This document shows positions 1 through 64,000 of a stretch of 64,000 nt of DNA, in pieces; within the stretch, counting starts at the first letter, position 1; each line of letters begins with the position of its first letter. The position numbers were made by a program, and so were the translations under genes. The DNA comes from a virus, in IMG/VR virus record IMGVR_UViG_3300023174_000064, positions 82,038 to 146,037 of that record; one strand, 5' to 3'. The notes beneath the pieces were generated by a model, which worked only from the letters and a program-made list of their open reading frames with translations, did not search any database and was not told where the DNA came from.

Positions 1-308
1 TCAGACAAATTTACTCGATCAAGATTTAACTTGATTGGTTTTCTGTCTTGATCTAAAACTATAGCTTCATTTACTATATCTTCAATAGCAGCATCCACTT
101 CTGGATACAATGCCATAGAACGATAATGTTGAATCATCTGGTTTTCGTCACGAACCGCACCAGAAAAATCAACAAATGTACCAAATACTCCACCAGTTTC
201 TAAAATATAAGAACCATCATAAGAATCTGGAGTGATAATATCACCAGTTTGTTTTGATGATTCTTGCTTTTTTTTACCTATAGAAAATCCAAATAATTCT
301 AATTCCAT
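1..308 (-). CDS. gp20: Portal vertex protein gp20, 5' part (truncated by window edge)
   Basis: Manual translation MELELFGFSIGKK...QMIQHYRSMALYPEVDAAIEDIVNEAIV, a T4-like portal N-terminal motif; follows gp19. Confidence 0.92.
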   Translation of the reverse strand, partial: MELELFGFSIGKKKQESSKQTGDIITPDSYDGSYILETGGVFGTFVDFSGAVRDENQMIQHYRSMALYPEVDAAIEDIVNEAIVLDQDRKPIKLNLDRVNLS

Positions 309-354
309 ATATTCACCATTTTGTTTTTAAATCACGCTATGATATGTAGTTGAT

Positions 355-894
355 TTATGCTATCTTGTTTACAACATAATGACTGTACACAATACCAACA
401 CTAAATGCACCGAGTTTGTTGTCTTGTGCCATATCTAATTGGAATTGACCGATACCTACAGGCCAACAATTATTAAGGGTAAATTGTTTTATAACCTTAG
501 CTCCGTTTGGATCATATTGTTGTATAGTCCAATCTGATGCAAAATTTGATTTAGGGCTTCCTGCGTTTGGACTGGTATTTAATTCATGATGATTCATTTG
601 GTTATGCCAGTCATGAAAAGCTTTATATAATGTTTTTGAGCCTACATCGTCTAAAATAGAAATTTCCCATGGTTTATATGTACGATCTCCCGGATAACTT
701 ACTGTTCTACCTCTCCAATTAACAGAAATACTTCCTACGATTGCTTCAGGTAAATTTGCAGATCGAACGTGAAATTCGGTAAATGGAGTTTTTGTCCCTT
801 TGCCTACCGGTCCTATCTGACCGGTTACGGTAAAACGATTTATTCTCGTTCCACCTTTAAATCCGCCAATAAAGTCTTCTATTTTGTGGCCCAT
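355..894 (-). CDS. gp19: Tail tube protein gp19
   Basis: WRGRTVSYPGDRTYKPWEISILDD and FTLNNCWP motifs; synteny. Confidence 0.92.
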   Translation of the reverse strand: MGHKIEDFIGGFKGGTRINRFTVTGQIGPVGKGTKTPFTEFHVRSANLPEAIVGSISVNWRGRTVSYPGDRTYKPWEISILDDVGSKTLYKAFHDWHNQMNHHELNTSPNAGSPKSNFASDWTIQQYDPNGAKVIKQFTLNNCWPVGIGQFQLDMAQDNKLGAFSVGIVYSHYVVNKIA

Positions 895-906
895 GTGTGT
901 TCCTTT

Positions 907-2037
907 TTAGCTAACCAAAACTTCTCCGGTAGCAGAATTAGTTACTCGTATTGTTATTGTCGATACTGGATACACTAAATCAACAACCACATCTAATATT
1001 AGATTGCCCGCAGCTCGAACAGCTTGAGTATTATTTGATTCATCACATATTAAACTATAACTAGCAATACCATTATTTGCTAAAATACCATTCATTATAG
1101 GAGTAGCAGAATTTACTACTTGTAGACGTGTGATTGCATCGTTTATCTCAAACAAATACTGTTTTAGTGTTGTTGTTAATTGTTTTTTGATGTATAAAGC
1201 CAACATCATAGAATTTATTATACTTTGTGATGTACCAGATACCGGATATGAGGTTATATTACTTAAGAAGAAAGTTCCTTGTCCTGGTATTGAGTTTATT
1301 GGATTTACTCCACCAGCTGTAAAATAAGAGATATCACTATCTGAGAATTTTTGTGTCAGATAAAGAACATTTAAAATTCTACCATTCGTATAACCTGCAG
1401 GACTTATCCAAATATTATTACTTTCTGCTGTTCTGGCAAAACAACCAGCAACATCCGGACTCATTCCACCATCATACACTGTAGCAACACCGGAATTAAG
1501 GTAAGTAAATTTTTTACGACCAGCAACGTAAGTGACGTATTTACTTAAAGTTTTTTGACCAAAATCTGCCGTAAATCCGTCATAATTACTACTCATTGAT
1601 AGAGTAGCAATATCTCTGTAATTACCAACAATAGCCATGCAGTCGGTTCTTGTTGTTGCTGCATTTATTGCAGCACTCGAAGAAAAAGTATTACCACCAT
1701 CAAAAATTACATCCAATTCTACTATATTTTTATTATGGAGAGGGCTGTTTGTTAATAAGTTCACGTTGTAAAACGATCCAGTGGATCCGGTTCCACCAAC
1801 AAAACAAGAACCACCGTATTGCAAATAATTCCAAACACCAAACCATTCTCCTTGCCAATCTCCAGTTGGTCCACTGGTGGCAAATGTAGAATTACTTAAT
1901 CTGCCTAGCCAGTCATTTAAAGAAGAAACTGTCATTAAACCAGTTTCTTTTTCCGAAATTCCATCAGAACCAGTTATACCAAATTTTGGTACAAGTCCTT
2001 TAAAAGAAACCATTCCAGCTTTTAGGTCTTGTGGCAT
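907..2037 (-). CDS. gp18: Tail sheath protein gp18 (short, 376 aa)
   Basis: NYLQYG, WISPAG, LFEIND..TR and ICDESNNT motifs. Confidence 0.88.
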   Translation of the reverse strand: MPQDLKAGMVSFKGLVPKFGITGSDGISEKETGLMTVSSLNDWLGRLSNSTFATSGPTGDWQGEWFGVWNYLQYGGSCFVGGTGSTGSFYNVNLLTNSPLHNKNIVELDVIFDGGNTFSSSAAINAATTRTDCMAIVGNYRDIATLSMSSNYDGFTADFGQKTLSKYVTYVAGRKKFTYLNSGVATVYDGGMSPDVAGCFARTAESNNIWISPAGYTNGRILNVLYLTQKFSDSDISYFTAGGVNPINSIPGQGTFFLSNITSYPVSGTSQSIINSMMLALYIKKQLTTTLKQYLFEINDAITRLQVVNSATPIMNGILANNGIASYSLICDESNNTQAVRAAGNLILDVVVDLVYPVSTITIRVTNSATGEVLVS

Positions 2038-2075
2038 TTATATAGTCCTTTATTCCGTTCCAATATTTATGTTTT

Positions 2076-3725
2076 TTAAAAATTCACTTGTCCTTCATCG
2101 TTATCATAGGAACTAATAAAACCAAAACTAAACCAATCGTCTTCTTCTATTTTTTTAATTTCTCCCTCAAACAGCTCTTTTCTGATATCAATATTAGTAA
2201 TTTCTTTAAAATACGGCTGTTTTGTAAGCCAAGAGAATAGCACCAAACACATAACTAGGTCGTCTGTATGACCATCATCTGCACTAAAACTATTCCATTT
2301 TGCTACAAACGATAGTAATTCTTTTATTATTTCTTCGTCTTCAATAATTAATTTGTCTTGTTCTACCAAACTCTTTAGGATAGAACAACCTAATTTTTTT
2401 ACTATAGCAGTCGTTCTTACTCCAAATAACGTTTCACCTTTACCAAATCCGCCGTTTAATACCATTCCAGCTCGGCCTTTATTCATGCTAGTTAGCAAGT
2501 TATCATATTCCAGATCGTAATGTAAAATATCAGCAACCTGTCCACCAATATCATTTACTTCTACTAACATGTAAGCATTATTGTATTTTTTACCTAAAGC
2601 AGCTAAAATGGTAGGATAGAGCATAGGTGAAATAATATTATTTCTATATTTTGCCACAATTTTGTATGGCGATTCTGTTATATCAAATACCACTGCAGCA
2701 CTGTAATCTTTTCCTTGTCCTCTGGAGGTATCCACAGTTATCACATATGCTCTGTTGGGCTTAGGTTCCTCGTATACCGAAAATCCTTCGGCTGATCTGG
2801 ATAACGGTCTTTTAGAAACCAACACATGTAGTTTAGAAGTAGAAATTAGTGTGTTAGACGAACCAATAAAGTCACAATCATATTCGCTTTTAAACTTCTG
2901 TTCACCACCAGAACCGCCACCTAATTGCTTAATAGTTCGTTGTTTCCATTTATCGTCTCGTAGCGGACCACCCGGATATAGAGGAACTTGGCTCCAATGT
3001 ACCTCTACTGGCACGTATTCGTTCTTGCCTTCTTCTCCGGCCTTCCTAGAGGCTCCCTGCCAAAGGTTGTAAAACATGTTTAAACCGTTTGGTGTCGATA
3101 CTATGATGACTTTAGTGGTTTGACCGGATGTAATAGTCGGATACACCGAGCTAAAAAACTCATCCGCAATATTAGCTGGAACGTGGGCAAACTCATCCAT
3201 AAAGATTACGTTATACGAACCACCGCGAACAGCAGAAGCAGAGGTGGCAGATGCCAAAACACGAGATCCATTTTCTAACTGAATAGAAGTCTTGTTCCAC
3301 TCAACCACACCGTGTTGAAGCCATTTTGGAAGATACTCGTAAGCTTCTTTTAAACGCTTCATAATTTCCATAGCAGTCTTCATCTTGTTGGCAAGAATGG
3401 CTATGTTTACGTTTTGATTAAATATTAAATAATGAACCATCCAAGCAACAGTGGTTGTAGTTTTACCGGTCTGTCGAGGTAGCTTGGCAATAACAAAACG
3501 ATTATCTTGGATTGTTCTAACAATATTTTCTTGATAATCATACAACCCAAAAGACTCAAGACCTTTATCTGTAGTTACAATCTTAATGTATTTTTTAATA
3601 AAATATACTGGATCGTTCGCACATTTAATGTACTCTTCAACTTGCTCTTTAGTAAATTCAATAGAAACCCCAATCTCTTTAAGATTAGGATTGCCAAGAT
3701 AACCTGATTTTTTTTTATATCCCAT
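2076..3725 (-). CDS. gp17: Terminase large subunit gp17
   Basis: YLGNPNLK, PRQTGKTT Walker A, MDEFAH Walker B, DDLVM nuclease motif. Confidence 0.97.
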   Translation of the reverse strand: MGYKKKSGYLGNPNLKEIGVSIEFTKEQVEEYIKCANDPVYFIKKYIKIVTTDKGLESFGLYDYQENIVRTIQDNRFVIAKLPRQTGKTTTTVAWMVHYLIFNQNVNIAILANKMKTAMEIMKRLKEAYEYLPKWLQHGVVEWNKTSIQLENGSRVLASATSASAVRGGSYNVIFMDEFAHVPANIADEFFSSVYPTITSGQTTKVIIVSTPNGLNMFYNLWQGASRKAGEEGKNEYVPVEVHWSQVPLYPGGPLRDDKWKQRTIKQLGGGSGGEQKFKSEYDCDFIGSSNTLISTSKLHVLVSKRPLSRSAEGFSVYEEPKPNRAYVITVDTSRGQGKDYSAAVVFDITESPYKIVAKYRNNIISPMLYPTILAALGKKYNNAYMLVEVNDIGGQVADILHYDLEYDNLLTSMNKGRAGMVLNGGFGKGETLFGVRTTAIVKKLGCSILKSLVEQDKLIIEDEEIIKELLSFVAKWNSFSADDGHTDDLVMCLVLFSWLTKQPYFKEITNIDIRKELFEGEIKKIEEDDWFSFGFISSYDNDEGQVNF

Positions 3726-4152
3726 CGTCTAAAAATTTCTGGCTGTCAAGAGCCTTGTTTCTGCTGCGATCTTTGTTTATTAGATCTTGTAATTCACTGG
3801 TAGAACCAACGTAAATTGAATTGTTAGTTGTATGATTAACTTTAATTTCTTCTTTCTTGATTGCTTTAGATTTTTGATATAAATCTATTAAATCTTTATT
3901 CATTTCTGAGACAGTTTTTAATAACTGTCCAAGAACTTCATAAGCTCTTGGTGAATCACCTGCTTTTGCAACTTTAAGAATTTCGTCTATTGCGCAAGAA
4001 CCATTATCAATCAATCCTTTAATGTTATCACGAACATAATTAAAATCTGCATCAAGACTAACACCTGTAGTGTTGTCTTTTTTTATGATAACTGGTTCCG
4101 ATCCTTTAAATTCTATACCTAAATTTTGAGAAATAATATCAGAAGAATCCAT
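3715..4152 (-). CDS. gp16: Terminase small subunit gp16
   Basis: SPRAYEVLGQL and TNNSIYVGSTSELQ motifs; overlaps gp17 start. Confidence 0.92.
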   Translation of the reverse strand: MDSSDIISQNLGIEFKGSEPVIIKKDNTTGVSLDADFNYVRDNIKGLIDNGSCAIDEILKVAKAGDSPRAYEVLGQLLKTVSEMNKDLIDLYQKSKAIKKEEIKVNHTTNNSIYVGSTSELQDLINKDRSRNKALDSQKFLDDGI

Positions 4153-4157
4153 ATAAT

Positions 4158-4826
4158 TTATACATTTCCATTTATAAGAGTTACTCCATCAATATCATAT
4201 ACATTAAAATTAACAGTTCGAATACTTGTACCAGTAGTAATTTTTCCATAAATGTACGATTTTGCAACAAACTGATAAGAACTAACAATAAATCTTCTGG
4301 TACTAAAATCACCTTCAAATTCTTGAGTTAAATTGCTGGTTGCTATACTAACAGGAACATCTATATTTTGGCTTAAACTATTCATATTTACTGATATTAA
4401 AAATTCAGGAGAAAAATAAGGAAGAATTTGTTCCATTATTTGTAAATTTTCTTCTAAATTTCTAGTAAAAATACTTAAATTAAACACAAAATTATAAGGA
4501 ACTTCGGCATAGGAATAACTGGCGGTTAGACCGTTATTGCTTATTTTTTTGTTTGTTTTATTTAATTTTCGTATAGGATCGTATATTATCTGAGACAATT
4601 CAAATGACATTCTAGGAAGAGAAATTTCTATACGTGTTTTATCGCTTATTGAACTGGGTTCAATTAAACGTTTTATAAATTTTTCTTTTGCAGTGTACAT
4701 CAAAGGAACAGTGAATATTCTTTCATCGCCATTTTCATCTGTCTGCTGTAGTTCAACGCCATTAAAAAGACTTCCAAAAGCAATAACGAGTTTTCTGATA
4801 GAATCATTTTTATAGTGTGAAAACAT
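4158..4826 (-). CDS. gp15: Tail sheath stabiliser/terminator gp15
   Basis: IRKLVIAFGSLFN, LPRMSFE and QIMEQILPYF motifs. Confidence 0.93.
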   Translation of the reverse strand: MFSHYKNDSIRKLVIAFGSLFNGVELQQTDENGDERIFTVPLMYTAKEKFIKRLIEPSSISDKTRIEISLPRMSFELSQIIYDPIRKLNKTNKKISNNGLTASYSYAEVPYNFVFNLSIFTRNLEENLQIMEQILPYFSPEFLISVNMNSLSQNIDVPVSIATSNLTQEFEGDFSTRRFIVSSYQFVAKSYIYGKITTGTSIRTVNFNVYDIDGVTLINGNV

Positions 4827-5755
4827 TAATAATTTCCTTCAGAGAATGGATCAGTTTCTGTGAAATTTATTATATCAGAATTTGTAGCTTCTTTTTCTAT
4901 GTCATCATTATCACCAGCTGGTGTTTTATCTTCACTAGAAACAAGCACGATATTTGTTGTTTCGCCCACAATAGAAGTAACGTAACACTCTATACCGCTG
5001 TCTACACCCTTTAGAGTTTGTGATGTTTCTATATTTCCTGTGACATTCACTAATTCTAGATAACCGTTTCCTGCAGGTTTAATTGCAACATAACCAACCC
5101 CAGTTGCATTTTGTTCCAGTGCGTCTTGTTCCCTGAATCCGTATACTTGATACACCTTTTCTCCCGGATAATAAGTGTGTAAAGTTATTCCAGCTATATC
5201 GTTGCCAATTGCATATTTTTGAGTATACTGGCGGCTTTCTTCTTGTAGTGCATCGATATCTGTGGTTCCTGTAGTTACGTTCTCTTGATCGTAAGTAAAC
5301 AGCTCGCATGTTAAACGATACGAATACAATTTTCCTTGTTGATAAAAGGGATTTTCGTGTTCCACAAAATTTATTTCAAACATAGATTTTGAGAGTGGAA
5401 AATAAATTAAATCTCCTTCTCTTGGTCGAGTAATTTCAGAAAATCTAGTTTGGACTTCTTGTATAAAGCGTTTTTTAGATAAAGTAAGAAATATATTATC
5501 TTTAATTTCAATTCCAAATTTACTGGCAATATCACCTTGGCCCCTAAATCCGGTAACAGAATCAATATACATTTCTAATGGTACAGAATCTTTGTAAGAT
5601 ACTTGATTTCCTTCACCAAAAATTTTATCAAATACTACCATATTTCTTGGAATGTAATACATTTCTCTGCCCATCGTTTTAATTATTTCAATGGTCAGAT
5701 CTTCTGTTACGTCTTGTTCACCAGAATAATCTTTAAAATATGGATTAGTGGGCAT
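4826..5755 (-). CDS. gp14: Neck protein gp14
   Basis: RPREGDLIYFP, FEINFVEHENPFYQ and CELF motifs. Confidence 0.93.
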   Translation of the reverse strand: MPTNPYFKDYSGEQDVTEDLTIEIIKTMGREMYYIPRNMVVFDKIFGEGNQVSYKDSVPLEMYIDSVTGFRGQGDIASKFGIEIKDNIFLTLSKKRFIQEVQTRFSEITRPREGDLIYFPLSKSMFEINFVEHENPFYQQGKLYSYRLTCELFTYDQENVTTGTTDIDALQEESRQYTQKYAIGNDIAGITLHTYYPGEKVYQVYGFREQDALEQNATGVGYVAIKPAGNGYLELVNVTGNIETSQTLKGVDSGIECYVTSIVGETTNIVLVSSEDKTPAGDNDDIEKEATNSDIINFTETDPFSEGNY

Positions 5756-5756
5756 A

Positions 5757-6557
5757 TTAACCTGTCATGAAATCAATTGGCAATTCGTAACTACGTAGGA
5801 CATCTGCTTCTATTTGTGCTATTTCTGAAGTTGCTTCTGCAAAAATTTGAGCACCGCGCATAGTGACACCACCGGGTAATTGCACTCCCTCAAACTTAGA
5901 CATGTTTGCTCCCCATTGACGCTTTATAAGAGCAGTCAAATATCTCTTCAAATAACGATCATTAAATATTTCAGTGTATTTTTCTGGATCTAAAGCAGCA
6001 TACGCCAAAATACAAATCCAATTTCCTGCTTTTGCTTCTTCGCTCCAATTCATGTCAAGATAAAGACGATTGGTTACTTTGCTGAACTCAATAGCCTTTT
6101 CTGGTTGAAACATGTCTTGAATTAATTGAATGTATCGTTTTGTGGAATCATAAGAAGCCAGACCCATAGAGTAAACACCACTTAAATTTCTATTAATACC
6201 AAAATAATCAGTTAGTGCTAATTGATAACGAACGTCAAACATGTTGATATTTGAAAACGCACCAAATTGCATAACTTTAACTACCGATACTATTTGTTTG
6301 CCAGTCGGGCCATCCGCTTCATTTGGTGATAAAATATTTTCTGTATTGATATAACGATTATCGATATCTTGTTGGGTTACTTGATATTTAAAAAATACTT
6401 TTTCTACACCATCAAAATGACGTTCTGTGAAGTATTGAAGAGCGTCGTCTAAACGGTCTTCGCACTGTTCCCAATCCACGTTGATTTCGACAACAGGAGC
6501 TCCTAATTGTCGCAAACTATATTGAATTAATGATTCTCTGGAATTTGGTGTTGCCAT
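5757..6557 (-). CDS. gp13: Neck protein gp13
   Basis: LRQLGAPVVEINV and QWGANMSKFEGVQLPGGV motifs. Confidence 0.94.
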   Translation of the reverse strand: MATPNSRESLIQYSLRQLGAPVVEINVDWEQCEDRLDDALQYFTERHFDGVEKVFFKYQVTQQDIDNRYINTENILSPNEADGPTGKQIVSVVKVMQFGAFSNINMFDVRYQLALTDYFGINRNLSGVYSMGLASYDSTKRYIQLIQDMFQPEKAIEFSKVTNRLYLDMNWSEEAKAGNWICILAYAALDPEKYTEIFNDRYLKRYLTALIKRQWGANMSKFEGVQLPGGVTMRGAQIFAEATSEIAQIEADVLRSYELPIDFMTG

Positions 6558-6603
6558 GGTTGTTAAATATATTTATGGCAAACAACAATTTACCAATTAG
6601 ATA

Positions 6604-7125
6604 TTATTCTAAATTTGTGCCTTCTGGTGGGGCGTGAACGTTTACAGGAATTTTCATAACTTCACTATAATCTATAGTTTCAATATAGTATTTTCTACTA
6701 ATAGGCTCTGTTTTTTCGTCTGAATTACTGGGTTCGTAATTTGAAAATCCGGGCATTTTAAGAGGACAATTTAATTTTGGGTAGTCTAGTTTGCTGTACT
6801 CTTCTGATGTTCCAGTCAACCAACTTCTTGGTTTATCACCACAACCACATCCACCACAGTAAAATTTGCCTGCAGTTTCGCTGGTTTTGAGATGTTGACA
6901 TGGTGGCAATTCACCACCATTTGATTGATTACCAAAACATCCCAAAACTCTGAGTTGTTTTGTTGGCGTATCAATCTTATTATCAGCAAATCCTCTAGAC
7001 ACAATTGCCTGAGCAAAACTTTGTATCAACCCTAGTTTTGTTGATAAGATATTTTTTACTTGTTGCTCTGGTGGTTCTTCTCTAAACTGTTCATTTTGTT
7101 TGTTTTTATTGCATCCACAACCCAT
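6604..7125 (-). CDS. Cys-rich hypothetical protein (MGCGC...CGGCGC...CPL)
   Basis: ORF in operon; Cys pattern shared with 24754..25287. Confidence 0.7.
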   Translation of the reverse strand: MGCGCNKNKQNEQFREEPPEQQVKNILSTKLGLIQSFAQAIVSRGFADNKIDTPTKQLRVLGCFGNQSNGGELPPCQHLKTSETAGKFYCGGCGCGDKPRSWLTGTSEEYSKLDYPKLNCPLKMPGFSNYEPSNSDEKTEPISRKYYIETIDYSEVMKIPVNVHAPPEGTNLE

Positions 7126-7153
7126 AATATAATCCTTTCACTTACTATACTAT

Positions 7154-10100
7154 TTATCCGGTCAAACCTACTGGTGTCAAAGTATAATAACCAGTGAATA
7201 TTGCTGTTTGTCTTGTTTGTGGTAAAAGATACAAAATAGCATCATTTCCGTTAATATTACAACCAAGGTCCCAAGTAAGACGGCTAGGATGTGCTGTAAG
7301 ATTTATTGCTACTACGTAAGTTTGTCTATCAGTTCCGTCACTAGAAACTCCATCGTGAACAATAAGATCTTTTCTACCAATATAGTATCCAGTTGGAATT
7401 GGTGCGCCCACAGGCTCCACCCCAATTCCACTTGGCCAAACACCTTGAGAGGTATTTTGATCAATGATGTTTACTGTTGAAGTAACATCTATCATATTAT
7501 ATTGATTTTTATTAAATCTGGCTACTTCGGCACTTAAACCTGTTTTAGACACAATTTTAAATGCATTCATTATTACTCTATTGTTTTCGGTAATACCCAT
7601 TACTCGACCAAAACTAAAAGTGCCTCCAGAAACAACAGATCCTGTAAATGTAGCACCGGATGCACTTAAACCGGCAGCAAAAATTTGTTGAGCAGTAAAT
7701 GTGTTTGTTACATTTGTTGCTGCACCGCTTGTTGATATGGTAACTGCGCCAGTTAAGCCGTTAACAGAAGACACCAGATTTGTAAATGACTGTCCGTTTA
7801 GACTCATCGTTCCACTTAACGTGGCACCGGATGCACTTAAACCATTTGGAAGTTGTAATTGCCCGTAAATAGTGGCAGATTGTTGTAGTGTGGTACCTAA
7901 TACCGCAGTATTAGAACCTAAACCAATAGCATTAGTACCAATTACTATTTCGTTAATTTGGCTATTTGCAGAAGCACGAGTATTATAACCTATGAAAACA
8001 CCACCTGTTACTGATGTTAATGAAGTTCCTGATCCGAAGTACCTACCAGCATCATATCCTATACCAGTATTATTACTGCCTGTTATATTTGATCTAAGTG
8101 CCTGCGTACCAATTGCCACGTTACTGCTGCCTGATGTGTTTGATGTTAGAGTATTGAAACCAACAGCGGTATTGTCTTGACCACCAACATTACTGCTCAA
8201 AGCACCACTACCAAAAGCAGAATTTTCAGTACCAGAAATGTTTGCTGTCAGTGCATTAAAACCAACACCAGTATTATCAGCACCGTTAGTGTTGACCAAT
8301 AAAGATCCAGAACCAACAGCAACATTATGAGTTCCTGTGGTGTTTGCGTTTAAAGCCCCAGAACCAAGAGCCGCATTTGAAGTAAGATTTCCAGCACCAA
8401 TACCAACACTAGCACTATTAACAGTAATATCTTTAGTGAAAGCTACACCAGTAATGCCACTGGGAACCGACAGTAAACCACGTAGTGTGGTGGATGTTGT
8501 ATCGGTATTACCTATAACTGTAGTGTTTGATCCGTTACCAATAGCATCATAACCTATTACTATTTCATTTGTTTGATCATTTGCCCCAGGAGAACAGTCT
8601 GCACCTATAAAAATAGAAGCAGTACAGCCAGTATGGTCATCACCATCTGGTAAAAATGCTCCAGCAGCATATCCTACAGAAACATAACTGTAACCGTCCA
8701 GATAATATCCGGAGAAAGCTCCTATACTGGTATTCCATTTTTTATTGTTATTGGCTCCAACGCTAGTGCCTATGAAAACGTTGTCTTCTTGGCCCAATCC
8801 GGTGTTTAAACCAATTCCAATTGATTGTAACGGTCTCGATATTAAACCAGAACCACCGCTTTGAAATCCAATACCAACACAAGATTCTGGATATAATGCA
8901 TCTGTGCCTGCTCTACAGCCTATAAAAGTACAATTCTGTGCCCCTGCGGCTTGGCGGCCTTGACCGTATTGCGGGCCGTTTCCTCCCGCGTTATATCCTA
9001 TAAAAACATTTTCTTCGCGAATAGCAGTACATCCGTTGAGTACCTCGTGACCTATTAATACGTTTCTAAATGGTTGGCCACCAGTAACATATTGAGAAGA
9101 AAATAATGGATCTAATATGTTGTCACCAATAACAATAGTATTCGATACGCCGTTTCCTGCAGTACTACCATTATCCGCAAAAATACGAGATCCAATACCA
9201 ATATTATTCCCGTAAGTATACCTGTAAAACTGAGTCGTTCCTGAGACAACCTCTCTGGTTACACCAAATCGTGCAATTGTTGTATACTGAGCAGTAAGCC
9301 CTACATGTTGGGCACCTAGTATTGGAAGATCAGGTTGTGTTGATGGTATACCAGCAATATTCGGATAAAACTGGTGATATAATTTTATATTTCCCGCATT
9401 TGTTATTCCACCATAACCTATACTACTGATAAGTGTTTCACCTCTAATTACTGTGGAATATATAAACCATCCACATACTCCAAGTACAGCCTGGTAACCA
9501 GAATACGTAATTCCTTTTTCTGTTGTATAATTACCAAAAATTTGTAATTTTGTTGTTAAAGTTGTACCAATCACCGCAGTATTGGAACCTAAACCTACCG
9601 CATCAGCACCAATTACAATTTCATTGTTTGATAATGAACCAGTATTTACTCGGGTATTATAACCTAATAGTACGGATTTGCTTGTGGTTGAGGAATTTTT
9701 TCCTGCCTCTGTACCAACAGCAGTATTGTAATTACCGCTTACCATATTGGTCAATGCTTGATAACCAACACCCAGATTTCCTGTTGCTGTATTAGCTGCC
9801 AGCGCAGCAGAACCCACTGCAGTATTGTAATTACCTGATGAGTTTGTTGATAAGCTGTTATAACCTACTGCAGTATTATCATTTCCGTTATTGTTTTGTA
9901 GTAAAGAGGAAGCACCAATTCCAGTGTTGTCTTCACCATTTCCATTACTGACTAATGCATTAGAACCTAATGCAGTATTGAAATTACCTGATGTGTTGTT
10001 AAATAAGCTGTTATAACCTACTGCAGTATTATCGTTTCCGTCTGTATTACTGCTTAATACATCGACGCCAACAGCTGTGGATTGATTTGGATTTTTACCA

Positions 10101-11008
10101 CGACCAACAGTAATAGTATTAACACGTATATCTGCACCAAACGTGGCACCAGCCGCACTTATACCAGCATTAAATGTTTGTACTGGAGTAAACACATTCG
10201 CCACTGATGTAGTAACACCAGTAACAGCACCAGTTAATCCGTTAAATGTAGCCACACCAGTTAAATTACCGGTTAATCCGTTTAAACTACTCACAACATT
10301 AGTTACTGTTGGTATACTTGCAGTTAAAGATCCAGTAATGGTAACATTTCCGTTAAAAACAGAAGCAGCATTAACTGTTAAATTACCGTTTAATGTAGCA
10401 TTTCCATTTAATGTGGCACCAGCCGCACTTATACCAGCATTAAATGTTTGTACTGGAGTAAACACATTCGCCACTGATGTAGTAACACCAGTAACAGCAC
10501 CAGTTAATCCGTTGAATGAAGCCACACCACTAACACTATTTGGATTAAATCCTGGAGCAATTAAATTTCCAGTTATTACGACATTACCATTAAATGTGGC
10601 ACCACTAGCAGAAATACCTGCTGTGTATTCTTGTAGCGTGGTAAAAATCTGTGTGGTGTCTAATCTTGCAATATTTTCTATTGCTCCAAACGATCCGTTT
10701 ACCGACAAAACGCCAGCATTTGTTATTATGGGATTAGTAGTACCAGTGATGGTTATACCAGAATTACCGGATCTAATTCCTGTGACACCAGAAACAGCAC
10801 CAGTTAAACCATTAAAAGAACTTACGTAATTACTAAAAGTAACAACTCCAGTTAATCCATTAAATGCCGCAACATAATCTCCACTAATACCAGTTGAGAG
10901 AGACCCACCACATATTCCAGCATTAACAGCTGCAATTAAACTGTTTGTTGTATTGAATAGTGTTTGAAAAGTATCGTTGCCAGTTAATGAAGTTATTGGT
11001 GTTGACAT
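7154..11008 (-). CDS. Tail fibre/adhesin-like repeat protein
   Basis: N-terminal DTF.T...TN virion-anchor-like motif, SFNGLTGAV and GISA.GAT repeats, 14-aa NTAVG beta-helix repeats. Confidence 0.75.
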   Translation of the reverse strand: MSTPITSLTGNDTFQTLFNTTNSLIAAVNAGICGGSLSTGISGDYVAAFNGLTGVVTFSNYVSSFNGLTGAVSGVTGIRSGNSGITITGTTNPIITNAGVLSVNGSFGAIENIARLDTTQIFTTLQEYTAGISASGATFNGNVVITGNLIAPGFNPNSVSGVASFNGLTGAVTGVTTSVANVFTPVQTFNAGISAAGATLNGNATLNGNLTVNAASVFNGNVTITGSLTASIPTVTNVVSSLNGLTGNLTGVATFNGLTGAVTGVTTSVANVFTPVQTFNAGISAAGATFGADIRVNTITVGRGKNPNQSTAVGVDVLSSNTDGNDNTAVGYNSLFNNTSGNFNTALGSNALVSNGNGEDNTGIGASSLLQNNNGNDNTAVGYNSLSTNSSGNYNTAVGSAALAANTATGNLGVGYQALTNMVSGNYNTAVGTEAGKNSSTTSKSVLLGYNTRVNTGSLSNNEIVIGADAVGLGSNTAVIGTTLTTKLQIFGNYTTEKGITYSGYQAVLGVCGWFIYSTVIRGETLISSIGYGGITNAGNIKLYHQFYPNIAGIPSTQPDLPILGAQHVGLTAQYTTIARFGVTREVVSGTTQFYRYTYGNNIGIGSRIFADNGSTAGNGVSNTIVIGDNILDPLFSSQYVTGGQPFRNVLIGHEVLNGCTAIREENVFIGYNAGGNGPQYGQGRQAAGAQNCTFIGCRAGTDALYPESCVGIGFQSGGSGLISRPLQSIGIGLNTGLGQEDNVFIGTSVGANNNKKWNTSIGAFSGYYLDGYSYVSVGYAAGAFLPDGDDHTGCTASIFIGADCSPGANDQTNEIVIGYDAIGNGSNTTVIGNTDTTSTTLRGLLSVPSGITGVAFTKDITVNSASVGIGAGNLTSNAALGSGALNANTTGTHNVAVGSGSLLVNTNGADNTGVGFNALTANISGTENSAFGSGALSSNVGGQDNTAVGFNTLTSNTSGSSNVAIGTQALRSNITGSNNTGIGYDAGRYFGSGTSLTSVTGGVFIGYNTRASANSQINEIVIGTNAIGLGSNTAVLGTTLQQSATIYGQLQLPNGLSASGATLSGTMSLNGQSFTNLVSSVNGLTGAVTISTSGAATNVTNTFTAQQIFAAGLSASGATFTGSVVSGGTFSFGRVMGITENNRVIMNAFKIVSKTGLSAEVARFNKNQYNMIDVTSTVNIIDQNTSQGVWPSGIGVEPVGAPIPTGYYIGRKDLIVHDGVSSDGTDRQTYVVAINLTAHPSRLTWDLGCNINGNDAILYLLPQTRQTAIFTGYYTLTPVGLTG
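10143..10513. repeat. Exact 101-bp direct repeat inside the fibre gene (10143-10243 and 10413-10513)
   Basis: Identical sequence read directly; encodes NGLTGAVTGVTTSVANVFTPVQTFNAGISAAGAT. Confidence 0.9.
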
Positions 11009-11026
11009 TGTAAGTTAAACTTTCCT

Positions 11027-11716
11027 TTAAATAATACTTCTGATTGTTAATCCGTTTCGGAAACCAATATAACCAGTCGTTCCCGTTCTGACTGCAGTAA
11101 ATATAGGAACCATGTATTCTCCAGTTCCTGCAGTTCTACCAAAACCACTGATTTGTAATTTTAATCTGTCTGCACCACAAGGTCCGTTTACAAAATTCAT
11201 ATTATGGGAATCTTGTAGTGTTCTGTCTTGTGTTGTGCCTGCTGTATCGTTTGTTGTGCAACTAATAGTTACTGGTTTGATCACCATACCGTAATCTCCA
11301 GTACTTCCTGTTGCTCCAGTAAATCCACTCATAATAGTTCTTGCAGTATTATTATAAACCCAAACACCAAGACCGCCATTAGTGTTATTGTGTTTGATGA
11401 GATACCATCCAGCACTTCCTGTTGCAGTAATAGAAGTAGAACCACTAGAAGAAATCAGAGAAGAAGTATAAGGCGTACATCCATCCCAAGGAACGGTTCC
11501 AGCTGTCCATCCCTGACTTTGTAAACCACTATTTAATGTATTTTGTACATAAAATATTTCTTGAATTTCATTTAATTCAGATGCTTGTAGTGGATATCCT
11601 GCTTTAAATGCAACAGCATAATAATTTTTTGAAGCGTTTATTTGAGATTCTACTCTGCTTCTAAAAGGATTTTGGTTGAACGGAAATCCGCCTGTAAATG
11701 GTGTTGGTATTGGCAT
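11027..11716 (-). CDS. Virion structural protein with DUF4815-like N-terminus
   Basis: NYYAVAFKAGYPLQASELNEIQ motif. Confidence 0.65.
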   Translation of the reverse strand: MPIPTPFTGGFPFNQNPFRSRVESQINASKNYYAVAFKAGYPLQASELNEIQEIFYVQNTLNSGLQSQGWTAGTVPWDGCTPYTSSLISSSGSTSITATGSAGWYLIKHNNTNGGLGVWVYNNTARTIMSGFTGATGSTGDYGMVIKPVTISCTTNDTAGTTQDRTLQDSHNMNFVNGPCGADRLKLQISGFGRTAGTGEYMVPIFTAVRTGTTGYIGFRNGLTIRSII

Positions 11717-11740
11717 AATTCTATTTTATTTAGTATAAAT

Positions 11741-12838
11741 TTATGTATCGCATGTAAATAATTCGTTTGGAAACGTATAACCGCTATTTGGTAGTAATTG
11801 TGCAAAATCTGATAATTTTATTACACCAAAACTAACACCAACAGGATATTGTGAAATTTCTACATCCCAAGTTGGAAAAATATAAGTTGGAGCAGCCAAA
11901 CCGGAGATACAACCAAAAGTATAACCTATACTTTGTTTGGAACCTAAAGTATAACCAGTATAATTTTTTATTTTTGGTATTTCGTATACGGTTATTAGTG
12001 ATTGTGCATTGTATTCATTATTAAATATATCCGATCTGTAATTAAATAAATCACGTAATCCTGCTGGATGCATGATTGGTCTGACAACGCCAGTGTACTC
12101 TTGATCACTTAAATTTGCACAATTAATAACGTAAGAGTATTCTTGCCATACATCACCGTCTCCCATAACCGACCAATTTAATCTGCTTCCTGACAATTGA
12201 ACATAGCTGGAAGAAACTTCAGCAGAATAATTGCCTAAAGGATTTAAATTATCTTGCATCCAATCAAAATTACCACCATTTAATCTAAAAAGGTATCTTT
12301 TAGGATAAGAAATAGAAATATTTTCTACTGGAATATTAAAAACTGTGTTTATTAACAGTTTAATACTTTCCTCTGATCCTTTCTTTGAGTATATGTTAGA
12401 TTTTATATTTTTTATTAAATCAATAAGTCCAGTTTCACTGATAATTCCATTAGTTATGGATTGTTCCGGAATAGCATTCACATAAGAATTTGCAACATTT
12501 GTTAATAAACTGGTTGGTATATTTTCTAAATTTGTTAAATCTTCTAGACTGAAAAAATTAATGCCTGTAATATCATTACATTCGCAAGACAACCATTTAT
12601 AATATTGTTCCGTTAAAGATATTAAAACAGAATTTGAATTGTTATTAGATATTCTTAACCAATACGGAAATAAATTTGCAATGTTTTGCGGATAATGACA
12701 AGTAACTCCAGCAGTTTGTGTTTTTACAAAAAATGAAGAAAGATTAGTGGAAGACGCATCAAATTCACCACCACTCAAACCTAAAGTTGTTGGGTTTGTA
12801 TTTAATTCGTAATTATTATTTTTAAAAATTAAAATCAT
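11741..12838 (-). CDS. Baseplate wedge protein (gp7-like)
   Basis: IKSNIYSKKGSEESIKLL, QEYSYVI and MHPAG motifs; follows gp6. Confidence 0.7.
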   Translation of the reverse strand: MILIFKNNNYELNTNPTTLGLSGGEFDASSTNLSSFFVKTQTAGVTCHYPQNIANLFPYWLRISNNNSNSVLISLTEQYYKWLSCECNDITGINFFSLEDLTNLENIPTSLLTNVANSYVNAIPEQSITNGIISETGLIDLIKNIKSNIYSKKGSEESIKLLINTVFNIPVENISISYPKRYLFRLNGGNFDWMQDNLNPLGNYSAEVSSSYVQLSGSRLNWSVMGDGDVWQEYSYVINCANLSDQEYTGVVRPIMHPAGLRDLFNYRSDIFNNEYNAQSLITVYEIPKIKNYTGYTLGSKQSIGYTFGCISGLAAPTYIFPTWDVEISQYPVGVSFGVIKLSDFAQLLPNSGYTFPNELFTCDT

Positions 12839-12842
12839 TTAA

Positions 12843-14564
12843 TTATGTGGATTGTGTTATATTTGTATTAAATGATGCAGTCAATAAAAATTCATCCTTT
12901 ATTACGGTAGAGTCTGGATATCGTGGATATGCTGTCATGTCTATAGATTTATTTTTTGCTAACACGTTTTCGCTTATTACAGCATATCCATCAGAATAAT
13001 TTACATACCCTAAATAACCAAAACCACCAATTAAAGATGAATTTGCATCCACAGAAACAAGTTTTCCTTCTGTTGCTGTTCCGGTAGAATCAAATGTAAT
13101 AGGTGTATCTGCCAAATAAATTGTTTGACTGCTATACGATAATCCTGTTGTTTTTATTGCATTTCCGTATGCTGCTGTGCTTCCAGGTCTTAATTGATTT
13201 TTAAAGTTTACTAATTTTTGGCCATCGGAACCACATACTCCTAAAACAAAATTTAAAGAATTTATTCCTATACTTTTTATATTTGTAAAATTTGCGTCCG
13301 CCACAGTTTTCATATCTGCCACTCTAATATTATTATTAAATATTCTAGGACTATTATAATAATTTTGTAATATACCAGCCAAACCAGTCACCGATGTTGA
13401 ATTAGTTGTTACTACATCTAACGTAATGTTAGCTGTTATTGGTTGTGCCTGAACATATTCAGGTAAAGTTCCTATTATTGATTTTGCCTTTAAGAATGCT
13501 ATAGAATTTTTAACTTGTAAAGATCCTGCAGTAATTCCTGTGTTTGCAAAAGAAACAAATATTCTACCATATGCTGGAGGTGTTGCCGTATCTCCTCCCC
13601 ATATATTTAATTGTTCTTTTTGGGTTATAGACGAAGGTAGTAAATTTGAAGATAACAAAAAGCTGTAATAATCTTCTTGTGTTACTGCTCTTTGATTAGC
13701 TGCAAACGATTTGGGAGCAGAATAACGAATTGCGTCTAGATTGGGAGAATCTGTTCCACCAGAAGTAGAAGTAGAACTTTTTATTGTTATACTTGCATTT
13801 TTTATAGAAGTAATACTGTTTGCTGCAGTTCCAGAAGAAACCAAATAAGAAACCTGAACAATGTCGGATTCGTTTATTGTCTTTCCTTCAGAAGTTGAAT
13901 AACTACTCGCATTTGTTTTTCCAAATACTAGTTGAAATCCATCTACAATTCTTTCAACATAGAATATTTCACTATCAGAATTTGGTATTTGTGAACCATC
14001 ATATCGGGTCCATAGTGTTCCGTTAACTTTAACACTAACAGTAACTGGATCTATAGTTCCTAAGAAAGCAGTTTGTTTATTTAAATCTACGGATATTGTT
14101 AAATCCTTAACAACGCTGTTTGCTTCGTATACTGTAAATTCAGTATTTGTTGATACATTTACATCACTTATTGTATAAAATTTATAGGTAGAACCAGAAA
14201 TATTATTTCCAGTAAATGTTGTAGAATATCTTAATACTTTAAATGGGCTTGATGGATTCAAAGAATCTGCTATAATTTGTGATGTTGCACAACTTTTGCT
14301 AGGAACAGATACGCCTAACATATTGGCAAGGCGAACCACATTATTTTCTATTTGAGCAGTATCTAAAAATGTTTCATTTGCTATCATATTTGTATAATAG
14401 CCGTAGAACATGGTGTTATACGCAAGAACATCTAATAAAAGATTTAAAGTACTTCCACTAAAATCATATCCAGAAAATTCTGGTTTAGAACTAAGGTATG
14501 ATTTTAATGATGCTTTTACTCCATCAAAATCTAAAGACGAAATGTTTATTGGTGTGTTTGCCAT
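12843..14564 (-). CDS. gp6: Baseplate wedge gp6
   Basis: LDFD..K.SLK, YDFSGS..LLDVLAYNT, ANETFLDTA and NQRAVTQEDY motifs. Confidence 0.93.
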   Translation of the reverse strand: MANTPINISSLDFDGVKASLKSYLSSKPEFSGYDFSGSTLNLLLDVLAYNTMFYGYYTNMIANETFLDTAQIENNVVRLANMLGVSVPSKSCATSQIIADSLNPSSPFKVLRYSTTFTGNNISGSTYKFYTISDVNVSTNTEFTVYEANSVVKDLTISVDLNKQTAFLGTIDPVTVSVKVNGTLWTRYDGSQIPNSDSEIFYVERIVDGFQLVFGKTNASSYSTSEGKTINESDIVQVSYLVSSGTAANSITSIKNASITIKSSTSTSGGTDSPNLDAIRYSAPKSFAANQRAVTQEDYYSFLLSSNLLPSSITQKEQLNIWGGDTATPPAYGRIFVSFANTGITAGSLQVKNSIAFLKAKSIIGTLPEYVQAQPITANITLDVVTTNSTSVTGLAGILQNYYNSPRIFNNNIRVADMKTVADANFTNIKSIGINSLNFVLGVCGSDGQKLVNFKNQLRPGSTAAYGNAIKTTGLSYSSQTIYLADTPITFDSTGTATEGKLVSVDANSSLIGGFGYLGYVNYSDGYAVISENVLAKNKSIDMTAYPRYPDSTVIKDEFLLTASFNTNITQST

Positions 14565-14570
14565 TTGAAA

Positions 14571-14942
14571 TTATGTTTGTATTGTTACTGTTTTTGATAT
14601 ATTTTTATCGTACACTGGAGTAAAGGCTATATCTATTATCCAGCTATTAAATCCGGTATTTTTAATATCTATATTTTGAATAATAGCTCTAGGTTCCTGT
14701 AACTGCAATTCACCAAATATTAACATTTTTGCATCATCTAATTGAAACGGCAATAAAGAACTAAAATCTAACAAATTTGCATTAGTACCAAATTTTAAAT
14801 TAAATAATTTTTCATTTTTATTTGTTAATATAATAGTTTTTATCGATTGTGATATAGCATTCAAATCATATTTTACTCCAATATCATCAGATATGACGTT
14901 TTTTGTTAAATTAGAATCGATATCAAAGTAAATTTTTTTCAT
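14571..14942 (-). CDS. gp25: Baseplate wedge gp25
   Basis: AISQSIKTIILTNKNEKLFNLKFG...EPRA motif. Confidence 0.85.
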   Translation of the reverse strand: MKKIYFDIDSNLTKNVISDDIGVKYDLNAISQSIKTIILTNKNEKLFNLKFGTNANLLDFSSLLPFQLDDAKMLIFGELQLQEPRAIIQNIDIKNTGFNSWIIDIAFTPVYDKNISKTVTIQT

Positions 14943-14953
14943 GATTGTTATCT

Positions 14954-15964
14954 TTATTTATCTGTTTTATCAATAAAAATTTCACTAGTTCTGTTTGGAT
15001 CTACGGTTGGATAATCTCTCATCAGATAAAGATACATTGAGTGCTTTCCTGGTTTAATTATTCTTTCTGCTTTATAAACCATCCAGTAACCATCTAATCT
15101 AGATCTTAGCACATCTGCGTTTCTATTGTCTGTAGGTCTACTGATATAAACTAAAGAACCTGGTTTTACAGTAAAATCACCATTTACTAAAATTTTAATT
15201 CTTAGGTATCTTAATAAAGCAACCTGTGCTTTTCTATACAAAGGAGTATGCTCGGGAGTATTCCAAAAAGTAGCATTAGTTTTAGAGTACTCTAAATAGT
15301 ACGGAAAATTTGAACCAATTAAAGTTGGATAAATTGCTTGATTTGCTGCAGACTTATCTTCGATATTATCCAATACGCTATTGGTGTCTTTTACATCCCA
15401 TGCACTATTTTCAGAATCATCAGTACTAAATGTCTTTCTAATAGCATAAGGAAAATACCCTCCACCAATCGATGATCCTAATCCTTCTTTTTGTGATAAA
15501 TCTTTTGTTGTTTGTAATGGTCCCGGTTCACCAATTTCAAATAAAGAATCTTGCCACTGAAATCTTCCATATTCTTTGGATCCCATACAATTGTATGTAC
15601 TGTCTTTATTTGAATAGTCAATACCACCCCATTTTACATATTCTGCCGACTTAAATCCATTTTTAACACCAAATTCTCTTCTTATAAAATAACATTCTTG
15701 AGATTGGTTTCTGGCTCTTTCCAGTTCTGATATTGAGGGTTCAGGATCTGCCGGTCTCAATTCAATTAGTGCATTAGGGCAGTTGCAGTCTGGGTATTCT
15801 TTTGGGCAATTTAAATTGCTAACAGGACCCCATATACTGATACAGTCCATATCACTACTCATGTTACTGGTTGTATTAAACTTTGAAGGAAATACCGTTA
15901 AAGAATCGCTATTTAAACGATCTTCATACGAAATATTCAAAGCTGTGATATGGTTATTTAACAT
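14954..15964 (-). CDS. Baseplate hub-like protein (C-terminal hub barrel)
   Basis: C-terminal IKILVNGDFTVKPGSLV...LDGYWMVYKAERII resembles gp27/hub C-termini. Confidence 0.5.
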   Translation of the reverse strand: MLNNHITALNISYEDRLNSDSLTVFPSKFNTTSNMSSDMDCISIWGPVSNLNCPKEYPDCNCPNALIELRPADPEPSISELERARNQSQECYFIRREFGVKNGFKSAEYVKWGGIDYSNKDSTYNCMGSKEYGRFQWQDSLFEIGEPGPLQTTKDLSQKEGLGSSIGGGYFPYAIRKTFSTDDSENSAWDVKDTNSVLDNIEDKSAANQAIYPTLIGSNFPYYLEYSKTNATFWNTPEHTPLYRKAQVALLRYLRIKILVNGDFTVKPGSLVYISRPTDNRNADVLRSRLDGYWMVYKAERIIKPGKHSMYLYLMRDYPTVDPNRTSEIFIDKTDK

Positions 15965-15986
15965 TTTTAAATATTTATCTTATTTT

Positions 15987-18368
15987 TTAACCACCAGTAC
16001 AATCAGCGCAGAATCCATCATGTGCATTTTCTGTATCAAACAAGAACAAATAATCTCTTTCTACTCTGTACGGTTCGTCAACATCATCTTTTGTTTGTGC
16101 CACAAATCCCGTAGACGCCATATCATTTACACCAGGTAAAATTATACTTTGAATGGTTTCTTTAGGTATAGCAGACATTTGGACTACTCTTCCAGCATAG
16201 TAAAATCCTTTTTCATTTCCATCTGGTGTTTTGCCATCGTGTAAGAAATCTGGGCAATTAGCAGAAATAACCCGAAATTTACCTACAGGTAACATTTGTG
16301 ATTTTTTTGGATAAGCAGTTTTTTCAGCATCATAATCTCCTAATATTGTTGATATTCCAGGATTCATTATCACACTTTTAATAGATCCGTCTGTTTCAAA
16401 TGCATCGGGAATTCTTGAATTTAAAATTTCATTCAAATTATAAGCTCTATTGTCTTTTGTGTTTATTGTTACTTCTTTTATTTCATTTCCAGATGCAGTA
16501 TCTGTTGTTCCGGTTTGTTTGATTACGTTTATTTTTTTCTCTTCTGATATTTTACCTTGCAGGGCCCATGGTGACTGTACAAATATAAATGGAAAATCTG
16601 ATGAATCTGCTCCTTCTGTTTCAAATTCAATAATTTGTTTTCCTGCATCTAACATTTTAGTTATTTTGTTGATTCCGCCCTCTCCCTTTTCTTGAGGCCA
16701 TAATTCAACTTCCACCCAAGAATATGCCCATATTCCAGAAGAATCCTCTTTAGGAAATGCAGTAGAACCAGTAGAACCATAAATTTTTTCTGCACCCGTT
16801 ATTATTGCAAAAAAATTACTAGGAACAGGACGTTCACAACACATTTTTTTTCTGTAAACATCCCAAATAGTTTTTTTATTTTTTAAATTGATGTATTCTT
16901 CACCGTAAATTTTTGCGCTATTTTTAATATCATTTACTACAGACAATATAGAACCTGGTAATTCACAAAAATCAAATTGTGATTGCCAATATTCTTTTTC
17001 TGTTGTGTGATTAAATGATTTTATTTGCCAAGATGAAATTTGTTTTGCATTATATGGAGCAGAATAAAAACCAAAAACATTATCGGTTAGAGCATTAAAT
17101 GTGTAATTATTAAAAGCTAATAATTTATCACCAGTATATCCATGTGGTGTTTCTGTTCCATAACCACCAATGCTAGTAGGATCTATAATAATTTCATTAT
17201 TTTCGTTTGTTGTGTATCGTGGTATTCCTGTTGCGTCTTGAATAAAATCTATTCTGTCAACAAATATACTAGTTTTATCATCTGCTTTCTTTCCAGAAAT
17301 ATCATACCATTTTCTAAAATCTAAAGTATAATTATAATTTATAGTTTTAACAGTAAAACTTTTCATAACATCAACAAATCCTCTATAAGGATCTTTCCAA
17401 GCTGGTTTTACTCTATCATAAGTAGAAAATGCTGCACCACTATCTAAAATATAATTAGTATCAATATCATTTATAATTTCCATAGAAAATAAAGCGTCTT
17501 CTGCAAATTCATTTAAATGCGGTCGATATGTTTTTATATTTTCTGAATTAGGATCCATCAAATCTTCTTGTGCATCCTCCATCAGTCCTTCTATGCATTT
17601 AAAATTCCATTTATCAAGATCTTCCCAAAAGAAAAAATTTGCAGCATTTTTATTTTTTTTATAACAAGCATACTCACAAATATAATTCATTAGCTGTGAA
17701 ATTCTTAAATTATTTGCATCTTTTAAATACGGATAAAATGTAAACGCATTTTTTATCCATATATCATTAAAAGTCTCGTGAGCTTCTAGAGGTTTTTTTG
17801 TTTTATTACTAGCTTGGCTCATAATAAATTGAACAAATCCTCTTTCCTTATCTAATATCTCTGTTGGTACATTTATATCTTCTAAATATTCATTTAATAC
17901 AGGATCAACAGTAGATTCTGATCCTTCTACTTTTGATATTTTTCCTATAAAATCATCAACTATTATTTGAAAATTTTTCCAAAGAAATTCATCGGAAACA
18001 AAACTTATTGTTGTTTTTATAGGAGAACCAGAAGGTCCGTGTATAGTTTTTTGAGCAAGATTGCTTTGTGTTTTTATTTCTGATATTTTAAAATCATGTA
18101 CTTTTCCATCAAGTATTAAACGGATCCAAGAAGAATCACTACTAAGATTCCACTGATCCAATATATTGGAAGAGTCCACAAAAGACAAATATCCAAATAC
18201 TGTTGGAGAAAACATGTCTTCGTTTATTATAATTTCTTCCAGTGAGAAATATTCTCCTCCTTCATCGTTTCTTGGATATAACTCAAAAGGAGATAAAGTT
18301 CCTTGTGTTTCTTTATAGAGATATACTCTTATTGCTACGTTTGGAGAAAGTACTGCCATATAATTCAC
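15987..18368 (-). CDS. Baseplate hub-like protein (N-terminal part)
   Basis: IINEDMFSPTVFGYLSFVDSSNIL and NFFFWEDLDKWNFKCIE motifs of T4-like hub proteins. Confidence 0.55.
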   Translation of the reverse strand: MNYMAVLSPNVAIRVYLYKETQGTLSPFELYPRNDEGGEYFSLEEIIINEDMFSPTVFGYLSFVDSSNILDQWNLSSDSSWIRLILDGKVHDFKISEIKTQSNLAQKTIHGPSGSPIKTTISFVSDEFLWKNFQIIVDDFIGKISKVEGSESTVDPVLNEYLEDINVPTEILDKERGFVQFIMSQASNKTKKPLEAHETFNDIWIKNAFTFYPYLKDANNLRISQLMNYICEYACYKKNKNAANFFFWEDLDKWNFKCIEGLMEDAQEDLMDPNSENIKTYRPHLNEFAEDALFSMEIINDIDTNYILDSGAAFSTYDRVKPAWKDPYRGFVDVMKSFTVKTINYNYTLDFRKWYDISGKKADDKTSIFVDRIDFIQDATGIPRYTTNENNEIIIDPTSIGGYGTETPHGYTGDKLLAFNNYTFNALTDNVFGFYSAPYNAKQISSWQIKSFNHTTEKEYWQSQFDFCELPGSILSVVNDIKNSAKIYGEEYINLKNKKTIWDVYRKKMCCERPVPSNFFAIITGAEKIYGSTGSTAFPKEDSSGIWAYSWVEVELWPQEKGEGGINKITKMLDAGKQIIEFETEGADSSDFPFIFVQSPWALQGKISEEKKINVIKQTGTTDTASGNEIKEVTINTKDNRAYNLNEILNSRIPDAFETDGSIKSVIMNPGISTILGDYDAEKTAYPKKSQMLPVGKFRVISANCPDFLHDGKTPDGNEKGFYYAGRVVQMSAIPKETIQSIILPGVNDMASTGFVAQTKDDVDEPYRVERDYLFLFDTENAHDGFCADCTGG

Positions 18369-20209
18369 TTAATATTAATTTTTATCTCACTTTTTGTTTT
18401 TAAGTCTACACTTAATTGATTTTTTATAGTTTGGATGTTTGTTTCTGATATTGTGTTTAATTGCAATTGATCGTATGTTTTTTGTTCAACTGCATCTTTT
18501 TTTACCGTAATAAATTCATTATTTTCTGCGTCTTTATATCCTGTCAAATAAACATCTTTCCAATTATTACCAACAGACGGTTGTAATTCGTTTCCACCTT
18601 GTATTATTTTAGTGGTGGAATCCAAATGTCTTTGTACAGAAAGTAATTGATGCTGAATAATATAACTTTCATAAACATCACCATTACTGTCATGGTCTCT
18701 TATAGAAACTGAAATAGAAGCAGGATCAGTATTTGCCGTATTGCCATTCAATAATTCTGGTATTACGTCTGGATACACATAAGATTTTACCACTATTCTC
18801 TTAAAATCAGTATCAACCGAATCAATTACTCCAGAATATTTTTTATTTGTGCCTGTTTCTTTCGCAATAATGTGCTCATCGCCTGAATTTATTTCAGAGA
18901 AAGTTCCAGGTAATGCAGACGGTATAACCTTTTGTAAAGATATTGGTGGAGAAAAATTATTATACATTGTTGCAATTTTACCCCATATCACCATTTTTCC
19001 TTCTGTTGTGAGAGCTGCAGAATGATATCTACCAGCAGAAATTTTGGAATATACTCCGGATGGAATGTCTAACTGTCCATCTAACGTGTTGCCACCACCG
19101 TAAATTGTTCCGTTATCCTTTAATGCCAAAAAATGATTGTATCCTAAAGCAACCGCAGTAATTCCCGTGATGCCTTGATTAAAACCTATGAATAAATTAT
19201 TTTTATTGGGTCCCCATCCAGTTACGCCATAATTGCTTTTTGTATTTATACCGATACAATCAGTTCTGTTACAATCAGCATCAAACAAAGAAATACCAGA
19301 AGGAGTAGAAGCAAATCCGTAATAAGTAGGATTGCCATTTTGCTTTAAAGCAACACCACTAGTAAGTCCTTCGGTCCAAGAAGTTTTTACGTAACCAGTA
19401 TCTCCACCATATAACGAAATAAATGTGGTACACGAACCAAAACAAGTAATACCACCATCAGATTTTATTGCTAATATACCGGAATTTGTAGAATTTATAT
19501 AAGAACAACCAGGTAAATTTTTAAAAAAATAATTTCCACCGTACATATCACTGGTACCGCTACTAAACGGGAAAGGATTCCCACCCCAATAATAAATATT
19601 ATTGTTATCAGTTAAAACTGCACTGTTAAATGAACCACAAGAAATTTGTTTTATTCCAGTAACTCCATTTATAACAGGAATCACGCATTGTCTATGGTGT
19701 GGTTGACCGGAGACAGAATCTATTGGTATTTGACCGGCTCCCAAAGCTCTCAAACTATAATTTCCATTACCAATTTCAAAAATAATTAATTGGCCACGTT
19801 TTAATCGTTCCATGTCTCGGTTTATGTCGGTTCCACTATAAGGATTATATTTACCATCAATGTAAGTGGGAGTGTTAAATGTTGGATTGTATTTTGATAC
19901 GTTTCCAAATTGATAAACCAATCCAGGATAGGTATTTTGTAGTTCTGTGTCTGTTTTTGGATCTGTTTCTGGATCTGTAATTAACCATTCTTGTAATGGA
20001 TTTCGTATATTATTTGTTAAAAATAATACCCAGTAGTGATCTGGTGTTTGATATATTCTATTAGAAAATTGATCTGGTCGCTCATCATCTATTCGGGTTT
20101 GTTCGGGAGTAGTGTTTGGTATAGTTATTTCTACATTTTTAAAAATGTTTAAAGCAGTGAAAGTTCCTCCACTAAATCCGTAATTGATTTTAGAAAAATA
20201 CTGTAACAT
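18365..20209 (-). CDS. gp53: Baseplate wedge gp53 with inserted RCC1-like repeats
   Basis: YFSKINY, ERPDQFSNRIY...WVLFLTNNIRNPLQEW; repeats ISCGSFNS, VALGYNHFLAL, ISAGRYHSAAL. Confidence 0.8.
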   Translation of the reverse strand: MLQYFSKINYGFSGGTFTALNIFKNVEITIPNTTPEQTRIDDERPDQFSNRIYQTPDHYWVLFLTNNIRNPLQEWLITDPETDPKTDTELQNTYPGLVYQFGNVSKYNPTFNTPTYIDGKYNPYSGTDINRDMERLKRGQLIIFEIGNGNYSLRALGAGQIPIDSVSGQPHHRQCVIPVINGVTGIKQISCGSFNSAVLTDNNNIYYWGGNPFPFSSGTSDMYGGNYFFKNLPGCSYINSTNSGILAIKSDGGITCFGSCTTFISLYGGDTGYVKTSWTEGLTSGVALKQNGNPTYYGFASTPSGISLFDADCNRTDCIGINTKSNYGVTGWGPNKNNLFIGFNQGITGITAVALGYNHFLALKDNGTIYGGGNTLDGQLDIPSGVYSKISAGRYHSAALTTEGKMVIWGKIATMYNNFSPPISLQKVIPSALPGTFSEINSGDEHIIAKETGTNKKYSGVIDSVDTDFKRIVVKSYVYPDVIPELLNGNTANTDPASISVSIRDHDSNGDVYESYIIQHQLLSVQRHLDSTTKIIQGGNELQPSVGNNWKDVYLTGYKDAENNEFITVKKDAVEQKTYDQLQLNTISETNIQTIKNQLSVDLKTKSEIKINIK

Positions 20210-20215
20210 TTGTTT

Positions 20216-20947
20216 TTATAGAAAATTAAATCGTTCGGATCTGCTCAATAAACCTAGTGTACCATCGCCCAATTGCATTGCTGGTTCTAATTCTATGAAT
20301 TGTAATTTTATATTAATTGCCAGCGGTTTGTAATCTGTAGTCATAAATGGCGTATTAGAAATGGGAGAATGGTTGATGTCTACACTTTCTAGTACAGAAA
20401 CTAAAGGATTTCCATCCCAATACCATTTAACCGGACTTATATTGGTACCACTGGCATAAAAATACCAAAGAGGAGGATGTGTCATATTTAAAATAGACTC
20501 AGTAAATGTTCCAGGATACATGTAAGTTTGAAAGGCCAGACCTATTTTACTGATTGCTTCTGCATGAGCTGCTGTTTTTGCCACCAAATTCATATCAAAA
20601 ACATGCGTTCTTCTTGCTCCAGGAGTTAAAACGGTCTCTACGTGATCATAAGAAAAGATTCCAAGACCTTCCGCAAACGCATTATCCGTTTCGCTTTCTT
20701 TTAAATCGTATTCGGTTTTATCAAATAAACCTTCACTATCTCCGTATTTACCGGTCATGTATCTTTGAGAATTCCTTGTAGAAAACCTAAAGGGATATGG
20801 AACAGAGATAGAAACTGCCGCATTGCTCAGTACGTGACCTCTGGTACGTTCTGCAACAAAACTACTGTATCTAGCAGCTTTAAATGTCATCCAAACCGGT
20901 ATTTCAGAAGCAGCTGAATCGTTTGGAAAATAATATTCTATAGCCAT
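20216..20947 (-). CDS. Baseplate tail tube cap gp48-like
   Basis: RTHVFDMNLVAK and INIKLQFIELE motifs; divergent from gp4 as in T4-like synteny. Confidence 0.7.
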   Translation of the reverse strand: MAIEYYFPNDSAASEIPVWMTFKAARYSSFVAERTRGHVLSNAAVSISVPYPFRFSTRNSQRYMTGKYGDSEGLFDKTEYDLKESETDNAFAEGLGIFSYDHVETVLTPGARRTHVFDMNLVAKTAAHAEAISKIGLAFQTYMYPGTFTESILNMTHPPLWYFYASGTNISPVKWYWDGNPLVSVLESVDINHSPISNTPFMTTDYKPLAINIKLQFIELEPAMQLGDGTLGLLSRSERFNFL

Positions 20948-20969
20948 TTATAAATATATATTGAAAATT

Positions 20970-21443
20970 ATGGCGTATAAAACTAAATACCAACCCAAAA
21001 ATCCAAATAAATATGTTGGCAACCCATCCAACATTATTTGTAGATCTAATTGGGAACGAAAATTTTGTAAATACTTGGACGAAAATCAAAATATACTAAC
21101 CTGGTCCAGTGAAGAGTTAAAAATACCATATTTATCCACAATAGACAAACAAATACACAATTATTATCCTGATTTTGTATTTGAAGCAAAAATCAACCAA
21201 GCTGAGATAGAAACCTTTATTGTAGAAATAAAACCAAAAAAACAAACAATAGAACCTACTCCTAAAAAAAATAAAAGAGCGTATTTAAATGAATGTATAA
21301 CTTATGAAACTAATAGATGTAAATGGACGGCTGCTGCTTTATTTTGTGAAGATAAAAAATGGAAATTTAAAATATTAACCGAAGATGATTTGTTCAAAAC
21401 TAATACCAAAAAGGAATCACCCATAAATGTCTTCAAAATTTAA
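20970..21443 (+). CDS. gp4: Head completion nuclease gp4
   Basis: PKNPNKYVG, RSNWERKFC, WSSEE, YYPDF and VEIKP motifs. Confidence 0.93.
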   Translation: MAYKTKYQPKNPNKYVGNPSNIICRSNWERKFCKYLDENQNILTWSSEELKIPYLSTIDKQIHNYYPDFVFEAKINQAEIETFIVEIKPKKQTIEPTPKKNKRAYLNECITYETNRCKWTAAALFCEDKKWKFKILTEDDLFKTNTKKESPINVFKI

Positions 21444-21975
21444 TTCAGTTAACGATCTAATTTATACCTTTGAAAGGATGCAAGGATTTCAAAGAGGTAA
21501 TCGTTTTGAAATCTCAATTACACCTCCTATAGGATTACTTTCTCCAAAAACTCCATTTTTTGCTTCCAGTATACAAATACCAACACACGTTACACAGTTT
21601 TATAGAGATACTATGGCTCCTTCTGCTGGTACCATAAGTGTTCCTATAAAACGTCAATACGATGAATTATTTAAAATAGATTTTATAGTTGATTCTAATT
21701 GGGAAGTTAGAAAGTTTTTTGAAGACTGGACAGATTTAATATTTCCAAGAAATTATATAACTGGAAAAAATGCACTCATGGTAAATTATTGGAATGATAT
21801 ATGTGGAACATTTAACATATTGGCATTAGATGAAAATGCTAATACAATGAGAACCATTACTCTAAATCAAGCATGGCCATCCACCATTCTTCCCAGCGGA
21901 TTCAATAACGATATGCCAAACAATTACTTAGTTCTATCAGTTGATATAGACTATCGAAATTACACAATTTCATAA
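21427..21975 (+). CDS. Tail-tube-like baseplate protein (gp54/gp19 fold)
   Basis: NRFEI, VRKFFEDW and LNQAWP motifs. Confidence 0.7.
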   Translation: MSSKFNSVNDLIYTFERMQGFQRGNRFEISITPPIGLLSPKTPFFASSIQIPTHVTQFYRDTMAPSAGTISVPIKRQYDELFKIDFIVDSNWEVRKFFEDWTDLIFPRNYITGKNALMVNYWNDICGTFNILALDENANTMRTITLNQAWPSTILPSGFNNDMPNNYLVLSVDIDYRNYTIS

Positions 21976-21994
21976 ACCCATATAAATATTTAAA

Positions 21995-22891
21995 ATGGCA
22001 TTAAAAGATTTATTAACATCATCATTACCTAATTATTGTGTTACTTTATTGTCTGGAAGAAATATATGTTTCAGACCAATGATGGTCTCAGAAGAAAAAT
22101 CATTATTATTGGCAAAACAACACGAACAAAAACAAACAATAATAAAAAATTTAATAAATGTATTATCAAATTGTTGTTCTGAAGAAAATTTAAAAAAAAT
22201 AAAAGAAGTAACAATAGCAGAATTTGAAAATATATTCTTATTAGTAAGAGCCAAATCAATCGGTGAAACTGAATCGTTTTTAATAAAATGCCCAGAAACT
22301 AAAGAGCAAGTTCGTATTAGTGTTAATTTAGAAACTGATGTAAAATTAACACAAAACAAACCAAATAACATTATTAAAATAAATGACAATTTAGTTATTT
22401 TAATGAAAGAACCTTCTGTTTTTTCTTTATTTCAATACCCAGAATACGATAAAAACCCAGATCAAATGTTTGGGTTTATAGGATCTTGTATTAAAGAAAT
22501 ACAAACTCCCAAAGAAATTATAAATTGTGAAGATATATCAGAACAAGAATTAATTGATTTTATTAAAAATTTAACAAAAAAACAATTTAATGAAATATCA
22601 AATTATTTAAACAAAATATCAAAAACTTATATCTTAGCGGATTATACGACATCAGACGGTAAATCCAGACAAATAAAAATAAATGGCATCTTCAACTACT
22701 TTAATTTTTTTTTTGATCACCTAAATCTTAAATTGTTTTATAAACAAAATTTTTTATTAAAAAATTATCATAATTACAGTTTATACGAAATAGAAAATAT
22801 GATACCTTGGGAAAGAACAATTTATATTGAACAAATAAGAAGTTATTTAAAAGAAAAAGAACAAGCAAAAAAAGGATTTGAATTTCTATGA
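21995..22891 (+). CDS. Baseplate hub gp26 fused in frame to a gp51-like assembly catalyst
   Basis: FRPMMVSEEK and VRAKSIGE (gp26); YSLYEIENMIPWERTIY (gp51); T10 run at junction. Confidence 0.82.
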   Translation: MALKDLLTSSLPNYCVTLLSGRNICFRPMMVSEEKSLLLAKQHEQKQTIIKNLINVLSNCCSEENLKKIKEVTIAEFENIFLLVRAKSIGETESFLIKCPETKEQVRISVNLETDVKLTQNKPNNIIKINDNLVILMKEPSVFSLFQYPEYDKNPDQMFGFIGSCIKEIQTPKEIINCEDISEQELIDFIKNLTKKQFNEISNYLNKISKTYILADYTTSDGKSRQIKINGIFNYFNFFFDHLNLKLFYKQNFLLKNYHNYSLYEIENMIPWERTIYIEQIRSYLKEKEQAKKGFEFL

Positions 22892-23526
22892 TTGAAGAAG
22901 ATAAAGAAGAACCAGTAAATCAACCAGCTCCAGACACATTTTTTGATGCACTGGTAGATTCTGGTTTTTTCCCCGAATCATTAGAATTTGTAAAAGATAA
23001 AATAAATCCTGGAAATACTGAAGAAGAAACAGATAAAAGTCCAGATATAACAGAAACGCAACAAGAATCTAATATTGCTATAGAAGACATAAAGCCTATA
23101 GAACAATCAGAAGAAACAGAACAAGAACAGGCAATCTCTCTTTCTGATTTAAAAATCGAACAAACTTCTGATACAAACAATGAATCTAATATTGCAACAC
23201 AAGAATTAGAACAACAATCAGAAGAGCAAGAAAAAAGTGAATCAGAATTAAAGTCGGAACCCATATCTGAACCAGAGTCTTCTGAAAGTTCCGATAAAAT
23301 TAATGAAAGTTTAAAAGATCTAATACAAAAAAGCAAAGCAAATCAAGCACAGTCGTTTGCAAACGAAGAGCCTGAAGAACCAAACCAAGAATCAGAAGAT
23401 ATAAAAGGTATTGATATTACTAATGAATCAAGCACAACAAATGTAATGCCTTTAGAGCCTGATCATTTTAAAATAGTAAAAGACAAATATAAACAAATTC
23501 CTAATTGGAGAACATTAATTGGGTAA
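22888..23526 (+). CDS. Acidic low-complexity hypothetical protein
   Basis: ATGA overlap with upstream gene; very E/S rich. Confidence 0.7.
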   Translation: MIEEDKEEPVNQPAPDTFFDALVDSGFFPESLEFVKDKINPGNTEEETDKSPDITETQQESNIAIEDIKPIEQSEETEQEQAISLSDLKIEQTSDTNNESNIATQELEQQSEEQEKSESELKSEPISEPESSESSDKINESLKDLIQKSKANQAQSFANEEPEEPNQESEDIKGIDITNESSTTNVMPLEPDHFKIVKDKYKQIPNWRTLIG

Positions 23527-23530
23527 AAGA

Positions 23531-23555
23531 AAAGGCCCCTTTCGGGGCCTTTTTT
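23531..23555. terminator. Bidirectional intrinsic terminator between convergent genes
   Basis: AAAGGCCCC-TTTC-GGGGCCTTTTTT. Confidence 0.85.
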
Positions 23556-24426
23556 ATTCGTCTCCTAGAGACTTCAGGTAACTTTCAACATCTACATCTT
23601 CATCCACTTCCGTCTTTGGGGACGGCTTTCGTGAAGGCCGAGCAGGTGCTTCATTCTCAATAGTGTCCTCTTCGGTGGCTTCACCGCGAACATCGCCTCC
23701 TAGAGCGTCTACGAGCTTCACCTTGAGTTCTGCGTAACTCTTGAACTCCTTGGGATTCACAAACTCCTTGAGGGCGTATTGCTTCTTCCACAGAGCCTCA
23801 AGTTTGGCGTCATCACCGTCAAGCAGTTCTGAAGCCGCACTAAACTCAGACTTATCGTAGTTGACATAACCTTCAACCTTACGAATCTTTAGCTTGAAGT
23901 TGGCACCCTTCCAGAAGTCAAACGGATTTACTGCATTCTCGTCTTCAAACTCTGGGTTCATTTGCTCTTGAATCTTCTCAAAAATCTTCTTGCCGTACTT
24001 AAACAGGAACACCTTACCCTTGTTTTGAGGAGCAGCAGGATCTTCCACAACAAGAATATTAGACACGTAATTAAGCTTACGCTTACGATCACGAGCAATA
24101 CGCTTATCGCTTTCAGTACCACTATTCCATAGCTCACTGTTTGCTTCACAAACCGGGCACTTTTCGCCAAGGGTAGTGGGGCAGTTGTGAATAAACCAAC
24201 CACTCTTTCCCTTAAACGCGTGAGAGTACAGCTTAACCCATGGAATATCCTCGTTCTCCACTGCTGGAAGAAATCGAATTACAGCATATCCATTACTAGC
24301 AGAGTCCAGAGTTGGTCGCCAAAATCGATCATCCTTGTAGTCGTTGTTCTTGTTACTCTTCTCAAGTTCCTCTTGGAGCTTGCTGGCCATTGTCGTTGAA
24401 TTCTTCTTTAGATCTTTAAATCCCAT
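23554..24426 (-). CDS. gp32: Single-stranded DNA-binding protein gp32
   Basis: DDRFW, GYAVIRFLP, CPTTLGEKCPVC and NPFDFWKGANFKLK motifs; acidic tail. Confidence 0.97.
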   Translation of the reverse strand: MGFKDLKKNSTTMASKLQEELEKSNKNNDYKDDRFWRPTLDSASNGYAVIRFLPAVENEDIPWVKLYSHAFKGKSGWFIHNCPTTLGEKCPVCEANSELWNSGTESDKRIARDRKRKLNYVSNILVVEDPAAPQNKGKVFLFKYGKKIFEKIQEQMNPEFEDENAVNPFDFWKGANFKLKIRKVEGYVNYDKSEFSAASELLDGDDAKLEALWKKQYALKEFVNPKEFKSYAELKVKLVDALGGDVRGEATEEDTIENEAPARPSRKPSPKTEVDEDVDVESYLKSLGDE

Positions 24427-24477
24427 TATAAATCTCCTTTAATATAAAAGTATACACCGGATAAACTGTAAGTCAAA

Positions 24478-24708
24478 TCAAATTGGTAATTTTGATGATT
24501 TTGGAAGGTAATTTAATCGCTGTCCTTCTTGCTCTATTTTTTCAATAATAGGCTTTGAAAGTATTTTTGCAACACTTTCTGGAAGTACATCTTTACTTTC
24601 ACAAATAGTAACAACAGCATCCATATAAGACACTTTCCATTGTTCTACATATTTTTCTACTTGTCGGCAGAAATCGTTTTGTGATTCTTCATCAAAAAAT
24701 ATCACCAT
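24478..24708 (-). CDS. gp33: Late transcription coactivator gp33
   Basis: SYMDAVVTICE...KIEQEGQRLNYL..SKLPI; adjacent to gp32. Confidence 0.85.
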   Translation of the reverse strand: MVIFFDEESQNDFCRQVEKYVEQWKVSYMDAVVTICESKDVLPESVAKILSKPIIEKIEQEGQRLNYLPKSSKLPI

Positions 24709-24753
24709 AAGTACAAATATTTATAGGGCATTACTATTAAAATCCAAATATTA

Positions 24754-25287
24754 TTAAATCTTTATACGATCAATTATTGAATATAAAACACCCTTAATTG
24801 CATCCTTGGTGTGTTTCCATTTCTTTTCTTCTCCTTTTACTGGAGAAAATTTACTGAGAGGACATGTAGTACCTGCCAAAGTTAGTTTAACAGAAAGTGC
24901 TGCGCGTCTGCTTGCACCACAACCACATAGTGAACAAAATCCAATACCACCTGGATCTGTTTTGTCTTCTAAACTATCAACCCTACCTGGGCATCCCTTG
25001 CACAAGTCTAATCTCTTTTTTATTTCTTTTTGAGGAGCAGGTCCTTGAGTTGCATGTTTTACCTCAACCTTTAAATATTGTTTGGCTTTAATTAAAAATA
25101 ATCTAAAATCTTTAATTTTTTTATTCCAAAAAATATAAAATAAACTAGTTTTTAAAGGATCTGTGCCATTACTGCACTTTTTTAAATCCTGAATAACTTC
25201 AGAGGTCATTTTTGCTGTTTTTCTTTTTTGTAATTTTGCGTGATGTTCAATTACTTTTTGTTTACATTTTATAAAAAAATCATCCAT
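24754..25287 (-). CDS. Cys-rich hypothetical protein (RL..CKGC...CSLCGC...CPL)
   Basis: ORF directly downstream of the large Cys-rich gene. Confidence 0.7.
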   Translation of the reverse strand: MDDFFIKCKQKVIEHHAKLQKRKTAKMTSEVIQDLKKCSNGTDPLKTSLFYIFWNKKIKDFRLFLIKAKQYLKVEVKHATQGPAPQKEIKKRLDLCKGCPGRVDSLEDKTDPGGIGFCSLCGCGASRRAALSVKLTLAGTTCPLSKFSPVKGEEKKWKHTKDAIKGVLYSIIDRIKI

Positions 25288-25292
25288 AAAAA

Positions 25293-28200
25293 TTAATCTC
25301 CATTAAATCCAGTACAACCTGTTGTTCCGCTTGGCCAACTAATTTCACCACTAATACAACCGGATGCAGTACAACCAAGAGTGTATCCCCATGCTGTATA
25401 ATTCCATTCGTAATCATCCAAACAAGATGTCCAAGATCCTGTAACTCCAGACCATTGACCCTTTTGAGCAAGTTTCTTTGTGTTGGTTGATGGAACGGGA
25501 ACCCATGAAGGATAATGACCAAATGTTGCTCCAGTAACTCCTACATTTATTGGCCACGGTGGACACGGATCTTCTAGTGTTCCACTAACCCATAACTTTA
25601 GTCCCTTTGTGGTATCTGATGTAGAATTACTGTAACCTTTAGGCATCAACTTATTATAATATCTTCTGTTTTCATTGCAAGAAGAAGACCAAACAAATTC
25701 ACCAGAAAGTCCTCTAGACCAAGGGGTTGCTCTGATGTGAACACCAAAACTTCTTCCTGTTGCGTAACTTATTACAGGATTATTAAAACACCAACGATTA
25801 ATTGAATCACTTAATCCGGCATCACACATAAATCCGGTTTGTCCGGATAGCGACCAAGGACCATTTGGATCTTGAGCAGGATATCCTGGAAGTTTATCTT
25901 CTCCTCCCGCATCAACAGCAAATGCTGTACTGCTTTCACAAGACAAACTTATACCATCACACTTCCACAAAAATCGTACACCACGAGGATTACAAGCACA
26001 CGGATTATTTGTAATTTGTGGTGTGGTATAACAATCTATACCTCCAACAGTCGCAGTTTGAGAAAATGGTGGTTGATCTGGATCGCAACCTGTTCCTATT
26101 GCACTTATTGGGAAATAGTACTGCATGGAATTTGGCCAGTCGTTTCCATATACTGTTCTTGGAAAAAATGTTGCTGGTCTTTGGTCTTGTTTATAACAAT
26201 TATTCATAAACCAAGTAGGCATTCCTGGACCCAATCTACTACCACTATTCCACGGTAAATTTTCTAGTGGCATATCAGTACCACCACCGTTTCTGTAAGT
26301 AACATACACTCCAGTTTTATTGTATTTTCTGGCACATACAGCAAGATCCACGTAATTAGGAACAGCAAATCCCACATCAGTTTCTATATTCCAAGGTCCC
26401 CAAGGTCTTGTTGGGAACATGTGAGCACTCAAAGGTAGGGCAGGACCTATGCTACATTCTGTTGCAAACGGATCAGTGTAAAATGGATTGTTTACTCCAT
26501 TACTGTCACCGTTACCACTTGGAGGTTCTGTATTACTATCACTTGGAATGTAAATACCAGCGTATGTTGTATTTCCTACTTCAACCGAATGTTCTGATGC
26601 ATTTCCACCAACGTAACCACATTCTGCACACGGATCAGGTACGTAAATACTTCCGCCATTTCCGCCGTAATCGGTATCCCATGAATTCTGACCCTGATTG
26701 TTTGTAACTGGATTACCACTAGTTCTATTCAGACCTTTATCATCCATTAAATGATATTTTTCGCATTTAGAGTAAGCAGATGTAGTAATCAAATTTGCAG
26801 CTAATCCTTCACCCAATTCTTGGCCAGTAAGAACTCGTGTGGAAGAAACCCAAGCAACCGTGTTTGTACCAGCAACACATGTAAGAGACCGTGCCATATG
26901 AGACGGGTATCTAAAGATTCCAGGAACTCCTTTTACGCCCATTGCACCAGAAAAATTACCGTCAGACGGACAGAAAGACTCACATGGATGGTCTGCACCA
27001 AAGTTCATAGTACATCTGTTAGCAAGTTCTCCATCGTTTGCACATCTTGAAGGAATACCAGGAAGATTTCTAGAAGATGGTCTACTTCTACTTGGTGCTG
27101 CAACTTTTGTGCTCCAACCGTAAGAAGCATTGACTCTATTCCAACTAGGATATAATCCTCCCGTGAATCCAGCAGGTCTTACTTGCTGCCCTGCTGTCCA
27201 TAAATTAGTTGTTGTGATTGCCCAATTAGGATCATAACCGGATTCTCCATAGTCACAATTAAAACATCCAATTCCTTCTCCTCTTGGTGGTAAAGAAGGA
27301 GTACAACTATAAAAACTATTACTACTAAAATCCCAATTATCGTAGGCTGGACAGTCGTATTGTTGTTTTGAACAAGGAGTAATATAACCTCGATCAGTCA
27401 TATAAAATTTACAATCTATAGGATCGCTGGGAACACAACCAGGACATACTCCACCAACCGGTGGTTGATCGTTGCAACAAGTTAATGTATTATTGTAGTT
27501 GTAACCACGGTCTTTAGGTGTTACTGTTCCTTGGTATGGTACATAATTACTGTCAAACGAACAGTCTCTGCTGTACAGTCTGGTTGGTCCGTCTGGAGCG
27601 TAAGCAGTGTCTGCTGCATTTGATTTTCGTGTAGTAACAATCTGTCCGGATCTTCTCATGCCTACAGCAAAATCTTTATAGATGGTTAGACCAGCGCAGT
27701 CTTCACACCAAACTTTAGGATCAAACCAACTCTTATCAGTTGCTCCATCGATTGGATCTGATATATTTCCTGTATATAACCAATTTACAGGATATATTGG
27801 ATCCACATGAACTCCCAGATCAAAGTGCGGGAATCCGGGAGTTCCTTTTCTCCAGTACGCAAACCAGTCAGTGTTTGCATTATATGTTGGATTATCGTAT
27901 TTGTTACTGGGATATTGTGGTGAAATGGGATCCGGATAACCAATACTGCCAGGACCCATGCACGCAGATCCTTCTCCTGCTTGTCCGTTGTGGCGTTTGA
28001 TTGGAGAAATTTTAATGTCTGTCCAATTGTTTACCGCACACGCCACATCAGGATCACCCCAACAAAGAGCTGTGCCGTCATTAAACAGCACTGCACTGGT
28101 ACTAAATCCTGCATGTATACTGACAATTTTATTGATCTTGGGGTGGCGTCCTAGTGTTATTCCGGCTTTTAGTGATTCTGGAACATTGCATTGTCCCATG

Positions 28201-29321
28201 GAATTTAATCCCCAACACATAATAGTATTGTCTTCTAGACGAATTATGTTGTGATAAGCACCACACTCAATGTCTATAACTTTTAATTTTGTTGATCCTG
28301 CACCTTTTGTTGGTAGAGTTGGAACACACAAAGGATGGCCAACAGGAGCAGGAATTACTGCTGGTTTGTAATACTCGTAAACGGTTATACCAGTTAAAAA
28401 GGTTACACCATTTGGTCCAGTTACTGAGTACAGATAATTACTAAAAGTGACCGAATTTAAATCACCAAAAGTACCGTACTTTTTTGTTATCAGATATTTC
28501 CAACGTTCACTGGTTACTCCACCAATTCCAAAAGTATTACCAGTATTTAATTTATACGGCCTTTCTACTCTTGATCCTTCACCATCAAATTCAATGTATC
28601 CGTGAGGCCAATTGTATGTAAAATGATTTGCAGGATCACCTTCATTGCCTGGTCCGTCGTATGTGGTTATTCTGTTTCTTGTGTACCAACATCCTCTGCC
28701 TATCGGGCCGGTTTCCCCGGATGATATGTCATTGTTTATGCCGGTACAACCAGAACAACCAGTGCATCCAATTCCAGTGATGTACACACAAGTTCCAGTA
28801 CAACCAGTACATCCTTGATATAAACTTAATTCTAAACTTTCACTGGATCTGCATATACCAGTAAACACGTTAAACAAACTTTTAACGATAGGGTACTTGC
28901 TGGTTTCTGAACAATTATAATTTGTTAGTTGAGAACCCACTCCTTCTCTGGCAGGAGAAGTTACAGATTCTGCAGGAGAGTGAATCATTATATCAACATC
29001 TTGATCTGAATTAGTCCAATTTGTTCTGTTTGGACTTCCATTTGGATTGAATGTTGTGATGTAACGATTAGCTCCGTCAGAAAAATATGGAGACTCGTGC
29101 ACACGCATCCAATCGTAATCAAAAACACCCCAAGCACGAGTGTCTTGATTACCTATTTGGCCGTACGTTACACCTTTTGCGCCTTCTAATCCAGAACCAA
29201 TAAAACAATTAATTCTGCCGTCTAATGTCATCACTAAAAAGTGATACCATCCGGCTCGAACTAAAACCATATCTCCGGTTAAACCTATAGGTGAACAACA
29301 ACAAGGATTCCATCTAGACAT
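25293..29321 (-). CDS. Large Cys/Gly/Pro-rich protein with RCC1-like repeats, possible virion appendage
   Basis: MSRWNPCCC start; IECGAYHN..CWGLNSMGQC RCC1 repeats; GCTGCTG motifs. Confidence 0.6.
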   Translation of the reverse strand: MSRWNPCCCSPIGLTGDMVLVRAGWYHFLVMTLDGRINCFIGSGLEGAKGVTYGQIGNQDTRAWGVFDYDWMRVHESPYFSDGANRYITTFNPNGSPNRTNWTNSDQDVDIMIHSPAESVTSPAREGVGSQLTNYNCSETSKYPIVKSLFNVFTGICRSSESLELSLYQGCTGCTGTCVYITGIGCTGCSGCTGINNDISSGETGPIGRGCWYTRNRITTYDGPGNEGDPANHFTYNWPHGYIEFDGEGSRVERPYKLNTGNTFGIGGVTSERWKYLITKKYGTFGDLNSVTFSNYLYSVTGPNGVTFLTGITVYEYYKPAVIPAPVGHPLCVPTLPTKGAGSTKLKVIDIECGAYHNIIRLEDNTIMCWGLNSMGQCNVPESLKAGITLGRHPKINKIVSIHAGFSTSAVLFNDGTALCWGDPDVACAVNNWTDIKISPIKRHNGQAGEGSACMGPGSIGYPDPISPQYPSNKYDNPTYNANTDWFAYWRKGTPGFPHFDLGVHVDPIYPVNWLYTGNISDPIDGATDKSWFDPKVWCEDCAGLTIYKDFAVGMRRSGQIVTTRKSNAADTAYAPDGPTRLYSRDCSFDSNYVPYQGTVTPKDRGYNYNNTLTCCNDQPPVGGVCPGCVPSDPIDCKFYMTDRGYITPCSKQQYDCPAYDNWDFSSNSFYSCTPSLPPRGEGIGCFNCDYGESGYDPNWAITTTNLWTAGQQVRPAGFTGGLYPSWNRVNASYGWSTKVAAPSRSRPSSRNLPGIPSRCANDGELANRCTMNFGADHPCESFCPSDGNFSGAMGVKGVPGIFRYPSHMARSLTCVAGTNTVAWVSSTRVLTGQELGEGLAANLITTSAYSKCEKYHLMDDKGLNRTSGNPVTNNQGQNSWDTDYGGNGGSIYVPDPCAECGYVGGNASEHSVEVGNTTYAGIYIPSDSNTEPPSGNGDSNGVNNPFYTDPFATECSIGPALPLSAHMFPTRPWGPWNIETDVGFAVPNYVDLAVCARKYNKTGVYVTYRNGGGTDMPLENLPWNSGSRLGPGMPTWFMNNCYKQDQRPATFFPRTVYGNDWPNSMQYYFPISAIGTGCDPDQPPFSQTATVGGIDCYTTPQITNNPCACNPRGVRFLWKCDGISLSCESSTAFAVDAGGEDKLPGYPAQDPNGPWSLSGQTGFMCDAGLSDSINRWCFNNPVISYATGRSFGVHIRATPWSRGLSGEFVWSSSCNENRRYYNKLMPKGYSNSTSDTTKGLKLWVSGTLEDPCPPWPINVGVTGATFGHYPSWVPVPSTNTKKLAQKGQWSGVTGSWTSCLDDYEWNYTAWGYTLGCTASGCISGEISWPSGTTGCTGFNGD

Positions 29322-29348
29322 ACTGTAAAGCGACTTTCTGACCTGAAA

Positions 29349-29696
29349 TTATTTCAGGGTCAGTAGATATTTAGTTTGATTTACCAAACCAAGCATTTCG
29401 TCACGGATATTGGAAAGATCAGTGTTTCCGGACAGTTCTTTTTCTATTTCAACCGAAAAAAAGTGTACTGCTTGATCTAACAGTTTCATTGGGCTTCCTA
29501 GAGTGTACGGACGGAGATCTAATTTAATAGGTGGTAGATTCTTACCATGGCTTCCCATGTATGTTTCCACAAACGTGTCTATCAGTTCATCTAAACCTTC
29601 GTAAGCCTTGCCTAAAGCTTTATGTTCAGCATAAGAGCTTGTACCCCAGTGAAGCATACGAAGTTGGTTTTGAAGTCCTAATAGTTTATCTACCAT
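29349..29696 (-). CDS. Ferritin/Dps-like four-helix protein (DUF5856-like)
   Basis: HWGTSSYAEHKAL..YE..D.FVE...IRDEML...YLLTL. Confidence 0.75.
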   Translation of the reverse strand: MVDKLLGLQNQLRMLHWGTSSYAEHKALGKAYEGLDELIDTFVETYMGSHGKNLPPIKLDLRPYTLGSPMKLLDQAVHFFSVEIEKELSGNTDLSNIRDEMLGLVNQTKYLLTLK

Positions 29697-29796
29697 ATGT
29701 GTTCTCCTATAGTATATAATGCACCCGGGTGGGGATGCAAAGTATCTATAGAAATTCCATTTTCAATAAATACCCGTAGAAGGAAGGTGATTTCTA

Positions 29797-29904
29797 ATGC
29801 AAATAATCAATTGGCTAAAAGCTCAATTAAACACCGTTCTAGTTAAATTAAATCTAAAACCACAACCCAAGAAGTGTTCAAAGAAGCAGTGCTGCAAAAA
29901 GTAA
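29797..29904 (+). CDS. Small basic Cys-tailed peptide (35 aa)
   Basis: MQIINWLKAQLNTVLVKLNLKPQPKKCSKKQCCKK with purine-rich RBS and downstream hairpin. Confidence 0.45.
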   Translation: MQIINWLKAQLNTVLVKLNLKPQPKKCSKKQCCKK

Positions 29905-29927
29905 AGAGTATTCAATAATGGAATAAC

Positions 29928-29965
29928 GGGCTCCCACCTGTGACGGCGGGAGCCCTTATTCTTTT
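29928..29965 (+). terminator. Intrinsic terminator-like hairpin
   Basis: GGGCTCCC...GGGAGCCC followed by a T-rich tract. Confidence 0.65.
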
Positions 29966-30513
29966 TACACTATTACCTTTTTACAGTAGTCGTACATGGC
30001 AATGCCACTTGCCGTACCTACATTCAGGCTACGCACAGAACCGTACTGAGTGATGTATACGGTGTCCTGAGCCATCTGGAGCAGCTCTGGAGGCACTCCA
30101 ACCTGTTCTTGGCCCAGAATGATTACTGCGTGCTTATTGATGGGCCATTGGTAAGATTCCAAATTAATGGAATTTTCCACATTATCCATGGCAACCAGAT
30201 GTAGTGGTCCTACTTGTTCCGCCAGCGTGTCAAGTCCTTGCACCAACCGATCCAACGTTCCACAGTGTACAGAACGAACATAGTGGTGAGTACCAACAGT
30301 ACCACGACGATCATACTGCTTAGACCCATAGATAAAAACTCGTTTAGCCAAGAATGCGTTAGCGTTCCGGATGCAAGTAGCAATATTAAAGTCATTGTAT
30401 AGGTTGCTGCAAATAATAGAGAAGTTGTTTGCTCGTGAGTCAAGATCCGCAATAATTGCTTCATGATTCCAGTAATGGTAATGGTCAATGATGTTACGAG
30501 ATTCACTCGCCAT
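29965..30513 (-). CDS. SpoU/TrmH-family RNA 2'-O-methyltransferase
   Basis: N.A..IRNANAF, ILGQEQVGV, ITQYGSVRSLNV.TASGIAMY SPOUT motifs; start uncertain. Confidence 0.88.
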   Translation of the reverse strand: MASESRNIIDHYHYWNHEAIIADLDSRANNFSIICSNLYNDFNIATCIRNANAFLAKRVFIYGSKQYDRRGTVGTHHYVRSVHCGTLDRLVQGLDTLAEQVGPLHLVAMDNVENSINLESYQWPINKHAVIILGQEQVGVPPELLQMAQDTVYITQYGSVRSLNVGTASGIAMYDYCKKVIV

Positions 30514-30838
30514 CCCAGTTCTTGAAGAATTGATTGAAGTCAGGTCCGTCATTGTCTCGCTTTCGCTTCTTGTTTTTGTTTCCCAGATAAAAATTCTTGT
30601 AGTAATACTTAAAGTCGGTAAAACCTGGCCATCCAGCAGCATTTAATGCTTTAGTTTCTAACTTGATGCCATGCTTAACAAACCAAGCACCTAAATTGTA
30701 TCGTAACTGTTTTACTGAGCCAGGATAACATTCTTTGGATGGATTCCAATCACGAGCATCCATCTTTAAAAGAATACCAAATCCTAGATTAATGAGCTTC
30801 TTACCAAACCAAATTTTAAATGTATTAAATGTTTTCAT
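30503..30838 (-). CDS. Hypothetical protein
   Basis: ORF beginning MKTFNTF just downstream of tRNA-Gly. Confidence 0.55.
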   Translation of the reverse strand: MKTFNTFKIWFGKKLINLGFGILLKMDARDWNPSKECYPGSVKQLRYNLGAWFVKHGIKLETKALNAAGWPGFTDFKYYYKNFYLGNKNKKRKRDNDGPDFNQFFKNWDGE

Positions 30839-30840
30839 AA

Positions 30841-30911
30841 TGCGGGTAAAGGGAATCGAACCCTTGTCTACTGCTTGGAAGGCAGTCGTGCTACCATTAT
30901 ACCACACCCGC
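30841..30911 (-). tRNA. tRNA-Gly(TCC)
   Basis: Cloverleaf; anticodon arm ACTGC-CTTCCAA-GCAGT; GGTTCGATTCC. Confidence 0.93.
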
Positions 30912-31823
30912 GTATTCTGTCAAATACTTTTTGAGAGCAAGATCCTTTGCCTTGGTTTCCAGCATGACGTCGTACATGCGATTCGTATTAAATTCTGGAA
31001 GAGGACCTTCAATATAATCTGAATGTGCTTGTGGACGCTTACCGGGAGCAGATTCTGAATAATGAATCTTGGGAACCTGATCATCCGGCCAAGTGGAAAA
31101 CATCATGTCTACTGCTTCGTCTACCGTTTCGTTGGAACAAAAACGGTGATGGTGATAATCGTAAACTAGGCGAATTCCACACTTAGAGTAAATCATATCG
31201 TACAATTCCTTGGGTGACCACATAGATTGCTTGTCATCATTCTCCAAAGTTAGTTGCATTTTTAATGCAGGATTCAACCGCTTAAAATTTTCACAAAAAC
31301 GTTCTGCGGTAGTCTGCTTGTCTTCGTAAACACCGCCAACATGAATATTGATATTGAAATCGTGATCTTGACCAAGCAGGCTACCAATCAGTTGATGCAT
31401 TTCTAGTGATCGCACAGACTTCACCACGATCGCGCTATTAGGGCTTGCAAGGCACGTATACGGCCCAGGATGGCACGACAGGCGAATACCCGCCTGACGA
31501 GCAATAGAGCCTGCTTCAACCAACTCAGACACAATATCAGTATGGTGCTCTCGTGACAAGTCTCCCAGAGTATATCCTAGTTCAGAGTGATCCATAAATG
31601 GAAAAATTTCACTGCTGACACGGAACATTTGAATTCCGTTATCACGGTTCCATTCCATGATCTTAACCAGATCCTTGCTATTTTGAAGTGCCAGTTGACC
31701 TACACGATCCAAACTAAAACCAGACATACGCAGAGTACGACTGGCAGTAATCTGATCCTTCTTCTTAACGCCTTCGTTAAGAGTAAGATTCATACAAGCA
31801 TAACCAATTTTACGAACTGGCAT
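30897..31823 (-). CDS. uvsE: UV damage endonuclease
   Basis: IGYACMN, FRVSSEIFP, RLSCHPG, LTLENDD, DYHHH, HYSES and AHSDYI motifs. Confidence 0.93.
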   Translation of the reverse strand: MPVRKIGYACMNLTLNEGVKKKDQITASRTLRMSGFSLDRVGQLALQNSKDLVKIMEWNRDNGIQMFRVSSEIFPFMDHSELGYTLGDLSREHHTDIVSELVEAGSIARQAGIRLSCHPGPYTCLASPNSAIVVKSVRSLEMHQLIGSLLGQDHDFNINIHVGGVYEDKQTTAERFCENFKRLNPALKMQLTLENDDKQSMWSPKELYDMIYSKCGIRLVYDYHHHRFCSNETVDEAVDMMFSTWPDDQVPKIHYSESAPGKRPQAHSDYIEGPLPEFNTNRMYDVMLETKAKDLALKKYLTEYAGVV

Positions 31824-31971
31824 TTGTTTTATTCTCTAGTTCTTTGATACGAGTTTGGAGACGCTTAATTTCTTCGTGTGCCATCAGCATGATGTCTTGC
31901 ATTTCACGCCAACCAGAGTACACTTGAGTATACGCTAGTTTAAATAGTTTATTTAAATCATCATCTGTCAT
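31810..31971 (-). CDS. Small hypothetical protein (53 aa)
   Basis: MTDDDLNKLFKLAY...; fills the gap between tRNA-Glu and uvsE. Confidence 0.5.
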   Translation of the reverse strand: MTDDDLNKLFKLAYTQVYSGWREMQDIMLMAHEEIKRLQTRIKELENKTNASS

Positions 31972-31978
31972 AATGAAG

Positions 31979-32052
31979 TGACCCCAGCGGGACTCGAACC
32001 CGCAGTCATCGCCTTGAAAGGGCGAGGATTTGGCCAGTTAATCTATGGGGCC
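31979..32052 (-). tRNA. tRNA-Glu(TTC)
   Basis: Anticodon arm TCGCC-CTTTCAA-GGCGA; GGTTCGAGTCC. Confidence 0.92.
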
Positions 32053-32246
32053 TTTTTGTTCTTTGTTTTGTTTGGAATTGGATCAGTCTGCTTAGGAAAA
32101 CTTCCACGCATACTCTTACTAATAATCATATGGATGTTGTTTATGTCTTTTTGAGTGAACAACATGCCGCTGGCTGTCATGTACTTTAATACATTACGAG
32201 TAACCGTGTCCGCAAGAGTTTGTTGTTTTGATTTTCGCATAAACAT
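32043..32246 (-). CDS. Hypothetical protein
   Basis: ORF between tRNAs. Confidence 0.5.
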   Translation of the reverse strand: MFMRKSKQQTLADTVTRNVLKYMTASGMLFTQKDINNIHMIISKSMRGSFPKQTDPIPNKTKNKKAP

Positions 32247-32252
32247 ATTTAG

Positions 32253-32324
32253 TAGGATACCAGAGACTCGAACTCTGCAATAGATCGTTATAAGCGATCC
32301 TGTCCCACCCGAGACTTGTATCCC
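32253..32324 (-). tRNA. tRNA-Ile(TAT)
   Basis: Acceptor GGGATAC/GTATCCT; anticodon arm GATCG-CTTATAA-CGATC; atypical D arm. Confidence 0.8.
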
Positions 32325-32330
32325 ATGCGC

Positions 32331-32585
32331 TTATTCTACCTCAGATTCAGCAGAAAGCAAGTTAATTCGTGACTTTTTATTAGCAATATGTCCGTTTTCA
32401 TTACGAATCATGTAGTTGGACTTTTGACGGTCGTGGTCATTACCAAGACGGTAATTGATATCAGTAATGCCCATACCAATTAATTCTTCCTTATGGGCAT
32501 CAAGGAAAGCAATAAACTTATTGCAAGCATCCATTGAATCTGATTCAGGTGTTGTCAGTGGAAAGTCCATGTGCAGTCGAAACAT
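32331..32585 (-). CDS. Hypothetical protein
   Basis: ORF; start uncertain. Confidence 0.55.
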   Translation of the reverse strand: MFRLHMDFPLTTPESDSMDACNKFIAFLDAHKEELIGMGITDINYRLGNDHDRQKSNYMIRNENGHIANKKSRINLLSAESEVE

Positions 32586-32739
32586 CGATTGGCTCCTGTT
32601 CTTGTGTGATGTACTGTCTAATCTGATCTCGTAGCTGTACCATACGGCCACGAATTACTGTGAGTTGTGCACTCATCTGATCTAGTTCTGCTTGTAGCAC
32701 ATCTAACGCTTGTAGATCACTAGGTTTAGGTTGTCTCAT
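32545..32739 (-). CDS. Hypothetical coiled-coil protein
   Basis: ATGA overlap with deaminase-like gene. Confidence 0.55.
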   Translation of the reverse strand: MRQPKPSDLQALDVLQAELDQMSAQLTVIRGRMVQLRDQIRQYITQEQEPIDVSTAHGLSTDNT

Positions 32740-33107
32740 AGAGTAATAATTCCTTGATCTGTAGTGTAATGAATTTCATGAAAGATTTCTTGACACCACG
32801 GAAGGCAAAGTTCACACGGCCTTGCAATACGAAGTTCCCCAAATCGATTAAAACGAACATTAAGGAGAGTTAGCTTCTTGTCACGAAGATTTCTAGGAAC
32901 CTTACGATAAGCGTCCAGTTCGGAGTGCATTTCATCAAATGCGTATCCAATAACCTTGGCCTTTGGGTGTGTTTTAAAAAAGTTACGACCGGTTGCTACA
33001 ATTCGATTCTTATGTAGAATAAAAGAAAGATGCTTCTTTTGGCGAGGCAATTCCATACAAAGAGGAAAAGCCTGCTCCAAATACTCATCAATAAGAGTGT
33101 TGGTCAT
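32736..33107 (-). CDS. Zinc-dependent (cytidine/dCMP-type) deaminase-like protein
   Basis: ATGRN...HSE...ARPCELC motif. Confidence 0.75.
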   Translation of the reverse strand: MTNTLIDEYLEQAFPLCMELPRQKKHLSFILHKNRIVATGRNFFKTHPKAKVIGYAFDEMHSELDAYRKVPRNLRDKKLTLLNVRFNRFGELRIARPCELCLPWCQEIFHEIHYTTDQGIITL

Positions 33108-33122
33108 AATAACTAATATACA

Positions 33123-33260
33123 TCACTTCTGCTTAGAGTCAATTTTTTTCGCAGACTTTTTCTTCTTTTTATTAAAGATATCGTCCCAGTTTTTGGAATA
33201 CTGTTCCCAGTTTACTGGTCGATATTGATCACCTTTTCCTGCTGCGTGCTTGCCGCCCAT
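33123..33260 (-). CDS. Small basic hypothetical protein (45 aa)
   Basis: MGGKHAAGKGDQYRPVNWEQYSKNWDDIF..; abuts upstream gene. Confidence 0.6.
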   Translation of the reverse strand: MGGKHAAGKGDQYRPVNWEQYSKNWDDIFNKKKKKSAKKIDSKQK

Positions 33261-33875
33261 TTATTGTTCCTTTAAATCATAATAATAATTATCGTCGTCT
33301 CCGTCTATAATCCATCTATCGCTAGATCCTTCACAACGAAATATTTTATTATCTACTTTAAAATCTGGTTTGGTTGGAAACGGTTTAGTGACAAAAGACA
33401 TATGTTTCCAATAAATTCTATTATTTGGCTGTAAAGTATAACAACCATTATCCAGTTTAATCATATGCAAACATTTATATTGTGTTGGTTCGTCACTATA
33501 CGGGTTATCATACCAATCAAACGTCATGGTGTAATCTCCCCAATGTTCAGAACCATCTTTCAGTATTACTTTTGCTCTGGAATTTTTTAGGTAATCGTAC
33601 ACAATATTTGTACAATTAATAGAAAAACAATCCCACAATTGTAGATGATCTAGTGGAATACTGGGAGCAGATTCTTTATGACACAGCATGTGTATTGGTA
33701 TTCTGCTTCTAACTAAACCATCATCAGTTAATACAGTAAATAATAAAGCAGTATCTGAATTTGATTGAGCACCAAAAACAGTAACTTTAACAAATTCACC
33801 AACATGATCTTTATGCTGGTACATTTGTTCTTTTCTCATATAACAATAGAAATGAGGAATATTAACATTTAACAT
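33261..33875 (-). CDS. Conserved phage hypothetical protein
   Basis: LQLWDCFS...LDNG...QPNNRI.W motif recurrent in aquatic phages. Confidence 0.75.
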   Translation of the reverse strand: MLNVNIPHFYCYMRKEQMYQHKDHVGEFVKVTVFGAQSNSDTALLFTVLTDDGLVRSRIPIHMLCHKESAPSIPLDHLQLWDCFSINCTNIVYDYLKNSRAKVILKDGSEHWGDYTMTFDWYDNPYSDEPTQYKCLHMIKLDNGCYTLQPNNRIYWKHMSFVTKPFPTKPDFKVDNKIFRCEGSSDRWIIDGDDDNYYYDLKEQ

Positions 33876-33885
33876 AATATTTAAA

Positions 33886-33958
33886 CTCTCGAAACTGGAC
33901 TCGAACCAGTGACCCGTGAGTTAACAGCTCACTGCTCTACCAACTGAGCTATTCGAGA
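33886..33958 (-). tRNA. tRNA-Asn(GTT)
   Basis: TAGCTCAGTTGGTAGAGC D arm; GTGAG-CTGTTAA-CTCAC. Confidence 0.93.
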
Positions 33959-33964
33959 AATTTT

Positions 33965-34240
33965 TTAATCCTTAAATCGTGTAAACTTAGGATTATTTTT
34001 GTTGTACTCTAAAACAGTTTCCTTTACGTCCATATCCGTAAGTGCTTCACTAATAGTGTTACGAATACAAAGAAGTTCATCGTAAGAGTATCCGTCAATC
34101 ATTTCATCACAGTCAGTTGCTTGAAAACAAGCAAGAAATTTGCCAGGGTTCAGAGGATCTGGAAATACTGTGATCATTGGCTTACGAACATCATCAAGAC
34201 GATTCACACCAGTTGCAACAAATACGTTTTGTTTATGCAT
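33965..34240 (-). CDS. Hypothetical protein
   Basis: ORF in operon. Confidence 0.6.
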   Translation of the reverse strand: MHKQNVFVATGVNRLDDVRKPMITVFPDPLNPGKFLACFQATDCDEMIDGYSYDELLCIRNTISEALTDMDVKETVLEYNKNNPKFTRFKD

Positions 34241-34242
34241 AA

Positions 34243-34473
34243 TTAATCCTGTAAAAATTCACGTTGATTAGAATTTTCTGTTAGACGATTACGAGAATTT
34301 TCATAATCACGACGAACATTCTCTAGAATAGTACGGTTGGCATCAAACCAACCTGCACGATACTCATCCCAATACACACCAATTTCACTAGTTGAAGGCA
34401 TCTCTCTGCCTTCCATTCGGGCATCATACCCGCTTCGATACGCTTGACCGGGAACGTACTTTGGTTGACTCAT
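34243..34473 (-). CDS. Hypothetical protein with weak RMF-like motif
   Basis: AGGAG RBS; AYRSGYDA..EG...YRAGW. Confidence 0.6.
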   Translation of the reverse strand: MSQPKYVPGQAYRSGYDARMEGREMPSTSEIGVYWDEYRAGWFDANRTILENVRRDYENSRNRLTENSNQREFLQD

Positions 34474-34595
34474 TTGATGACTCCTTTGATTGAGAAATAT
34501 TCATTCCAAATTGTATGCCTAACAAAAATATTTGAACGCAGCACAAAAAAATTAAAGTGTAAAACCAGTATTCCATACAATCCTTTCTATAAAAA

Positions 34596-34670
34596 CACAC
34601 CCGGCTGGGTTCGAACCAGCGACCTTAGCATTAGAAGTGCCACGCTCTAATCCAACTGAGCTACGGGTGT
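34596..34670 (-). tRNA. tRNA-Arg(TCT)
   Basis: TGGCA-CTTCTAA-TGCTA anticodon arm; GGTTCGAACCC. Confidence 0.92.
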
Positions 34671-34681
34671 ATGCTGATTGT

Positions 34682-35014
34682 TTAGTCAGCCCCGACTAGC
34701 TTCATGCCACCGCCTGGTGTAACAAGCTTCTTTGAAGGAGCAGAGATACCAGTCTTAAATGACATGTATTGAGTTTCAATTTCCTTCTCGGCCTTTAGAG
34801 TTAGCCACACAAAGTCAGCAGGAATATTCACGCCGTCCTTGGTGTCAGCAAAAGGCATCCAACCAATAAATGCAAGACGACCATCTGGAGTGGGAACAAG
34901 GGCCATAGGATCCTTGAGGTTCCAACCAGTGTTCGTCTTGGTTGCACGGCAAAGAACGTCTTCACCTGTCTTCATACGCATAATTAGAGTTTCAGTGTTT
35001 TCCATAGTGTTCAT
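34682..35014 (-). CDS. Conserved T4-like phage protein, possible Sm-like fold
   Basis: RMKTGEDV...LKDP...WMPF motif. Confidence 0.65.
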   Translation of the reverse strand: MNTMENTETLIMRMKTGEDVLCRATKTNTGWNLKDPMALVPTPDGRLAFIGWMPFADTKDGVNIPADFVWLTLKAEKEIETQYMSFKTGISAPSKKLVTPGGGMKLVGAD

Positions 35015-35068
35015 ATTATATCTCCTAAATTAAAAAATGCAAACACAATCACAAATTTATTTATAAAA

Positions 35069-35099
35069 AAAATCTGTCCTTTTTAAAGGGACAGATTTT
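35069..35099 (-). terminator. Intrinsic terminator
   Basis: AAATCTGTCC...GGACAGATTT hairpin with U-run on the minus strand. Confidence 0.7.
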
Positions 35100-35126
35100 C
35101 ATCGAAAAACTCAATCAAAATTTAAC

Positions 35127-35399
35127 TCAGCGAGTCTTGTAACGAGTACCGTCTGCACGGAACTTGAACACACGACGACCCGGATGAGTGTCCTTCATGA
35201 AGTATTGGGTACGACCGGTTGAACTCATACGAGTCTCAACGCTCCAGTTACCGAACTCTTCAACGATCTCGCGGATGTCGCTGATGGTTGCACGGAGGTT
35301 CTGCACGCCGAAACGAGCACGAGCCTCAGCAGCAGTCAGAGTACGGCCACGCTTGCTCAGATAGTTAATCACCTTGTTTTGCTTAGTAATAGTACGCAT
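35127..35399 (-). CDS. Winged helix-turn-helix nucleic-acid-binding protein
   Basis: VINYL..G..LTAAEARARFGVQNLRATISDIR. Confidence 0.75.
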   Translation of the reverse strand: MRTITKQNKVINYLSKRGRTLTAAEARARFGVQNLRATISDIREIVEEFGNWSVETRMSSTGRTQYFMKDTHPGRRVFKFRADGTRYKTR

Positions 35400-35512
35400 A
35401 ATAAAACCTTTCTAGAAATTTTAGGACATTCAGTTATTACCATTCACTGTCCTGTGATGAATGGCTTACGTTTAGTAAATATACACCCAAAATAACGAGT
35501 GTCAAGAAATAA

Positions 35513-35797
35513 TTAAATCTTTTCTGCGATTTCTCGCACCTTCATCCACTCTGGACGACGGTAATCATCCATGGGAGGAAATTGTGACTTCTTGAGAACT
35601 GGATGATTGAATGCTTGCTTCATGTCTGCCATGATCAAGTTAAGATCTTCAATATTAGCACCGAATACACTGGACTGACTCACAGTATGATCAATGGGTT
35701 CATCATCAATGTAATACACTTCATGAATACCATACCATGGAGTTTCATTAGTATCATCCACAATAATACGGTAATTCCAAGTTAATTTTCCACTCAT
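35513..35797 (-). CDS. Hypothetical protein
   Basis: TWNYRII...YGIHEVYY motif common in phages. Confidence 0.7.
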   Translation of the reverse strand: MSGKLTWNYRIIVDDTNETPWYGIHEVYYIDDEPIDHTVSQSSVFGANIEDLNLIMADMKQAFNHPVLKKSQFPPMDDYRRPEWMKVREIAEKI

Positions 35798-36036
35798 TGC
35801 TTGTATTCCTTTCGTTCCTGATCACGCTTCTCGCAAATCAGTTGCCATTCCTTATCATCGTTTGGAAGATAAGTGGTGGCAGCAACATCAACTTCCACCA
35901 CAGTGGCTCGCCAACCGTCTGGAAGAACCACAACACTGCCGTGTTTCATTTCTTCGTTCATTCGTGTAACTTCTTGATTTAAAGAACGATTAGAAATTGT
36001 ATGATTTGGTCGAACTAGTAAAATCTTACGTGTCAT
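35794..36036 (-). CDS. Hypothetical protein
   Basis: Overlapping start/stop with neighbours. Confidence 0.6.
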   Translation of the reverse strand: MTRKILLVRPNHTISNRSLNQEVTRMNEEMKHGSVVVLPDGWRATVVEVDVAATTYLPNDDKEWQLICEKRDQERKEYKQ

Positions 36037-36473
36037 TACTTTTTCCTTTTTCTAAACAGAGCCGCAATTCCTGCTGCCACAATTAATGTGAGTGAAGCAG
36101 GAGCAGGTACAGCCGCTGTTGTAGTGCCTTCAGAAGGAGTTAGTGGTACGCCCAAACAAAATCCTTCTACCTGATCAAACGCAACTGAAATACAAAACTG
36201 TTGATCAGACATCTGGTATGTTCCAACCAACTCGCCGTTTAGGTACAACTTATAGACCCAAAGACCAACAGCTTCTCCGGTAAACATGGTATCGCTGTAT
36301 GTTGCCAGCGGAACTGTATTACCGGAAATAGAACCACCAAATTCGGTGGCCATTGACAGGGCTGGCTTAAACTGAGGAGGCTGTGTATACGCTTGTGTGG
36401 TATACATTGATCCTTCGTATGCAGCCCTATGTGAGAACTGTCCTTGTCCGTAAAATGTAGATGTAAAACCCAT
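36036..36473 (-). CDS. PEP-CTERM-like (VPAP) sorting-domain protein
   Basis: C-terminus VPAPASLTLIVAAGIAALFRKRKK: motif, TM helix, basic tail. Confidence 0.75.
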   Translation of the reverse strand: MGFTSTFYGQGQFSHRAAYEGSMYTTQAYTQPPQFKPALSMATEFGGSISGNTVPLATYSDTMFTGEAVGLWVYKLYLNGELVGTYQMSDQQFCISVAFDQVEGFCLGVPLTPSEGTTTAAVPAPASLTLIVAAGIAALFRKRKK

Positions 36474-36483
36474 AGTATTTAAG

Positions 36484-36566
36484 TAGGAGCGACAGGACTC
36501 GAACCTGCATGATCTTGCGACCAGAACGTTTTAAGCGTTCCGTGTATGCCATTCCACCACGCTCCC
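36484..36566 (-). tRNA. tRNA-Leu(TAA)
   Basis: GAACG-CTTAAAA-CGTTC; long variable arm. Confidence 0.92.
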
Positions 36567-36571
36567 AAAAG

Positions 36572-36644
36572 TGCCCCCTGTAGGAATTGAACCTACGACC
36601 TATAGATTAAAAGTCTACTGCTCTACCAACTGAGCTAAGAGGGC
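36572..36644 (-). tRNA. tRNA-Lys(TTT)
   Basis: GTAGA-CTTTTAA-TCTAT; canonical D and T arms. Confidence 0.93.
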
Positions 36645-36695
36645 TATTCACTTGTAACTCACATAATATAGCTCAGGATTTACGGGAGTCAAGAA

Positions 36696-37859
36696 TTATT
36701 TGTTATATGCTTGCGGATAGTAAGTGGGAAACCATTCTCCCCTTTTTTGTCTTTCACGAACAGCTTTGAATCCTGCTGGATCACCTTCTAATTCGCCTTC
36801 TGGTGTAATATTAAAAGCAAGACCAGCATCACTTTGAAACATTTTTTCCATTTGTTGCCTAGTTCTATTATCTGGTGGATGTAATAAACCAACCATACTA
36901 TCTATTGCGGCGGGAGCTGCAGCTGCCATACCACCTACAACCGCACTGCCTACGCCAGACATTAAAGCTAAAGTATCAGCAGAAATTGCACCCCGTCTTG
37001 CACCACTTGGAGGTGTTTGTGGTTTCGTGGGTGTGGATGCGGAAGCTGGTGTTTGTGTTGTAGTTGGGGTTACTGGTTTTGAAACTTCTATTGTGCCTGC
37101 TCTTAATGGTCCACTAGAATAACCTTCTATTGTGCCTGCTCTTAATGGTCCACTAGAATAACCTTCTATTGTGCCTGCTCTTAATGGTCCAGAAGAAATA
37201 TTTGCTGTTGCTTTTGTTGTCTGGGGGGCTAACACATGAGGAGAAAGTATAATTTTTTTGGGATCTCTTACATTAATTATTTCATGCGGGACAACTTCTC
37301 CAATTTTTTTATCATATGCTTTTATAGCGTCTATTCCTCTTTCATCTAAAGCACTTTGTATTCGTGCTAAATAGTCAGGGTTTTTTCTATCTTTAAAATT
37401 ATCTGGAATAGATATTCCCAATCGTTCGCCCACTGTTGGTATATTTTCTCCATAACCCATTTCTATTGGATTTTCTATATTAGCATACGCAGTAATAATT
37501 CTACTACCTGGTGCGTATGAATGTGTAGTTTTACTTGTTGGTGGTTTGAAAGGACGAAGATACCATGGTTGTTTTATTTCTATACTATTTGGTATTGTTG
37601 TCAGATAACGTTCAGCATAAGTTGGACTTGAAGTCCAATATTGTCCGGGACCCCATGTATTAGTACCAAGATTATTACTTATTCTTCCTGTTTCTGCAAA
37701 ATCAAAATTTGGTGTAGCAGACGTTCCACGATATAGTGGTTGAGGTAATCCGGTTTTAGGGTCTATAGCCTTTGTTCCTTTTAAACGGGTTAAAAGATCA
37801 TTTACATAATTATTAAATGAATTATCAGATTCTGATAAAAATTGAATAAAGCTTTTCAT
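36696..37859 (-). CDS. CTS-like-tagged protein with ADP-ribosyltransferase-like domain
   Basis: MKSFIQFLSES start after TATAAATA; LYRGT...GPGQYWTSSP.YAERY ART-like motifs. Confidence 0.6.
   Translation of the reverse strand: MKSFIQFLSESDNSFNNYVNDLLTRLKGTKAIDPKTGLPQPLYRGTSATPNFDFAETGRISNNLGTNTWGPGQYWTSSPTYAERYLTTIPNSIEIKQPWYLRPFKPPTSKTTHSYAPGSRIITAYANIENPIEMGYGENIPTVGERLGISIPDNFKDRKNPDYLARIQSALDERGIDAIKAYDKKIGEVVPHEIINVRDPKKIILSPHVLAPQTTKATANISSGPLRAGTIEGYSSGPLRAGTIEGYSSGPLRAGTIEVSKPVTPTTTQTPASASTPTKPQTPPSGARRGAISADTLALMSGVGSAVVGGMAAAAPAAIDSMVGLLHPPDNRTRQQMEKMFQSDAGLAFNITPEGELEGDPAGFKAVRERQKRGEWFPTYYPQAYNK
37085..37191. repeat. 39-bp tandem repeat, about 2.7 copies (SSGPLRAGTIEGY)
   Basis: Unit cttctattgtgcctgctcttaatggtccactagaataac read directly. 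Confidence 0.9.
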
Positions 37860-37874
37860 ACTAATATTTATAAT

Positions 37875-37904
37875 AAAAAACCTCACTTTTACGTGAGGTT
37901 TTTT
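37875..37904. terminator. Bidirectional terminator
   Basis: AAAAAACCTCAC-TTTTAC-GTGAGGTTTTTT. Confidence 0.8.
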
Positions 37905-38000
37905 AAGAGTTATTTGTACGATTCTGTTAGACTCTAATCACAGACAACGCTGAAGTTGTAGCACCTTCAGAAAGCTTTTATAATATAAAATAAAGTGTCT

Positions 38001-38162
38001 TTAATAATTCTTAGCAATACTAGGAAGACGACCAAGCCGTTCTAGGGCTTCGCGGGTCTTCTTCTTGGCATTTTCAGCAATAGCAAGTTGACGATCTCGC
38101 GTAGCATTACGCTTACGCTTACGGTGCTTCATGAAAACTTTACGAGTAGGTGTGTTAGCCAT
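38001..38162 (-). CDS. Small highly basic protein (53 aa)
   Basis: MANTPTRKVFMKHRKRKRNATRDRQ...; own promoter 7 nt upstream. Confidence 0.65.
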   Translation of the reverse strand: MANTPTRKVFMKHRKRKRNATRDRQLAIAENAKKKTREALERLGRLPSIAKNY

Positions 38163-38177
38163 AATGTTTATTATATA

Positions 38178-38429
38178 CTACGGTTTAAACAAGTCAAATA
38201 ATTTATCCCAAAATCTTTTAATAAAATTTGGAAATCCTAGAGGTCCTCGTTGTAGGCTGTACTGCCAACCAGACAGATCTGTGGCTCTCATAAACTCTTC
38301 GGCACTCATTCTGGAGGACTGAGTGGAAATGCTTCTCCACAGCTTAACTTCATTAGACAACACCTTGATCTGCTTTAACAGCAGTTCTTGGTATTGTGTA
38401 TGAAGGTCTCGGCAGTTTTTATCACACAT
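38178..38429 (-). CDS. Hypothetical protein
   Basis: TAATG coupling to guaC. Confidence 0.55.
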   Translation of the reverse strand: MCDKNCRDLHTQYQELLLKQIKVLSNEVKLWRSISTQSSRMSAEEFMRATDLSGWQYSLQRGPLGFPNFIKRFWDKLFDLFKP

Positions 38430-39487
38430 TATGAAAAGATCGTATTAATTTGTCGGTTCACTCGTATAAACGTAGTACACTTTGGAAGATCCTTGAGACG
38501 AGCCGCACCAACGTATGTGCAAGCAGAACGAACACCACCAAGAATTTGTTGCATCACACCAGCCACAGGGCCTGCTGGTTCAACAAACACTCGCTTTCCT
38601 TCTGCTGCACGATATGTTGCCACTCCTCCAGAACGCTTCTCCATTGCTGCTGCTGAGGACATCCCGTAGAACTCCTTGCCCTCGTCTGTCAGCTCGCCTG
38701 CTGATTCGTCTGTACCAGCAAACATTCCACCAATCATAACAAAATCTGCACCCGCTCCAAATGCCTTGGCTACATCACCAGGACAGGTACAACCACCGTC
38801 CGATATCACGTAACCACCCAATCCGTGTGCGGCATCAGCACACTCCATGATGCACGACAGTTGCGGATAGCCAACACCAGCAACCTTGCGAGTCGTGCAG
38901 ACTGATCCAGGACCAATACCAATCTTTACAATATTTGCTCCTGCAAGAATCAGTGCTTCAGTCATTTCTCGTGTCACAACATTTCCAGCAATCAGAATAT
39001 GATCCGGAAACAATCCACGAATAGTACGAACATAATTCACAAACTTTTCAGTGTACCCGTTTGCCACATCAATACAAATAAATTTGATGGACTTATGCTT
39101 GTTTAGAATTCGTTCAGCCTTTTGAATTTCTTCCATGCTGGAATTCATGTCACCCATGCCCATGGTGTACACCACATTAGGTGGCCAGTTCACATGATCC
39201 GTGATCCAACCGTACATAAAGTTGTCCCATTCGGCTTCTGTGTAATATTTGTGAATACCACACAGTGCATTATATTCTGCTAGGCTGTCAGCCATTTGAA
39301 ACGTACCAACTGTGTCCATGTTGGCAGCAACAATCGGCACACCAGTCCATTCTTGTTCCATATTGTCTGGAAGTTTAAACGTAAACTTGCGTGCCACATC
39401 AACTTTACTGCGACTGTCAAGATTACTGCGCTTTGGGCGAATCAGAACGTCGGCAAAATCCAGCTTGATATCATCTTCAATCTTCAT
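38429..39487 (-). CDS. guaC: GMP reductase
   Basis: [41 protein letters not shown] and FYGMSS motifs. Confidence 0.95.
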
Positions 39488-39532
39488 AATAACAATTTAC
39501 TCCAAAAAAGTCACACAGTCAAGTAAAAAACA

Positions 39533-39772
39533 TTATTTTCCGCCAGCAGCGTAGTAACCAGAGATGGCAGAACGCAGTTTAGTCATGATTTTTGCCAAAT
39601 TACGCCAATCTTTTTGATCAAGCAGATACTCTTCGTACATACCAAGCACTTCAGCAGCAGTTTCGGCCAATTTTTGTGAAGTTTTTTCGAGAAGTTCTGA
39701 TTTTTTCTCTTCAGGCATTGGTAGATCCCCTTGTGGTTCTGGTTTTTTCTTATTGGATGTCAGTTTTTTCAT
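39533..39772 (-). CDS. Hypothetical protein
   Basis: ORF in operon. Confidence 0.55.
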   Translation of the reverse strand: MKKLTSNKKKPEPQGDLPMPEEKKSELLEKTSQKLAETAAEVLGMYEEYLLDQKDWRNLAKIMTKLRSAISGYYAAGGK

Positions 39773-40187
39773 TTCTGATCAATTTAAAAACGCGATTTGG
39801 GTAAAAACTTCTCCACTCACTAGCATCTAAGTCCCAAACTGCCATAACTCCTTGTCTATTGTATTTAGTTGCAACCGGATCTTTATCTTGCAGAGTACAT
39901 CTCATGCGTCTCATGGTTCCGTCAGTGATTTTATAAAAGAAAAGAGTGCAAACTCCTTCATTTAATTGTTCATCAATTTCGGTTGGTGAAGGATTTATTA
40001 TTTCAACAGGAGTTTTATCTTTTCTTTCCTGAATTTCTGCTAAAGATTGATCAACAAACTTTAATTCACCAATAGTTCGTAAAATTTTATTTTCACTTTT
40101 GGCAAATTTACCACTAGCATCTCGCGGTTGGAGTGCTTTTGACCACATTCCAGAAAAATCTAATGGATTTTTTTTAAATTTTGCCAT
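39750..40187 (-). CDS. WYL-like/SH3 (DUF2693-type) protein
   Basis: F.K.TDGTMRRMRCTL...VWDLDASEWRSF. Confidence 0.7.
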   Translation of the reverse strand: MAKFKKNPLDFSGMWSKALQPRDASGKFAKSENKILRTIGELKFVDQSLAEIQERKDKTPVEIINPSPTEIDEQLNEGVCTLFFYKITDGTMRRMRCTLQDKDPVATKYNRQGVMAVWDLDASEWRSFYPNRVFKLIRNEKTDIQ

Positions 40188-40188
40188 T

Positions 40189-40560
40189 TTATTCGTAAAA
40201 ATCCGGATTTTTCTTTCCGTATAGCCGAATAATTTGACCTGCAGTTGCGTTTGCTTCGTTTTCGCAGTCAGAACCTGTGTCGCCATTCAGTTCTTCACCG
40301 TTCACGTTTTGTTTGTGGTGTACAAGTTCGTGTGCAAGTGATCTGGCAACATCAAAAAGTGCTCGACCTTTGGCGTAAACTTTGATATTTTTAGTGTTTG
40401 GGCAATAATTTGCCGTTGTCATGTTGCCGTCTCGTACTTGCACCAATTCAATTTTTGGTGTATCTTGTAATTTCAGATGATCACAAGCAAATTGAACAAA
40501 ATCGTCCAATTTTTCTTCCAACAACATGGTGGTTTTTAGATATTCGTTGAATCCTAACAT
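40189..40560 (-). CDS. Small zincin-like metallopeptidase (HEXXH)
   Basis: RSLAHELVHHKQ...ENEANA; TATAAATA upstream. Confidence 0.75.
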   Translation of the reverse strand: MLGFNEYLKTTMLLEEKLDDFVQFACDHLKLQDTPKIELVQVRDGNMTTANYCPNTKNIKVYAKGRALFDVARSLAHELVHHKQNVNGEELNGDTGSDCENEANATAGQIIRLYGKKNPDFYE

Positions 40561-40593
40561 GACTCTAGTATTTATAGAAAGCTAAATATTGGT

Positions 40594-41214
40594 ATGAAAT
40601 CATTTTTACAACACCTTCAAGAACGTTCTTTATTGGCTCCCATGATGTTGTCTGCTGCAATTGGTGCAGGAACTCCTCCAGAAGAACCACCACCAACAAC
40701 CACTACCACTACGACAACAAAACCCACAGAACCAAAAAAACCAAAAACAGTTACTACACAACAGTACGCAACAGATAATGCAGCAAAAAATGGTATTTTG
40801 CAATCTGAAGATTTAACTCTTGTTGGAAATTTACAAAATCCAACACCATGGAATGATAAATTTGGAGAAAAGCCGTGGTATTTTGGTAAAGCTTATTTAA
40901 ATCCACAAGCAGCAAGTGCATTTAAAAGAATGGATGACGATTACTATAAAGAAACCGGAAAACGTATAGGCATTAATAGTGCTTATAGAAGCCGACAACA
41001 GCAAGCAATGTTTGGTGGAAAATATGATGTTGCTGCTCAACCTGGGAAGTCTAGACACGGGCTAGGATTAGCGTTAGATGTTCAACCAGGAACTCCAGAA
41101 TTTAATTGGATGAAATCACGAGGTGGCAATTACGGTTGGAAATGGATGAATATTAAGAATGATGCTTGCCACTTTGGATACTGTGGAAACATGGAAGTTC
41201 CAGATAAAGATTAA
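40594..41214 (+). CDS. CTS-like-tagged M15B D-Ala-D-Ala carboxypeptidase-like protein
   Basis: MKSFLQHLQE; INSAYRS..QQ, AQPGKSRHGLGLALD, YGW...H. Confidence 0.8.
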   Translation: MKSFLQHLQERSLLAPMMLSAAIGAGTPPEEPPPTTTTTTTTKPTEPKKPKTVTTQQYATDNAAKNGILQSEDLTLVGNLQNPTPWNDKFGEKPWYFGKAYLNPQAASAFKRMDDDYYKETGKRIGINSAYRSRQQQAMFGGKYDVAAQPGKSRHGLGLALDVQPGTPEFNWMKSRGGNYGWKWMNIKNDACHFGYCGNMEVPDKD

Positions 41215-41295
41215 TTAAATTAAATAATAATTCCACGTTGACGTAATTTAAATTTCATCCAATCGTTGGCATTTTCAAAAACGGTTTTAACTGGT

Positions 41296-42144
41296 TCATA
41301 ACTTACTTTTGCTGGTTTTTTTTACTTCTTTTCTAGCTTTTATAATTTCTTTCATGCTCATTCCTGGTATTGCAGAGTGAACAAGTTTAGAGAGCAGGGC
41401 GTCTTCTTTGGCTTGAAATTTTATATCCCCTTTTTGTTTTTTCTCTCCCTCATCATAAACACCAGATAAAGCTCGTATTGTTGCTTCCTGATCTTTAGTT
41501 TGTATTCCTAACTGTGTTAAATGTTTTCCTATGTAATATTTGCTTGTTGGTACTGTGGAAAATCTTTTAACTCTATCTCCGTGAACTAATGTGATAACAT
41601 CAATTCCTTCTCTTCTATGATGAGCCGCCAATCCCATTTTTGCTCTTTGAGTATCTTCTTTTCCTAGTGGAGTTCTAGAAGAAACTTTTCCTTCTTTTGG
41701 GGGAACAGGCTTAACTCCTTGTTGTTGTAATTCTTTAGAAAGCCGTGTGGATGAAACAAGAGCGGGTCTAGGTCCACGTGAAAGAACTCCCCCTTTTATT
41801 TCCTCTCCAGTACGTCTAAATGTGGTTGGTGAAGATCTGTCCGTTTTAGATCCAACTTCTTCAAAAGAAACGTCCAATTCTCCTTTAGCCCCAGGTCTAC
41901 TAACTTTAACTACCCAACTACCAGATCCATTTTTATGTGGTATTGTGTGAGTATAATCGTGCTCATGACGATCAACATAAAAGTGCTTGTGTATATCTTT
42001 AAAAAATGCGTCTTTATTTTGTTGTGTAATTTTGTGACCTTCGTAAGAATATAATTCACCTATTGTATCCGCAGCACCGACCATCTGTGCTTCATCACCC
42101 GATTCTCTAGAGGATAAAATAGGTTGTCTAGTTATTTTGCTCAT
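41296..42144 (-). CDS. Basic hypothetical protein
   Basis: 282-aa ORF. Confidence 0.65.
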   Translation of the reverse strand: MSKITRQPILSSRESGDEAQMVGAADTIGELYSYEGHKITQQNKDAFFKDIHKHFYVDRHEHDYTHTIPHKNGSGSWVVKVSRPGAKGELDVSFEEVGSKTDRSSPTTFRRTGEEIKGGVLSRGPRPALVSSTRLSKELQQQGVKPVPPKEGKVSSRTPLGKEDTQRAKMGLAAHHRREGIDVITLVHGDRVKRFSTVPTSKYYIGKHLTQLGIQTKDQEATIRALSGVYDEGEKKQKGDIKFQAKEDALLSKLVHSAIPGMSMKEIIKARKEVKKTSKSKL

Positions 42145-42189
42145 TTGGGTTGATTAAATACTGTTATTATAAACTGAATAAAAGCATTT

Positions 42190-43380
42190 TTATTTTTGTT
42201 GATTTGCTGGATGATCTTTACCAACAACAACTGGAGAACCAGGTTCGCTTGTTGGTCGTACAGCAAAGTTTCCTGCTTTTGCTAGATTCTTCTTACCACC
42301 TTTAATACGAAGACCAGCAATAACACCTTCATTCTCACCAATACCGTTTAGTTGTTTATCCAAATAACGGTGATCGTGAGCGTCTGCATCAACAACTCGC
42401 CACTTCTTACCGGTAGCTTCGTCTACCACATGTGAAGGTAGAACACCACCGGGTTTTTCGCCTCTGCCAGCGTGAACAGCAAACACCATGGCAACAACTC
42501 CACCATTATTTAAATGTTGACGTGCGTGATGCCAATTGCTGTCTGGGCCTTGAATACCTGTAGAAGAAAATGTGAGATGGTAATTATCAGGAAGTTTTTT
42601 AGGAGTACCGTCTGTATTCATTACTCTGCTGGCTATCTTGGTGTAATCGTAAAATTGAGTGTTTTTGTGTTCGCTAAAAATTTCAGGATGTACGGTTTCC
42701 CAAGGAATATCAGAAACAACATTTAGACGAGCAACAGCTTTCTTACCTTGTTTGGCCATGGCCCGTTCGTGTGCGTCTAATTCATTGTGTAGTATTATAC
42801 CAGCACTTTTTGCTTTAGTTACTACTCTTTCTAATTTTCTTCCCCGTGCTTCTTGACTCATGGCTCCACGGCCAGTCATGTTTAAACAAGCTTTAGCACA
42901 CTCTCCGGTTGCACACGGACAAGTATTAATTAAACCGGATTGTTTTTCTGGAAGCAAAGTTAATCCTATTGTTCCTCTGTCTGGAATTGTGGATTCTTCT
43001 TTTGCTAGTTTGGGATTTCCACCTTGTGCAGTAAATAATTTAGTTCCAGGTCTAATTCCTAAATCTGCTCTTGCTGCTTTTTTTGCTTTTTTATCTCTCC
43101 AGAGTTTATGTGATTCACCCATGTCTGCTTTCATTGTTGCAAACGAATATTTTTTAGCTTCAGGTTGAGGAGCAGTGGACGCAAGAACTGGTAATGAGAT
43201 TTGTTCGCTTAAAAATTCAATATAAGTTTCAAAAGTAATGTCTTCAAATAGTTCATCAAATACTGATTCGGTTATTAAACGATCAGCAGTAGTTTCATAA
43301 TTTTCTACTATTACATCACTAATGGTTCTGAATTGTTTTCCAATAAAACGCTCTATTAATTTTTTGCTGAATGGATTCAT
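42190..43380 (-). CDS. GP88-family protein
   Basis: CPCAT.EC...CL..TGRG, RLNVVSDIPWE, QFYDYTK and YHLTFS motifs. Confidence 0.75.
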   Translation of the reverse strand: MNPFSKKLIERFIGKQFRTISDVIVENYETTADRLITESVFDELFEDITFETYIEFLSEQISLPVLASTAPQPEAKKYSFATMKADMGESHKLWRDKKAKKAARADLGIRPGTKLFTAQGGNPKLAKEESTIPDRGTIGLTLLPEKQSGLINTCPCATGECAKACLNMTGRGAMSQEARGRKLERVVTKAKSAGIILHNELDAHERAMAKQGKKAVARLNVVSDIPWETVHPEIFSEHKNTQFYDYTKIASRVMNTDGTPKKLPDNYHLTFSSTGIQGPDSNWHHARQHLNNGGVVAMVFAVHAGRGEKPGGVLPSHVVDEATGKKWRVVDADAHDHRYLDKQLNGIGENEGVIAGLRIKGGKKNLAKAGNFAVRPTSEPGSPVVVGKDHPANQQK

Positions 43381-43392
43381 TTTACTTTCCTG

Positions 43393-44112
43393 TTATAAAC
43401 TGAGTCGTTGATCTTGTTTGGATCTGAGATATTCTGTAACTTTATCTAGGTATCCTAGATTGCGTAACTCTTTGAACACCAAGTTCTCCACCGAGAACTC
43501 GCCACCTTGTTTCAGTGCAGCTGCACGCATCTCACGGAATTTAGTTTTTAATGCTTCAAACGCTTCATCTTCCGCACTGGTACTGATTAGCGTATCAATC
43601 TTTTCCACGTACTGTTCAACTTTACGTTTGATGCCCGGATCTTTCAGATTGACTTCTTTCTTTACCGGTTGAACCAACCACTTATCATTCTTGACACTGT
43701 ACACGCCTTGATCTTTGGTGTACGCGGTATCTTTGTCTTGAGCGTACAGTTCAACGTCGTGTCCGTAAATTTTAATATCGTGGACGAGCCCCCATAGTTG
43801 TTTCTTGCCACGCAGGTACTCGTCAAGTAGTCCTTCGCATTCTGGAATCTTATCCATGTCAACCACAACGTGCAGATCAATGTCTGAATACGGTGTGTAG
43901 TTGTAATTGGCGTTACCACCAACTAAAATAATGTCAGTGATTGCCGCAGGAGGAATCTTGGCGAATCCTGCCCAGGTTCTGGCAATCATCATCAGCTTGG
44001 CACGAACTTCAGACTTCAATTTGGTGTCATCCCAAATTTTGAGATTTAACTCGTCATGATACTGCAGTGTTAACTCTACTGCTTCTCGTAAAATGTTCCG
44101 GAAAGATTTCAT
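43393..44112 (-). CDS. CTS-like-tagged Pol-beta-type nucleotidyltransferase
   Basis: MKSFRNILREA; GGNANYNYTPYSDIDLHVV; GEFSVENLVFKELR. Confidence 0.8.
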   Translation of the reverse strand: MKSFRNILREAVELTLQYHDELNLKIWDDTKLKSEVRAKLMMIARTWAGFAKIPPAAITDIILVGGNANYNYTPYSDIDLHVVVDMDKIPECEGLLDEYLRGKKQLWGLVHDIKIYGHDVELYAQDKDTAYTKDQGVYSVKNDKWLVQPVKKEVNLKDPGIKRKVEQYVEKIDTLISTSAEDEAFEALKTKFREMRAAALKQGGEFSVENLVFKELRNLGYLDKVTEYLRSKQDQRLSL

Positions 44113-44942
44113 TAGTCAATCTTGTCTGGATTGCCGTTCATGTAGTCGTGTACTGAACTAATGTAGTCTTTAGCCTTGGTGATTTTGGATTGTACCCAAG
44201 CTTCTAGTTGGGTGTCGTCCTTCATCATGCTTGCAAGCTCTTGAGCCTTTTGTGCAAGAACTTTTAGTTCACCGATAGCCATTTGACCTTCGGTGTCTCG
44301 TTCCTCGTATATTTTTGGCATACTTGGAAGTGAGCCGGTTACCGAATTGTACATCTTCTTGTTAGCGTTTAGAACACTGTTTAACAAACCGCTGCCGGTT
44401 GTTGCAGGTACTGTAGATTGTGGTGCAGGTGTGCGTATTGGGATGCTGGGTATCTTATCTTGATAGACTGGATATTTTCCACGTATATTATCGTTTGGGT
44501 TCTCTTTATCCGGAAGAATACGGTCGTATCCAGATGTTGGTTTTGGAGTTGGAGTAGTATTATCTTCTACTCCAATAAGGTTTCCGTCTGGACCGTAAAT
44601 TGGTTTTCCTGGTTGTGCACCACCCCATGCGCCGGTTCCGGGTTTTGGTTTGCTGCCACCCCAACTGCCGTCTCCAGGAGTTGGTGTTGGCTTGGGTTTT
44701 GGAAACCATGAAGGAAGTGGACGTTCCGGAGCGTCCTTTTTTCTTATCCATCGGTTTCGTGGTTTATAATTAAGACCTACTAATTTGCGATCATATAGTA
44801 TCTCCCAACCACCGTCGTCGGTTGGTGGTTTTGACATATCACTCATTGGATCATAAAATGGGGTATATGGGGTATATGTAATTTTATCTTCACTAACAAT
44901 TTTTTTCCAGGTTTCGTGTAATGCTTTGGTGATGGGATCCAT
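44112..44942 (-). CDS. Pro-rich protein with C-terminal LEAWVQSKIT module
   Basis: Start MDPITKALHE after TATAAATA (44960-44967); C-terminal module recurrent in T4-like phages. Confidence 0.65.
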   Translation of the reverse strand: MDPITKALHETWKKIVSEDKITYTPYTPFYDPMSDMSKPPTDDGGWEILYDRKLVGLNYKPRNRWIRKKDAPERPLPSWFPKPKPTPTPGDGSWGGSKPKPGTGAWGGAQPGKPIYGPDGNLIGVEDNTTPTPKPTSGYDRILPDKENPNDNIRGKYPVYQDKIPSIPIRTPAPQSTVPATTGSGLLNSVLNANKKMYNSVTGSLPSMPKIYEERDTEGQMAIGELKVLAQKAQELASMMKDDTQLEAWVQSKITKAKDYISSVHDYMNGNPDKID

Positions 44943-44974
44943 ATAATTTCCTTTTTTAGTATTTATACAAAATG

Positions 44975-45003
44975 AAAACCCCCGGATTTCTCCGAGGGTT
45001 TCC
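44975..45003 (-). terminator. Intrinsic terminator
   Basis: AAACCCTCGGA-GAAA-TCCGGGGGTTTT on the minus strand. Confidence 0.75.
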
Positions 45004-45025
45004 AAAGACCTAAGAGATTACAGGA

Positions 45026-45184
45026 TCACTTGGCGGCGCAAGCACTCACAGCAGCAACCCCAGACCACACCCAAGCAATGGTCTTTACAGCGTAGGGAAG
45101 CACAGCAAGAAACAGCGCAACTTGAAGAGGATTCTTCCAGCAGAATCCACCGCTAACCGGACATGACTTATTATTAGTACTCAT
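45026..45184 (-). CDS. Small membrane protein (52 aa)
   Basis: AAAGGAGA RBS; MSTNNKSCPVSGGFCWKNPLQVALFLAVLPYAV.. Confidence 0.65.
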   Translation of the reverse strand: MSTNNKSCPVSGGFCWKNPLQVALFLAVLPYAVKTIAWVWSGVAAVSACAAK

Positions 45185-45267
45185 TAGTGTCTCCTTTATA
45201 AAATGCCTTCCCGAAAGAAGGTAAGATATCTAGCAGGATTCCACTAATTTTTCCGTTTTAGGAAAAC

Positions 45268-45813
45268 TTAAAAAACCTCGTTTATAGCGTGAATAACGCC
45301 TTTTTGAATGCCAGCATTTGGAAAAACTGCATGAACTGTCTTTAAGTACGATTCTAGGTTCTGGTTACGCTGCCACGAATCTTTCTTGGTTTGTTTTCCT
45401 ACACCACTTTTATCACCAGGATATACGGATATAAACAATCTGCCACCCGGCTTCAAGTGCGATTGTGCGGCTTTCAGTACGTCAAGATGAACTTCTGGTT
45501 CTTTGATTGTGTTCAGCACGTTGAATAAAGTCACAGTGTCTGCGCCTCCGCGAGCCTTCACGGTTTCCGCCACTTTTTTATTGTGTTCTTCTGAACGATT
45601 GAACGGATCCAGCACGTGACTTTCCACTCCGTGTTTGGCTAAAAAGTTCACACCGTGATCGTACTTGCCACCACCCAGATCCACATTAAGTGTGTCCGGC
45701 TTCCATCCAATATGTTTGGCAACAGTACTAAACCCTTTGGCCACTTGCGATTGTGAGGTTCCGGCAGATGAAAACTCTTGAGCTTCTTGTAAGTGTTGTT
45801 TAAATGTTTTCAC
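45268..45813 (-). CDS. CTS-like-tagged class I SAM methyltransferase
   Basis: MKTFKQHLQEA; VDLGGG, DTVTLFNVLN and LKPGG motifs. Confidence 0.8.
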   Translation of the reverse strand: MKTFKQHLQEAQEFSSAGTSQSQVAKGFSTVAKHIGWKPDTLNVDLGGGKYDHGVNFLAKHGVESHVLDPFNRSEEHNKKVAETVKARGGADTVTLFNVLNTIKEPEVHLDVLKAAQSHLKPGGRLFISVYPGDKSGVGKQTKKDSWQRNQNLESYLKTVHAVFPNAGIQKGVIHAINEVF

Positions 45814-47513
45814 GAAGGATCTCCTGGCGATTTTATTGTTCCTGCTTCTCGTAGTCGTTGCCTAATTTCAGGAGTAACTCGGTTTGAAAATGCCTGAAGT
45901 CTGCGAACCGTATTAGAATCTCCACCGTTTCTGTATAAATCTATAAATCCACGTTTATCAACTGTATTAGTTTTTCCTGTTTCCCAATCAGTTTCTTGTT
46001 CTGTATACTTTGGTTTAGAGTGGTGTAGTATTTGAAACAGGTGTTCGTCTGATAATGTATGCGGATGATGTTCTGCAATATACATTCGTAATGGTTCAGA
46101 TCCTGTTGTTACAGCTTTAGTTAACAGGTGATCTATATTCATGTCTTCTTTTTTTCGTGCGGCCCATCGTTTTCTTTCTGGACTGCCCATAGAATCCAGA
46201 GCCCATCTCATGGCAGATATTTGCACTGCGTGATTTGGGTGTTCCAGTGCAGTTTCTGCGTGTTCGGGATGCATAGCCGCCATTCGTTGGCCTGCTTGTG
46301 GAACAGCCCACTGAGCAACAAGAGGATCAGGATCGCGTAGTGCACGGTGCATTTGTTCTCGGTCGTATACGTTTCGTGCTCCGTGACTACGAACTATAGG
46401 ATCTTCACTGTCTAATAGCTTACCGACAATATCAGGAGTGATGAGTTGTTTTCTTTCAGAGGAACTCATATCATCCACATGCATCATTGCTTGTTTAACA
46501 GTTTCGCGTCCTCCTTTGGTGAGTGCATCGCGTAATTGTTTGTGTGAAACTGGGTGAGTGTATTTTGCTGAAGCCAAATGTGCTGCTTTCATTCGGTCTG
46601 CTTGTGTGTCTGATTTGGTAGGAACATCTAAAATTTTACTTAGATGTTCTTGTTTATCAGTGTGATTGTCTGTGTGAATATTTTGGTAGTGCATGTAGTC
46701 ACGCATACCATGAATAGCACCACGGGCTTCTGAATCTTTTATTTCTGGAAGAGGTCTGTGTGGATCAGACAGGACTTGCATTTGTTCTGGATTTTTGTCA
46801 TTGGTCCATACCGGAAGATCTTTTTCATTCATAAATTGAATCTGATCGTCTTCGCTTCTATCTTTTACAGGCACATTAATCTGGTACCGTTCTCCCTTGT
46901 ATTTGGGAGCTTTAGGTATCAGCGCGTACAGTGGAGCTTTTTCATTGTAATGCTGAAACCTGTTGCCTTCGCCAGTGGGAGCGGTACACCAGTTGGTACC
47001 ACGACCCACAGCACACGCTGCGGTTTTGGTACGGGGTTGCACGATTGACCAGTGTTCGTTTTCACCGTGAACAGTGTATTCGTCTGGAGACAATCCACCC
47101 AACGATTCATCTGAAACTGGATACACTTTTGCAAGATGGGCGTGTAGTGCACCGGCTCCTTGAATTCTGGCTAAACTGGCATCACTCTTGCCTTCTGCTC
47201 GGGCTTGACGTAAACGTTTCAGATTGGGTATAACTGTGCTATGTACGTCTTCTTCTCGCTGAATTCCTCCACCATGAAAATGTTTCAGAACCCATCGGCC
47301 TTCTTCAGTTGTTAGATCATGTAAACCTAAAGAGTGTGAAATAATATTAGTTTTTGATTCGGGTGTTTGTGCTCCACGATTAGTGTTGTTACGATAATGT
47401 GTGAGTTGTCCTAGTTTATCCAAAATAGCATCACCATGCTGACCAATAAACTGATGCCATGCTTTATTTTCAAGCAGGAACGCTTCTTCCAGATATTGAC
47501 GGAACGATAACAT
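45810..47513 (-). CDS. CTS-like-tagged protein with GTNWCT motif and HEAT-like repeats
   Basis: MLSFRQYLEEA; GRGTNWCTA...FQHY; LLDSEDPIVR/LRDPDPLVA repeats. Confidence 0.6.
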   Translation of the reverse strand: MLSFRQYLEEAFLLENKAWHQFIGQHGDAILDKLGQLTHYRNNTNRGAQTPESKTNIISHSLGLHDLTTEEGRWVLKHFHGGGIQREEDVHSTVIPNLKRLRQARAEGKSDASLARIQGAGALHAHLAKVYPVSDESLGGLSPDEYTVHGENEHWSIVQPRTKTAACAVGRGTNWCTAPTGEGNRFQHYNEKAPLYALIPKAPKYKGERYQINVPVKDRSEDDQIQFMNEKDLPVWTNDKNPEQMQVLSDPHRPLPEIKDSEARGAIHGMRDYMHYQNIHTDNHTDKQEHLSKILDVPTKSDTQADRMKAAHLASAKYTHPVSHKQLRDALTKGGRETVKQAMMHVDDMSSSERKQLITPDIVGKLLDSEDPIVRSHGARNVYDREQMHRALRDPDPLVAQWAVPQAGQRMAAMHPEHAETALEHPNHAVQISAMRWALDSMGSPERKRWAARKKEDMNIDHLLTKAVTTGSEPLRMYIAEHHPHTLSDEHLFQILHHSKPKYTEQETDWETGKTNTVDKRGFIDLYRNGGDSNTVRRLQAFSNRVTPEIRQRLREAGTIKSPGDPS

Positions 47514-47728
47514 CAGTCTGGTCCACCAATCATTTTTGCGATCTCAGGATTTTCCAGTTCTTTCGACGGTTTTTTTTGCAGAATAGATTTGCGCTGATTT
47601 TTCAACCAGCTTTGGTAGTACAACTCCATTTCAGGTTGTGTCATACCACCGTGCTCGGGTGCGCCTTCGTAGTCCGCGTCTTGGGGTTGTTCGTCGGCTT
47701 CCGAGATGTACTGTAAAAATGATTTCAT
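47513..47728 (-). CDS. CTS-like-tagged small protein
   Basis: MKSFLQYISEA. Confidence 0.65.
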   Translation of the reverse strand: MKSFLQYISEADEQPQDADYEGAPEHGGMTQPEMELYYQSWLKNQRKSILQKKPSKELENPEIAKMIGGPD

Positions 47729-48030
47729 TCGCAGTTCCACTTTCTCAGAGCTTTATTGATGCGTGAGTCTGGATCACGTGCTGTTTTGGCAGACGTTAAC
47801 TTTCGCTTCATGCCTTTCATTCGGCGACAAAATGAAAGTCTGCGCTTGGCTTTCTTGGAGCCCTTTTTTAATTTTTTTGGATCGGTGGTGACAGCAGTTT
47901 GCAGCTTGCTGCCCGGGTTTTCGCGTCGATAAGACTCAACGCCTTTTTTATTCAAACCACCTTCTGGATCTTTACCGGCTTTCCGGGTCCACGCGGCAGA
48001 TTCTTGCAGATGTTGGAGAAATGATTTCAT
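47725..48030 (-). CDS. CTS-like-tagged basic protein (DUF6321-like)
   Basis: MKSFLQHLQE; GKDPEGGLN..G...SFC.RM.G...DPDSRINKALRKWNC. Confidence 0.75.
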   Translation of the reverse strand: MKSFLQHLQESAAWTRKAGKDPEGGLNKKGVESYRRENPGSKLQTAVTTDPKKLKKGSKKAKRRLSFCRRMKGMKRKLTSAKTARDPDSRINKALRKWNCE

Positions 48031-48038
48031 GTAATTGT

Positions 48039-48416
48039 TTACGCGTAGGGGTAGTGTGGATTGGTGGTGTCGTCTAAATCGCGTTGTTGTTTTTCTAAAT
48101 TTTGTAAATGTTTAAATTCTGAATCACTGGCTTTTCGTATAGGATTATCTGTTCCATATTTAAAAGCAGCGTCTTGAACCCATTGTTTAATTGCGTTATC
48201 TGCTTTTTGCGTATCAATTTCTAGTTCGGTGGGTTCACGAAATGGTTCTAGTCTTTCCAGATCTTTGTCTGGTCTGGCTAACTCTCGTGCTCTTTGTCGT
48301 GCTTGTTCGTCTTCTAATTGTTTGACTGCTCGATGAGTGTTCACAGCATCATCCATCGGCTGTTCTTGTTCTGGAGTTAATCCAGCTTCTTGCAGATAAT
48401 GTAGAAACGATTTCAT
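48039..48416 (-). CDS. CTS-like-tagged hypothetical protein
   Basis: MKSFLHYLQEA. Confidence 0.7.
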   Translation of the reverse strand: MKSFLHYLQEAGLTPEQEQPMDDAVNTHRAVKQLEDEQARQRARELARPDKDLERLEPFREPTELEIDTQKADNAIKQWVQDAAFKYGTDNPIRKASDSEFKHLQNLEKQQRDLDDTTNPHYPYA

Positions 48417-48808
48417 CTGTTTGCGTCGCGTTCTTGCTTTTCTTTTGCTAGTTGAGCCAGTCGTTCTGGAGTGTATCCAGCTTTGGCTGCTTGTTGTTTT
48501 CCAGAATCAGTGAGATCGTTTCCAATTTTAGGTGTTGGAAGATCAGTACCAGGCACAGGACCTGGGCCTAAACCTAAACCGGTGGATTGTGTTGCGTATG
48601 AATCACCTTGTTTCCAATTGTCTAACATTTTTTCACTACTGTTTTGACGCCAAGTGTCACCAAACGGTACCCCACTTTTCTTATCTTGTACGTCTTGTGC
48701 TGCCGCGTGTAGTGGACGAACTTGTGGGTGTACTGGTGGTTTGGTTGTGTCTGTATTTTCTAAAATTTTATTTACGGTTTCTATTAATCGGCGGGTAATT
48801 GGATCCAT
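48413..48808 (-). CDS. Hypothetical protein with MDPIT-type N-terminus
   Basis: MDPITRRLIETVNKILE; TATAAATA at 48827-48834. Confidence 0.7.
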   Translation of the reverse strand: MDPITRRLIETVNKILENTDTTKPPVHPQVRPLHAAAQDVQDKKSGVPFGDTWRQNSSEKMLDNWKQGDSYATQSTGLGLGPGPVPGTDLPTPKIGNDLTDSGKQQAAKAGYTPERLAQLAKEKQERDANR

Positions 48809-48836
48809 TTGAAATTCCTTTTTTATTATTTATATG

Positions 48837-49409
48837 TTAACGAATTTTTTTTTGCCACGCGGCAGACTCTGTGATATTTACAGGAGTCATGGCTGCGGGT
48901 CCTGCCGATCCACTACTTTTATCTTTTGGTTTTGGTTTACCAGAACCGGTTGAAACAAAAGTAGCGTTAGCGTCTGGATCTATAGGTCTAAACATTAGTG
49001 TATCAATCACGTTTTGGCGAAACGTTTGAGTTAATTCGTCGTGAGTTCTTTGTTTAAAATTATATCCAGTTCCTGCTGCGTCTCGTTTGGCAACAGCTCG
49101 AAACCCTGCAGGATTTCCGTATAATTCTCCGGTCATTCGGTCTTGATCAAAAGCGGTTCCCACATCTGTTCTCCACGCTTTTTCTTTGTCCATATTCATT
49201 TCTCTGTTCATAGCGTTTGCATATGCGGCAGATATTATCCAACCGGATTCGTTTCCTCCAGCCGGACTATATGCTGTAGCAAATAAAGCTTTTTGTTTGT
49301 CGTATTCTTCTCGTTGCTTTTTTGCTTCTTCTCCTGCGTCTGCAGGTAATGCGGATCTGGGGGCGTAAAATTGTTGCTGTTCTGTGATGTATTGGAGAAA
49401 TGATTTCAT
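48837..49409 (-). CDS. CTS-like-tagged hypothetical protein
   Basis: MKSFLQYITEQ. Confidence 0.7.
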   Translation of the reverse strand: MKSFLQYITEQQQFYAPRSALPADAGEEAKKQREEYDKQKALFATAYSPAGGNESGWIISAAYANAMNREMNMDKEKAWRTDVGTAFDQDRMTGELYGNPAGFRAVAKRDAAGTGYNFKQRTHDELTQTFRQNVIDTLMFRPIDPDANATFVSTGSGKPKPKDKSSGSAGPAAMTPVNITESAAWQKKIR

Positions 49410-49943
49410 TTAAAATCCTTCTGCAGAGTAATTAAGACCCGACGAATCCATAGTTTCTTTGTGGCGGGCAAGATTTGAAACAAACTTTACAGCGTAATGT
49501 TTACTTATTTCTTCTAGCGGATTTTCTATAACACGCTGAGACACAGGGCTGGGTGCGCGTTCACCCGGAGCAAAATACTCTGCTCCTACGGTTTGTTGGA
49601 ATCCTTGACGAACATTGTATTGGGATAATACGGGGCGATGGCTTTGTATTGCTTCACGGTCTGCTTCATCAAAGTACACTGTGGGTTTACTGTTCTTTGT
49701 GCGTGCTCCGGTGGTTATCCAACGAGTGGCACGAGGAACTGCATATGTTAGAACGTGGTGCAACTTGCCGGTAAACAATCCTGTGCGACGTGACCAGTCT
49801 GCGGGAGGATTCCATCCGGCCACGTTTCCTGATTCTGAACCGTCTGGAGAAATGGCGTACTCGTGTGCTTCAGGAGTTACCTGTTGATCATCAAATCTGT
49901 ACAGTTTTCCGGATTCTGTGATGTGCTGGAGAAACGATTTCAT
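49410..49943 (-). CDS. CTS-like-tagged hypothetical protein
   Basis: MKSFLQHITES; late promoter upstream. Confidence 0.7.
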   Translation of the reverse strand: MKSFLQHITESGKLYRFDDQQVTPEAHEYAISPDGSESGNVAGWNPPADWSRRTGLFTGKLHHVLTYAVPRATRWITTGARTKNSKPTVYFDEADREAIQSHRPVLSQYNVRQGFQQTVGAEYFAPGERAPSPVSQRVIENPLEEISKHYAVKFVSNLARHKETMDSSGLNYSAEGF

Positions 49944-49949
49944 TTTAAA

Positions 49950-49957
49950 TATTTATA
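49950..49957 (-). promoter_or_regulatory. T4-type late promoter TATAAATA (others at 20949+, 21981+, 24718-, 37865-, 40569-, 44960-, 48827-)
   Basis: Exact gp55 consensus just upstream of late ORFs; gp33 present. Confidence 0.75.
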
Positions 49958-49963
49958 AGAACT

Positions 49964-50081
49964 GGGGGATCCATGGGGAAATCAGAAGGGGGGTATGGGG
50001 GTACCCTCTCGTATTTAAAAATTTAGAAACTGGGTGCAACCGGGGGATCCATGGGGAAATCGATAGGGGGGTATGGGGGGG
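49964..50081. repeat. G-rich direct repeat, 2 copies (GGGGGATCCATGGGGAAATC...AGGGGGGTATGGGGG)
   Basis: Copies start at 49964 and 50042. Confidence 0.85.
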
Positions 50082-50389
50082 TCTGCGTTATTAGAGGGAT
50101 GGATGGTGTCTCGACCGGGTAGACTTGCTAGCCCCGGATCCTTCCAGATGGGACCCGCTCCGTGCAACTGTCCGGACAGGACCCCCCTCCCCACGCTGTA
50201 TGCTTCCACCGCCCCCGGTGTCAACCGAAATGTTCTACAATCTTAATCTTAATAATTCAAAAAACTTTGTTAAGATTGTGTTAAGAAAAAAATCTGCATC
50301 TACTTCGCATCTACCCTATTGACTCGACTTGGCGACTTTGATATAGTGCACACATACCCATTGGGCCACAGGCCCGGAAAGACACTACC

Positions 50390-50833
50390 ATGCAGATCAA
50401 GCACCTCGTCTCGTCCGTCTTCACCGCCCTGAACCGCAGCATCACGGGCTACCGCCCGTTCTCGGCTCGTGACTGCCGGGTGGTGGAGACCAGCCGTTAC
50501 TCGCACGCGACCGACCGGGCCACGGGCAGCCGGGTGTACATGAGCAAGCCCGCGTCGGTGTTCTCGGGCACCACCGTCACCACGGGTGAGGTGCAGCGTG
50601 GCGACTCGGGCATCAGCCTGACCGTGTGCGAGAATGGCCGTGTGGTGTGGCGGGGCTGGGTCAAGGTGGAGGACGGCAAGGCGATCGCAGCCACCGTGAA
50701 CTCGGCCTGCATGAAGGCACAGCCTCGCACGGGCCGCGAGATGGCCAACACGGAGTGGGCCGACTTGGTTCGTGTGGCCGACCATGTGAAGGCCGACGCC
50801 CAGTACACCGCCTCGCTGTTCGACAACATCTAA
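50390..50833 (+). CDS. Early hypothetical protein
   Basis: Promoter, leader hairpin, GC3-rich codons, terminator follows. Confidence 0.75.
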   Translation: MQIKHLVSSVFTALNRSITGYRPFSARDCRVVETSRYSHATDRATGSRVYMSKPASVFSGTTVTTGEVQRGDSGISLTVCENGRVVWRGWVKVEDGKAIAATVNSACMKAQPRTGREMANTEWADLVRVADHVKADAQYTASLFDNI

Positions 50834-50843
50834 TGGTGGTGCG

Positions 50844-50876
50844 GGGAGGGGGGATGTTCCCCCCTCCCTCTTTCTT
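50844..50876 (+). terminator. Intrinsic terminator-like hairpin
   Basis: GGGAGGGGGGA-TGT-TCCCCCCTCCC then TCTTTCTT. Confidence 0.7.
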
Positions 50877-51037
50877 CCAACCCAACCAACGCGCCCGCCC
50901 CCGCTCTTCCTGCCTGTGTGAGTTCACCACAGCGAGGAGCCGGGGTGGCCCGCGTTGATAGTATTTGGTTATCAGTCTCGCAAATAAACTTGGAAATAGG
51001 GGTTGACACAGCACTCCCAACTTGTTAGAATGAACGC

Positions 51038-51334
51038 ATGACCACCAACAACAACAACCTTCCGCCCGTCGTTCAGATCGTGCTGCCCGTCACCACCGTC
51101 CGCAACCTGCTGACCCTGCTGGAAGAGTGCAGCAGCACCTGGTCGGTTGACACTGAAACTGTGACCGCCATCCGCCGCGAGTACACCAGCGAGATGATCC
51201 GCCACGGCATCATCCGCCCGAGCGAGGTGAGCGTGATGACCCCGGACGAGGATCACTCGCACGAGGACGCCACGCAGAACGAGTACGATGCGGACAACGC
51301 GTGGCTGCGCTCGGCAGGCTGGGGGGAAATGTGA
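51038..51334 (+). CDS. Leaderless early protein
   Basis: ATG 6 nt after TAGAAT. Confidence 0.75.
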   Translation: MTTNNNNLPPVVQIVLPVTTVRNLLTLLEECSSTWSVDTETVTAIRREYTSEMIRHGIIRPSEVSVMTPDEDHSHEDATQNEYDADNAWLRSAGWGEM

Positions 51335-51429
51335 TGATGTTCCTGCTCGGCCTGATCTTGTCCGTGGTGTTTGTTATGGGCATCGTGGCCCTAGATCACC
51401 TCACCTCCGAGTGGGGAAGTGGAGGCTGA
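51334..51429 (+). CDS. Small membrane peptide (31 aa)
   Basis: TGATG coupling; MMFLLGLILSVVFVMGIVALD. Confidence 0.5.
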   Translation: MMFLLGLILSVVFVMGIVALDHLTSEWGSGG

Positions 51430-51627
51430 TCTCACAAGCCGAACCGGGATTCGTCCCCTGCCACCCTTCGGGGTGGCTAGGCTTGTTGATAGTACAAGCT
51501 GGGTGTTCCGCTTGCTATTGTACCACGGGGGACTGGGCGTGTCAAGAGGGAAAATACCAAAAAAGAAAAAAAAGATTCCCCGTTCCACCCCCTTGACAAG
51601 CCACCCCCGATCCTGTATACTACCCGC

Positions 51628-51819
51628 ATGAACACCACCAACCCCATCTACGACAATGGCGACGACTCCTTCGACTGGCACGAGGAGGAGGAGGCCATGA
51701 CTCCCGAGCGGATCGCGGAGTTGGAGGAGTGTGTACGCCTCCACAATGCCGAGCAAAACGGCGAGTTTGTGGACCCGTACGGGTTCCACGAGGATCCCAA
51801 CCAAATGTACGACGAATAA
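51628..51819 (+). CDS. Leaderless acidic early protein
   Basis: ATG 6 nt after TATACT. Confidence 0.75.
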   Translation: MNTTNPIYDNGDDSFDWHEEEEAMTPERIAELEECVRLHNAEQNGEFVDPYGFHEDPNQMYDE

Positions 51820-51892
51820 GGCTTGACAAGCCTGTTCGGATCGTGTACACTACTTGAAACCCAACCGGGCCACAGGCCCAAAGGAAACCACC

Positions 51893-52201
51893 ATGTTTGA
51901 CGCTGCCACCATCGACCTGCACAACCTGCCCCCGGAACTGGATCGCATGGTTCAGACCCTGCTGATCGTGTCCCGCGAGGGCTGCACCGATGTCGGAGAA
52001 CTGATGCGACGCCTGTACGGAAATGTCTCCGACTACACCCCGAAGCAGCAGGACGAGTGCTGCACCCAGTACGCTCACATCCTGATGAAGATGTACGCGT
52101 GCAAGTGGATCACGGCTGCGGATGCCGAGTTCGTGGCCTTGACCGCCGCAGGCGTTGAAGCCGCCGACACCATGCGGGAGTTCTACCGGAACAACCCGTA
52201 A
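51893..52201 (+). CDS. Early protein, winged-helix-like
   Basis: AAGGA RBS; C-terminal LTAAG wing motif. Confidence 0.7.
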   Translation: MFDAATIDLHNLPPELDRMVQTLLIVSREGCTDVGELMRRLYGNVSDYTPKQQDECCTQYAHILMKMYACKWITAADAEFVALTAAGVEAADTMREFYRNNP

Positions 52202-52347
52202 CCGAAACACTGTGGTGGTGTCCAAGTCCCCTGATCAGAGGAGGGTCTGGTCAGGGGCAACCACCCCCAAACATCCCAGTCAAACGAACCCAGGCTTCGC
52301 AGGAGCCACCCCGGCCTAAACCACCGGGGCGGGTTTGTTGATAGTAT

Positions 52348-52420
52348 TGTTAAGATTGCGTTAAATTAATTTTGTGTTAAGATTTGGTTAAATTAATTTT
52401 GTGTTAAGATTTAATAAAAT
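52348..52420. repeat. AT-rich GTTAAGATT/GTTAAATTAA iterations (related blocks at 50269-50286 and 55115-55197)
   Basis: About 27-bp tandem unit; 33 bp identical between 52337 and 55104. Confidence 0.85.
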
Positions 52421-52552
52421 ATTTTAGGAGTCCACTTACTATTGTACCTCCTGGTTTATTGTGTGTCAATCCGGAAAATGCCCGGAATTTAAAAATAAAA
52501 ATCTGTGCCTGACCCCCTTGACAGGCGGGGCCGGATCCGGTATACTACCCGC

Positions 52553-52783
52553 ATGTGCAACACCACCACCACCATCTCCCCCGCCGCCTCCAACCTCGTT
52601 ATCACCTGCGTGGAACCCGAAATTTTTTGTGCGGAGTGTGGCTGTGAAATCTCGCCAGAAAACTGGCACTGTGCGCCCCAGTTTTGGGTGTATCGTTTCG
52701 GGGGTGGTCGCCACGAATGCTTGGAGTGCGGGAACGGCATTGAACCCGACGATCACGAACCGGGATTCGACCCTCAAGATTGA
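52553..52783 (+). CDS. Leaderless zinc-finger-like early protein
   Basis: ATG 6 nt after TATACT; CAEC..CLEC. Confidence 0.7.
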   Translation: MCNTTTTISPAASNLVITCVEPEIFCAECGCEISPENWHCAPQFWVYRFGGGRHECLECGNGIEPDDHEPGFDPQD

Positions 52784-52876
52784 GGGTTTTCTTTTTGTTG
52801 ATAGTACGGGCCGATAACCAGAACCCCCTCCACCGGGACTGGTTCCCAATGGAGGGGGCTGCGTTTGTTACCGGAC

Positions 52877-53029
52877 TTACCACTCGGTGTGGTCGATCCA
52901 CGGTTCCCAGTCATCGTGGCCGGGGTCGGTTGGCTCCTCGTTGTATTCCGGCCAGTTCTCTTGGAGGAACAGATCCTCGTTGTAGTCCGGGTGCTCCATG
53001 TCGTCGTCGGGGGTGGTGGGGTTCGTCAT
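52877..53029 (-). CDS. Leaderless very acidic peptide (50 aa)
   Basis: Minus promoter 53064-53036; MTNPTTPDDDMEHPDYNEDLFLQENWPEYNEE.. Confidence 0.7.
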   Translation of the reverse strand: MTNPTTPDDDMEHPDYNEDLFLQENWPEYNEEPTDPGHDDWEPWIDHTEW

Positions 53030-53136
53030 GCCCGGATTGTAACCGAAACTCCCGGCCCTGTCAAGAGGGAAACCAAATAAATTATTTCTGTGGCTACCCT
53101 ATTGACACAAGCCGGTCAGGTTGATATACTGCCTGC

Positions 53137-53301
53137 ATGAACCTCACCACCCAACTGATCAAGTATGAAGACGGCGAACTCACGCACGAAGAAACCGTGT
53201 GCCTGTTTCAGGAACTGCTCGACACAGGCATGATCGACCACCTGCAAGGCTCGTACGCTCGCGTGGCTCTGCACCTGTACAACAACGGCGAAATCGCCTG
53301 A
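53137..53301 (+). CDS. Leaderless early protein (54 aa)
   Basis: IKYEDGEL..EETVCLFQELLDTG...LQGSY.R, a recurrent phage family motif. Confidence 0.75.
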   Translation: MNLTTQLIKYEDGELTHEETVCLFQELLDTGMIDHLQGSYARVALHLYNNGEIA

Positions 53302-53313
53302 AAGGAACCCCCC

Positions 53314-53520
53314 ATGATCGTGAACATCTGCATCCATGTGCCTGACCTCGACCCCAACACCCCGTTGGCGTGGAACACCACCGACCGGATCGAACAGGAA
53401 CTGACCCCCGCCCTGCAACGGCTGACCGGATTCGGTCGGTACGGCAATTGGAACTGGTGGATCAATGTGGAGAACGGCGAAACCCGGTATATGCCGGAAA
53501 ATGTTTCGGAACTGTCTTGA
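53314..53520 (+). CDS. Early hypothetical protein
   Basis: AAAGGA RBS; stop lies within the next TTGACA. Confidence 0.65.
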   Translation: MIVNICIHVPDLDPNTPLAWNTTDRIEQELTPALQRLTGFGRYGNWNWWINVENGETRYMPENVSELS

Positions 53521-53551
53521 CACCGCACCCCGAACCGGATAGAATCCAACC

Positions 53552-53692
53552 ATGACCACCTGCCCCCGTTGCAACCACCCGGAAACCCCTGACCACCTGT
53601 CCGCATGGGAAGGTCTGTGCCAAAACTGTTGGGGGCAACTGGCCGAAGCCACCATGACCGACGAAGATCGGGAGTGGTTGGAAAAAAACTGA
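53552..53692 (+). CDS. Leaderless zinc-finger-like peptide (46 aa)
   Basis: ATG 6 nt after TAGAAT; CPRC..CQNC. Confidence 0.65.
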   Translation: MTTCPRCNHPETPDHLSAWEGLCQNCWGQLAEATMTDEDREWLEKN

Positions 53693-53744
53693 AATGTTTC
53701 AGAAACCGCTTGACATCGCACCCCAAACCGGATAGAATACACCC

Positions 53745-53999
53745 ATGACCACCAAGACCTACAACGGATACCGCAATGCAGCCACCTACCGCACCGCCCT
53801 GTGGCTCACCAACGAGGAGCCTCTGTACCGCACCATGGTTGAACACTTCCGCGAGGAGGAGATCACCACGGCGAACGCCCGGTTCTTCTGCAACCTGCTG
53901 TGGCCGTGTGCGGAGAACCCGGACGGCGACGAACTCGCTGATGTGTACTGGCCGGACATCGTTCGCGTCATCCAAGACTGCACCGACATCGAAAACTGA
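53745..53999 (+). CDS. Leaderless early protein (YNG..N..T...LW..N family)
   Basis: ATG 6 nt after TAGAAT; recurrent phage motif. Confidence 0.75.
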   Translation: MTTKTYNGYRNAATYRTALWLTNEEPLYRTMVEHFREEEITTANARFFCNLLWPCAENPDGDELADVYWPDIVRVIQDCTDIEN

Positions 54000-54041
54000 A
54001 CTTTTTTACTAACCCCAAACCCCAAGGAAGGGAACCTCACT

Positions 54042-54284
54042 ATGCCACGAGTCACCGCCAATCTGAAGTCTTTCACTCCCCGTCACGGCAAGATCCGGAT
54101 CACTTTCGCCCTGATGTTTATGAAGGGCAAGGGCTACGAGTACTCGGGTCGCGGCAAGATTGCCTCCTCCCGTAACAAGTGGCGGCCCGAGCGTGCCTAC
54201 TTCTTCACGAACCGTGCCACCGGACAGCGGCTGACCCTGACCACCTCTGATCTGCGTCAGGCGTTTGCCACCGGAACCGTCTAA
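54042..54284 (+). CDS. Basic early protein
   Basis: AAGGAAGG RBS. Confidence 0.65.
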   Translation: MPRVTANLKSFTPRHGKIRITFALMFMKGKGYEYSGRGKIASSRNKWRPERAYFFTNRATGQRLTLTTSDLRQAFATGTV

Positions 54285-54591
54285 CAAAGCCTGTGCCACG
54301 GGCTAAAGTGGCCGGGTTGGCCGTTTGCCTGCACCAAAAACGGCCCAGTCGCCCGTCTTGAATACTGGTAAAGGTTTGGAATCACCTACTTGAGGACTTC
54401 CCGCTTTTCCCCTTGAGTGTTATCAAGGGGTTTTTTCATTTCCGGAAAGTTGATAGTATTTAATTTAACCCAGACACTGTATTATATCACAGATTCCGGA
54501 ACCTGTCAAGTGGAAAACCGCCCGGAATAAAAAGATTTATTTCTGCGGTATAGGGCTTGACAAACCAACCCGGATGGTGTAGAATGACCAC

Positions 54592-54912
54592 ATGGAAACC
54601 ACCAACACCATCCCGGCCTGTCCGAACCCCAACCTGTACGAGTTCATCATCCGCGTGCGTGACCGTCGTCGCAAGACGGGCTATCGGGTTGTGGTGACCG
54701 AACAGCGAGAGTTCCCGGATGCCGACACCGCAAAGATTTACGCAGAGAAGATGGAAGGCACAGACGGTCGCTACATTGTGGAGTTTCATCAGTTTTGGGT
54801 GCTGAAGCAGAACTTCATGGCCTCACAGCCCGGGTTCCCGGCGTACTTTTGGGAGGCGTACAACACCCCGTACTGCTGCTCTCCTGCATCCGAACTGTAC
54901 TGGACGATGTGA
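54592..54912 (+). CDS. Leaderless early protein
   Basis: ATG 6 nt after TAGAAT; C-terminal NTPYCCSPASELYW motif. Confidence 0.75.
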   Translation: METTNTIPACPNPNLYEFIIRVRDRRRKTGYRVVVTEQREFPDADTAKIYAEKMEGTDGRYIVEFHQFWVLKQNFMASQPGFPAYFWEAYNTPYCCSPASELYWTM

Positions 54913-55647
54913 ACCAAGGGTGGCCGTACTCCCGGATTCCGGAATCCTAACGGCCTGCGTTGTACTGTGTAAGAGTCAACAGTACCGGGTGTGGAACCAC
55001 CTGTCCCAAGGTTCTAGGGAATGGGAACGCCCTATCGGAATCTCCCCGCCTTCTATTGGGTTCTTGAGCGTATCAAGAACCCTTTTTTATTATCGGACCA
55101 GGAGTTGATAGTATTGTTAAGATTGCGTTAAATTAAGATTGTGTTAAGTTTCGGTTAAGATTGGATTAATTTAAGTTTGTGTTAAGATTTGATTAACCGG
55201 AAAGTGGTCAGCCCGCCCTCCCAGCCCGATCTAGGGTAACACAGCAGGCGGAACCTGTCAACCCTGAAACCTCCCAGATTCTCAAAATTAATTTATTGGG
55301 ATTGCAGAATACTATCAACCCGCCCAGATCATCCCCGTACCTGTAGTGTACCACACTCTGCCTCCTCTGTCAACCCCCAAAATACCCGGAATGTAACAAA
55401 TAATTCTCGAGAAAATTTCAGATATTGGAGGATTCTGCTTGACTGGAAGAATCCGGGGTATGGGACGGCTGGGATGTGTGTGTTTGCGAGATAACCCGGA
55501 CATTCTCAAATATATTTCAGAATCTTACCCCACTTCCCCCCATTTCAACCCACTTTGAAATCGCCGATCAGCGTCGAGCATTATCAGACTCAAAAAATCC
55601 GCATTTCACCCCTTGACACCACGCCCCGGATCGGTTAGACTACCCCC

Positions 55648-55929
55648 ATGACCACCTTCACCTCATCCCGTTGGCGAAACCACCCGACCTACCTGTGTGC
55701 GTTGGAGGTGGAGATGGCGACCATCCCCGGCCCTGCGTTCGGTGCGTTCTTGGACTCCAATCCCGACCACCGCGACCACCATGAGGACACGGGCGAGTAC
55801 ACCATCTCGCCTGCGGCAGTCCGTGAGTGGTTCACCCTGAACCGTGCCGACCTGTTTGGCCCCGGTGACACCGATCTTGTGGACTGGACTGCCGTTGCCG
55901 CCTACATGGACACTTGGAACTGGTTCTGA
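55648..55929 (+). CDS. Leaderless early protein
   Basis: ATG 6 nt after TAGACT. Confidence 0.72.
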   Translation: MTTFTSSRWRNHPTYLCALEVEMATIPGPAFGAFLDSNPDHRDHHEDTGEYTISPAAVREWFTLNRADLFGPGDTDLVDWTAVAAYMDTWNWF

Positions 55930-55985
55930 AAAAAATCTGTTTCTTCCTCTTGACAAACACCCCAACACCTGATAGGATACACCCC

Positions 55986-56375
55986 ATGACCACCGTGACC
56001 TCCACCGCGCTCACCGCTCGCACCTCTGACCACCGATGGGATGATGACCTTCAAGCCGCCTACGCCGCAGGGAATGCCGCAGCGAACGCGATTGAGGTGG
56101 TTCCCATGACCGTGGTGGGCCGTGACCGCACCTACTGGGTGGAAGGCGGCGTGTGCGGGTTCGCTCGCGTCGAGGTTCGGCCTCGCACTTCTGCATGGGC
56201 CAAGTGGCTGCTGGCCACCGGGTGGCGTTCATCGGACTACTTCAAGTGCGTCACGCTGAACATTGACGGCTTCGGCCAGTCCATGCAGCGGAAGGAAGCG
56301 TTCGCCCAAGCGTTTGTTGACCACCTGACCCGGTTGGGCTACCCCGGCGTGTCGTACACCGCCACCATCGACTGA
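55986..56375 (+). CDS. Leaderless early protein
   Basis: ATG 7 nt after TAGGAT; GVCGFA.V...QSMQRKEAFA.AF motif. Confidence 0.75.
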   Translation: MTTVTSTALTARTSDHRWDDDLQAAYAAGNAAANAIEVVPMTVVGRDRTYWVEGGVCGFARVEVRPRTSAWAKWLLATGWRSSDYFKCVTLNIDGFGQSMQRKEAFAQAFVDHLTRLGYPGVSYTATID

Positions 56376-56427
56376 AAAAATCCAAAAAGTTCTTGACCAC
56401 CCCACCCCTGAAAGGTACAATCCTCCC

Positions 56428-56727
56428 ATGAGAATCACCGCCAACCGATTGGAAACCCGTCTTGCGTTCATCAACCGTATGCTGGGCCGTCCTGCCACCC
56501 CGTACACCTACACCGCCAAGACTGTGGCCAATGTCGGCTGCTGGTACTTGAGTGCCAGCGAGTACGGGTACGAGGTGCTGGAGATTGTGACGGAGTCGGG
56601 TGGTGTCCAAGTGGTGTACCCGGCCATGCGTCCCAGCATCCTGTACGCCGTGCTGGGCGGGTTCTTGGACGGCATCAAGGCTCGTGGAACGGTGGATGAA
56701 GCCTACGCCACCACCTGTTCCATCTGA
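56428..56727 (+). CDS. Leaderless early protein
   Basis: ATG 6 nt after TACAAT. Confidence 0.75.
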   Translation: MRITANRLETRLAFINRMLGRPATPYTYTAKTVANVGCWYLSASEYGYEVLEIVTESGGVQVVYPAMRPSILYAVLGGFLDGIKARGTVDEAYATTCSI

Positions 56728-56781
56728 AATAAATCCATTTTCCCTCTTGACACCACGCCCAACCCCGGATACAATCCATCC

Positions 56782-57045
56782 ATGACCTTGACCACCACCA
56801 TCCAGTACTTGCGAAACAACGAAATCATCACTTCGGAAACCCGCAGTTTCCGGGGCAGGTGGATCGGAAACATTGAACGCAAGGCGATGCACCACGCCCA
56901 AGGTGACAGGCTGTTTGTGTACTGCAACCGGATCAACATCCTGTGTGAACTGCCGCACGGTGGCGTGAGCAACACCACATGGATTCTGACCCACCCGGTT
57001 CGACCGCTTGCAGAACTTGAATCAAAGTGTTTGGAAACTGCTTGA
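56782..57045 (+). CDS. Leaderless early protein
   Basis: ATG 6 nt after TACAAT; stop in next TTGACA. Confidence 0.7.
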   Translation: MTLTTTIQYLRNNEIITSETRSFRGRWIGNIERKAMHHAQGDRLFVYCNRINILCELPHGGVSNTTWILTHPVRPLAELESKCLETA

Positions 57046-57076
57046 CACCCCAACCCCTGAAAGGTAAACTACACCC

Positions 57077-57403
57077 ATGAAATGCCCCACCAACCTGCTG
57101 CCTGAAAACCTGCCGCAAGACTTCGTGCAAGCGGCTGCCGTTTGCATCACCATCCAAGCGTTCGACAACATCCCGTGCCATGTGCAAGCGATCTACGACG
57201 GCCTGTACGGGGATGCGGTTGACCCGGATGCCGCCAAGCGGGAGTTGAGCCGGATGCTGGCCCGGATGGTTCGTGTGGGCCTGATCACCATGCCCAGCCA
57301 GTCCGGTACGGTGATCCTGACCGATAAGGGCGACGAAGCCGCCACCACATTCCGCGAGTTGTGGGTGGGTTCCGGCATCCTCGATCTGTCCGACCTGTGC
57401 TGA
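57077..57403 (+). CDS. Leaderless winged-helix-like early protein
   Basis: ATG 6 nt after TAAACT; GLI...ILTDKG. Confidence 0.7.
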   Translation: MKCPTNLLPENLPQDFVQAAAVCITIQAFDNIPCHVQAIYDGLYGDAVDPDAAKRELSRMLARMVRVGLITMPSQSGTVILTDKGDEAATTFRELWVGSGILDLSDLC

Positions 57404-57523
57404 AAAAATCTGAAAAAGGGACTTGACATGATCGACTTTCTGTGTTACACTACCGCTGTGATGATTGCCACTCCGTTGGTGGCAACCTTCGTGACCTACT
57501 ACAGCCATGAGGACTTCTGACCC

Positions 57524-57730
57524 ATGACCACTCACACCATCATCGTGTTTCCCGACGGGGAAACTTGGAACACGGCAGATGGCTCTGCCATCATGGTCAT
57601 CACCGACCAGCAGTTCCGTGATCTGATTGAAGGCCGCATCAACGCAGGAGACATTCCGGCGATTGCGTCCATCTCGCTGGCAGACTTCACACCCGGCCCC
57701 CGCAACGGCTCACAGGAGAACACCAAGTGA
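57524..57730 (+). CDS. Early hypothetical protein
   Basis: GAGGA RBS. Confidence 0.65.
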   Translation: MTTHTIIVFPDGETWNTADGSAIMVITDQQFRDLIEGRINAGDIPAIASISLADFTPGPRNGSQENTK

Positions 57731-58005
57731 ACCACACACGGCCACCCATCCTGCCCGCAGCACGCAGTCGGATACTGCCTGTGCGGTGGTGCATGGAAGT
57801 GCTGTGGTGGGCTGGCTGGATTCACGAACGCACCATGACCATTGGTGGTTATCGGACTTACATCTGCCTCGACCCGGCAGGCCGGGTGAACTACCTGACC
57901 ACCTACGGGCTGCGACAGGCTGCATACGAGAACTACAGCAAGTACTGGCAAGAAAATCACTACCTCTTGACAACACCTCCAACACAAGGTACAATCCACA
58001 CATGA
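57727..58005 (+). CDS. Early hypothetical protein
   Basis: GTGA coupling. Confidence 0.5.
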   Translation: MNHTRPPILPAARSRILPVRWCMEVLWWAGWIHERTMTIGGYRTYICLDPAGRVNYLTTYGLRQAAYENYSKYWQENHYLLTTPPTQGTIHT

Positions 58006-58154
58006 TGAATCCGCAAGGCAAATGGTGCATCTACGATCCGCGACTCGACGGCTTTATTGCCGAATACTCCACCATGCTGGAGGCCCGGTCGTGGCTCGAC
58101 ATGACGCAGCCACCTGATACTGAACTGACTGTTGTGTTCGTGCCCGGTAACTAA
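58002..58154 (+). CDS. Leaderless early peptide (50 aa)
   Basis: ATG 6 nt after TACAAT. Confidence 0.65.
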   Translation: MMNPQGKWCIYDPRLDGFIAEYSTMLEARSWLDMTQPPDTELTVVFVPGN

Positions 58155-58175
58155 CCCCAAACAGAAAGAACCCCG

Positions 58176-58457
58176 ATGCTGCCTGAAGAACCTGACATGA
58201 CCATGAGCGAACTTCACGAGATGCTGGCCCAAGAACTGCCGCCTGCCAAGATTGAGAGGGCGGTGGAGGACTTGATTGCCAAAGGCATGGTGGAAACGCT
58301 GTGGGATGCTGACGGCAATGTGTCCTACCGCCTGACTGCCATCGGTCGTGTGGTGGGCAAGGCGATCAACGACCAGTACCAGTACGACACCGAACAGCAC
58401 GACGGCTGGCTGGGTGACGGCTGGGATGACGAGGGCTGGGATGACGGAGAAATCTGA
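58176..58457 (+). CDS. Winged-helix-like protein with acidic tail
   Basis: LIAKGMVE...YRLTAIG. Confidence 0.65.
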   Translation: MLPEEPDMTMSELHEMLAQELPPAKIERAVEDLIAKGMVETLWDADGNVSYRLTAIGRVVGKAINDQYQYDTEQHDGWLGDGWDDEGWDDGEI

Positions 58458-58512
58458 AATAGTTTCAGATTCACTATTGACACACGCTGCAACACCGGAT
58501 ACAATCCACACC

Positions 58513-58785
58513 ATGAAGAACCCCCAATTCAACGACGAGTTCGATCACACCAACGATGACGGGTACTACCAGTTTCAAGACTCGCAGGACATCCGCGACG
58601 AGTGGCTGCGTGAGGAGGAAGAGTACTGGAGCGAGGGCACACTCGACCCGGCAGACTCCGGCGAGTACGACCCGGTGGACGAGTCCGATAACTCTGAAGC
58701 CACCGATGAGTGGAGTGACGAGGACATGGACGAGACTCCCATCGGCCTTGAGTACGACGGGTACAACGATCCCGATAACTTCTGA
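58513..58785 (+). CDS. Leaderless extremely acidic protein
   Basis: ATG 7 nt after TACAAT; D/E dominated. Confidence 0.72.
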   Translation: MKNPQFNDEFDHTNDDGYYQFQDSQDIRDEWLREEEEYWSEGTLDPADSGEYDPVDESDNSEATDEWSDEDMDETPIGLEYDGYNDPDNF

Positions 58786-58902
58786 ACATTGCGGCTCTCA
58801 CTTGCAGGACTACGCTCTCCTTCGGGAAGCCTGCTTGAGAGTTGTGAAAAAAAGTTTGGTTTCCCTCTTGACACCACACACCCAATCGGGTACAATACAC
58901 AC

Positions 58903-59076
58903 ATGAACAAGCCTGTCACCATCACCCTGACCAACAAGCAAGCACACCTGATGCTGGACTACTTGAGCGATCTTCACTTCGATGGAGAAGCCCAAGTGTA
59001 CAACGAGGATGTGCCTGACCTGCGAACCATTGTGGACACCTTGGCTGACACCATCGAACAAACGGAGAACGCATGA
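58903..59076 (+). CDS. Leaderless early protein
   Basis: ATG 6 nt after TACAAT. Confidence 0.7.
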   Translation: MNKPVTITLTNKQAHLMLDYLSDLHFDGEAQVYNEDVPDLRTIVDTLADTIEQTENA

Positions 59077-59291
59077 CAGACGAAGCAGACAACGACGAAG
59101 GCAACCCCAGCACCGCGAAGCGAGCCACCTACCATATCATCATCGAAGCCAGCGATGTGGAGGACACCGAGTTTCAGGTGGAGGAAGTGAACGACCTGAC
59201 CGAACAACTGGGCCGGATGCTTTCATTCAACGGCACGGTGTGGCTGGACGAGGTGGAGTACGACGAGGACACCAACGAGGAGGAAGTCTGA
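59073..59291 (+). CDS. Acidic early protein
   Basis: ATGA coupling. Confidence 0.65.
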   Translation: MTDEADNDEGNPSTAKRATYHIIIEASDVEDTEFQVEEVNDLTEQLGRMLSFNGTVWLDEVEYDEDTNEEEV

Positions 59292-59560
59292 TGGCAACGC
59301 TGCGAGCCTGTTACTTGAACGATCCCAACGCGATCCGTGACTTCATGGTGCGCCATGTGGTGTTCCGTGTGAAGTTCCGCAAGAAGGATGGCACGATCCG
59401 TAGCCTGCTGGGCACGGTGGAGCCGGGGTTTCTTGGTGTGAACACACCAAACGGCACAGGCAATCCGAACTATGACGAAGCCATCCCTGTCTACGACATG
59501 GAGAGGCAAGCATGGCGTGCGTTCAAGCCGGACAATGTGTTGGAACTTCACTCTGTCTGA
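59291..59560 (+). CDS. WYL-like/SH3 (DUF2693-type) protein
   Basis: VKFRKKDGTIRSLLGT...VYDMERQAWRAFK. Confidence 0.78.
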   Translation: MATLRACYLNDPNAIRDFMVRHVVFRVKFRKKDGTIRSLLGTVEPGFLGVNTPNGTGNPNYDEAIPVYDMERQAWRAFKPDNVLELHSV

Positions 59561-59630
59561 AATAATTTCAGAAATCACTTGACACTCACCCCAAACTGTG
59601 GTACAATCCACACAACGAAAGGACACACAC

Positions 59631-59957
59631 ATGACGAACGACCAATGGAAACTGTGGGAAGACAGCATGGCACTTGCACCTGAAATCACGACGGCAATGT
59701 TCAATGCCCGCGTGAAGGAGATGACGCAGGCCGAAGTGATTGACCTGTCTCGTTGCCTGCTGACCGTGACTCGCTGCATTGAGAGTCTCGCTGCTGGCCG
59801 CATCACGGAGAAGCGTGATGTGGAGGACTTGGCTGACCTCACCATGAGCATGATGAGCGGAATGTACGGCAGGCTGATGGGGTTGGCAAGGGCGTATGAC
59901 ACGCTCATCACCAAGCAGGTGATGCTGGAGGCTGAACTGGCCTCGACGGGGAAGTGA
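59631..59957 (+). CDS. Early hypothetical protein
   Basis: Promoter plus AAAGGA RBS. Confidence 0.7.
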   Translation: MTNDQWKLWEDSMALAPEITTAMFNARVKEMTQAEVIDLSRCLLTVTRCIESLAAGRITEKRDVEDLADLTMSMMSGMYGRLMGLARAYDTLITKQVMLEAELASTGK

Positions 59958-60026
59958 TACTGGTTTGGGGTTGCCTGCCGCCGGATGAAACACTCCGGCG
60001 GTAGGTTTATGGAGGAAGCACACTCA

Positions 60027-60230
60027 ATGTACATCGTTCTCGCTGTGGCAATCCTTGCCACCATCATCGTTCTTGGCATCCAGTTTGTTCTGTTCGTGAT
60101 CGACCACGAACGCCGCGAACAACTCCGCGACCTGTACGAAGCCAAGCAGGACAAGTTCCTGAATGTGTACACCAAGTCCGATAACAACAGCAAGTACCGC
60201 AAGACCAAGCAGACCAAGCGAAAGAAATAA
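60027..60230 (+). CDS. Small single-TM protein
   Basis: GGAGG RBS; N-terminal hydrophobic helix. Confidence 0.6.
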   Translation: MYIVLAVAILATIIVLGIQFVLFVIDHERREQLRDLYEAKQDKFLNVYTKSDNNSKYRKTKQTKRKK

Positions 60231-60293
60231 TTTCAGAAGTGGGCTTGACACACACCACACCTTGTGGTACAATCCCAGCACGAAGGAAACACC

Positions 60294-60890
60294 ATGACAA
60301 CCCCCAAGTTCAACATCGTCCAAGTGTACGCCAGTCTGAACGCCAAGCCCGGAGGCTCGCAGCACACTCGTCTGCTGTGTGTGGAGATGGGCATTGTGTT
60401 TGTGACTGTCACCTCGCCTGCCACAGACGGTGGTTGGACTTCACAGTACCTGTGGTGCTGGCCCCGTGTGAACGGTCTGTCTCAAACATGGCTGCTGGGT
60501 GACAACATCGGCGGCAAGGACGGCAAGCCGTGGACACGCAACGATCCCAACACAGCGGTGGACGGCATGGGCATTCCATACGCTCACACCGATGCGGTGG
60601 CACACATCACCGCGCTGGCAGCAGCCGGGTATGTGGATTGGAGCAAGGCTGCCTACAGCGGCAGACCGATTCCCAATCTGTTCAGCGATGCCACCCTGAT
60701 GCCACAGTCTTACGCCAAGGTGACTCCACCCGGCAAGCCCACGCAACGACAGGCTTCCAACGATCCGCTGCAAGTGCAGGGACAAAGCCCGGTTCACGAA
60801 ATCGCTGATCTCATCAACTCGTTGGGGATTCAGACTGTGTTTCCCACCACCGAAGATATGAACGCCATCAGCAAGATGAACCCGCTATGA
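60294..60890 (+). CDS. Early hypothetical protein
   Basis: Promoter plus AAGGA RBS. Confidence 0.72.
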   Translation: MTTPKFNIVQVYASLNAKPGGSQHTRLLCVEMGIVFVTVTSPATDGGWTSQYLWCWPRVNGLSQTWLLGDNIGGKDGKPWTRNDPNTAVDGMGIPYAHTDAVAHITALAAAGYVDWSKAAYSGRPIPNLFSDATLMPQSYAKVTPPGKPTQRQASNDPLQVQGQSPVHEIADLINSLGIQTVFPTTEDMNAISKMNPL

Positions 60891-61222
60891 AGAATCCAAA
60901 CATGACATCACAGGAATACATGGAACGGTTGCGTGAGGAAGGTGCAGCAGGCATCGGGTGGTTCAACCACCGTGGCGTGCGGTACACTCTGAAAACCAGC
61001 AGGCGAAATACCATCCCGGTGCAGACCGCACTTCACATTCTGTTGCTGGAAGGATGGACGGATGTGGAGTACTACACCGCACTTCGGGTGTACCGTGCCC
61101 GGAACCCGGATGGTGAATGGGTCGATATGTCGGTGGACACCGTGCGGTGGACTGCACTTCACATTGTGTACTGTGGAATGAAAAAGACGAAAAGTTCATT
61201 TGACAACCCGCAACCTGTGTGA
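60887..61222 (+). CDS. Early hypothetical protein
   Basis: ATGA coupling. Confidence 0.6.
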   Translation: MKNPNMTSQEYMERLREEGAAGIGWFNHRGVRYTLKTSRRNTIPVQTALHILLLEGWTDVEYYTALRVYRARNPDGEWVDMSVDTVRWTALHIVYCGMKKTKSSFDNPQPV

Positions 61223-61234
61223 TACAATACCACC

Positions 61235-61435
61235 ATGCCAAAGCGACACATCGACCAATTCGACATTGAAGCAGAGCGTGAAGGTGCAGCCGTGCGTCTG
61301 TCCGGCCAGCAGGTGTGCAAGCCGTTTGGCTATGGCCGTGGTATCACCAAGCAGCGTCGAATGCAGAAGGACGGCGCAGCCAAGGTGGAGTGCCGTACCA
61401 TCAAGCAATCGTTCGGAAAGTTTTCCTATGCGTAA
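61235..61435 (+). CDS. Leaderless basic early protein
   Basis: ATG 6 nt after TACAAT. Confidence 0.65.
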   Translation: MPKRHIDQFDIEAEREGAAVRLSGQQVCKPFGYGRGITKQRRMQKDGAAKVECRTIKQSFGKFSYA

Positions 61436-61640
61436 GTGCATGAAGTGTGACTGCGAGATTCCTGCTGTTCGGTTGGAAGCCCTGCCGTACACCACGACCT
61501 GTGTGAAGTGCAGCACCACCAAGGCATATGTGGGGTTCATGTCATTTGCCCACAAGACCGCCCCCGACATTGTGATGGTCAACCCTGATGACAGGGAGAA
61601 CTTGCGTCGGGCTGTGGCGATCCATGAAAGGCGACGATAA
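61428..61640 (+). CDS. TraR/DksA C4-type zinc finger protein
   Basis: CMKCDCEIPAVRLEALPYTTTCVKC. Confidence 0.8.
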   Translation: MRKCMKCDCEIPAVRLEALPYTTTCVKCSTTKAYVGFMSFAHKTAPDIVMVNPDDRENLRRAVAIHERRR

Positions 61641-61930
61641 TGTGCAACACATGGCGTGAACGATACGGCCCAGCAGTAGACTCCGATCAGACTGTGGAGT
61701 GTGTGATGTGTGGTTACACACTACATGGCGATGATCCACCAATCGGCGTGGTGTGTCTTGATTGCTGGAATGGTGGTCAGATTCTCCGTGACCGCGTGGT
61801 GTGCAACGGCTGTGCGTCCGATAACGGATGGCACGGCGACAAGACCACCACCGATACACACCCTGATGGATTCACCTGCGATGAGTGTGGCGAAACTTTC
61901 CCTTGCGAAAATCTTTCGGAAAACACTTGA
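61640..61930 (+). CDS. Cys-rich early protein
   Basis: TAATG coupling; four CxxC motifs. Confidence 0.6.
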   Translation: MCNTWRERYGPAVDSDQTVECVMCGYTLHGDDPPIGVVCLDCWNGGQILRDRVVCNGCASDNGWHGDKTTTDTHPDGFTCDECGETFPCENLSENT

Positions 61931-61961
61931 CACCCACCACTCCCTGTGGTACAATACACAC

Positions 61962-62171
61962 ATGAGCAACGACGATCTCGACCACCTGTGCAAGATGCTG
62001 CAAAACTCCCACGACACCGCCTCCAAGGTGACTGGCATGGATGACACCATGTTCTTGCAGGCGTTGGATGGCATCAAGTGGCTGCGTGCCAAGTTGAAGC
62101 AGTACCAGCGAGCAGAGGCAGCAGCCGCAATGGATCGGCTGTCACAGTTTGACGAGGAGAACGGCCTGTGA
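61962..62171 (+). CDS. Leaderless early protein
   Basis: ATG 6 nt after TACAAT. Confidence 0.7.
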   Translation: MSNDDLDHLCKMLQNSHDTASKVTGMDDTMFLQALDGIKWLRAKLKQYQRAEAAAAMDRLSQFDEENGL

Positions 62172-62419
62172 ACAACCCATACAACGAACTACCACACCCG
62201 GTGTTCCTGCGATATGTGGCACAGAACGACTACATGATCGACGGGTACTACCTGCCGGAAGGTGTGCGACTGAACGCAGCGGCGGATGAACTGGAGTCTC
62301 TACAGATTCGGTACGACGAACTGTGGAAGGCACACCAGCGGCTGGCACAGACCTGCAAGGAAGCAGAGGAGCGTGTTGACACTCTCCTAGAGCGTGTGAA
62401 AGAACGAGTACGCCCATGA
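62168..62419 (+). CDS. Early coiled-coil protein
   Basis: GTGA coupling. Confidence 0.6.
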   Translation: MNNPYNELPHPVFLRYVAQNDYMIDGYYLPEGVRLNAAADELESLQIRYDELWKAHQRLAQTCKEAEERVDTLLERVKERVRP

Positions 62420-62748
62420 GTGACTACAAGCAGGCTGAACACTATGCAGGCATGAGCATCGAACGATGGGAAAGCCTGATGAAGAAGGTGGACGCAAACA
62501 CCGCAAGTGATGCAGACTTGACACCGGGCGAGCGTGGTGCTGGCTGGCACTTCTGCTCGCTGGGCTGGGATGGTCTGCTGATCTCTCCCATCGACTTGGA
62601 GTACAAGCATTGCGGATGCCCGGACAAGCAGCACCACAAGCGGGAGGCTTCATACTATGAACGGCTGCTGAAGGTAAAGCAATGGATCAAAGCAGAACCA
62701 CGAGACTACCCCCAAGACTTTCAAGAAAAGTTTGGAAATAAGGATTGA
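62416..62748 (+). CDS. Early hypothetical protein
   Basis: ATGA coupling; GWHFC..WDGLLI motif. Confidence 0.65.
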   Translation: MSDYKQAEHYAGMSIERWESLMKKVDANTASDADLTPGERGAGWHFCSLGWDGLLISPIDLEYKHCGCPDKQHHKREASYYERLLKVKQWIKAEPRDYPQDFQEKFGNKD

Positions 62749-62779
62749 CAACATCCACAACCTGTGGTACAATACACAC

Positions 62780-63124
62780 ATGACCAAGACCAAAGCCAAG
62801 ATCGTTTCGCACAAGCCGAAGTTCCTGCCACTCAACCGTCCTGTCAAGGGCACGGTGGGCCTGCAAGTTCACTTCGACGGCTACGCTCTGCCCAACTTTG
62901 GCGAGAGCGACACGGAGGTAGAAGTTCTCCGTGACATCCGTGAGGAGTTGGGCAAGCCGTTCAACAAGCGGATTGTGTACGCAGGCGATGGTGGTTCGAT
63001 GGACTACTTCTACATGGAGTGGGAAGGCAAGCCCAAGGACATGGCTCGTCTTGCCAAGTGGTTCCGTGAGGGCGACCAGTATCCTTTGCTCGCCATTCAC
63101 ACCGTGGAAATCTTCAAGATTTGA
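62780..63124 (+). CDS. Leaderless early protein
   Basis: ATG 6 nt after TACAAT. Confidence 0.72.
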   Translation: MTKTKAKIVSHKPKFLPLNRPVKGTVGLQVHFDGYALPNFGESDTEVEVLRDIREELGKPFNKRIVYAGDGGSMDYFYMEWEGKPKDMARLAKWFREGDQYPLLAIHTVEIFKI

Positions 63125-63161
63125 TCTTGACACACACCCAAACATCAGGTACAATACACAC

Positions 63162-63593
63162 ATGACCAAGACCAACAACAACCGTGTGCGAGCCAAGGCC
63201 CGCAAGTCCCCGAAGTCTCTCCGTGATCTGAACACGGCCAAGATGAATGCCGTGATGTACAAGTTCATCCCGGCTGTCTACGATCTCCATGTGGAGTTCA
63301 CACTCACGGGCGATCAGGACTTGAATGATCCGGTGGACTTCCTGCCACGCAACCTGTCTCGACTGGAGATGGGTAGCGGTTACTGCATGATGACGGGAAT
63401 GCGTGACTTTCACTTCCGTGGCACAGAGCAGGAGATGAAGAACATCATGCGCCAGTTCTGTTCCAGCCCGTTCAAGGTGTACAAGTTCTATGTGTACCCG
63501 GACGGAGATCACTTCAACGAGTTCAACGACAGCGTGCGGCAGAAGGCGTTTGCCCGTGCAGAGCGTCGGGCCAAGACCAAGAGGAGCAAGTGA
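63162..63593 (+). CDS. Leaderless early protein
   Basis: ATG 6 nt after TACAAT. Confidence 0.72.
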   Translation: MTKTNNNRVRAKARKSPKSLRDLNTAKMNAVMYKFIPAVYDLHVEFTLTGDQDLNDPVDFLPRNLSRLEMGSGYCMMTGMRDFHFRGTEQEMKNIMRQFCSSPFKVYKFYVYPDGDHFNEFNDSVRQKAFARAERRAKTKRSK

Positions 63594-63892
63594 TGGACGG
63601 CATCATCAGCACATTCAAGTCTCGCTACGGCGACACACGCACCGTGACCCAACTGGACGAGGAGACTCTGATCCTTGAAGGCACAACCATGTACACCCGT
63701 GGAAGTGATGGTGATGACGGGCAACTCATGGTGGACTTTGAGGGTGGCCCGTTCCTGACCAAAGGCATGGACATCCGGGTACACTTGGGATGCCCGATGG
63801 ATGGTGTCATCAAGACCATGCGGTTCCTGCCCAGCGACCGACCCAACCACGCCAAGGTTGAGGTGAAGATCAAGCCCGGTCAGCAGCGTTGA
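63593..63892 (+). CDS. Early hypothetical protein
   Basis: TGATG coupling; SRYGD.R...VDFEGGPFL motif. Confidence 0.7.
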   Translation: MDGIISTFKSRYGDTRTVTQLDEETLILEGTTMYTRGSDGDDGQLMVDFEGGPFLTKGMDIRVHLGCPMDGVIKTMRFLPSDRPNHAKVEVKIKPGQQR

Positions 63893-63958
63893 AACTGCCC
63901 CGGCCACTTTGACGGCTGTGTGCGTACAACCGTTCGTGTTGACTTATTCATCGGCCTT

Positions 63959-63991
63959 GCCCCCTCCGTTATGGGGGCTTTTTTGTTTTTT
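63959..63991 (+). terminator. Intrinsic terminator
   Basis: GCCCCC...GGGGGC followed by TTTTTTG. Confidence 0.75.
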
Positions 63992-64000
63992 GTTGATAGT

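Follow-up and report, generated by a model that had tools for sequence, protein, structure and literature searches.

Tagged genes and their arrangement

Ten ORFs between positions 36,696 and 49,943 of the window (the entire stretch of 64,000 nt analysed here, from a T4-like freshwater phage that is uncultured) start according to the pattern M-K-[S/T]-F-x-x-x-[L/I]-x-E (Table 1); each of the starts that an earlier note had listed was found in its place and on its strand, with Glu at position 10 in 10/10 cases. The scan of the whole 146-kb genome identified no match to the strict motif outside these ORFs; a relaxed pattern also catches unrelated genes there, e.g. a gp41-like helicase, so specificity is limited to the strict motif. 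The residues F4, L/I8 (L in seven tags, I in three) and E10 are invariant, position 7 is occupied by His (4), Tyr (4), Phe (1) or Ile (1), and the consensus can be written as M-K-S/T-F-x-Q-aromatic-L/I-x-E, followed by Ala or Ser at P1', the residue after Glu10, in 8/10 proteins. The two weaker tags claimed in the same note, those of the HExxH gene (lacking E10) and of the GP88-family gene, are present as well, and a variant leader, MDPIT-x-x-L-x-E, is common to two further genes. The leader of the 131-aa protein was found in IMG/VR only here and in the relative G003.

Table 1. Features of the tagged gene cluster in window coordinates (slash, end of the tag or leader)
Feature	Position	Strand	Start	Description
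Cargo 1	36696..37859	-	MKSFIQFLSE/S	387 aa; ART-like N-domain, Pro/Thr linker with three SSGPLRAGTIEGY repeats, C-terminal module (C-module) with Gly/Ala-rich hydrophobic stretch and GELEGDPAGFKAVRERQK..FPTYYP
Promoter motif TATAAATA	37865..37872	-		5 nt before cargo 1 ATG
Hairpin, 13 bp	37874-37905			directly upstream of the preceding motif
Weak-tag gene	40189..40560	-	MLGFNEYLKT, then MLLEE	123-aa HExxH protein
Promoter motif TATAAATA	40569-40576	-		own motif of the HExxH gene
Cargo 2	40594..41214	+	MKSFLQHLQE/R	206 aa; tag, hydrophobic segment SLLAPMMLSAAIGAG, poly-Thr linker, VanY/M15 peptidoglycan peptidase domain (Pfam VanY, E 4e-9)
GP88-family gene	42190..43380	-	MNPFSKKLIE/R	396 aa; PF17338, E 1e-33
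Cargo 3	43393..44112	-	MKSFRNILRE/A	239 aa; Pol-beta-type nucleotidyltransferase and helical C-domain
MDPIT-leader gene	44112..44942	-	MDPITKALHE/T	276-aa Pro-rich protein
Promoter motif TATAAATA	44960-44967	-		first gene behind: 276-aa MDPIT-leader protein
Terminator hairpin, 14 bp	44973-45004			precedes the preceding motif
Cargo 4	45268..45813	-	(M)KTFKQHLQE/A	181 aa, GTG start; SAM-dependent methyltransferase (Methyltransf_23, E 4e-9)
Cargo 5	45810..47513	-	MLSFRQYLEE/A	567 aa; LRV/HEAT-like repeat protein (a lead only)
Cargo 6	47513..47728	-	MKSFLQYISE/A	71 aa; acidic orphan
Cargo 7	47725..48030	-	MKSFLQHLQE/S	101 aa; DUF6321, mature pI 11, internal-protein-like
Cargo 8	48039..48416	-	MKSFLHYLQE/A	125 aa; acidic orphan
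MDPIT-leader gene	48413..48808	-	MDPITRRLIE/T	131-aa Pro/Gly-rich protein
Promoter motif TATAAATA	48827-48834	-		first gene behind: 131-aa MDPIT-leader protein
Cargo 9	48837..49409	-	MKSFLQYITE/Q	190 aa; orphan
Cargo 10	49410..49943	-	MKSFLQHITE/S	177 aa; orphan
Promoter motif TATAAATA	49950-49957	-		6 nt before ATG of cargo 10, the first gene behind

At the DNA level the conserved block comprises exactly 30 nt, with a mean pairwise identity of 68% vs 27–30% in the flanks, and contains synonymous codon changes (Ser3 is encoded by AGC, TCA, TCT and TCG). This confinement of conservation to 30 nt, together with the synonymous changes, indicates selection on the tag peptide.

The T4-type late promoter motif TATAAATA was found at the heads of five transcription units on the minus strand, from which the tagged genes are predicted to be late genes. 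The promoter motif search revealed no clear late promoter for the plus-strand gene of cargo 2.

Predicted functions of the tagged proteins

The bodies behind the tag are unrelated, belonging to different Pfam families or to none, and only the N-terminal residues 1–10 are common to them. The set comprises an ART-like protein, a VanY/M15 peptidase, a nucleotidyltransferase, a methyltransferase, an LRV/HEAT-like protein, a DUF6321 protein and four orphans. The mature forms, several of them enzymes, would range from 7 to 63 kDa with pI 4.7–9.2, except for the DUF6321 protein (10 kDa, pI 11).

Among the labels proposed earlier for these proteins, VanY, NTP_transf_2, Methyltransf_23 and DUF6321 exceed the Pfam thresholds, whereas ART and HEAT have no threshold match. 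Cargo 1 matches ART-PolyVal with E 0.002 and 19 bits, under the Pfam cut-off of 31, and its AF2 model has a pLDDT of 36. In its homologue P0004 the same tag and C-module flank a different domain, the Alt-type ART domain PF03496, and the occurrence of this domain in the matching place supports the ART reading of cargo 1; the likely role is ADP-ribosylation of host proteins, as for T4 Alt. The C-module shares the motif GEL.G.PAGF[KR]AV with cargo 9. The label of cargo 5 comes only from Atlas language-model look-alikes (score 0.92).

The AF2 model of the cargo 3 nucleotidyltransferase has a pLDDT of 85, with residues 1–8 below 50, and the tag, modelled with low confidence, lies outside the fold as an N-terminal extension. 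Close homologues of the cargo 4 methyltransferase are tagged, whereas the distant ones (162–165 aa) begin at the core and are untagged, one of them encoded by a phage whose complete 46-kb genome lacks S77. For these two cargos nucleotide or methyl transfer is predicted as the likely activity, for the DUF6321 protein the likely role is that of a DNA-bound basic protein, and for cargo 2 it is peptidoglycan hydrolysis. The VanY protein is ambiguous, because the hydrophobic segment directly behind the tag means that it could also be a secreted or SAR-type lysin.

Comparison with T4 and other phages

The T4 internal proteins IPI, IPII and IPIII bear a 10-residue N-terminal capsid-targeting sequence (CTS), which ends in the gp21 site L/I-x-E; it goes back to Mullaney and Black (1996), whose work is reviewed in PMC9026906 and PMC3012670. 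In the T4 genes that were compared, IPII and IPIII begin with MKTYQEFIAE and IPI with MKTFKEF. According to the published mutational map, CTS residues 4 (aromatic) and 7 (aromatic or hydrophobic) serve targeting and residues 8 (I/L) and 10 (Glu) processing (PMC9026906). The proposed likeness to the CTS held when the tags were matched residue by residue to T4's own genes and to this map (PMC9026906): F4 occurs in 10/10 tags vs Y/F4 in T4, whereas position 7 is varied vs F7 in T4, and the His found there in four tags counts against the CTS reading. The GP88-family protein has an internal CTS-like element, ETYIEFLSE/Q (about residues 51–59), closer to the CTS than its own N-terminus and kept in the close relative L030 as AEYVDFLTE/Q.

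The genome encodes a gp21-type prohead protease (Peptidase_S77, PF03420, E 2.6e-41) and a gp23-type capsid protein (PF07068, E 2e-141), which has YLIE/A near T4's FLTE/A maturation site, shares no more than about 56% identity with that of any cultured phage and is nearest to those of cyanophages. The core and scaffold proteins are enriched about threefold in [LI]xE sites relative to expectation. Internal [LI]xE sites in the cargos are not significantly depleted (12 observed vs 15.6 expected, z -1.0), so an independent signature of protease exposure is absent from them.

In both phages a 10-residue N-terminal M-K-T/S-Y/F-x-x-aromatic-I/L-x-E precedes unrelated bodies and the cargo set varies among relatives; the genes, late in T4, are predicted from promoter motifs to be late here. 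The phage is distant from T4, and the differences lie in number (10 canonical tags here vs 3 known CTS proteins in T4), in the cargos (mostly enzymes of 19–63 kDa vs small basic proteins) and in the tag itself, with His/Tyr at position 7, one internal copy and a second leader class (MDPIT). Only the DUF6321 protein fits the small, basic, DNA-associated class of internal proteins.

T4 Alt is a packaged ADP-ribosyltransferase, trimmed by gp21 and injected. As a head-borne enzyme acting on host proteins at injection it resembles what is predicted for the ART-like cargo 1, and its Pfam family stands behind the tag in P0004; however, Alt begins with (M)MELITELFDE rather than with an IP-type CTS, and the cargo 1 domain is at best of the sub-threshold ART-PolyVal type. 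The polyvalent proteins of phages and conjugative elements, with ART, peptidase, methylase and lysozyme domains (PMC5512222), are likewise varied enzymatic domains delivered with DNA at the onset of infection (Iyer et al. 2017), but there many domains, two to fifteen disparate ones, are joined in one giant polypeptide, whereas here separate genes each carry a short tag and one recognisable domain. In the giant phages phiKZ and SPN3US (PMC5694885, PMC7411985) many head-internal proteins are also cut at x-x-E by the prohead protease and ejected into the host; these phages belong to another lineage, however, and have longer propeptides, another cleavage motif and no common 10-residue tag.

Tagged proteins in cyanophage virions and in relatives

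The virion proteome of the T4-like cyanophage S-CREM2 comprises 52 proteins out of 221 annotated features (PMC10665884). The relaxed tag occurs in four S-CREM2 ORFs (gp6, gp13, gp14 and gp154), and 4/4 are in the virion proteome (p about 0.003), for which the authors warn that non-structural proteins, if abundant, might be carried along when virions are purified (PMC10665884). The virion proteome also includes gp156, a homologue of the cargo 3 nucleotidyltransferase, and gp137, whose C-terminus is a DUF6321 domain, so that both families are shared with the phage under study. The tag has a single match in S-SM1, T4-GC190, and virions of this phage were found to contain that protein (PMC3037559). 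The virion enzymes of these cyanophages (T4-GC190 in S-SM1; a SAM hydrolase, a kinase and a cytidylyltransferase in S-CREM2) carry the same type of tag (MKNFSSFLTE, MKDFDSFLEE, (V)KRFDAFLTE, MKKFSAFLNE), although each phage has 1–5 tags vs 10 here. No link to the CTS is drawn for the virion enzymes in the S-CREM2 (PMC10665884) or S-SM1 (PMC3037559) papers; the word 'internal' is absent from the former, and 'internal protein' and 'internal head' from the latter.

The tag search over the genome and its relatives, which had been suggested earlier, found tagged cargos in the relatives and the strict motif confined to the ten ORFs here. In IMG/VR, 29/30 pattern matches fall at ORF starts, where chance would give about 0.2 matches. 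The tag stands before at least 31 unrelated cargo families in environmental T4-like contigs: their 48 distinct tagged proteins form 31 cargo clusters, including DUF6267, HAD, kinase, lysozyme and Acb1, and S77 is present on all four tagged contigs with an estimated completeness of at least 44% and on two shorter ones. The close relative G003 has other cargos behind the same tag. L030 retains the HExxH protein (93% identity) and cargo 6 (75% identity), has another tagged gene in the position of cargo 8, and keeps the first 26 residues of cargo 2, but on a GH24 lysozyme. Contigs from lake metagenomes display cassette deletions ending at tags or promoters, and in one lake population cargo 9 is missing, the break falling within its tag. 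The idea of a modular tag-plus-cargo system is thus borne out by swaps at the tag, both in relatives and in natural lake variants. In distant phages the tag peptide is kept with other codons.

Alternative readings of the tag

The exchanges at the tag also invite a reading at the DNA level: the 30 nt common to the genes would be a recombination or cassette-boundary element that marks the joints of gene shuffling, comparable to the promoter stem-loop cassettes of T4-type phages, and the peptide would have no function. The swaps and population deletions end at or within the tag, the units are flanked by terminator hairpins and late promoters, and the first 4 nt (ATGA) also provide the stop with which the preceding gene ends. 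Nevertheless, DNA identity among the tags is only 68% and many of the differences are synonymous, yet F4, L/I8 and E10 are invariant; the same peptide is written in different codons in distant phages; and E10, the match to the functional residues of T4 and the virion proteomics are left unexplained, which makes this reading improbable. It is slightly less probable still that the tag addresses proteins to a non-prohead destination or enzyme, be it the membrane or periplasm (as the n-region of a signal), a modifying enzyme or a degradation system. A hydrophobic segment does follow the tag in the VanY/lysozyme pair, and in VanY it is signal- or SAR-like, suggesting export instead of, or besides, packaging; however, it occurs in just 1/10 tagged proteins, no candidate partner enzyme is encoded beside the cluster, and the motif equals the T4 CTS plus the phage's own S77 cleavage rule and is borne by proteins in virion proteomes. 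Least credible is an A/U-rich 5' coding element aiding the translation of leaderless or SD-less coupled late genes: several tagged genes are without a Shine-Dalgarno sequence and share bases with the stop codon in front of them, and two start 5–6 nt behind TATAAATA, so that their mRNAs may be leaderless, yet it is amino acids and not bases that are conserved, the GP88-family protein has its copy internally, and the motif ends in a protease site in proteins whose tagged counterparts occur in relatives' virions.

Proposed mechanism and its implications

The residue match to T4 and the presence of the S77 protease support the earlier proposal of a CTS-tagged cargo set, and the cyanophage virion proteomes lend it indirect experimental support. 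We infer from these comparisons, with a probability of roughly 0.8, that the decapeptide represents the T4 CTS in this phage and that the tagged proteins are packaged, cut after Glu10 and injected. The tagged genes would be transcribed late from the TATAAATA promoters while proheads are being built, and the tag would dock each cargo onto the scaffolding core via F4 and the aromatic residue 7. The gp21-type S77 protease would then cut after Glu10 (L/I-x-E), freeing the mature cargo inside the shell during scaffold degradation, and the cargo would remain in the head with the DNA and exit with it at the next infection. Entering with the DNA, it could act before any phage gene is expressed. Since 10 residues would suffice for targeting, any gene could become cargo by acquiring the 30-nt tag at its start, and the set would therefore be reshuffled between relatives. 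An exchangeable set of enzymes and small proteins thus probably accompanies the DNA of this phage in the head. Such packaging extends the known T4 mechanism and is not a new one; the CTS has already been proposed as a general loading route for varied proteins in T4-like phages (PMC9026906, PMC3012670).

An anti-defence function of the cargos is hinted at by tagged Acb1 and SAM hydrolase, found in relatives only. Acb1 counters CBASS and SAM hydrolase counters restriction. More speculatively, and with rather less than even confidence, the T4-type CTS may be an ancient portable label across the T4 superfamily, with an injected proteome rich in anti-defence and takeover functions and with the five family-less cargos as new effectors. 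Such a label would be shared by coliphages, cyanophages and uncultured lineages of fresh and marine waters. If this is true, the genome of any T4-superfamily phage would reveal its injected proteome, in which counter-defence and takeover enzymes ready for use (Acb1, SAM hydrolase, ARTs, kinases) would abound, and p71, p125, p177, p190 and the 567-aa repeat protein would be new effectors.

Genomic setting and proposed role of the tag

We put at about 0.8 the probability that the ten-residue N-terminal tag acts as a propeptide of the T4 type, serving capsid targeting and processing; the cluster that carries it is a modular set of predicted head cargos. The window represents the final 64 kb of a virus record in IMG/VR that is 146 kb long and estimated to be 80% complete. 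Both a prohead protease of the gp21 type (Peptidase_S77, E 2.6e-41) and a major capsid protein of the gp23 type (E 2e-141) are encoded in this record. The nearest cultured counterparts of the capsid protein belong to T4-like cyanophages (~56% identity), and lake and freshwater metagenomes from 16 studies contain near-identical segments of the cluster; therefore the source is an uncultured freshwater T4-like phage. Megablast searches identified no match to the cluster among cultured phages. An untagged gene of the GMP-reductase/IMPDH family in the middle of the cluster (PF00478, E 2e-71) looks like an auxiliary metabolic gene, and the GC-rich block beyond 50 kb of the window is a separate matter.

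Conservation of the tag and its similarity to the T4 capsid-targeting sequence

All ten tagged starts listed by the earlier note are present in the window (10/10). They follow the motif M-K-[S/T]-F-x-x-x-[L/I]-x-E, with a GTG start codon in one gene, Leu at position 2 in another and His at position 7 in four, and a whole-genome scan with the strict motif found no further occurrence in the 146 kb. A looser motif, M-x-x-[FYLW]-x3-[ILVMF]-x-E, was dropped because it falsely matched, for example, the gp41-like helicase. When the ten genes are aligned on their start codons, identity amounts to 68% across the 30 nt of the tag versus 27-30% directly before and after it. Because the codons vary synonymously within the tag (AGC, TCA, TCT and TCG for Ser3; TTA, CTT and CTG for Leu8; 90 synonymous differing codon pairs), it is the peptide rather than the DNA that is conserved. 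Far from the cluster, a 705-aa basic protein starts with MDNFFNKLME↓A (F4, L8, E10) and may be an eleventh cargo.

Translation of the T4 record gives MKTYQEFIAE as the start of both IPII and IPIII, and MKTFKEFTST as that of IPI, where cleavage occurs further along. In IPIII the capsid-targeting sequence (CTS) has been mapped with amber suppressors: residues 4 and 7 direct targeting, residues 8 and 10 direct processing, and Asp at position 10 blocks cleavage and leaves targeting intact (PMC9026906). Compared with the T4 CTS, the tags of the window exhibit Phe at position 4, His, Tyr, Phe or Ile at 7, Leu or Ile at 8 and Glu at 10, and the next residue is usually Ala or Ser, as in T4. The previously claimed likeness to the T4 CTS holds at the functional positions 4, 7, 8 and 10, the four His residues at position 7 being a weak point, and the S77 gene is present. 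This cleavage grammar is shared by the phage's own head module: its capsid protein contains ...EQYLIE↓APANA near the site of T4 gp23 (...FLTE↓AEIGG), the gp21 homolog (C1:79335-79982) starts with MKLITE..FLTE↓A, and [LI]xE sites number 15 vs 5 expected in the scaffold-like protein, 9 vs 3.5 in the gp68-like protein and 9 vs 2.7 in gp21. No tag-like repeats were found within the scaffold, core and capsid proteins of the phage.

Several further proteins deserve mention. Between the gp21 and scaffold genes, outside the window, lies the gene of a 419-aa Pro-rich protein with the start MKIKLKNLLE↓S and internal KSLLE↓S repeats, probably a further processed head-core protein. In T4, gene 61.1 (L050:1467-1631) encodes a 54-aa hypothetical protein starting with a near-perfect CTS, MKTFKEFIKE, despite its location in the primase region. 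T4 Acb1 (gene 57B, L011:11953-12411, adjoining ipI) starts with MMEFKDFSTG, which has aromatic residues at positions 4 and 7, as in IPI, and lacks the L/I-x-E site; this might be a CTS protein in degenerate form that is not processed. The Acb1 of a relative (L028:3064-3516) has a full tag, MKSFLQYLLE.

Cargo domains

The protein bodies behind the ten tags are unrelated to one another (see the table). The diversity of cargos proposed by the earlier note is borne out for the VanY/M15 peptidase, the nucleotidyltransferase, the methyltransferase and DUF6321; the ART-like assignment of the 387-aa protein (cargo 1) is weak, and the HEAT-like one is a language-model lead only.

Tagged proteins and other features of the genome (window positions unless prefixed C1, which denotes the whole genome)
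Feature	Position	Strand	Remark
Cargo 1	36696-37859	-	ART-PolyVal, weak, E 0.002, below cut-off
C-terminal module of cargo 1	36696-36990	-	
VanY	40594-41214		passes threshold
NTP_transf_2	43393-44112		passes threshold
Methyltransf_23	45268-45813		passes threshold
567-aa protein	45810-47513		LRV/HEAT-like look-alikes, language-model lead only
p71	47513-47728	-	no family
DUF6321	47725-48030		passes threshold
p125	48039-48416	-	no family
p190	48837-49409	-	no family
p177	49410-49943	-	no family
GMP-reductase/IMPDH-family gene	38429-39487		untagged
GP88-family protein	43380		weak tag
TATAAATA at heads of units	49957, 48834, 44967, 40576, 37872	-	
Hairpin	44973-45004		14 bp
Hairpin	37874-37905		13 bp
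705-aa basic protein	C1:9870-11984		outside window
419-aa Pro-rich protein	C1:78079-79338		outside window

The AF2 model of cargo 1, built from a 4-sequence alignment, is unusable (pLDDT 36). Homologs of this protein retain the tag and the C-terminal module and exchange the middle part, one of them (P0004) carrying PF03496, the family of T4 Alt. The C-terminal module, a Gly/Ala-rich hydrophobic stretch with GELEGDPAGFKAVRERQK..FPTYYP, is also found in proteins P0004-P0009, which have different N-domains and may be tagged or untagged, and its core motif recurs in p190 (about 49130); the module may serve in membrane insertion or ejection. A hydrophobic segment also follows the tag in the VanY protein and in its lysozyme counterpart in the closest relative, and this pair could act as lysins of the secreted or SAR type, as virion lysins, or in both ways.

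For the nucleotidyltransferase, a 30-sequence alignment yielded a confident fold (pLDDT 85), with pLDDT below 50 at residues 1-8; the tag is thus modeled as a loose N-terminal appendage outside the domain. The body is of the generic Pol-beta type with a helical C-domain. A PDB sequence search gave no match, and the hits from Foldseek and VIA (E 1.5e-3 or weaker, Z at most 8) were confined to Pol-beta nucleotidyltransferases and helical bundles of a generic kind, which do not allow a specific function to be assigned. A shortage of internal [LI]xE sites would be a sign of exposure to the protease, but the reduction in the cargos was not significant (ratio 0.77 vs 1.16 in controls).

Exchange of cargos behind the tag

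The view of the cluster as a modular tag-plus-cargo system agrees with the closest relative (G003/L030; shared segments 78-95% identical at the nucleotide level), in which cargos differ behind the same tag. There, the first 26 residues of the VanY protein are followed by a GH24 lysozyme, a different tagged gene takes the position of p125, a tagged 279-aa protein stands in place of an untagged protein of the window, and p177 and p190 are missing. Independent lake metagenome contigs point the same way: one joins 44966 to 47723, with loss of p71, the 567-aa protein and the methyltransferase, and another joins 48832 to 49392, with loss of p190 and a break within its tag; these contigs are short, with 90% likeness, and should be treated with care.

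The methyltransferase family suggests that the tag is an add-on: it heads nearly all homologs with identities down to ~50%, and distant homologs of 162-165 aa start at the catalytic core, without a tag. In the complete 46-kb genome of a phage with a tagless copy, the S77 search finds nothing. In that genome (L068:7135-8504) the methyltransferase adjoins a protein that, from visual inspection of its N-terminal Cys motif, is probably GP88-like. Both are untagged, and outside T4-like phages they may move together. The junction ...WNCE-stop/ATGAAA after DUF6321 (47723-47730) recurs in the contigs of P0035, P0047 and P0058, where gene callers took the overlapping frame and give 'MEL[RL]M'; since a tagged nucleotidyltransferase replaces p71 there, this junction has been reused with different cargos.

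Transcription units and a second leader

The minus-strand tagged genes are arranged in units headed by TATAAATA and coupled internally by ATGA overlaps; these would be late units, read from the TATAAATA motifs. In three genes (37859-37872, 49943-49957 and 40560-40576; minus strand) the motif ends only 5-8 nt before the ATG, so that the late transcripts would have almost no leader or none at all. Strong hairpins lie directly upstream of two of the predicted late promoters, a combination that reads as a boundary unit made of a terminator and a late promoter, the counterpart of the early promoter stem-loop cassettes known from T4-type phages.

The units at 48834 and 44967 begin with Pro-rich proteins that have 17-18-nt leaders with AAGGA and a second peptide leader, MDPIT-x-x-L-x-E, ending like the tag in L-x-E at positions 8-10. 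Within IMG/VR this leader occurs only in this phage and one close relative; it was therefore rejected as a second general tag and is regarded as a lineage-specific variant. The GP88-family protein combines a weak N-terminal version of the tag with a better internal copy, ETYIEFLSE↓Q, kept in the relative as AEYVDFLTE↓Q within an extension that has diverged.

Tagged proteins in environmental and cultured phages

The survey of the tag in relatives, suggested by the earlier note, was carried out with motif scans. A degenerate DNA pattern for MKSF[LF]Q[HY]xxE matched 30 stretches in IMG/VR, 29 of them at ORF starts, with ~0.2 chance matches expected (estimated from pattern information content and collection size). 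With those of the window added, the distinct tagged proteins number 48, grouped into 31 cargo clusters. Pfam names among them include DUF6267 (the cyanophage 'cytidylyltransferase' T4-GC190), DUF6321, HAD phosphatases, AAA_33/zeta-type kinase, phage lysozyme and Acb1 (E 9.5e-23; its contig has a T4-type head module as well). The S77 protease was found in 4/4 tagged contigs estimated to be at least 44% complete and in two shorter ones. Five relatives have 1 to 5 tags each, by a pattern that detects 8/10 tags of this genome.

Published virion proteomes provide a comparison with cultured T4-like cyanophages. T4-GC190 was detected in purified S-SM1 virions (Sullivan et al. 2010, PMC3037559), and its gene, with the start MKKFSAFLNE, is the sole tag match in the S-SM1 genome. 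The virion proteome of S-CREM2 comprises 52 proteins, among them non-structural enzymes that puzzled the authors (PMC10665884); its GenBank record annotates 221 features. Scanning this whole genome for M-[KR]-x-[FYL]-x-x-[FYH]-[LIM]-x-E at ORF starts identified gp6 (SAM hydrolase), gp13, gp14 (kinase) and gp154 (cytidylyltransferase), and all four are in the proteome (chance ~0.003, calculated in the manner of (52/221)^4). Also present there are the Lys-rich gp136 (MQTFSMFFSE), gp12 (internal RFASFMAE↓A), gp156, a homolog of the nucleotidyltransferase of the window, and gp137, the end of which corresponds to the DUF6321 domain. Neither the S-CREM2 paper (in which the word 'internal' is absent) nor the S-SM1 paper ('internal protein' and 'internal head' absent) makes a link to the CTS, and our literature searches found no paper linking these virion proteins to it.

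Implications

The CTS principle has been known since 1996, and its generality has been suggested in reviews (PMC9026906, PMC3012670). Our analysis extends it to the branch of the T4 superfamily that comprises cyanophage-like and freshwater phages, adds cargo that is mostly enzymatic, and offers an explanation for published virion proteomes, namely for the SAM hydrolase, kinases and cytidylyltransferase in purified cyanophage particles. The natural variety of functional tags is of use where T4-type capsids are engineered to carry proteins. With a tag recognizable by eye, the proteins that a T4-like phage carries into the cell could be listed from sequence alone, uncultured phages included. The tag also points to a compact list of candidate first-minute effectors. 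The term 'anti-defence' is based on the tagged Acb1 and SAM hydrolase of relatives and on no cargo of the window; the tagged Acb1 in the relative would mean that anti-CBASS activity is delivered prior to any transcription.

Follow-up and report, generated by a model that had tools for sequence, protein, structure and literature searches.

Why should a T4-like myovirus carry a dense series of promoters placed so close to start codons that a Shine-Dalgarno (SD) site has no room between them? The locus lies at the right end of the window, a stretch of 64,000 nucleotides (positions 82,038 to 146,037) of a 146-kb virus record; coordinates are those of the window unless otherwise stated. It belongs to a GC-rich block of ~19 kb with ~40 small genes and 55% GC, set within a genome of ~37% GC. 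The part inside the window (50000–64000, plus strand; GC 0.52–0.59 against ~0.37 for the bulk) continues past a gap of ~1.3 kb into bases 1–4200 of the same record; the island thus spans the contig ends, and a relative, L125, bridges them. Five related metagenomic contigs (G006, G007, L122, L125 and L128) share the island. We consider it probable, at roughly 70%, that the locus is the hyperplastic early region of an uncultured T4-like myovirus, made of leaderless promoter-plus-gene cassettes that are exchanged among relatives.

A pattern scan for TTGACN-N17-TANNNT identified 24 plus-strand promoters between positions 50319 and 63155, the number given in a preliminary description of this DNA. 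TTGACA is found in 22 of them, TACAAT in 11 and a TGn extended −10 motif in 10. A sigma-70 scan of positions 50000–64000 yielded 40 sites, compared to 6.3 ± 2.6 in shuffled sequences. The UP-like A-tract reported to precede most promoters is apparent as an A+T content of 55–77% in the 22 nt upstream of the −35 box (44% in the island), the promoter at 50319 being an exception with 50%. The distance between the −10 box and the ATG showed the anticipated peak at 6–7 nt, being 6 nt at 17 promoters and 7 nt at two. The resulting 19 leaderless starts open ORFs of 46–143 aa; given the island's own ATG frequency, 0.84 of the 24 promoters would be expected to have an ATG at this distance (P(≥19) = 7e-24). 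The preliminary count had been 20: the additional start, a GTG 6 nt past the −10 box of promoter 57423, opens only 20 codons and has no start at its position in relatives, so it was set aside and the promoter counted as leadered. The claimed minus-strand case at 53064 proved real, with an ATG at 6 nt and an ORF of 50 aa (GC3 0.86) that is kept in a relative. In 20 of 20 leaderless junctions (the 19 of the island and that of a 768-aa gene at genome position 659), C occupies position −1 and A position +1, exactly 7 or 8 nt past the −10 box. Stop codons had been said to be often embedded in the next TTGACA; this does occur but "often" was an overstatement, as only four of the 24 promoters are concerned (53517, 57042, 61927 and 62745). 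More commonly, at 7–8 promoters, the preceding gene ends at the TGA within a cTGAAA motif that opens the A/T tract, ~20 nt before the −35 box. For seven of the 19 leaderless ATGs, a GTG or TTG in the same frame lies farther upstream, within the previous gene or the promoter. Promoters 50319, 51823, 59579 and 60245 have leaders of 14–36 nt with AAGGA-like sites, and five minus-strand consensus promoters are without an ORF.

Individual cassettes are described below in order; unless stated otherwise, they are on the plus strand and the first gene is leaderless, 6 nt from the −10 box. The array begins with promoter 50319–50347 (TTGACT/TATAGT), a leader of ~36 nt, a gene of 147 aa (50390–50833) and a terminator (50843–50869). 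Promoters 51003–51031 and 51593–51621 precede genes of 98 aa (51038–51334) and 63 aa (51628–51819, acidic), the latter cassette being missing in G006. Promoter 51823–51851 is followed by a ~35-nt leader with AAAGGAAA and a 102-aa gene (51893–52201), and promoter 52518–52546 by a Cys-rich 76-aa gene (52553–52783); the whole cassette 52393–52820 is missing in G006. The minus-strand promoter (53064–53036) has its 50-aa gene at 53029–52877. Behind promoter 53102–53130, a 54-aa gene (53137–53301) is followed by an SD-led gene of 68 aa (53314–53520) whose TGA sits inside the TTGACA of promoter 53517–53545 (46 aa, 53552–53692). The 193-bp cassette of this last promoter is missing in G006 and in L125, both of which carry one hybrid promoter instead. 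Next come promoters 53710–53738 (84 aa, 53745–53999; then 80 aa, 54042–54284) and 54557–54585 (106 aa, 54592–54912). The proximal 5 kb also contains AT-rich blocks of iteron-like appearance, and the motif GTTGATAGTA is repeated there.

The distal 8 kb is nearly all coding, and a single, weak terminator-like site was found between 55.1 and 63.9 kb. Leaderless genes lie behind promoters 55613–55641 (93 aa, 55648–55929), 55950–55978 (7 nt; 129 aa, 55986–56375), 56393–56421 (99 aa, 56428–56727), 56747–56775 (87 aa, 56782–57045, its stop inside the next TTGACA) and 57042–57070 (108 aa, 57077–57403). Promoter 57423–57451, best read as leadered, precedes genes of 68 aa (57524–57730) and 92 aa (57727–58005). 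Promoter 57967–57995 is followed by genes of 50 aa (58002–58154) and 93 aa (58176–58457); in L125 the orthologue of the second gene directly follows this promoter and has a leaderless start. The very acidic 90-aa gene (58513–58785) behind promoter 58477–58505 (7 nt) has an SD-led orthologue in L122, a sister phage. Promoter 58868–58896 opens a unit of 57 aa (58903–59076), 72 aa (59073–59291) and 90 aa (59288–59560). Two leadered units follow, promoter 59579–59607 with a 17-nt leader containing AAAGGA (108 aa, 59631–59957; 81 aa, membrane-like, 59985–60230) and promoter 60245–60273 with a 14-nt leader containing AAGGAAA (198 aa, 60294–60890; 111 aa, 60887–61222). The remaining promoters are 61200–61228 (66 aa, 61235–61435; then 96 aa, Cys-rich, 61640–61930), 61927–61955 (69 aa, 61962–62171; then 83 aa, 62168–62419, and 110 aa, 62416–62748), 62745–62773 (114 aa, 62780–63124) and 63127–63155 (143 aa, 63162–63593; then 100 aa, 63590–63892, and a terminator at 63959–63978).

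The island ORFs are real genes, since their GC3 is 0.65–0.91, their dN/dS 0.12–0.52 (pooled pN/pS 0.052/0.169) and their lengths are conserved; the 129-aa family (55986–56375) has 132 homologues, with the same length kept in close members. Island proteins show no relatedness among one another. The leaderless 5′ ends consist of 78% A+C and 11% G, and their 36-nt minimum folding energy is −1.6 kcal/mol against −7.8 kcal/mol for internal windows (P 1e-12). CA repeats raise leaderless translation, and structure or added 5′ distance lowers it (reviewed in PMC9031893). SD-like motifs precede 12 of 16 internal genes versus 4 of 19 leaderless genes; the internal sites are of the AAGGA/GGAG type, and ~16 island genes occupy internal positions in their units. 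Because such genes use SD-like sites, the suggestion that the array evades or exploits a shut-off of SD-dependent translation found no support. It is weakened further by the SD-like leaders of the bulk and late genes of the genome and by the SD-led orthologue in the sister phage.

In all five related contigs most island promoters have an ATG at 6–7 nt. Spacer and discriminator lengths are identical in 18 of 22 orthologous promoter pairs, across which identity is 98% for the −35 box, 94% for the −10 box, 81% for the spacer and 83% for the discriminator; the latter is held at 6–7 nt although its sequence drifts. Alignment with G006 revealed three indels or replacements in 5 kb, one being a clean promoter-to-promoter crossover, and in the comparison with L125 the HSP ends cluster at −21 to +44 of promoters, the interval where most exchange breakpoints fall. 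Protein identity forms a mosaic along the array (51–100%), with promoter identity decoupled from gene identity. These alignments, in which gene content is not invariant, bear out the proposal of modular promoter-plus-gene units and support a role for the promoters as recombination joints at which cassettes are gained, lost and re-paired among relatives. Cassette-precise breakpoints would also be expected if the indels had arisen otherwise, because every cassette opens with a similar promoter.

We envisage that each cassette opens with a near-consensus promoter for the host primary-sigma RNA polymerase, reading in order an A/T-rich UP-like tract, TTGACA, 17 bp and TAnnnT, often with TGn. General sigma-70 rules place the transcription start relative to the −10 box. 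By these rules, the preferred start, 7 nt past the −10 box and marked by a C at −1 followed by an A at +1, would be the A of the ATG; because the two coincide, the first gene of most units would be made from a leaderless 5′-AUG mRNA. The first ~35 nt, CA-rich, G-poor and unstructured, would favour leaderless initiation, and later genes of a unit would rely on SD-like AAGGA/GGAG sites or overlapping stop and start codons. We infer both the leaderless mode of ribosome binding and, by analogy with T4-type phages, the early timing of the island. With the 8-kb distal array nearly devoid of terminators, the next AUG in a read-through RNA would be internal and without an SD, so that each first gene would be insulated, being translated mainly from transcripts of its own promoter; a degree of internal initiation might nevertheless occur at the weak SD-like runs present in 4 of 19 promoter spacers. 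The module from about −21 to +44 (−35 box to approximately the third codon) would provide the shared homology for gene gain, loss and re-pairing.

Because the mRNAs should start at the AUG and genes are swapped at promoter units, the array represents a leaderless form of the shuffling cassettes known from T4-type phages, the promoter-early stem-loops (PeSLs) of RB49/phi1, T4/PST and KVP40/nt-1 (Arbiol et al. 2010, PMC2839356; Comeau et al. 2014, PMC4122927). Both lie in hyperplastic T4-like phage regions rich in small ORFans, both combine a sigma-70 consensus promoter with an upstream A/T-rich tract that often holds the previous gene's stop, and in both recombination between repeated units adds, deletes and replaces genes. 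However, PeSLs have an SD at their end, ahead of the start codon, together with a G/C stem-loop acting as transcription terminator, whereas the array has its ATGs at +1 without an SD, few terminators and no consistent stem-loop at its 24 promoters (mean z −0.47; 3 of 24 below −2); in addition, the array region is compositionally distinct from the rest of its genome. Leaderless genes with a TANNNT −10 box beside the start codon are common in Actinobacteria and Deinococcus-Thermus, and single phage cases exist, such as lambda cI transcribed from PRM. The array resembles the bacterial genes in the −10 box 6–7 nt before the ATG, the missing SD and the CA-rich unstructured downstream sequence; it differs from them and from lambda in that it belongs to a T4-like phage and repeats the arrangement densely in tandem, with full −35 and UP-like elements. 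In three cultured cyanomyovirus relatives, each genome contains 0–3 leaderless junctions, against 20 here. We know of no T4, T5 or SPO1 takeover region described as a GC-shifted island. Such regions share with the array many strong host-polymerase promoters with A-rich upstream tracts and small genes of unassigned function that are read first (PMC2988021, with general background), but their transcripts are leadered.

Codon usage also sets the island apart. GC3 is 0.74 in the island and 0.26 in the bulk; per 1000 codons the respective frequencies are 0.7 and 23.4 for ATA, 0.2 and 28.1 for TTA, 2.0 and 15.8 for AGA, and 4.3 and 49 for AAA. Seven phage tRNA genes (30841–36644, minus strand: Gly-UCC, Glu-UUC, Ile-UAU, Asn-GUU, Arg-UCU, Leu-UAA, Lys-UUU) read codons of which the island holds almost none. 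With such GC3-rich codons, the early proteins could thus be made with host tRNAs alone. G007 shows the same partition. The island's GC content may partly reflect ancestry rather than selection on translation. T4 late genes and T4 tRNAs were reportedly considered by Cowe and Sharp in 1991. Early and late genes of other phages also differ in synonymous codons (Mioduser et al. 2017, PMC5683454), with phage tRNAs fitting the later genes; here the partition is extreme, limited to a single block and accompanied by a predicted change in how translation is initiated.

Leaderless cassettes are not the only way to read these data. The promoters could be genuine while transcription starts a few bases off the A of the ATG or mostly at promoters farther upstream. 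Translation of the resulting mRNAs, with short or long leaders, would then bypass the SD in some other way, for instance through 70S scanning or S1-dependent binding of the unstructured CA-rich region. Start-site choice can vary by 1–2 nt, read-through RNAs must exist since there are few terminators between units, unstructured CA-rich starts help leadered mRNAs as well, and two genes have SD-led orthologues in sister phages. We nevertheless regard this combination as unlikely, given the invariant C/A step in the 20 junctions, the discriminator length kept while its sequence drifts and the improbability of the spacing. It is harder still to see the array as acting mainly at the DNA level, as a sink for host RNA polymerase or in replication or packaging control, with incidental small ORFs: the density of consensus promoters, the ORF-less ones on the minus strand and the proximal iteron-like blocks and GTTGATAGTA repeats would suit such a role, but the ORFs show strong GC3 periodicity, purifying selection and conserved lengths, and the distal 8 kb is almost wholly coding. 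Equally slight is the chance that a phage-encoded or phage-modified sigma factor or polymerase reads these promoters, as in sigma appropriation and at T4 middle promoters. A weak ADP-ribosyltransferase-like match in a nearby gene (E 0.002, below the cut-off) hints at this, yet the boxes are plain TTGACA-17-TAnnnT preceded by UP-like tracts and do not call for a private element, and a search for AsiA, run without a positive control, did not find it.

The island might finally be a foreign GC-rich block (an assembly chimera, a mobile element or a recent acquisition from a high-GC, leaderless-prone donor) bearing the donor's signals. GC rises abruptly at 50.0 kb (0.43 to 0.58), the contig terminates within the island, and high GC with leaderless genes recalls Actinobacteria and Deinococcus. 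This origin is highly improbable: both the junction and the island recur on independent contigs of other samples (G006, L122, L128), the G007 island has AT-rich phage DNA on both flanks, L125 joins the two contig ends, phage-tRNA codons are avoided in two diverged phages, and none of 36 island proteins matched an integrase or transposase family. Moreover, AT-rich parts of the genome have leaderless starts as well. They are present at 5 of 18 late promoters (TATAAATA). On the minus strand, promoter 39522–39494 (TTGACT-17-TAAATT) lies 6 nt before a leaderless 352-aa gene of the IMPDH/GMP-reductase family (39487–38429), whose alignment to the Pfam model begins at residue 9.

The GC-rich island at the end of the window contains 24 plus-strand promoters of the form TTGACN-N17-TANNNT, lying between positions 50319 and 63155 as originally described. 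An independent scan for sigma-70 promoters returned 40 promoter-like sites in 14 kb, versus 6.3 ± 2.6 in shuffled sequences. TTGACA is found in 22 of the 24 promoters, TACAAT in 11 and a TGn extended -10 motif in 10. The preliminary description placed 20 of them directly against a start codon. This is correct for 19, in which an ATG lies 6 nt (n = 17) or 7 nt (n = 2) beyond the -10 box and opens an ORF of 46-143 aa; at the remaining site, 57423, a GTG opens only 20 codons and the start is not conserved in relatives, so that this promoter is better read as leadered. Four further promoters are leadered as well, with 14-36 nt containing AAGGA-like sites. From the frequency of ATG in the island, the observed spacing would be expected at 0.84 rather than 19 of the 24 promoters (P = 7e-24). 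The start codon is ATG at 19/19 junctions, never GUG or UUG, and it is immediately preceded by C in every case, as well as at a twentieth junction outside the window (genome position 659, opening a 768-aa gene). C at -1 and A at +1 form the pair favoured by sigma-70 polymerases at the usual start distance. We infer from this pair and from the 6-7 nt spacing that transcription probably starts on the ATG itself. The leaderless layout also holds for the one minus-strand promoter for which it had been claimed (53064; 50-aa ORF).

An A/T-rich tract upstream of the promoters was likewise borne out: the 22 nt before the -35 box are 55-77% A+T at 23 of the 24 sites (50% at 50319), versus 44% for the island. 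This tract, which often reads cTGAAAwaatttcaGAAA, resembles an UP element. The TGA of the tract serves as the stop codon of the preceding gene in seven to eight cases, and that of TTGACA does so in four. Folding of the segments from -65 to +1 of the 24 modules gave a mean z of -0.47, with three values below -2. Terminator-like sites are not enriched in the island (16 versus 13.5 expected), and a single weak one is found between 55.1 and 63.9 kb. Searching IMG/VR with the exact promoter-plus-ATG pattern yielded 21 other contigs, with one to three leaderless junctions per locus. Among cultured cyanomyoviruses, S-PM2 and S-CREM1 have three such junctions each and S-SRM01 has none, versus 20 in the present genome.

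The 5′ ends of the leaderless genes have a distinctive composition. The 21 nt following the ATG are 78% A+C and 11% G, and their A+C content exceeds that found after the Shine-Dalgarno (SD)-led starts of the island (P 0.002). The first 36 nt fold with -1.6 kcal/mol, whereas internal windows taken in frame reach -7.8 (P 1e-12). SD-like motifs are present at 12/16 internal island genes versus 4/19 leaderless genes. Leaderless translation is raised by CA repeats just after the start and lowered by structure or by extra 5′ distance (PMC9031893); the traits by which leaderless mRNA genes are recognized in that work, namely an AUG start, no SD, little structure and a CA-rich downstream stretch, are all found in the island. 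The host presumably translates leaderless mRNAs well. It had been suggested that the layout serves to escape a shut-off of SD-dependent translation. SD sites occur at internal island genes, beside the leaderless starts, and this coexistence of the two modes of initiation counts against the suggestion.

Start-abutting promoters also occur in the AT-rich part of the genome, where three sigma-70-type promoters adjoin an ATG. One of them (TTGACT-17-TAAATT) lies 6 nt before the start of a 352-aa gene of the IMPDH/GMP-reductase family (window 38429-39522, minus strand); the Pfam alignment of its product begins at residue 9, and the same promoter layout is found in G006, a related metagenomic contig. 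Of the late promoters of the T4 type (TATAAATA), 5/18 precede the ATG of a long ORF by 5-6 nt, at record positions 4228, 104018, 131994, 119909 and 8552 (window 21981, 49957 and 37872 for the second to fourth). Thus, late genes may be leaderless too.

The phage is a T4-like myovirus. Its T4-type TerL is 55-56% identical to the large terminases of Synechococcus myoviruses, and gp23, gp32, UvsY and baseplate proteins resembling gp6 and gp53 are of the T4 type as well. The genome further encodes a prohead protease, a scaffold protein, proteins similar to RecA and to the DnaB helicase, and seven tRNAs (window 30841-36644), alongside the TATAAATA late promoters. The window forms the final 64 kb of an IMG/VR record of 146,037 bp, which is classed as linear, with an estimated completeness of 80%. 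No close cultured relative was found: the island and its flank gave no blastn match to GenBank phages, and the 129-aa protein encoded at 55986-56375 gave no tblastn match to phages. A search for the host found neither psbA, hli nor WhiB on the contig; AsiA was not found there either, in a search run without a positive control. A TerL search of GTDB genomes gave nothing beyond a 54% match in a Polynucleobacter MAG, uninformative as to host, and distant homologues on large contigs, followed for the same purpose, proved to belong to other phages.

The G+C content is about 37% in the bulk of the genome versus 52-60% in the window from 50.0 to 64.0 kb and in record bases 1-4200. Two island proteins used as queries retrieved no relatives from IMG/VR, and although TerL relatives are numerous, the five longest of their contigs stop short of the island. 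G006 matches the window across the boundary between late genes and island and over the island's first 5 kb. Six contigs from other samples (L122, L123, L124, L125, L126 and L128), found through homologues of the 129-aa protein, carry 4-17 kb of island each. In L125, a homologue of the last gene of the window is followed by a leaderless AAA_5 gene, a 66-aa gene and homologues of the record start (99% and 97%). This order indicates that the two contig ends are neighbours, about 1.3 kb apart, and that the island measures about 19 kb. A distant relative, G007, whose flanking gene is 35% identical, has a complete island of 12 kb (GC 0.51-0.63) with AT-rich DNA on either side and nine promoters 6-7 nt ahead of ATGAMCACCACC-type starts.

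The island ORFs are genes. Their GC3 ranges from 0.65 to 0.91 with low GC2, and orthologues in sister contigs have nearly equal lengths, dN/dS of 0.12-0.52 and pooled pN and pS of 0.052 and 0.169. Nearly all products lack a known family: matches in Pfam and PHROGs were limited to DUF7417, DUF7249 and a small number of unnamed PHROGs. An Rfam scan of the island gave nothing real. The 129-aa protein has at least 132 phage homologues, its close members all being 125-132 aa long with an MTT N-terminus, and the family has the invariant motifs GVCGFA and FGQSMQRKEA. Its fold is confidently predicted (pLDDT 89); Foldseek gave no PDB match with E <= 0.001. The promoters themselves appear to be under constraint. 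In 22 orthologous promoter pairs, spacer and discriminator lengths are unchanged in 18, and identity is 98% in the -35 and 94% in the -10 box versus 81% in the spacer and 83% in the discriminator. Conservation of lengths and boxes in the face of drifting spacers and discriminators points to selection on geometry.

Alignment to relatives supported the proposal that the promoters serve as recombination joints, since gain, loss and re-pairing of cassettes are all seen. Relative to G006, where flanks are 86-98% identical, the window has an additional 193-bp cassette (53552-53692), at whose place G006 has one hybrid promoter, the product of a clean crossover from one promoter copy to another. A second additional cassette, of 428 bp, comprises a divergent promoter pair, a gene and a hairpin, and elsewhere one promoter-plus-gene segment is replaced. 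In the comparison with L125, most breakpoints are ends of alignment blocks at -21 to +44 of promoter modules; some cassettes occur only in L125 and others only in the window, and array protein identity jumps between 51% and 100%. A 54%-identical gene has a promoter matching at 35/36 positions, while a 91%-identical gene has a different promoter. The predicted mode of initiation also differs: the 93-aa gene at 58176 is leaderless in L125 and SD-led in the window, and an acidic 90-aa gene with an AAAGGA leader of 18 nt in L122 is leaderless in the window.

An assembly chimera is excluded by the presence of the island on the relatives' contigs and by L125, which joins the contig ends. Similarity of the promoters through duplication of whole cassettes was rejected because the island proteins are mutually unrelated, blastp among them giving no matches. 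An integron cassette array was rejected as well: no integrase family occurs among 36 island proteins and, unlike integron cassettes, each unit has its own promoter, the promoter module being the sole repeat in common. The closest likeness is to the promoter-early stem-loop (PeSL) cassettes of T4-type phages, in which indels and replacements arise via crossovers inside repeated units (PMC2839356, PMC4122927). Mini-circles excised when units recombine are a further trait of PeSLs. Both systems lie in T4-like myoviruses, in hyperplastic regions made up of small ORFans, and have sigma-70 consensus boxes, an A/T-rich upstream tract that often holds the stop codon of the previous gene, and relatives that differ by indels and replacements with crossovers within the repeated units. 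However, the array has no consistent G/C stem-loop terminator and, at 19/24 promoters, no SD between promoter and start codon.

Island and bulk also differ in codon usage. GC3 is 0.74 in island genes versus 0.26 in 95 bulk genes, and the phage tRNAs include readers of ATA, TTA, AGA, AAA, GGA, GAA and AAY, codons that bulk genes use often and island genes seldom. Per 1000 codons, island and bulk have 0.7 and 23.4 ATA, 0.2 and 28.1 TTA, 2.0 and 15.8 AGA, and 4.3 and 49.0 AAA, respectively. G007 is similar in its tRNA set and in GC3 (0.71 versus 0.33). Differences in codon use between early and late phage genes are known (PMC5683454); the partition is extreme here and falls together with the leaderless block.

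The likeliest mechanism, to which we give a probability of about 0.7, is an array read by the host RNA polymerase into mRNAs beginning with AUG, translated with host tRNAs and reshuffled through a module reaching from the promoter to the third codon. The array would be transcribed first; most first genes would be translated from 5′-AUG mRNAs with host tRNAs only, while internal genes would rely on SD sites or on coupling. In the absence of terminators, transcripts running on past a unit would carry later first genes as internal ORFs that have no SD, and the output of each should therefore depend on its own promoter. The promoter-to-third-codon module would be the recombination joint. Titration of RNA polymerase, also proposed, is a possible role of the array.

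A broader reading, which we consider rather unlikely, would be a self-contained "host-only" early regime in this family of uncultured T4-like phages: AUG-starting mRNAs with no need for phage tRNAs, leaderlessness replacing the PeSL terminators, first genes silent on read-through RNA, and a universal adaptor extending from the -35 box to about the third codon. Any ORF recombined behind such an adaptor would be expressed at once, with no ribosome-binding site to evolve. Host takeover is classically illustrated by T4-type phages, with early genes described as SD-led. A conserved, systematic use of leaderless early mRNAs, in a block whose codons are all readable by the host, would, once confirmed, mean that a phage can separate the early programme from the late one in translation and not only in transcription, and that new ORFs have a simple route to expression, the start context being supplied by the promoter. 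In regions of this kind, gene callers that look for a ribosome-binding site would put starts in the wrong place. The array also offers a compact natural set of promoter/5′-end modules for tests of leaderless translation.

Further elements were noted in and near the island. Seven exact copies of GTTGATAGTA are confined to its proximal 5 kb, usually right after a hairpin (window 50954, 51485, 52337, 52797, 54449 and 55104 on the plus strand, 55319 on the minus strand); the contig end (63990-64000) reads GTTGATAGT, and L125 has GTTGATAGTA at the corresponding place. Iteron-like AT-rich blocks of GTTAAGATT/GTTAAATTAATTTT repeats interrupt the GC-rich DNA at 50258-50290, 52346-52420 and 55113-55200; one cassette indel relative to G006 starts within such a block. 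Five minus-strand consensus promoters have no ORF (51545, 52469, 54509, 55261 and 55373). These are conserved in G006, one being a perfect TTGACA-17-TATAAT, and they stand back to back with plus-strand promoters, reading into the hairpin/GTTGATAGTA/AT-rich modules. A G-rich repeat of about 45 nt (GGGGGATCCATGGGGAAATC..GGGGGGTATGGGGG) occurs twice at the late-gene/island border (49960-50085), in a region that is 82% conserved in G006.

Some products deserve mention. Three small, highly acidic proteins with many D, E and aromatic residues (58513-58785, 59073-59291 and 51628-51819) are, from their composition, candidates for inhibitors of the DNA-mimic type. The leaderless 768-aa gene at the far end of the island (record positions 694-3000, L025) gives a CobT-like signal in the ESM Atlas (score 0.95) that serves only as a lead; the leaderless AAA_5 gene of L125 (9525-10703), in a stretch absent from our contig, is CobS/MoxR-like. 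A 387-aa protein encoded at 36696-37859 on the minus strand has a weak match to ART-PolyVal ADP-ribosyltransferases (E 0.002, short of the cut-off). Were this match genuine, the protein could act on RNA polymerase at UP-dependent early promoters in the manner of T4 Alt/ModA. Finally, G007 (L119) carries genes for tRNA-Lys and tRNA-Leu within its GC-rich island (about 57650-58560, minus strand). Consensus promoters precede them, with predicted start sites about 3 nt ahead of the tRNA genes, so that these tRNAs would have almost no 5′ leader.

Follow-up and report, generated by a model that had tools for sequence, protein, structure and literature searches.

The DNA considered here, referred to as the window, is a stretch of 64,000 nucleotides from the genome of an uncultured, freshwater, T4-like phage (146 kb). 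It ends within an early block (Table 1) made of ORFan microgenes, the GC content of which lies about 20 points above that of the remainder of the genome, and the phage has T4-type terminase and baseplate genes. Recurring in this block is a word of ten letters designated M1, namely GTTGATAGT(A/T), whose full form in this phage is GTTGATAGTA. Over the whole genome, nine exact copies are present plus one truncated at the contig end, all of them confined to this single high-GC block of about 18 kb, where M1 has the highest repeat count of all 10-mers. The word is non-palindromic, with 9 of the 10 copies on the plus strand and one on the minus strand.

Table 1. M1 copies and neighbouring features of the early block (window positions unless marked genome).
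Feature	Position	Strand	Remarks
Early block	50100..64000, continuing genome 1-4300	+	GC 52-59%; about 30 consensus promoters; mostly leaderless genes
M1 copies outside the window	genome 3646, 4152		Wrap-around part of the same high-GC early block
M1 copy 3	50954..50963	+	0-1 nt behind stem-loops 50904-50953; terminator 50843-50869 further upstream; orthologous copies in L104, L172, L174
M1 copy 4	51485..51494	+	Stem-loop of -24 kcal/mol directly upstream; complement at +17..+26 of minus-strand promoter 51545..51517
Consensus promoter toward copy 4	51517..51545	-	11/12 matches; no ORF follows
M1 copy 5	52337..52346	+	Stem-loop of -23.3 kcal/mol upstream; AT-rich 27-bp tandem repeats next
AT-rich module, 27-bp tandem units	52348..52420	+	GTTAA words 11 bp apart
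Consensus promoter firing via AT-rich repeats toward copy 5	52441..52469	-	
M1 copy 6	52797..52806	+	Between two convergent units; 8 nt behind terminator 52769-52788; then hairpin terminating minus-strand gene 53029..52877
Promoter of leaderless 50-aa gene 53029..52877	53036..53064	-	Gene end abuts copy 6
M1 copy 7	54449..54458	+	18 nt behind terminator 54409-54430; complement at +17..+26 of minus-strand promoter 54509..54481
Perfect consensus promoter toward copy 7	54481..54509	-	12/12 matches
M1 copy 8	55104..55113	+	21 nt behind terminator 55058-55082; second AT-rich module next
Second AT-rich tandem module	55115..55196	+	
M1 copy 9	55310..55319	-	Sole reversed copy; +20..+29 of minus-strand promoter 55373..55345
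Promoter upstream of reversed copy 9	55345..55373	-	
M1 copy 10	63992..64000	+	Cut by contig end; 13 nt behind terminator 63959-63978; in L167, CobS-like gene next

The seven exact positions listed by the first-pass annotation (copies 3 to 9) were all recovered, and its remark that the first 50 kb hold no exact copy is right for positions 1-50000 of the window; the edge copy it had reported is real, as it is complete in the near-identical relative L167 (position 5700). Counted against a third-order Markov model, as that annotation had proposed, M1 occurs 9 times in the early block for 0.017 expected, and not at all in the remaining 127.8 kb for 0.41 expected; within the window, seven exact copies stand against 0.17 expected from shuffles, none of which reached seven. 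Degenerate copies are absent from the early block, where nine exact matches are accompanied by only one with a single mismatch, which is coding and attributed to chance, and five with two mismatches. Judged from this absence in the sequence, recognition of M1 is apparently all-or-none. With a promoter-anchored gene model, all window copies are intergenic, as first claimed, and far from being equally frequent in genes, the word does not occur in coding DNA anywhere in the genome, copy 2 (genome 4152) overlapping the stop codon of an HNH-like ORF. Upon inspection against known consensus sites, IHF, Fur, NtcA, LexA, the DnaA box and the integron core were rejected as identities of the word, and when the literature was searched for either strand of the 10-mer, only unrelated primers matched.

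Hairpins and promoters beside M1

Each of the seven plus-strand copies of the window is located 0-21 nt downstream of a stable stem-loop ending a transcription unit, in line with the distance of about 20 nt noticed initially. M1 follows all the strong hairpin-plus-T-run terminators (5/5) and likewise three GC stem-loops; it stands behind almost every stop hairpin of the early block, in this phage and in its relatives. Three of the stem-loops upstream of M1 lack a T-run, and no convincing hairpin was found at either of the two copies outside the window or at the reversed copy 9, i.e., three copies have none. Since the hairpin-M1 distance varies, M1 is not in register with the termination point of an intrinsic terminator.

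An RNA processing signal, likewise among the options of the first-pass annotation, is a serious competitor but improbable. M1 would then act in RNA as a single-stranded word beside a protective 3' hairpin, through which read-through early transcripts would be processed, and its reader would be an endoribonuclease or else an RNA complementary to it, for instance the minus-strand transcripts with the complement at +17 to +26. Sharp-edged, all-or-none invariance over ten letters is typical of base pairing and is exhibited by M1, every copy of which, the reversed one included, is sense in some predicted transcript; besides, strong minus-strand promoters are predicted to yield RNAs with the M1 complement, and the three stem-loops, because they lack a T-run, may be stabilisers rather than terminators. 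Four copies, however, would seldom be transcribed because they are preceded by canonical hairpin-plus-T-run terminators, cis-antisense pairing does not necessitate a conserved word, and Rfam returned no family match. The sole public RNA run in which the window is partly represented (X1, with a share of 0.06 in Logan contigs) yielded seven short pieces corresponding to coding parts of a related strain, with zero coverage over M1 and hence no information on transcript starts or ends.

Where minus-strand consensus promoters follow M1, they place the word consistently at +14 to +29, in either orientation, and this spacing is kept in relatives whose spacer sequence differs, as for copy 9 in L104, L172 and L175. 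Operators and roadblocks typically occupy such an orientation-independent position just past the start site.

That M1 is itself a compact promoter or sigma-binding element appears unlikely in either of its two forms, namely (i) a phage-specific promoter word behind a stem-loop as in the PeSL and PmSL cassettes, in the manner of the invariant TATAAATA box of T4 late promoters, or (ii) a pause element resembling a -10 (TGaTAGTAT, or TACTAT on the other strand) and holding a sigma-containing polymerase promoter-proximally. The stem-loop directly upstream does reproduce the PeSL and PmSL geometry, and a promoter fits the invariance, the strand bias and the intergenic place upstream of the next gene, while the pause form finds TAnTAT on both strands and the word at +14 to +29 of consensus promoters; at lambda PR', sigma-dependent pauses are induced at comparable promoter-proximal positions. 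Compared with an extended -10 (TGnTAnnnT), however, the middle bases of M1 are invariant and the final T, the would-be -7T, is T in 33/43 instances, the variant GTTGATAGTTG lacking it and the A-to-T change destroying the hexamer. Three copy families do have a conserved TAAATT 17-18 bp past TTGATA, but as such a -10 is restricted to these families, TTGATA as a general -35 was rejected; most M1 contexts have no fixed -10/-35 partner, with about 0 bits of information at +11 to +30. Regarding a MotA-dependent middle promoter, for which a spacing of 11-13 bp to the -10 is expected, no conserved signal was seen at +21 to +29, and M1 is not a general middle promoter because it is absent from all non-early genes. 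At copy 6, a promoter would fire antisense into a gene, and the leaderless genes downstream of M1 have their own promoters and no Shine-Dalgarno sequence for a longer transcript. As for trans-acting partners, sigma region 2 gave a single weak match, probably the gp55 late factor, and MotA_activ none in a search whose control was uninformative.

The AT-rich modules bear on a further proposal of the first-pass annotation, i.e., that M1 belongs to an origin of replication or a priming element, or else is a DNA-injection pause site, which is highly improbable. AT-rich tandem repeats into which consensus promoters fire lie next to two copies here and up to four in L174, and in L174 and L175 a 40-nt version of the module is bracketed by two M1 copies; transcription-primed origins of T7 and T4 have a similar arrangement of a promoter directed into AT-rich DNA. 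The origin proposal fits only these 2-4 copies; the module is absent at most copies, and ten copies over 18 kb are unlike the layout of an origin. Nothing supports the injection proposal, the genome being T4-like and presumably circularly permuted; to our knowledge T4-like genomes lack a fixed entering end.

Conservation and module junctions

From 11 related contigs, the neighbouring proteins of which are 53-99% identical, 43 distinct M1 instances were collected. Nine positions are invariant, the tenth alternates between A and T, and the flanking sequence holds about 0 bits. Comparison of 11 orthologous places shows differences at 13.1% of 880 flanking sites, against 0/110 within M1 (P ~2e-7), so the conservation anticipated by the first-pass annotation holds in relatives. 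Further afield, a 17-mer scan of IMG/VR gave 61 matches, all chance coding ones except the L104 contig, and the single M1 copies in L085 and L099 were dismissed as coding and due to chance. The INPHARED phage database searched by blastn with the early block gave no match, IMG/VR searched with the 768-aa CobT-like protein gave no close relatives, and GTDB genomes searched with the phage GMP reductase as a host lead gave no relative; distant P0002 homologues (~25% identity) come with neither M1 nor consensus promoters.

Module junctions between relatives fall exactly at M1, with upstream and downstream types combining freely. Direct M1 copies bracket an EndoVII/HNH-like gene in this genome as well as in L166, L168 and L169, and a different HNH gene in L170, while empty cassette sites in L167 and G001 carry one copy. 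Neither the junctions nor the bracketing of cassettes, nor the PeSL-like architecture described below, had been noticed in the first-pass annotation. Such an organisation invites comparison with the sites on which DNA enzymes act with site and strand specificity, i.e., a nick site of the localized single-strand interruption type or the core of a dedicated cassette recombination or endonuclease system. The word is short, non-palindromic, near-invariant (sole variation at position 10) and strand-biased (9/10 plus), like the nick motif of phage tf. Yet this explanation is itself improbable: neither a tyrosine nor a serine recombinase was found in the contig, where PF00589 had no match; the HNH gene is missing from relatives that retain M1; and an enzyme site does not account for why M1 follows terminators and keeps a set distance from minus-strand promoters. 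Moreover, cassette exchange is seen equally in an M1-free 8 kb of the early block, so that M1 is not required for shuffling, which argues that its conservation serves another function.

A putative boundary site

The repetition of M1, its restriction to the early block, its conservation, its geometry and the module shuffling at it are best explained if M1 is the putative DNA site of a very specific factor that separates early units as a boundary or roadblock, shuffling being a by-product, to which we assign a probability of about 0.38. Both a DNA-binding protein as the recogniser and a block to transcription as its effect are inferred. A highly specific factor, encoded by the phage or its host, would recognise M1 and so mark the boundaries of early transcription units. 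Bound just behind a stop hairpin, it would halt read-through polymerases and, at +14 to +29 of backward-facing promoters, it would keep their transcripts from the upstream gene; M1 would thereby be a roadblock, an insulator or an operator. Recombination between copies may then have made M1 a joint for exchanging terminator and promoter sides and for gaining or losing cassettes, as in PeSL cassettes, a role it could have acquired because it is the sole sequence common to all unit ends.

The roadblock reading, already suggested in the first-pass annotation, is ranked first and fits the location of M1 both behind terminators and at the fixed +14 to +29 in either orientation; as for its protein side, no M1-binding protein was identified. 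The early block encodes several small, possibly winged-helix proteins, including one of 102 aa (window 51893-52198) that is conserved at 80-96% identity. For this candidate binder, the AlphaFold model was unusable (pLDDT 48.6), and in the ESM Atlas winged-helix folds lead at 0.86, all matches being sub-threshold. Transcription-factor sites are usually somewhat degenerate and, because recognition of M1 is seemingly all-or-none, an enzyme or base pairing suits it at least as well; neither does a simple roadblock require a 9:1 strand bias.

A dedicated polar boundary system is also conceivable, though doubtful, where one factor would read a strict 10-bp word that would also form a crossover core for cassettes, independent of any known recombinase. 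With this word behind every early terminator and before backward-facing promoters, the system might be a phage counterpart of roadblock terminator proteins such as Reb1, TTF-I or mTERF.

Comparison with known systems

Protein roadblocks include those of LacI type and the eukaryotic polar terminator proteins Reb1, TTF-I and mTERF, which M1 resembles as a specific word shortly past a T-rich release element or a start site, with a polar bias; we know of no dedicated roadblock system for a phage early region. Cassettes of the PeSL/PmSL kind are the subject of studies by Arbiol et al. in 2010 and Comeau et al. in 2014. These promoter-early and promoter-middle stem-loop cassettes belong to T4-type phages (PMC2839356; PMC4122927). 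Here as there, small ORFan genes fill a hyperplastic early region of a T4-like myovirus (PMC2839356; PMC4122927), where a stem-loop terminator and a near-consensus sigma-70 promoter, AT-rich in its upstream part, frame each unit. Stem-loops and consensus promoters share intergenic spaces with M1 between them, repeats coincide with the junctions at which close relatives differ by an insertion, deletion or replacement, and cassettes have direct repeats on either side, the topology expected of mini-circle integration. PeSL cassettes, though, are defined by promoter and stem-loop, a separate invariant polar 10-mer between the two not being described (PMC2839356; PMC4122927), whereas the crossover point here is M1 and not the promoter. 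The genes here are leaderless while PeSL genes are led by a Shine-Dalgarno sequence, and the M1 block adds backward-facing consensus promoters at a fixed distance together with its raised GC. M1 is thus perhaps an extra, previously unreported element of PeSL-like cassettes, in that the repeated unit holds a strictly conserved polar 10-mer which is the actual joint and is fixed relative to antisense-directed promoters.

In phage tf, TACTRTGMC occurs at 14 sites that share one strand (PMC3517423), and the nick motifs of tf, phiKMV-like phages and T5 are, like M1, short, non-palindromic, almost invariant, repeated about 10-14 times and nearly restricted to one strand (PMC3517423). The tf sites, in contrast, are genome-wide and their nicking was shown biochemically (PMC3517423), whereas M1 lies at the intergenic boundaries of one block. 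Apart from a TACT shared on the complement, the tf and M1 sequences are unrelated. Integron attC sites likewise present a word starting with GTT at the 3' end of a hairpin behind a cassette gene, with direct copies flanking cassettes, but GTTGATA in M1 is not GTTRRRY, no inverse core pairs with it, the cassettes have their own promoters and the contig has no IntI-type match.

If a factor binds M1, the phage would possess a new way to insulate dozens of very strong promoters mutually, and synthetic gene circuits could gain from M1 a boundary element that is compact and portable; should M1 be a nick or recombination site instead, no T4-like phage would have provided an earlier example, and we know of no nicks in this group. 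Either way, a 10-bp oligonucleotide would offer a handle for finding the responsible protein among the unannotatable early ORFans. Two further arrangements near the word speak for the boundary-site reading. In L171, two copies are in tandem as M1-tt-M1. A second word, TTATCGGAC, is often found 3-8 nt from M1, one being placed between the terminator and copy 8, and on the HNH promoter it is arrayed in the manner of an operator.

Source phage and its high-GC early block

The record is a single contig of 146,037 bp, the window being its final 64 kb, and encodes a large terminase of T4 type, which shares 55% identity with its cyanomyovirus counterparts, as well as gp6- and gp53-like baseplate genes; taken together, these genes show the source to be an uncultured T4-like myovirus. 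Relatives, which originate from lake metagenomes, were reached by three routes, namely (i) the terminase, leading to contig G001, (ii) a 203-aa protein (P0002) compared with metagenome contigs, leading to L166-L171 (74-99% identity), and (iii) homologues of a 106-aa early protein, leading to L104 and L172-L178 (53-95% identity). While the GC content is 27-44% over most of the genome, it reaches 52-59% in two stretches, one running from window position 50,100 up to the contig end and the other covering genome positions 1-4,300. In the near-identical contig L167, the end and the start of the record lie only 1,274 bp apart, the gap corresponding to a CobS-like AAA+ gene, which makes the high-GC block an uninterrupted early region of ~19 kb; the record is without this end-to-start link of ~1.27 kb, its assembly having broken within a copy of M1, i.e., the ten-letter word GTTGATAGTA. 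The same island is present in L104, L167 and L171-L177, and its high GC may represent a host-like composition for immediate expression. The block carries ~30 near-consensus TTGACA-N17-TAnAAT promoters (40 promoter-like sites against 6.8 expected), and in most cases an ATG follows the -10 element by 6-7 nt, so that the mRNAs would be leaderless. Of note, a G-rich 40-nt unit, 82% conserved in L104, is present twice where the late minus-strand genes meet the early block (Table).

Number, placement and conservation of M1

Within the window, seven exact copies of M1 were counted against 0.17 expected from shuffles, and an additional copy truncated by the contig end is whole in L167. With two further copies outside the window, all ten reside in the high-GC block, where 0.017 would be expected under a third-order Markov model and where M1 is the most repeated 10-mer, whereas none was found in the remaining 127.8 kb of the genome (0.41 expected). 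Nine of the ten are on the plus strand. Counting mismatches gave nine exact occurrences, one with a single mismatch and five with two, i.e., no degenerate halo, the inexact matches being accounted for by coding sequence or promoter -10 regions.

Features of the high-GC early block and its margin (L001 marks genome coordinates of the studied record)
Feature	Window	Genome (L001)	Remarks
M1, plus strand	50954, 51485, 52337, 52797, 54449, 55104, 63992	3646, 4152	window copies 3-8 and 10 (copy 10 cut)
M1, reversed	55310		copy 9
Canonical terminators (hairpin plus T-run) before M1	52769, 54409, 55058, 63959		four
Canonical terminator farther upstream	50843		85 nt upstream
Hairpins with core CTTGAG-CGTA-TCAAG	54409-54430, 55058-55082		also in L174, L176, L177
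Word TTATCGGAC	55090, 57849, 58683, 60176, 61816	3630, 3661, 3683	eight exact copies
EndoVII/HNH-like gene		3713-4156	147 aa; phrog_3322, E 6e-14
102-aa early protein	51893-52198		
Paralogue of the 102-aa protein	57077-57400		108 aa; 24% identical
AT-rich modules	50228-50290, 52348-52420, 55115-55196		27-bp tandem units
G-rich 40-nt unit	49958-50075		two copies (GGGGGATCCATGGGGAAATC...)
Iteron-like TTACGAATTTCCTATT repeats		4170-4215, 4560-4710	both orientations

M1 occurs at corresponding places in every contig spanning the orthologous region. Among 43 distinct instances, positions 1-9 are invariant; at position 10, 39 instances have A and the other 4 have T, in each case with GC right after it. 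At position 11, 33 of the 43 have T, and on both sides of the word the information content falls close to zero. When eleven orthologous places were compared, one pair each, the 40-nt flanks showed 115 differences over 880 sites and M1 none over 110 (P ~2e-7 had M1 drifted like its flanks, a somewhat circular figure as the instances had been picked by the word). A one-mismatch search of the orthologous loci returned GTTGATAGTT as the only variant in intergenic positions. Distant homologues of P0002 (~25% identity) have neither the consensus promoters nor M1, which is therefore confined to a narrow lineage. No relevant paper containing the 10-mer was retrieved by literature search. Judged from these comparisons, M1 is a real, selected and polar word, limited to early intergenic boundaries and all-or-none in its recognition.

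Candidate functions in the light of hairpins and promoters

The reading ranked first, with a probability of about 0.38, is that M1 would be the DNA site of a very specific factor fencing early transcription units. It accounts for (i) the place of M1 behind terminators, (ii) its orientation-independent place shortly past backward start sites, (iii) tandem copies and companion operator-like words, and (iv) restriction to the early block as well as conservation where shuffling has no need of M1. A weakness is that so strict an invariance would be no less expected of an enzyme site or of base pairing. As candidate binder, the 102-aa early protein was examined, which is possibly a winged helix and is 80-96% identical in all relatives found (neighbouring proteins down to 53%), but no protein emerged as the binder. 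Other small early proteins that come into question are its 108-aa paralogue, a 93-aa protein (window 58176-58454) and the Zn-ribbon protein at genome 4241-4540.

Stem-loops lie 0-21 nt upstream of all seven plus-strand copies in the window, four being canonical terminators and the other three GC stem-loops devoid of a T-run, and the copy behind the first of these three also having a canonical terminator farther upstream; no convincing hairpin was seen at the two out-of-window copies or at the reversed copy. Action of M1 as a word read in RNA appears rather unlikely, considering the efficient terminators preceding four copies. Several terminator hairpins share a common core (Table), and since TTGATA in M1 is the complement of the 3' arm of this core, TATCAA, an alternative pairing of hairpin arm and M1 in read-through RNA is conceivable.

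Five near-perfect consensus promoters are on the minus strand, facing backwards. At copies 4 and 7, the M1 complement spans +17 to +26 relative to a promoter of this kind, and in L176 and L177 +14 to +23 or +17 to +26 despite different intervening sequence; the reversed copy is positioned at +20 to +29 from a further minus-strand promoter, a spacing that three relatives share although their spacer sequence differs. To plus-strand promoters there is no fixed spacing, the -35 element following M1 at anything from 39 to >150 nt. That M1 could itself be a promoter or sigma pause element comes second, as an unlikely reading weakened by a would-be -7 base that is not conserved and by the absence of M1 outside the block.

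A second word, TTATCGGAC, likewise occurs only in the high-GC block, half of its eight copies falling within coding sequence. Often 3-8 nt from M1 and grouped into inverted arrays where it covers the HNH-like gene's promoter, it looks, by its arrangement, like an operator.

Module exchange at M1 and neighbouring repeats

Separate clustering of the 40-nt upstream and 40-nt downstream flanks of the instances revealed that upstream and downstream types combine freely across M1: the copy-4 stem-loop with three downstream types, a promoter module with four upstream types and the AT-rich module with three. Between L174 and the studied genome, an apparent reciprocal exchange involves copies 4 and 5, where L174 has the copy-4 upstream side followed by a downstream side of copy-5 type, and the copy-5 upstream side followed by a copy-4-like one (by eye, as clustering kept the latter apart from that of copy 4). 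With L104, BLAST similarity switches partner exactly at M1. A 506-bp unit bearing the EndoVII/HNH-like gene lies between two direct M1 copies in the studied genome, L166, L168 and L169; where the unit is missing, G001 and L167 carry a single copy, and L171 carries two in tandem at a distance of 12 bp. At this very position, L170 has a different HNH gene flanked by two GTTGATAGTT copies. Such presence or absence between strains looks like the polymorphism of a free-standing homing endonuclease. In L174 and L175, two direct copies flank a 40-nt AT-rich module.

A nick or recombination site would fit the strand bias and the module junctions and has a precedent in phage tf (PMC3517423); it is nonetheless a doubtful proposal, as no recombinase was found in the contig and the promoter geometry is left unexplained. 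Cassettes are also gained and lost within an M1-free 8 kb of the block, so M1 is a preferred joint rather than a requirement. If M1 is instead a factor site between early units, exchange there would follow from M1 being the only sequence in common, as proposed for the promoter-early stem-loop (PeSL) cassettes of T4-type phages (PMC2839356, PMC4122927). By its architecture, the block shares those defining traits of PeSLs that were tested, namely a stem-loop combined with a sigma-70 promoter, location in the hyperplastic part of a T4-type genome, and position at indel junctions. On the other hand, the published description does not include a polar, invariant 10-mer separating stem-loop from promoter, nor backward promoters set at a fixed distance, leaderless genes or a GC island.

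The AT-rich modules contain GTTAA words 11 bp apart, which is also how sites for OmpR/PhoB-type response regulators are phased. Minus-strand consensus promoters are directed into these modules, an arrangement reminiscent of transcription-primed origins; for M1, an origin or injection role is deemed highly improbable. Iteron-like TTACGAATTTCCTATT repeats, also found in G001, surround a Zn-ribbon (FmdB-like) gene preceded by a T4-type late promoter (TATAAATA).
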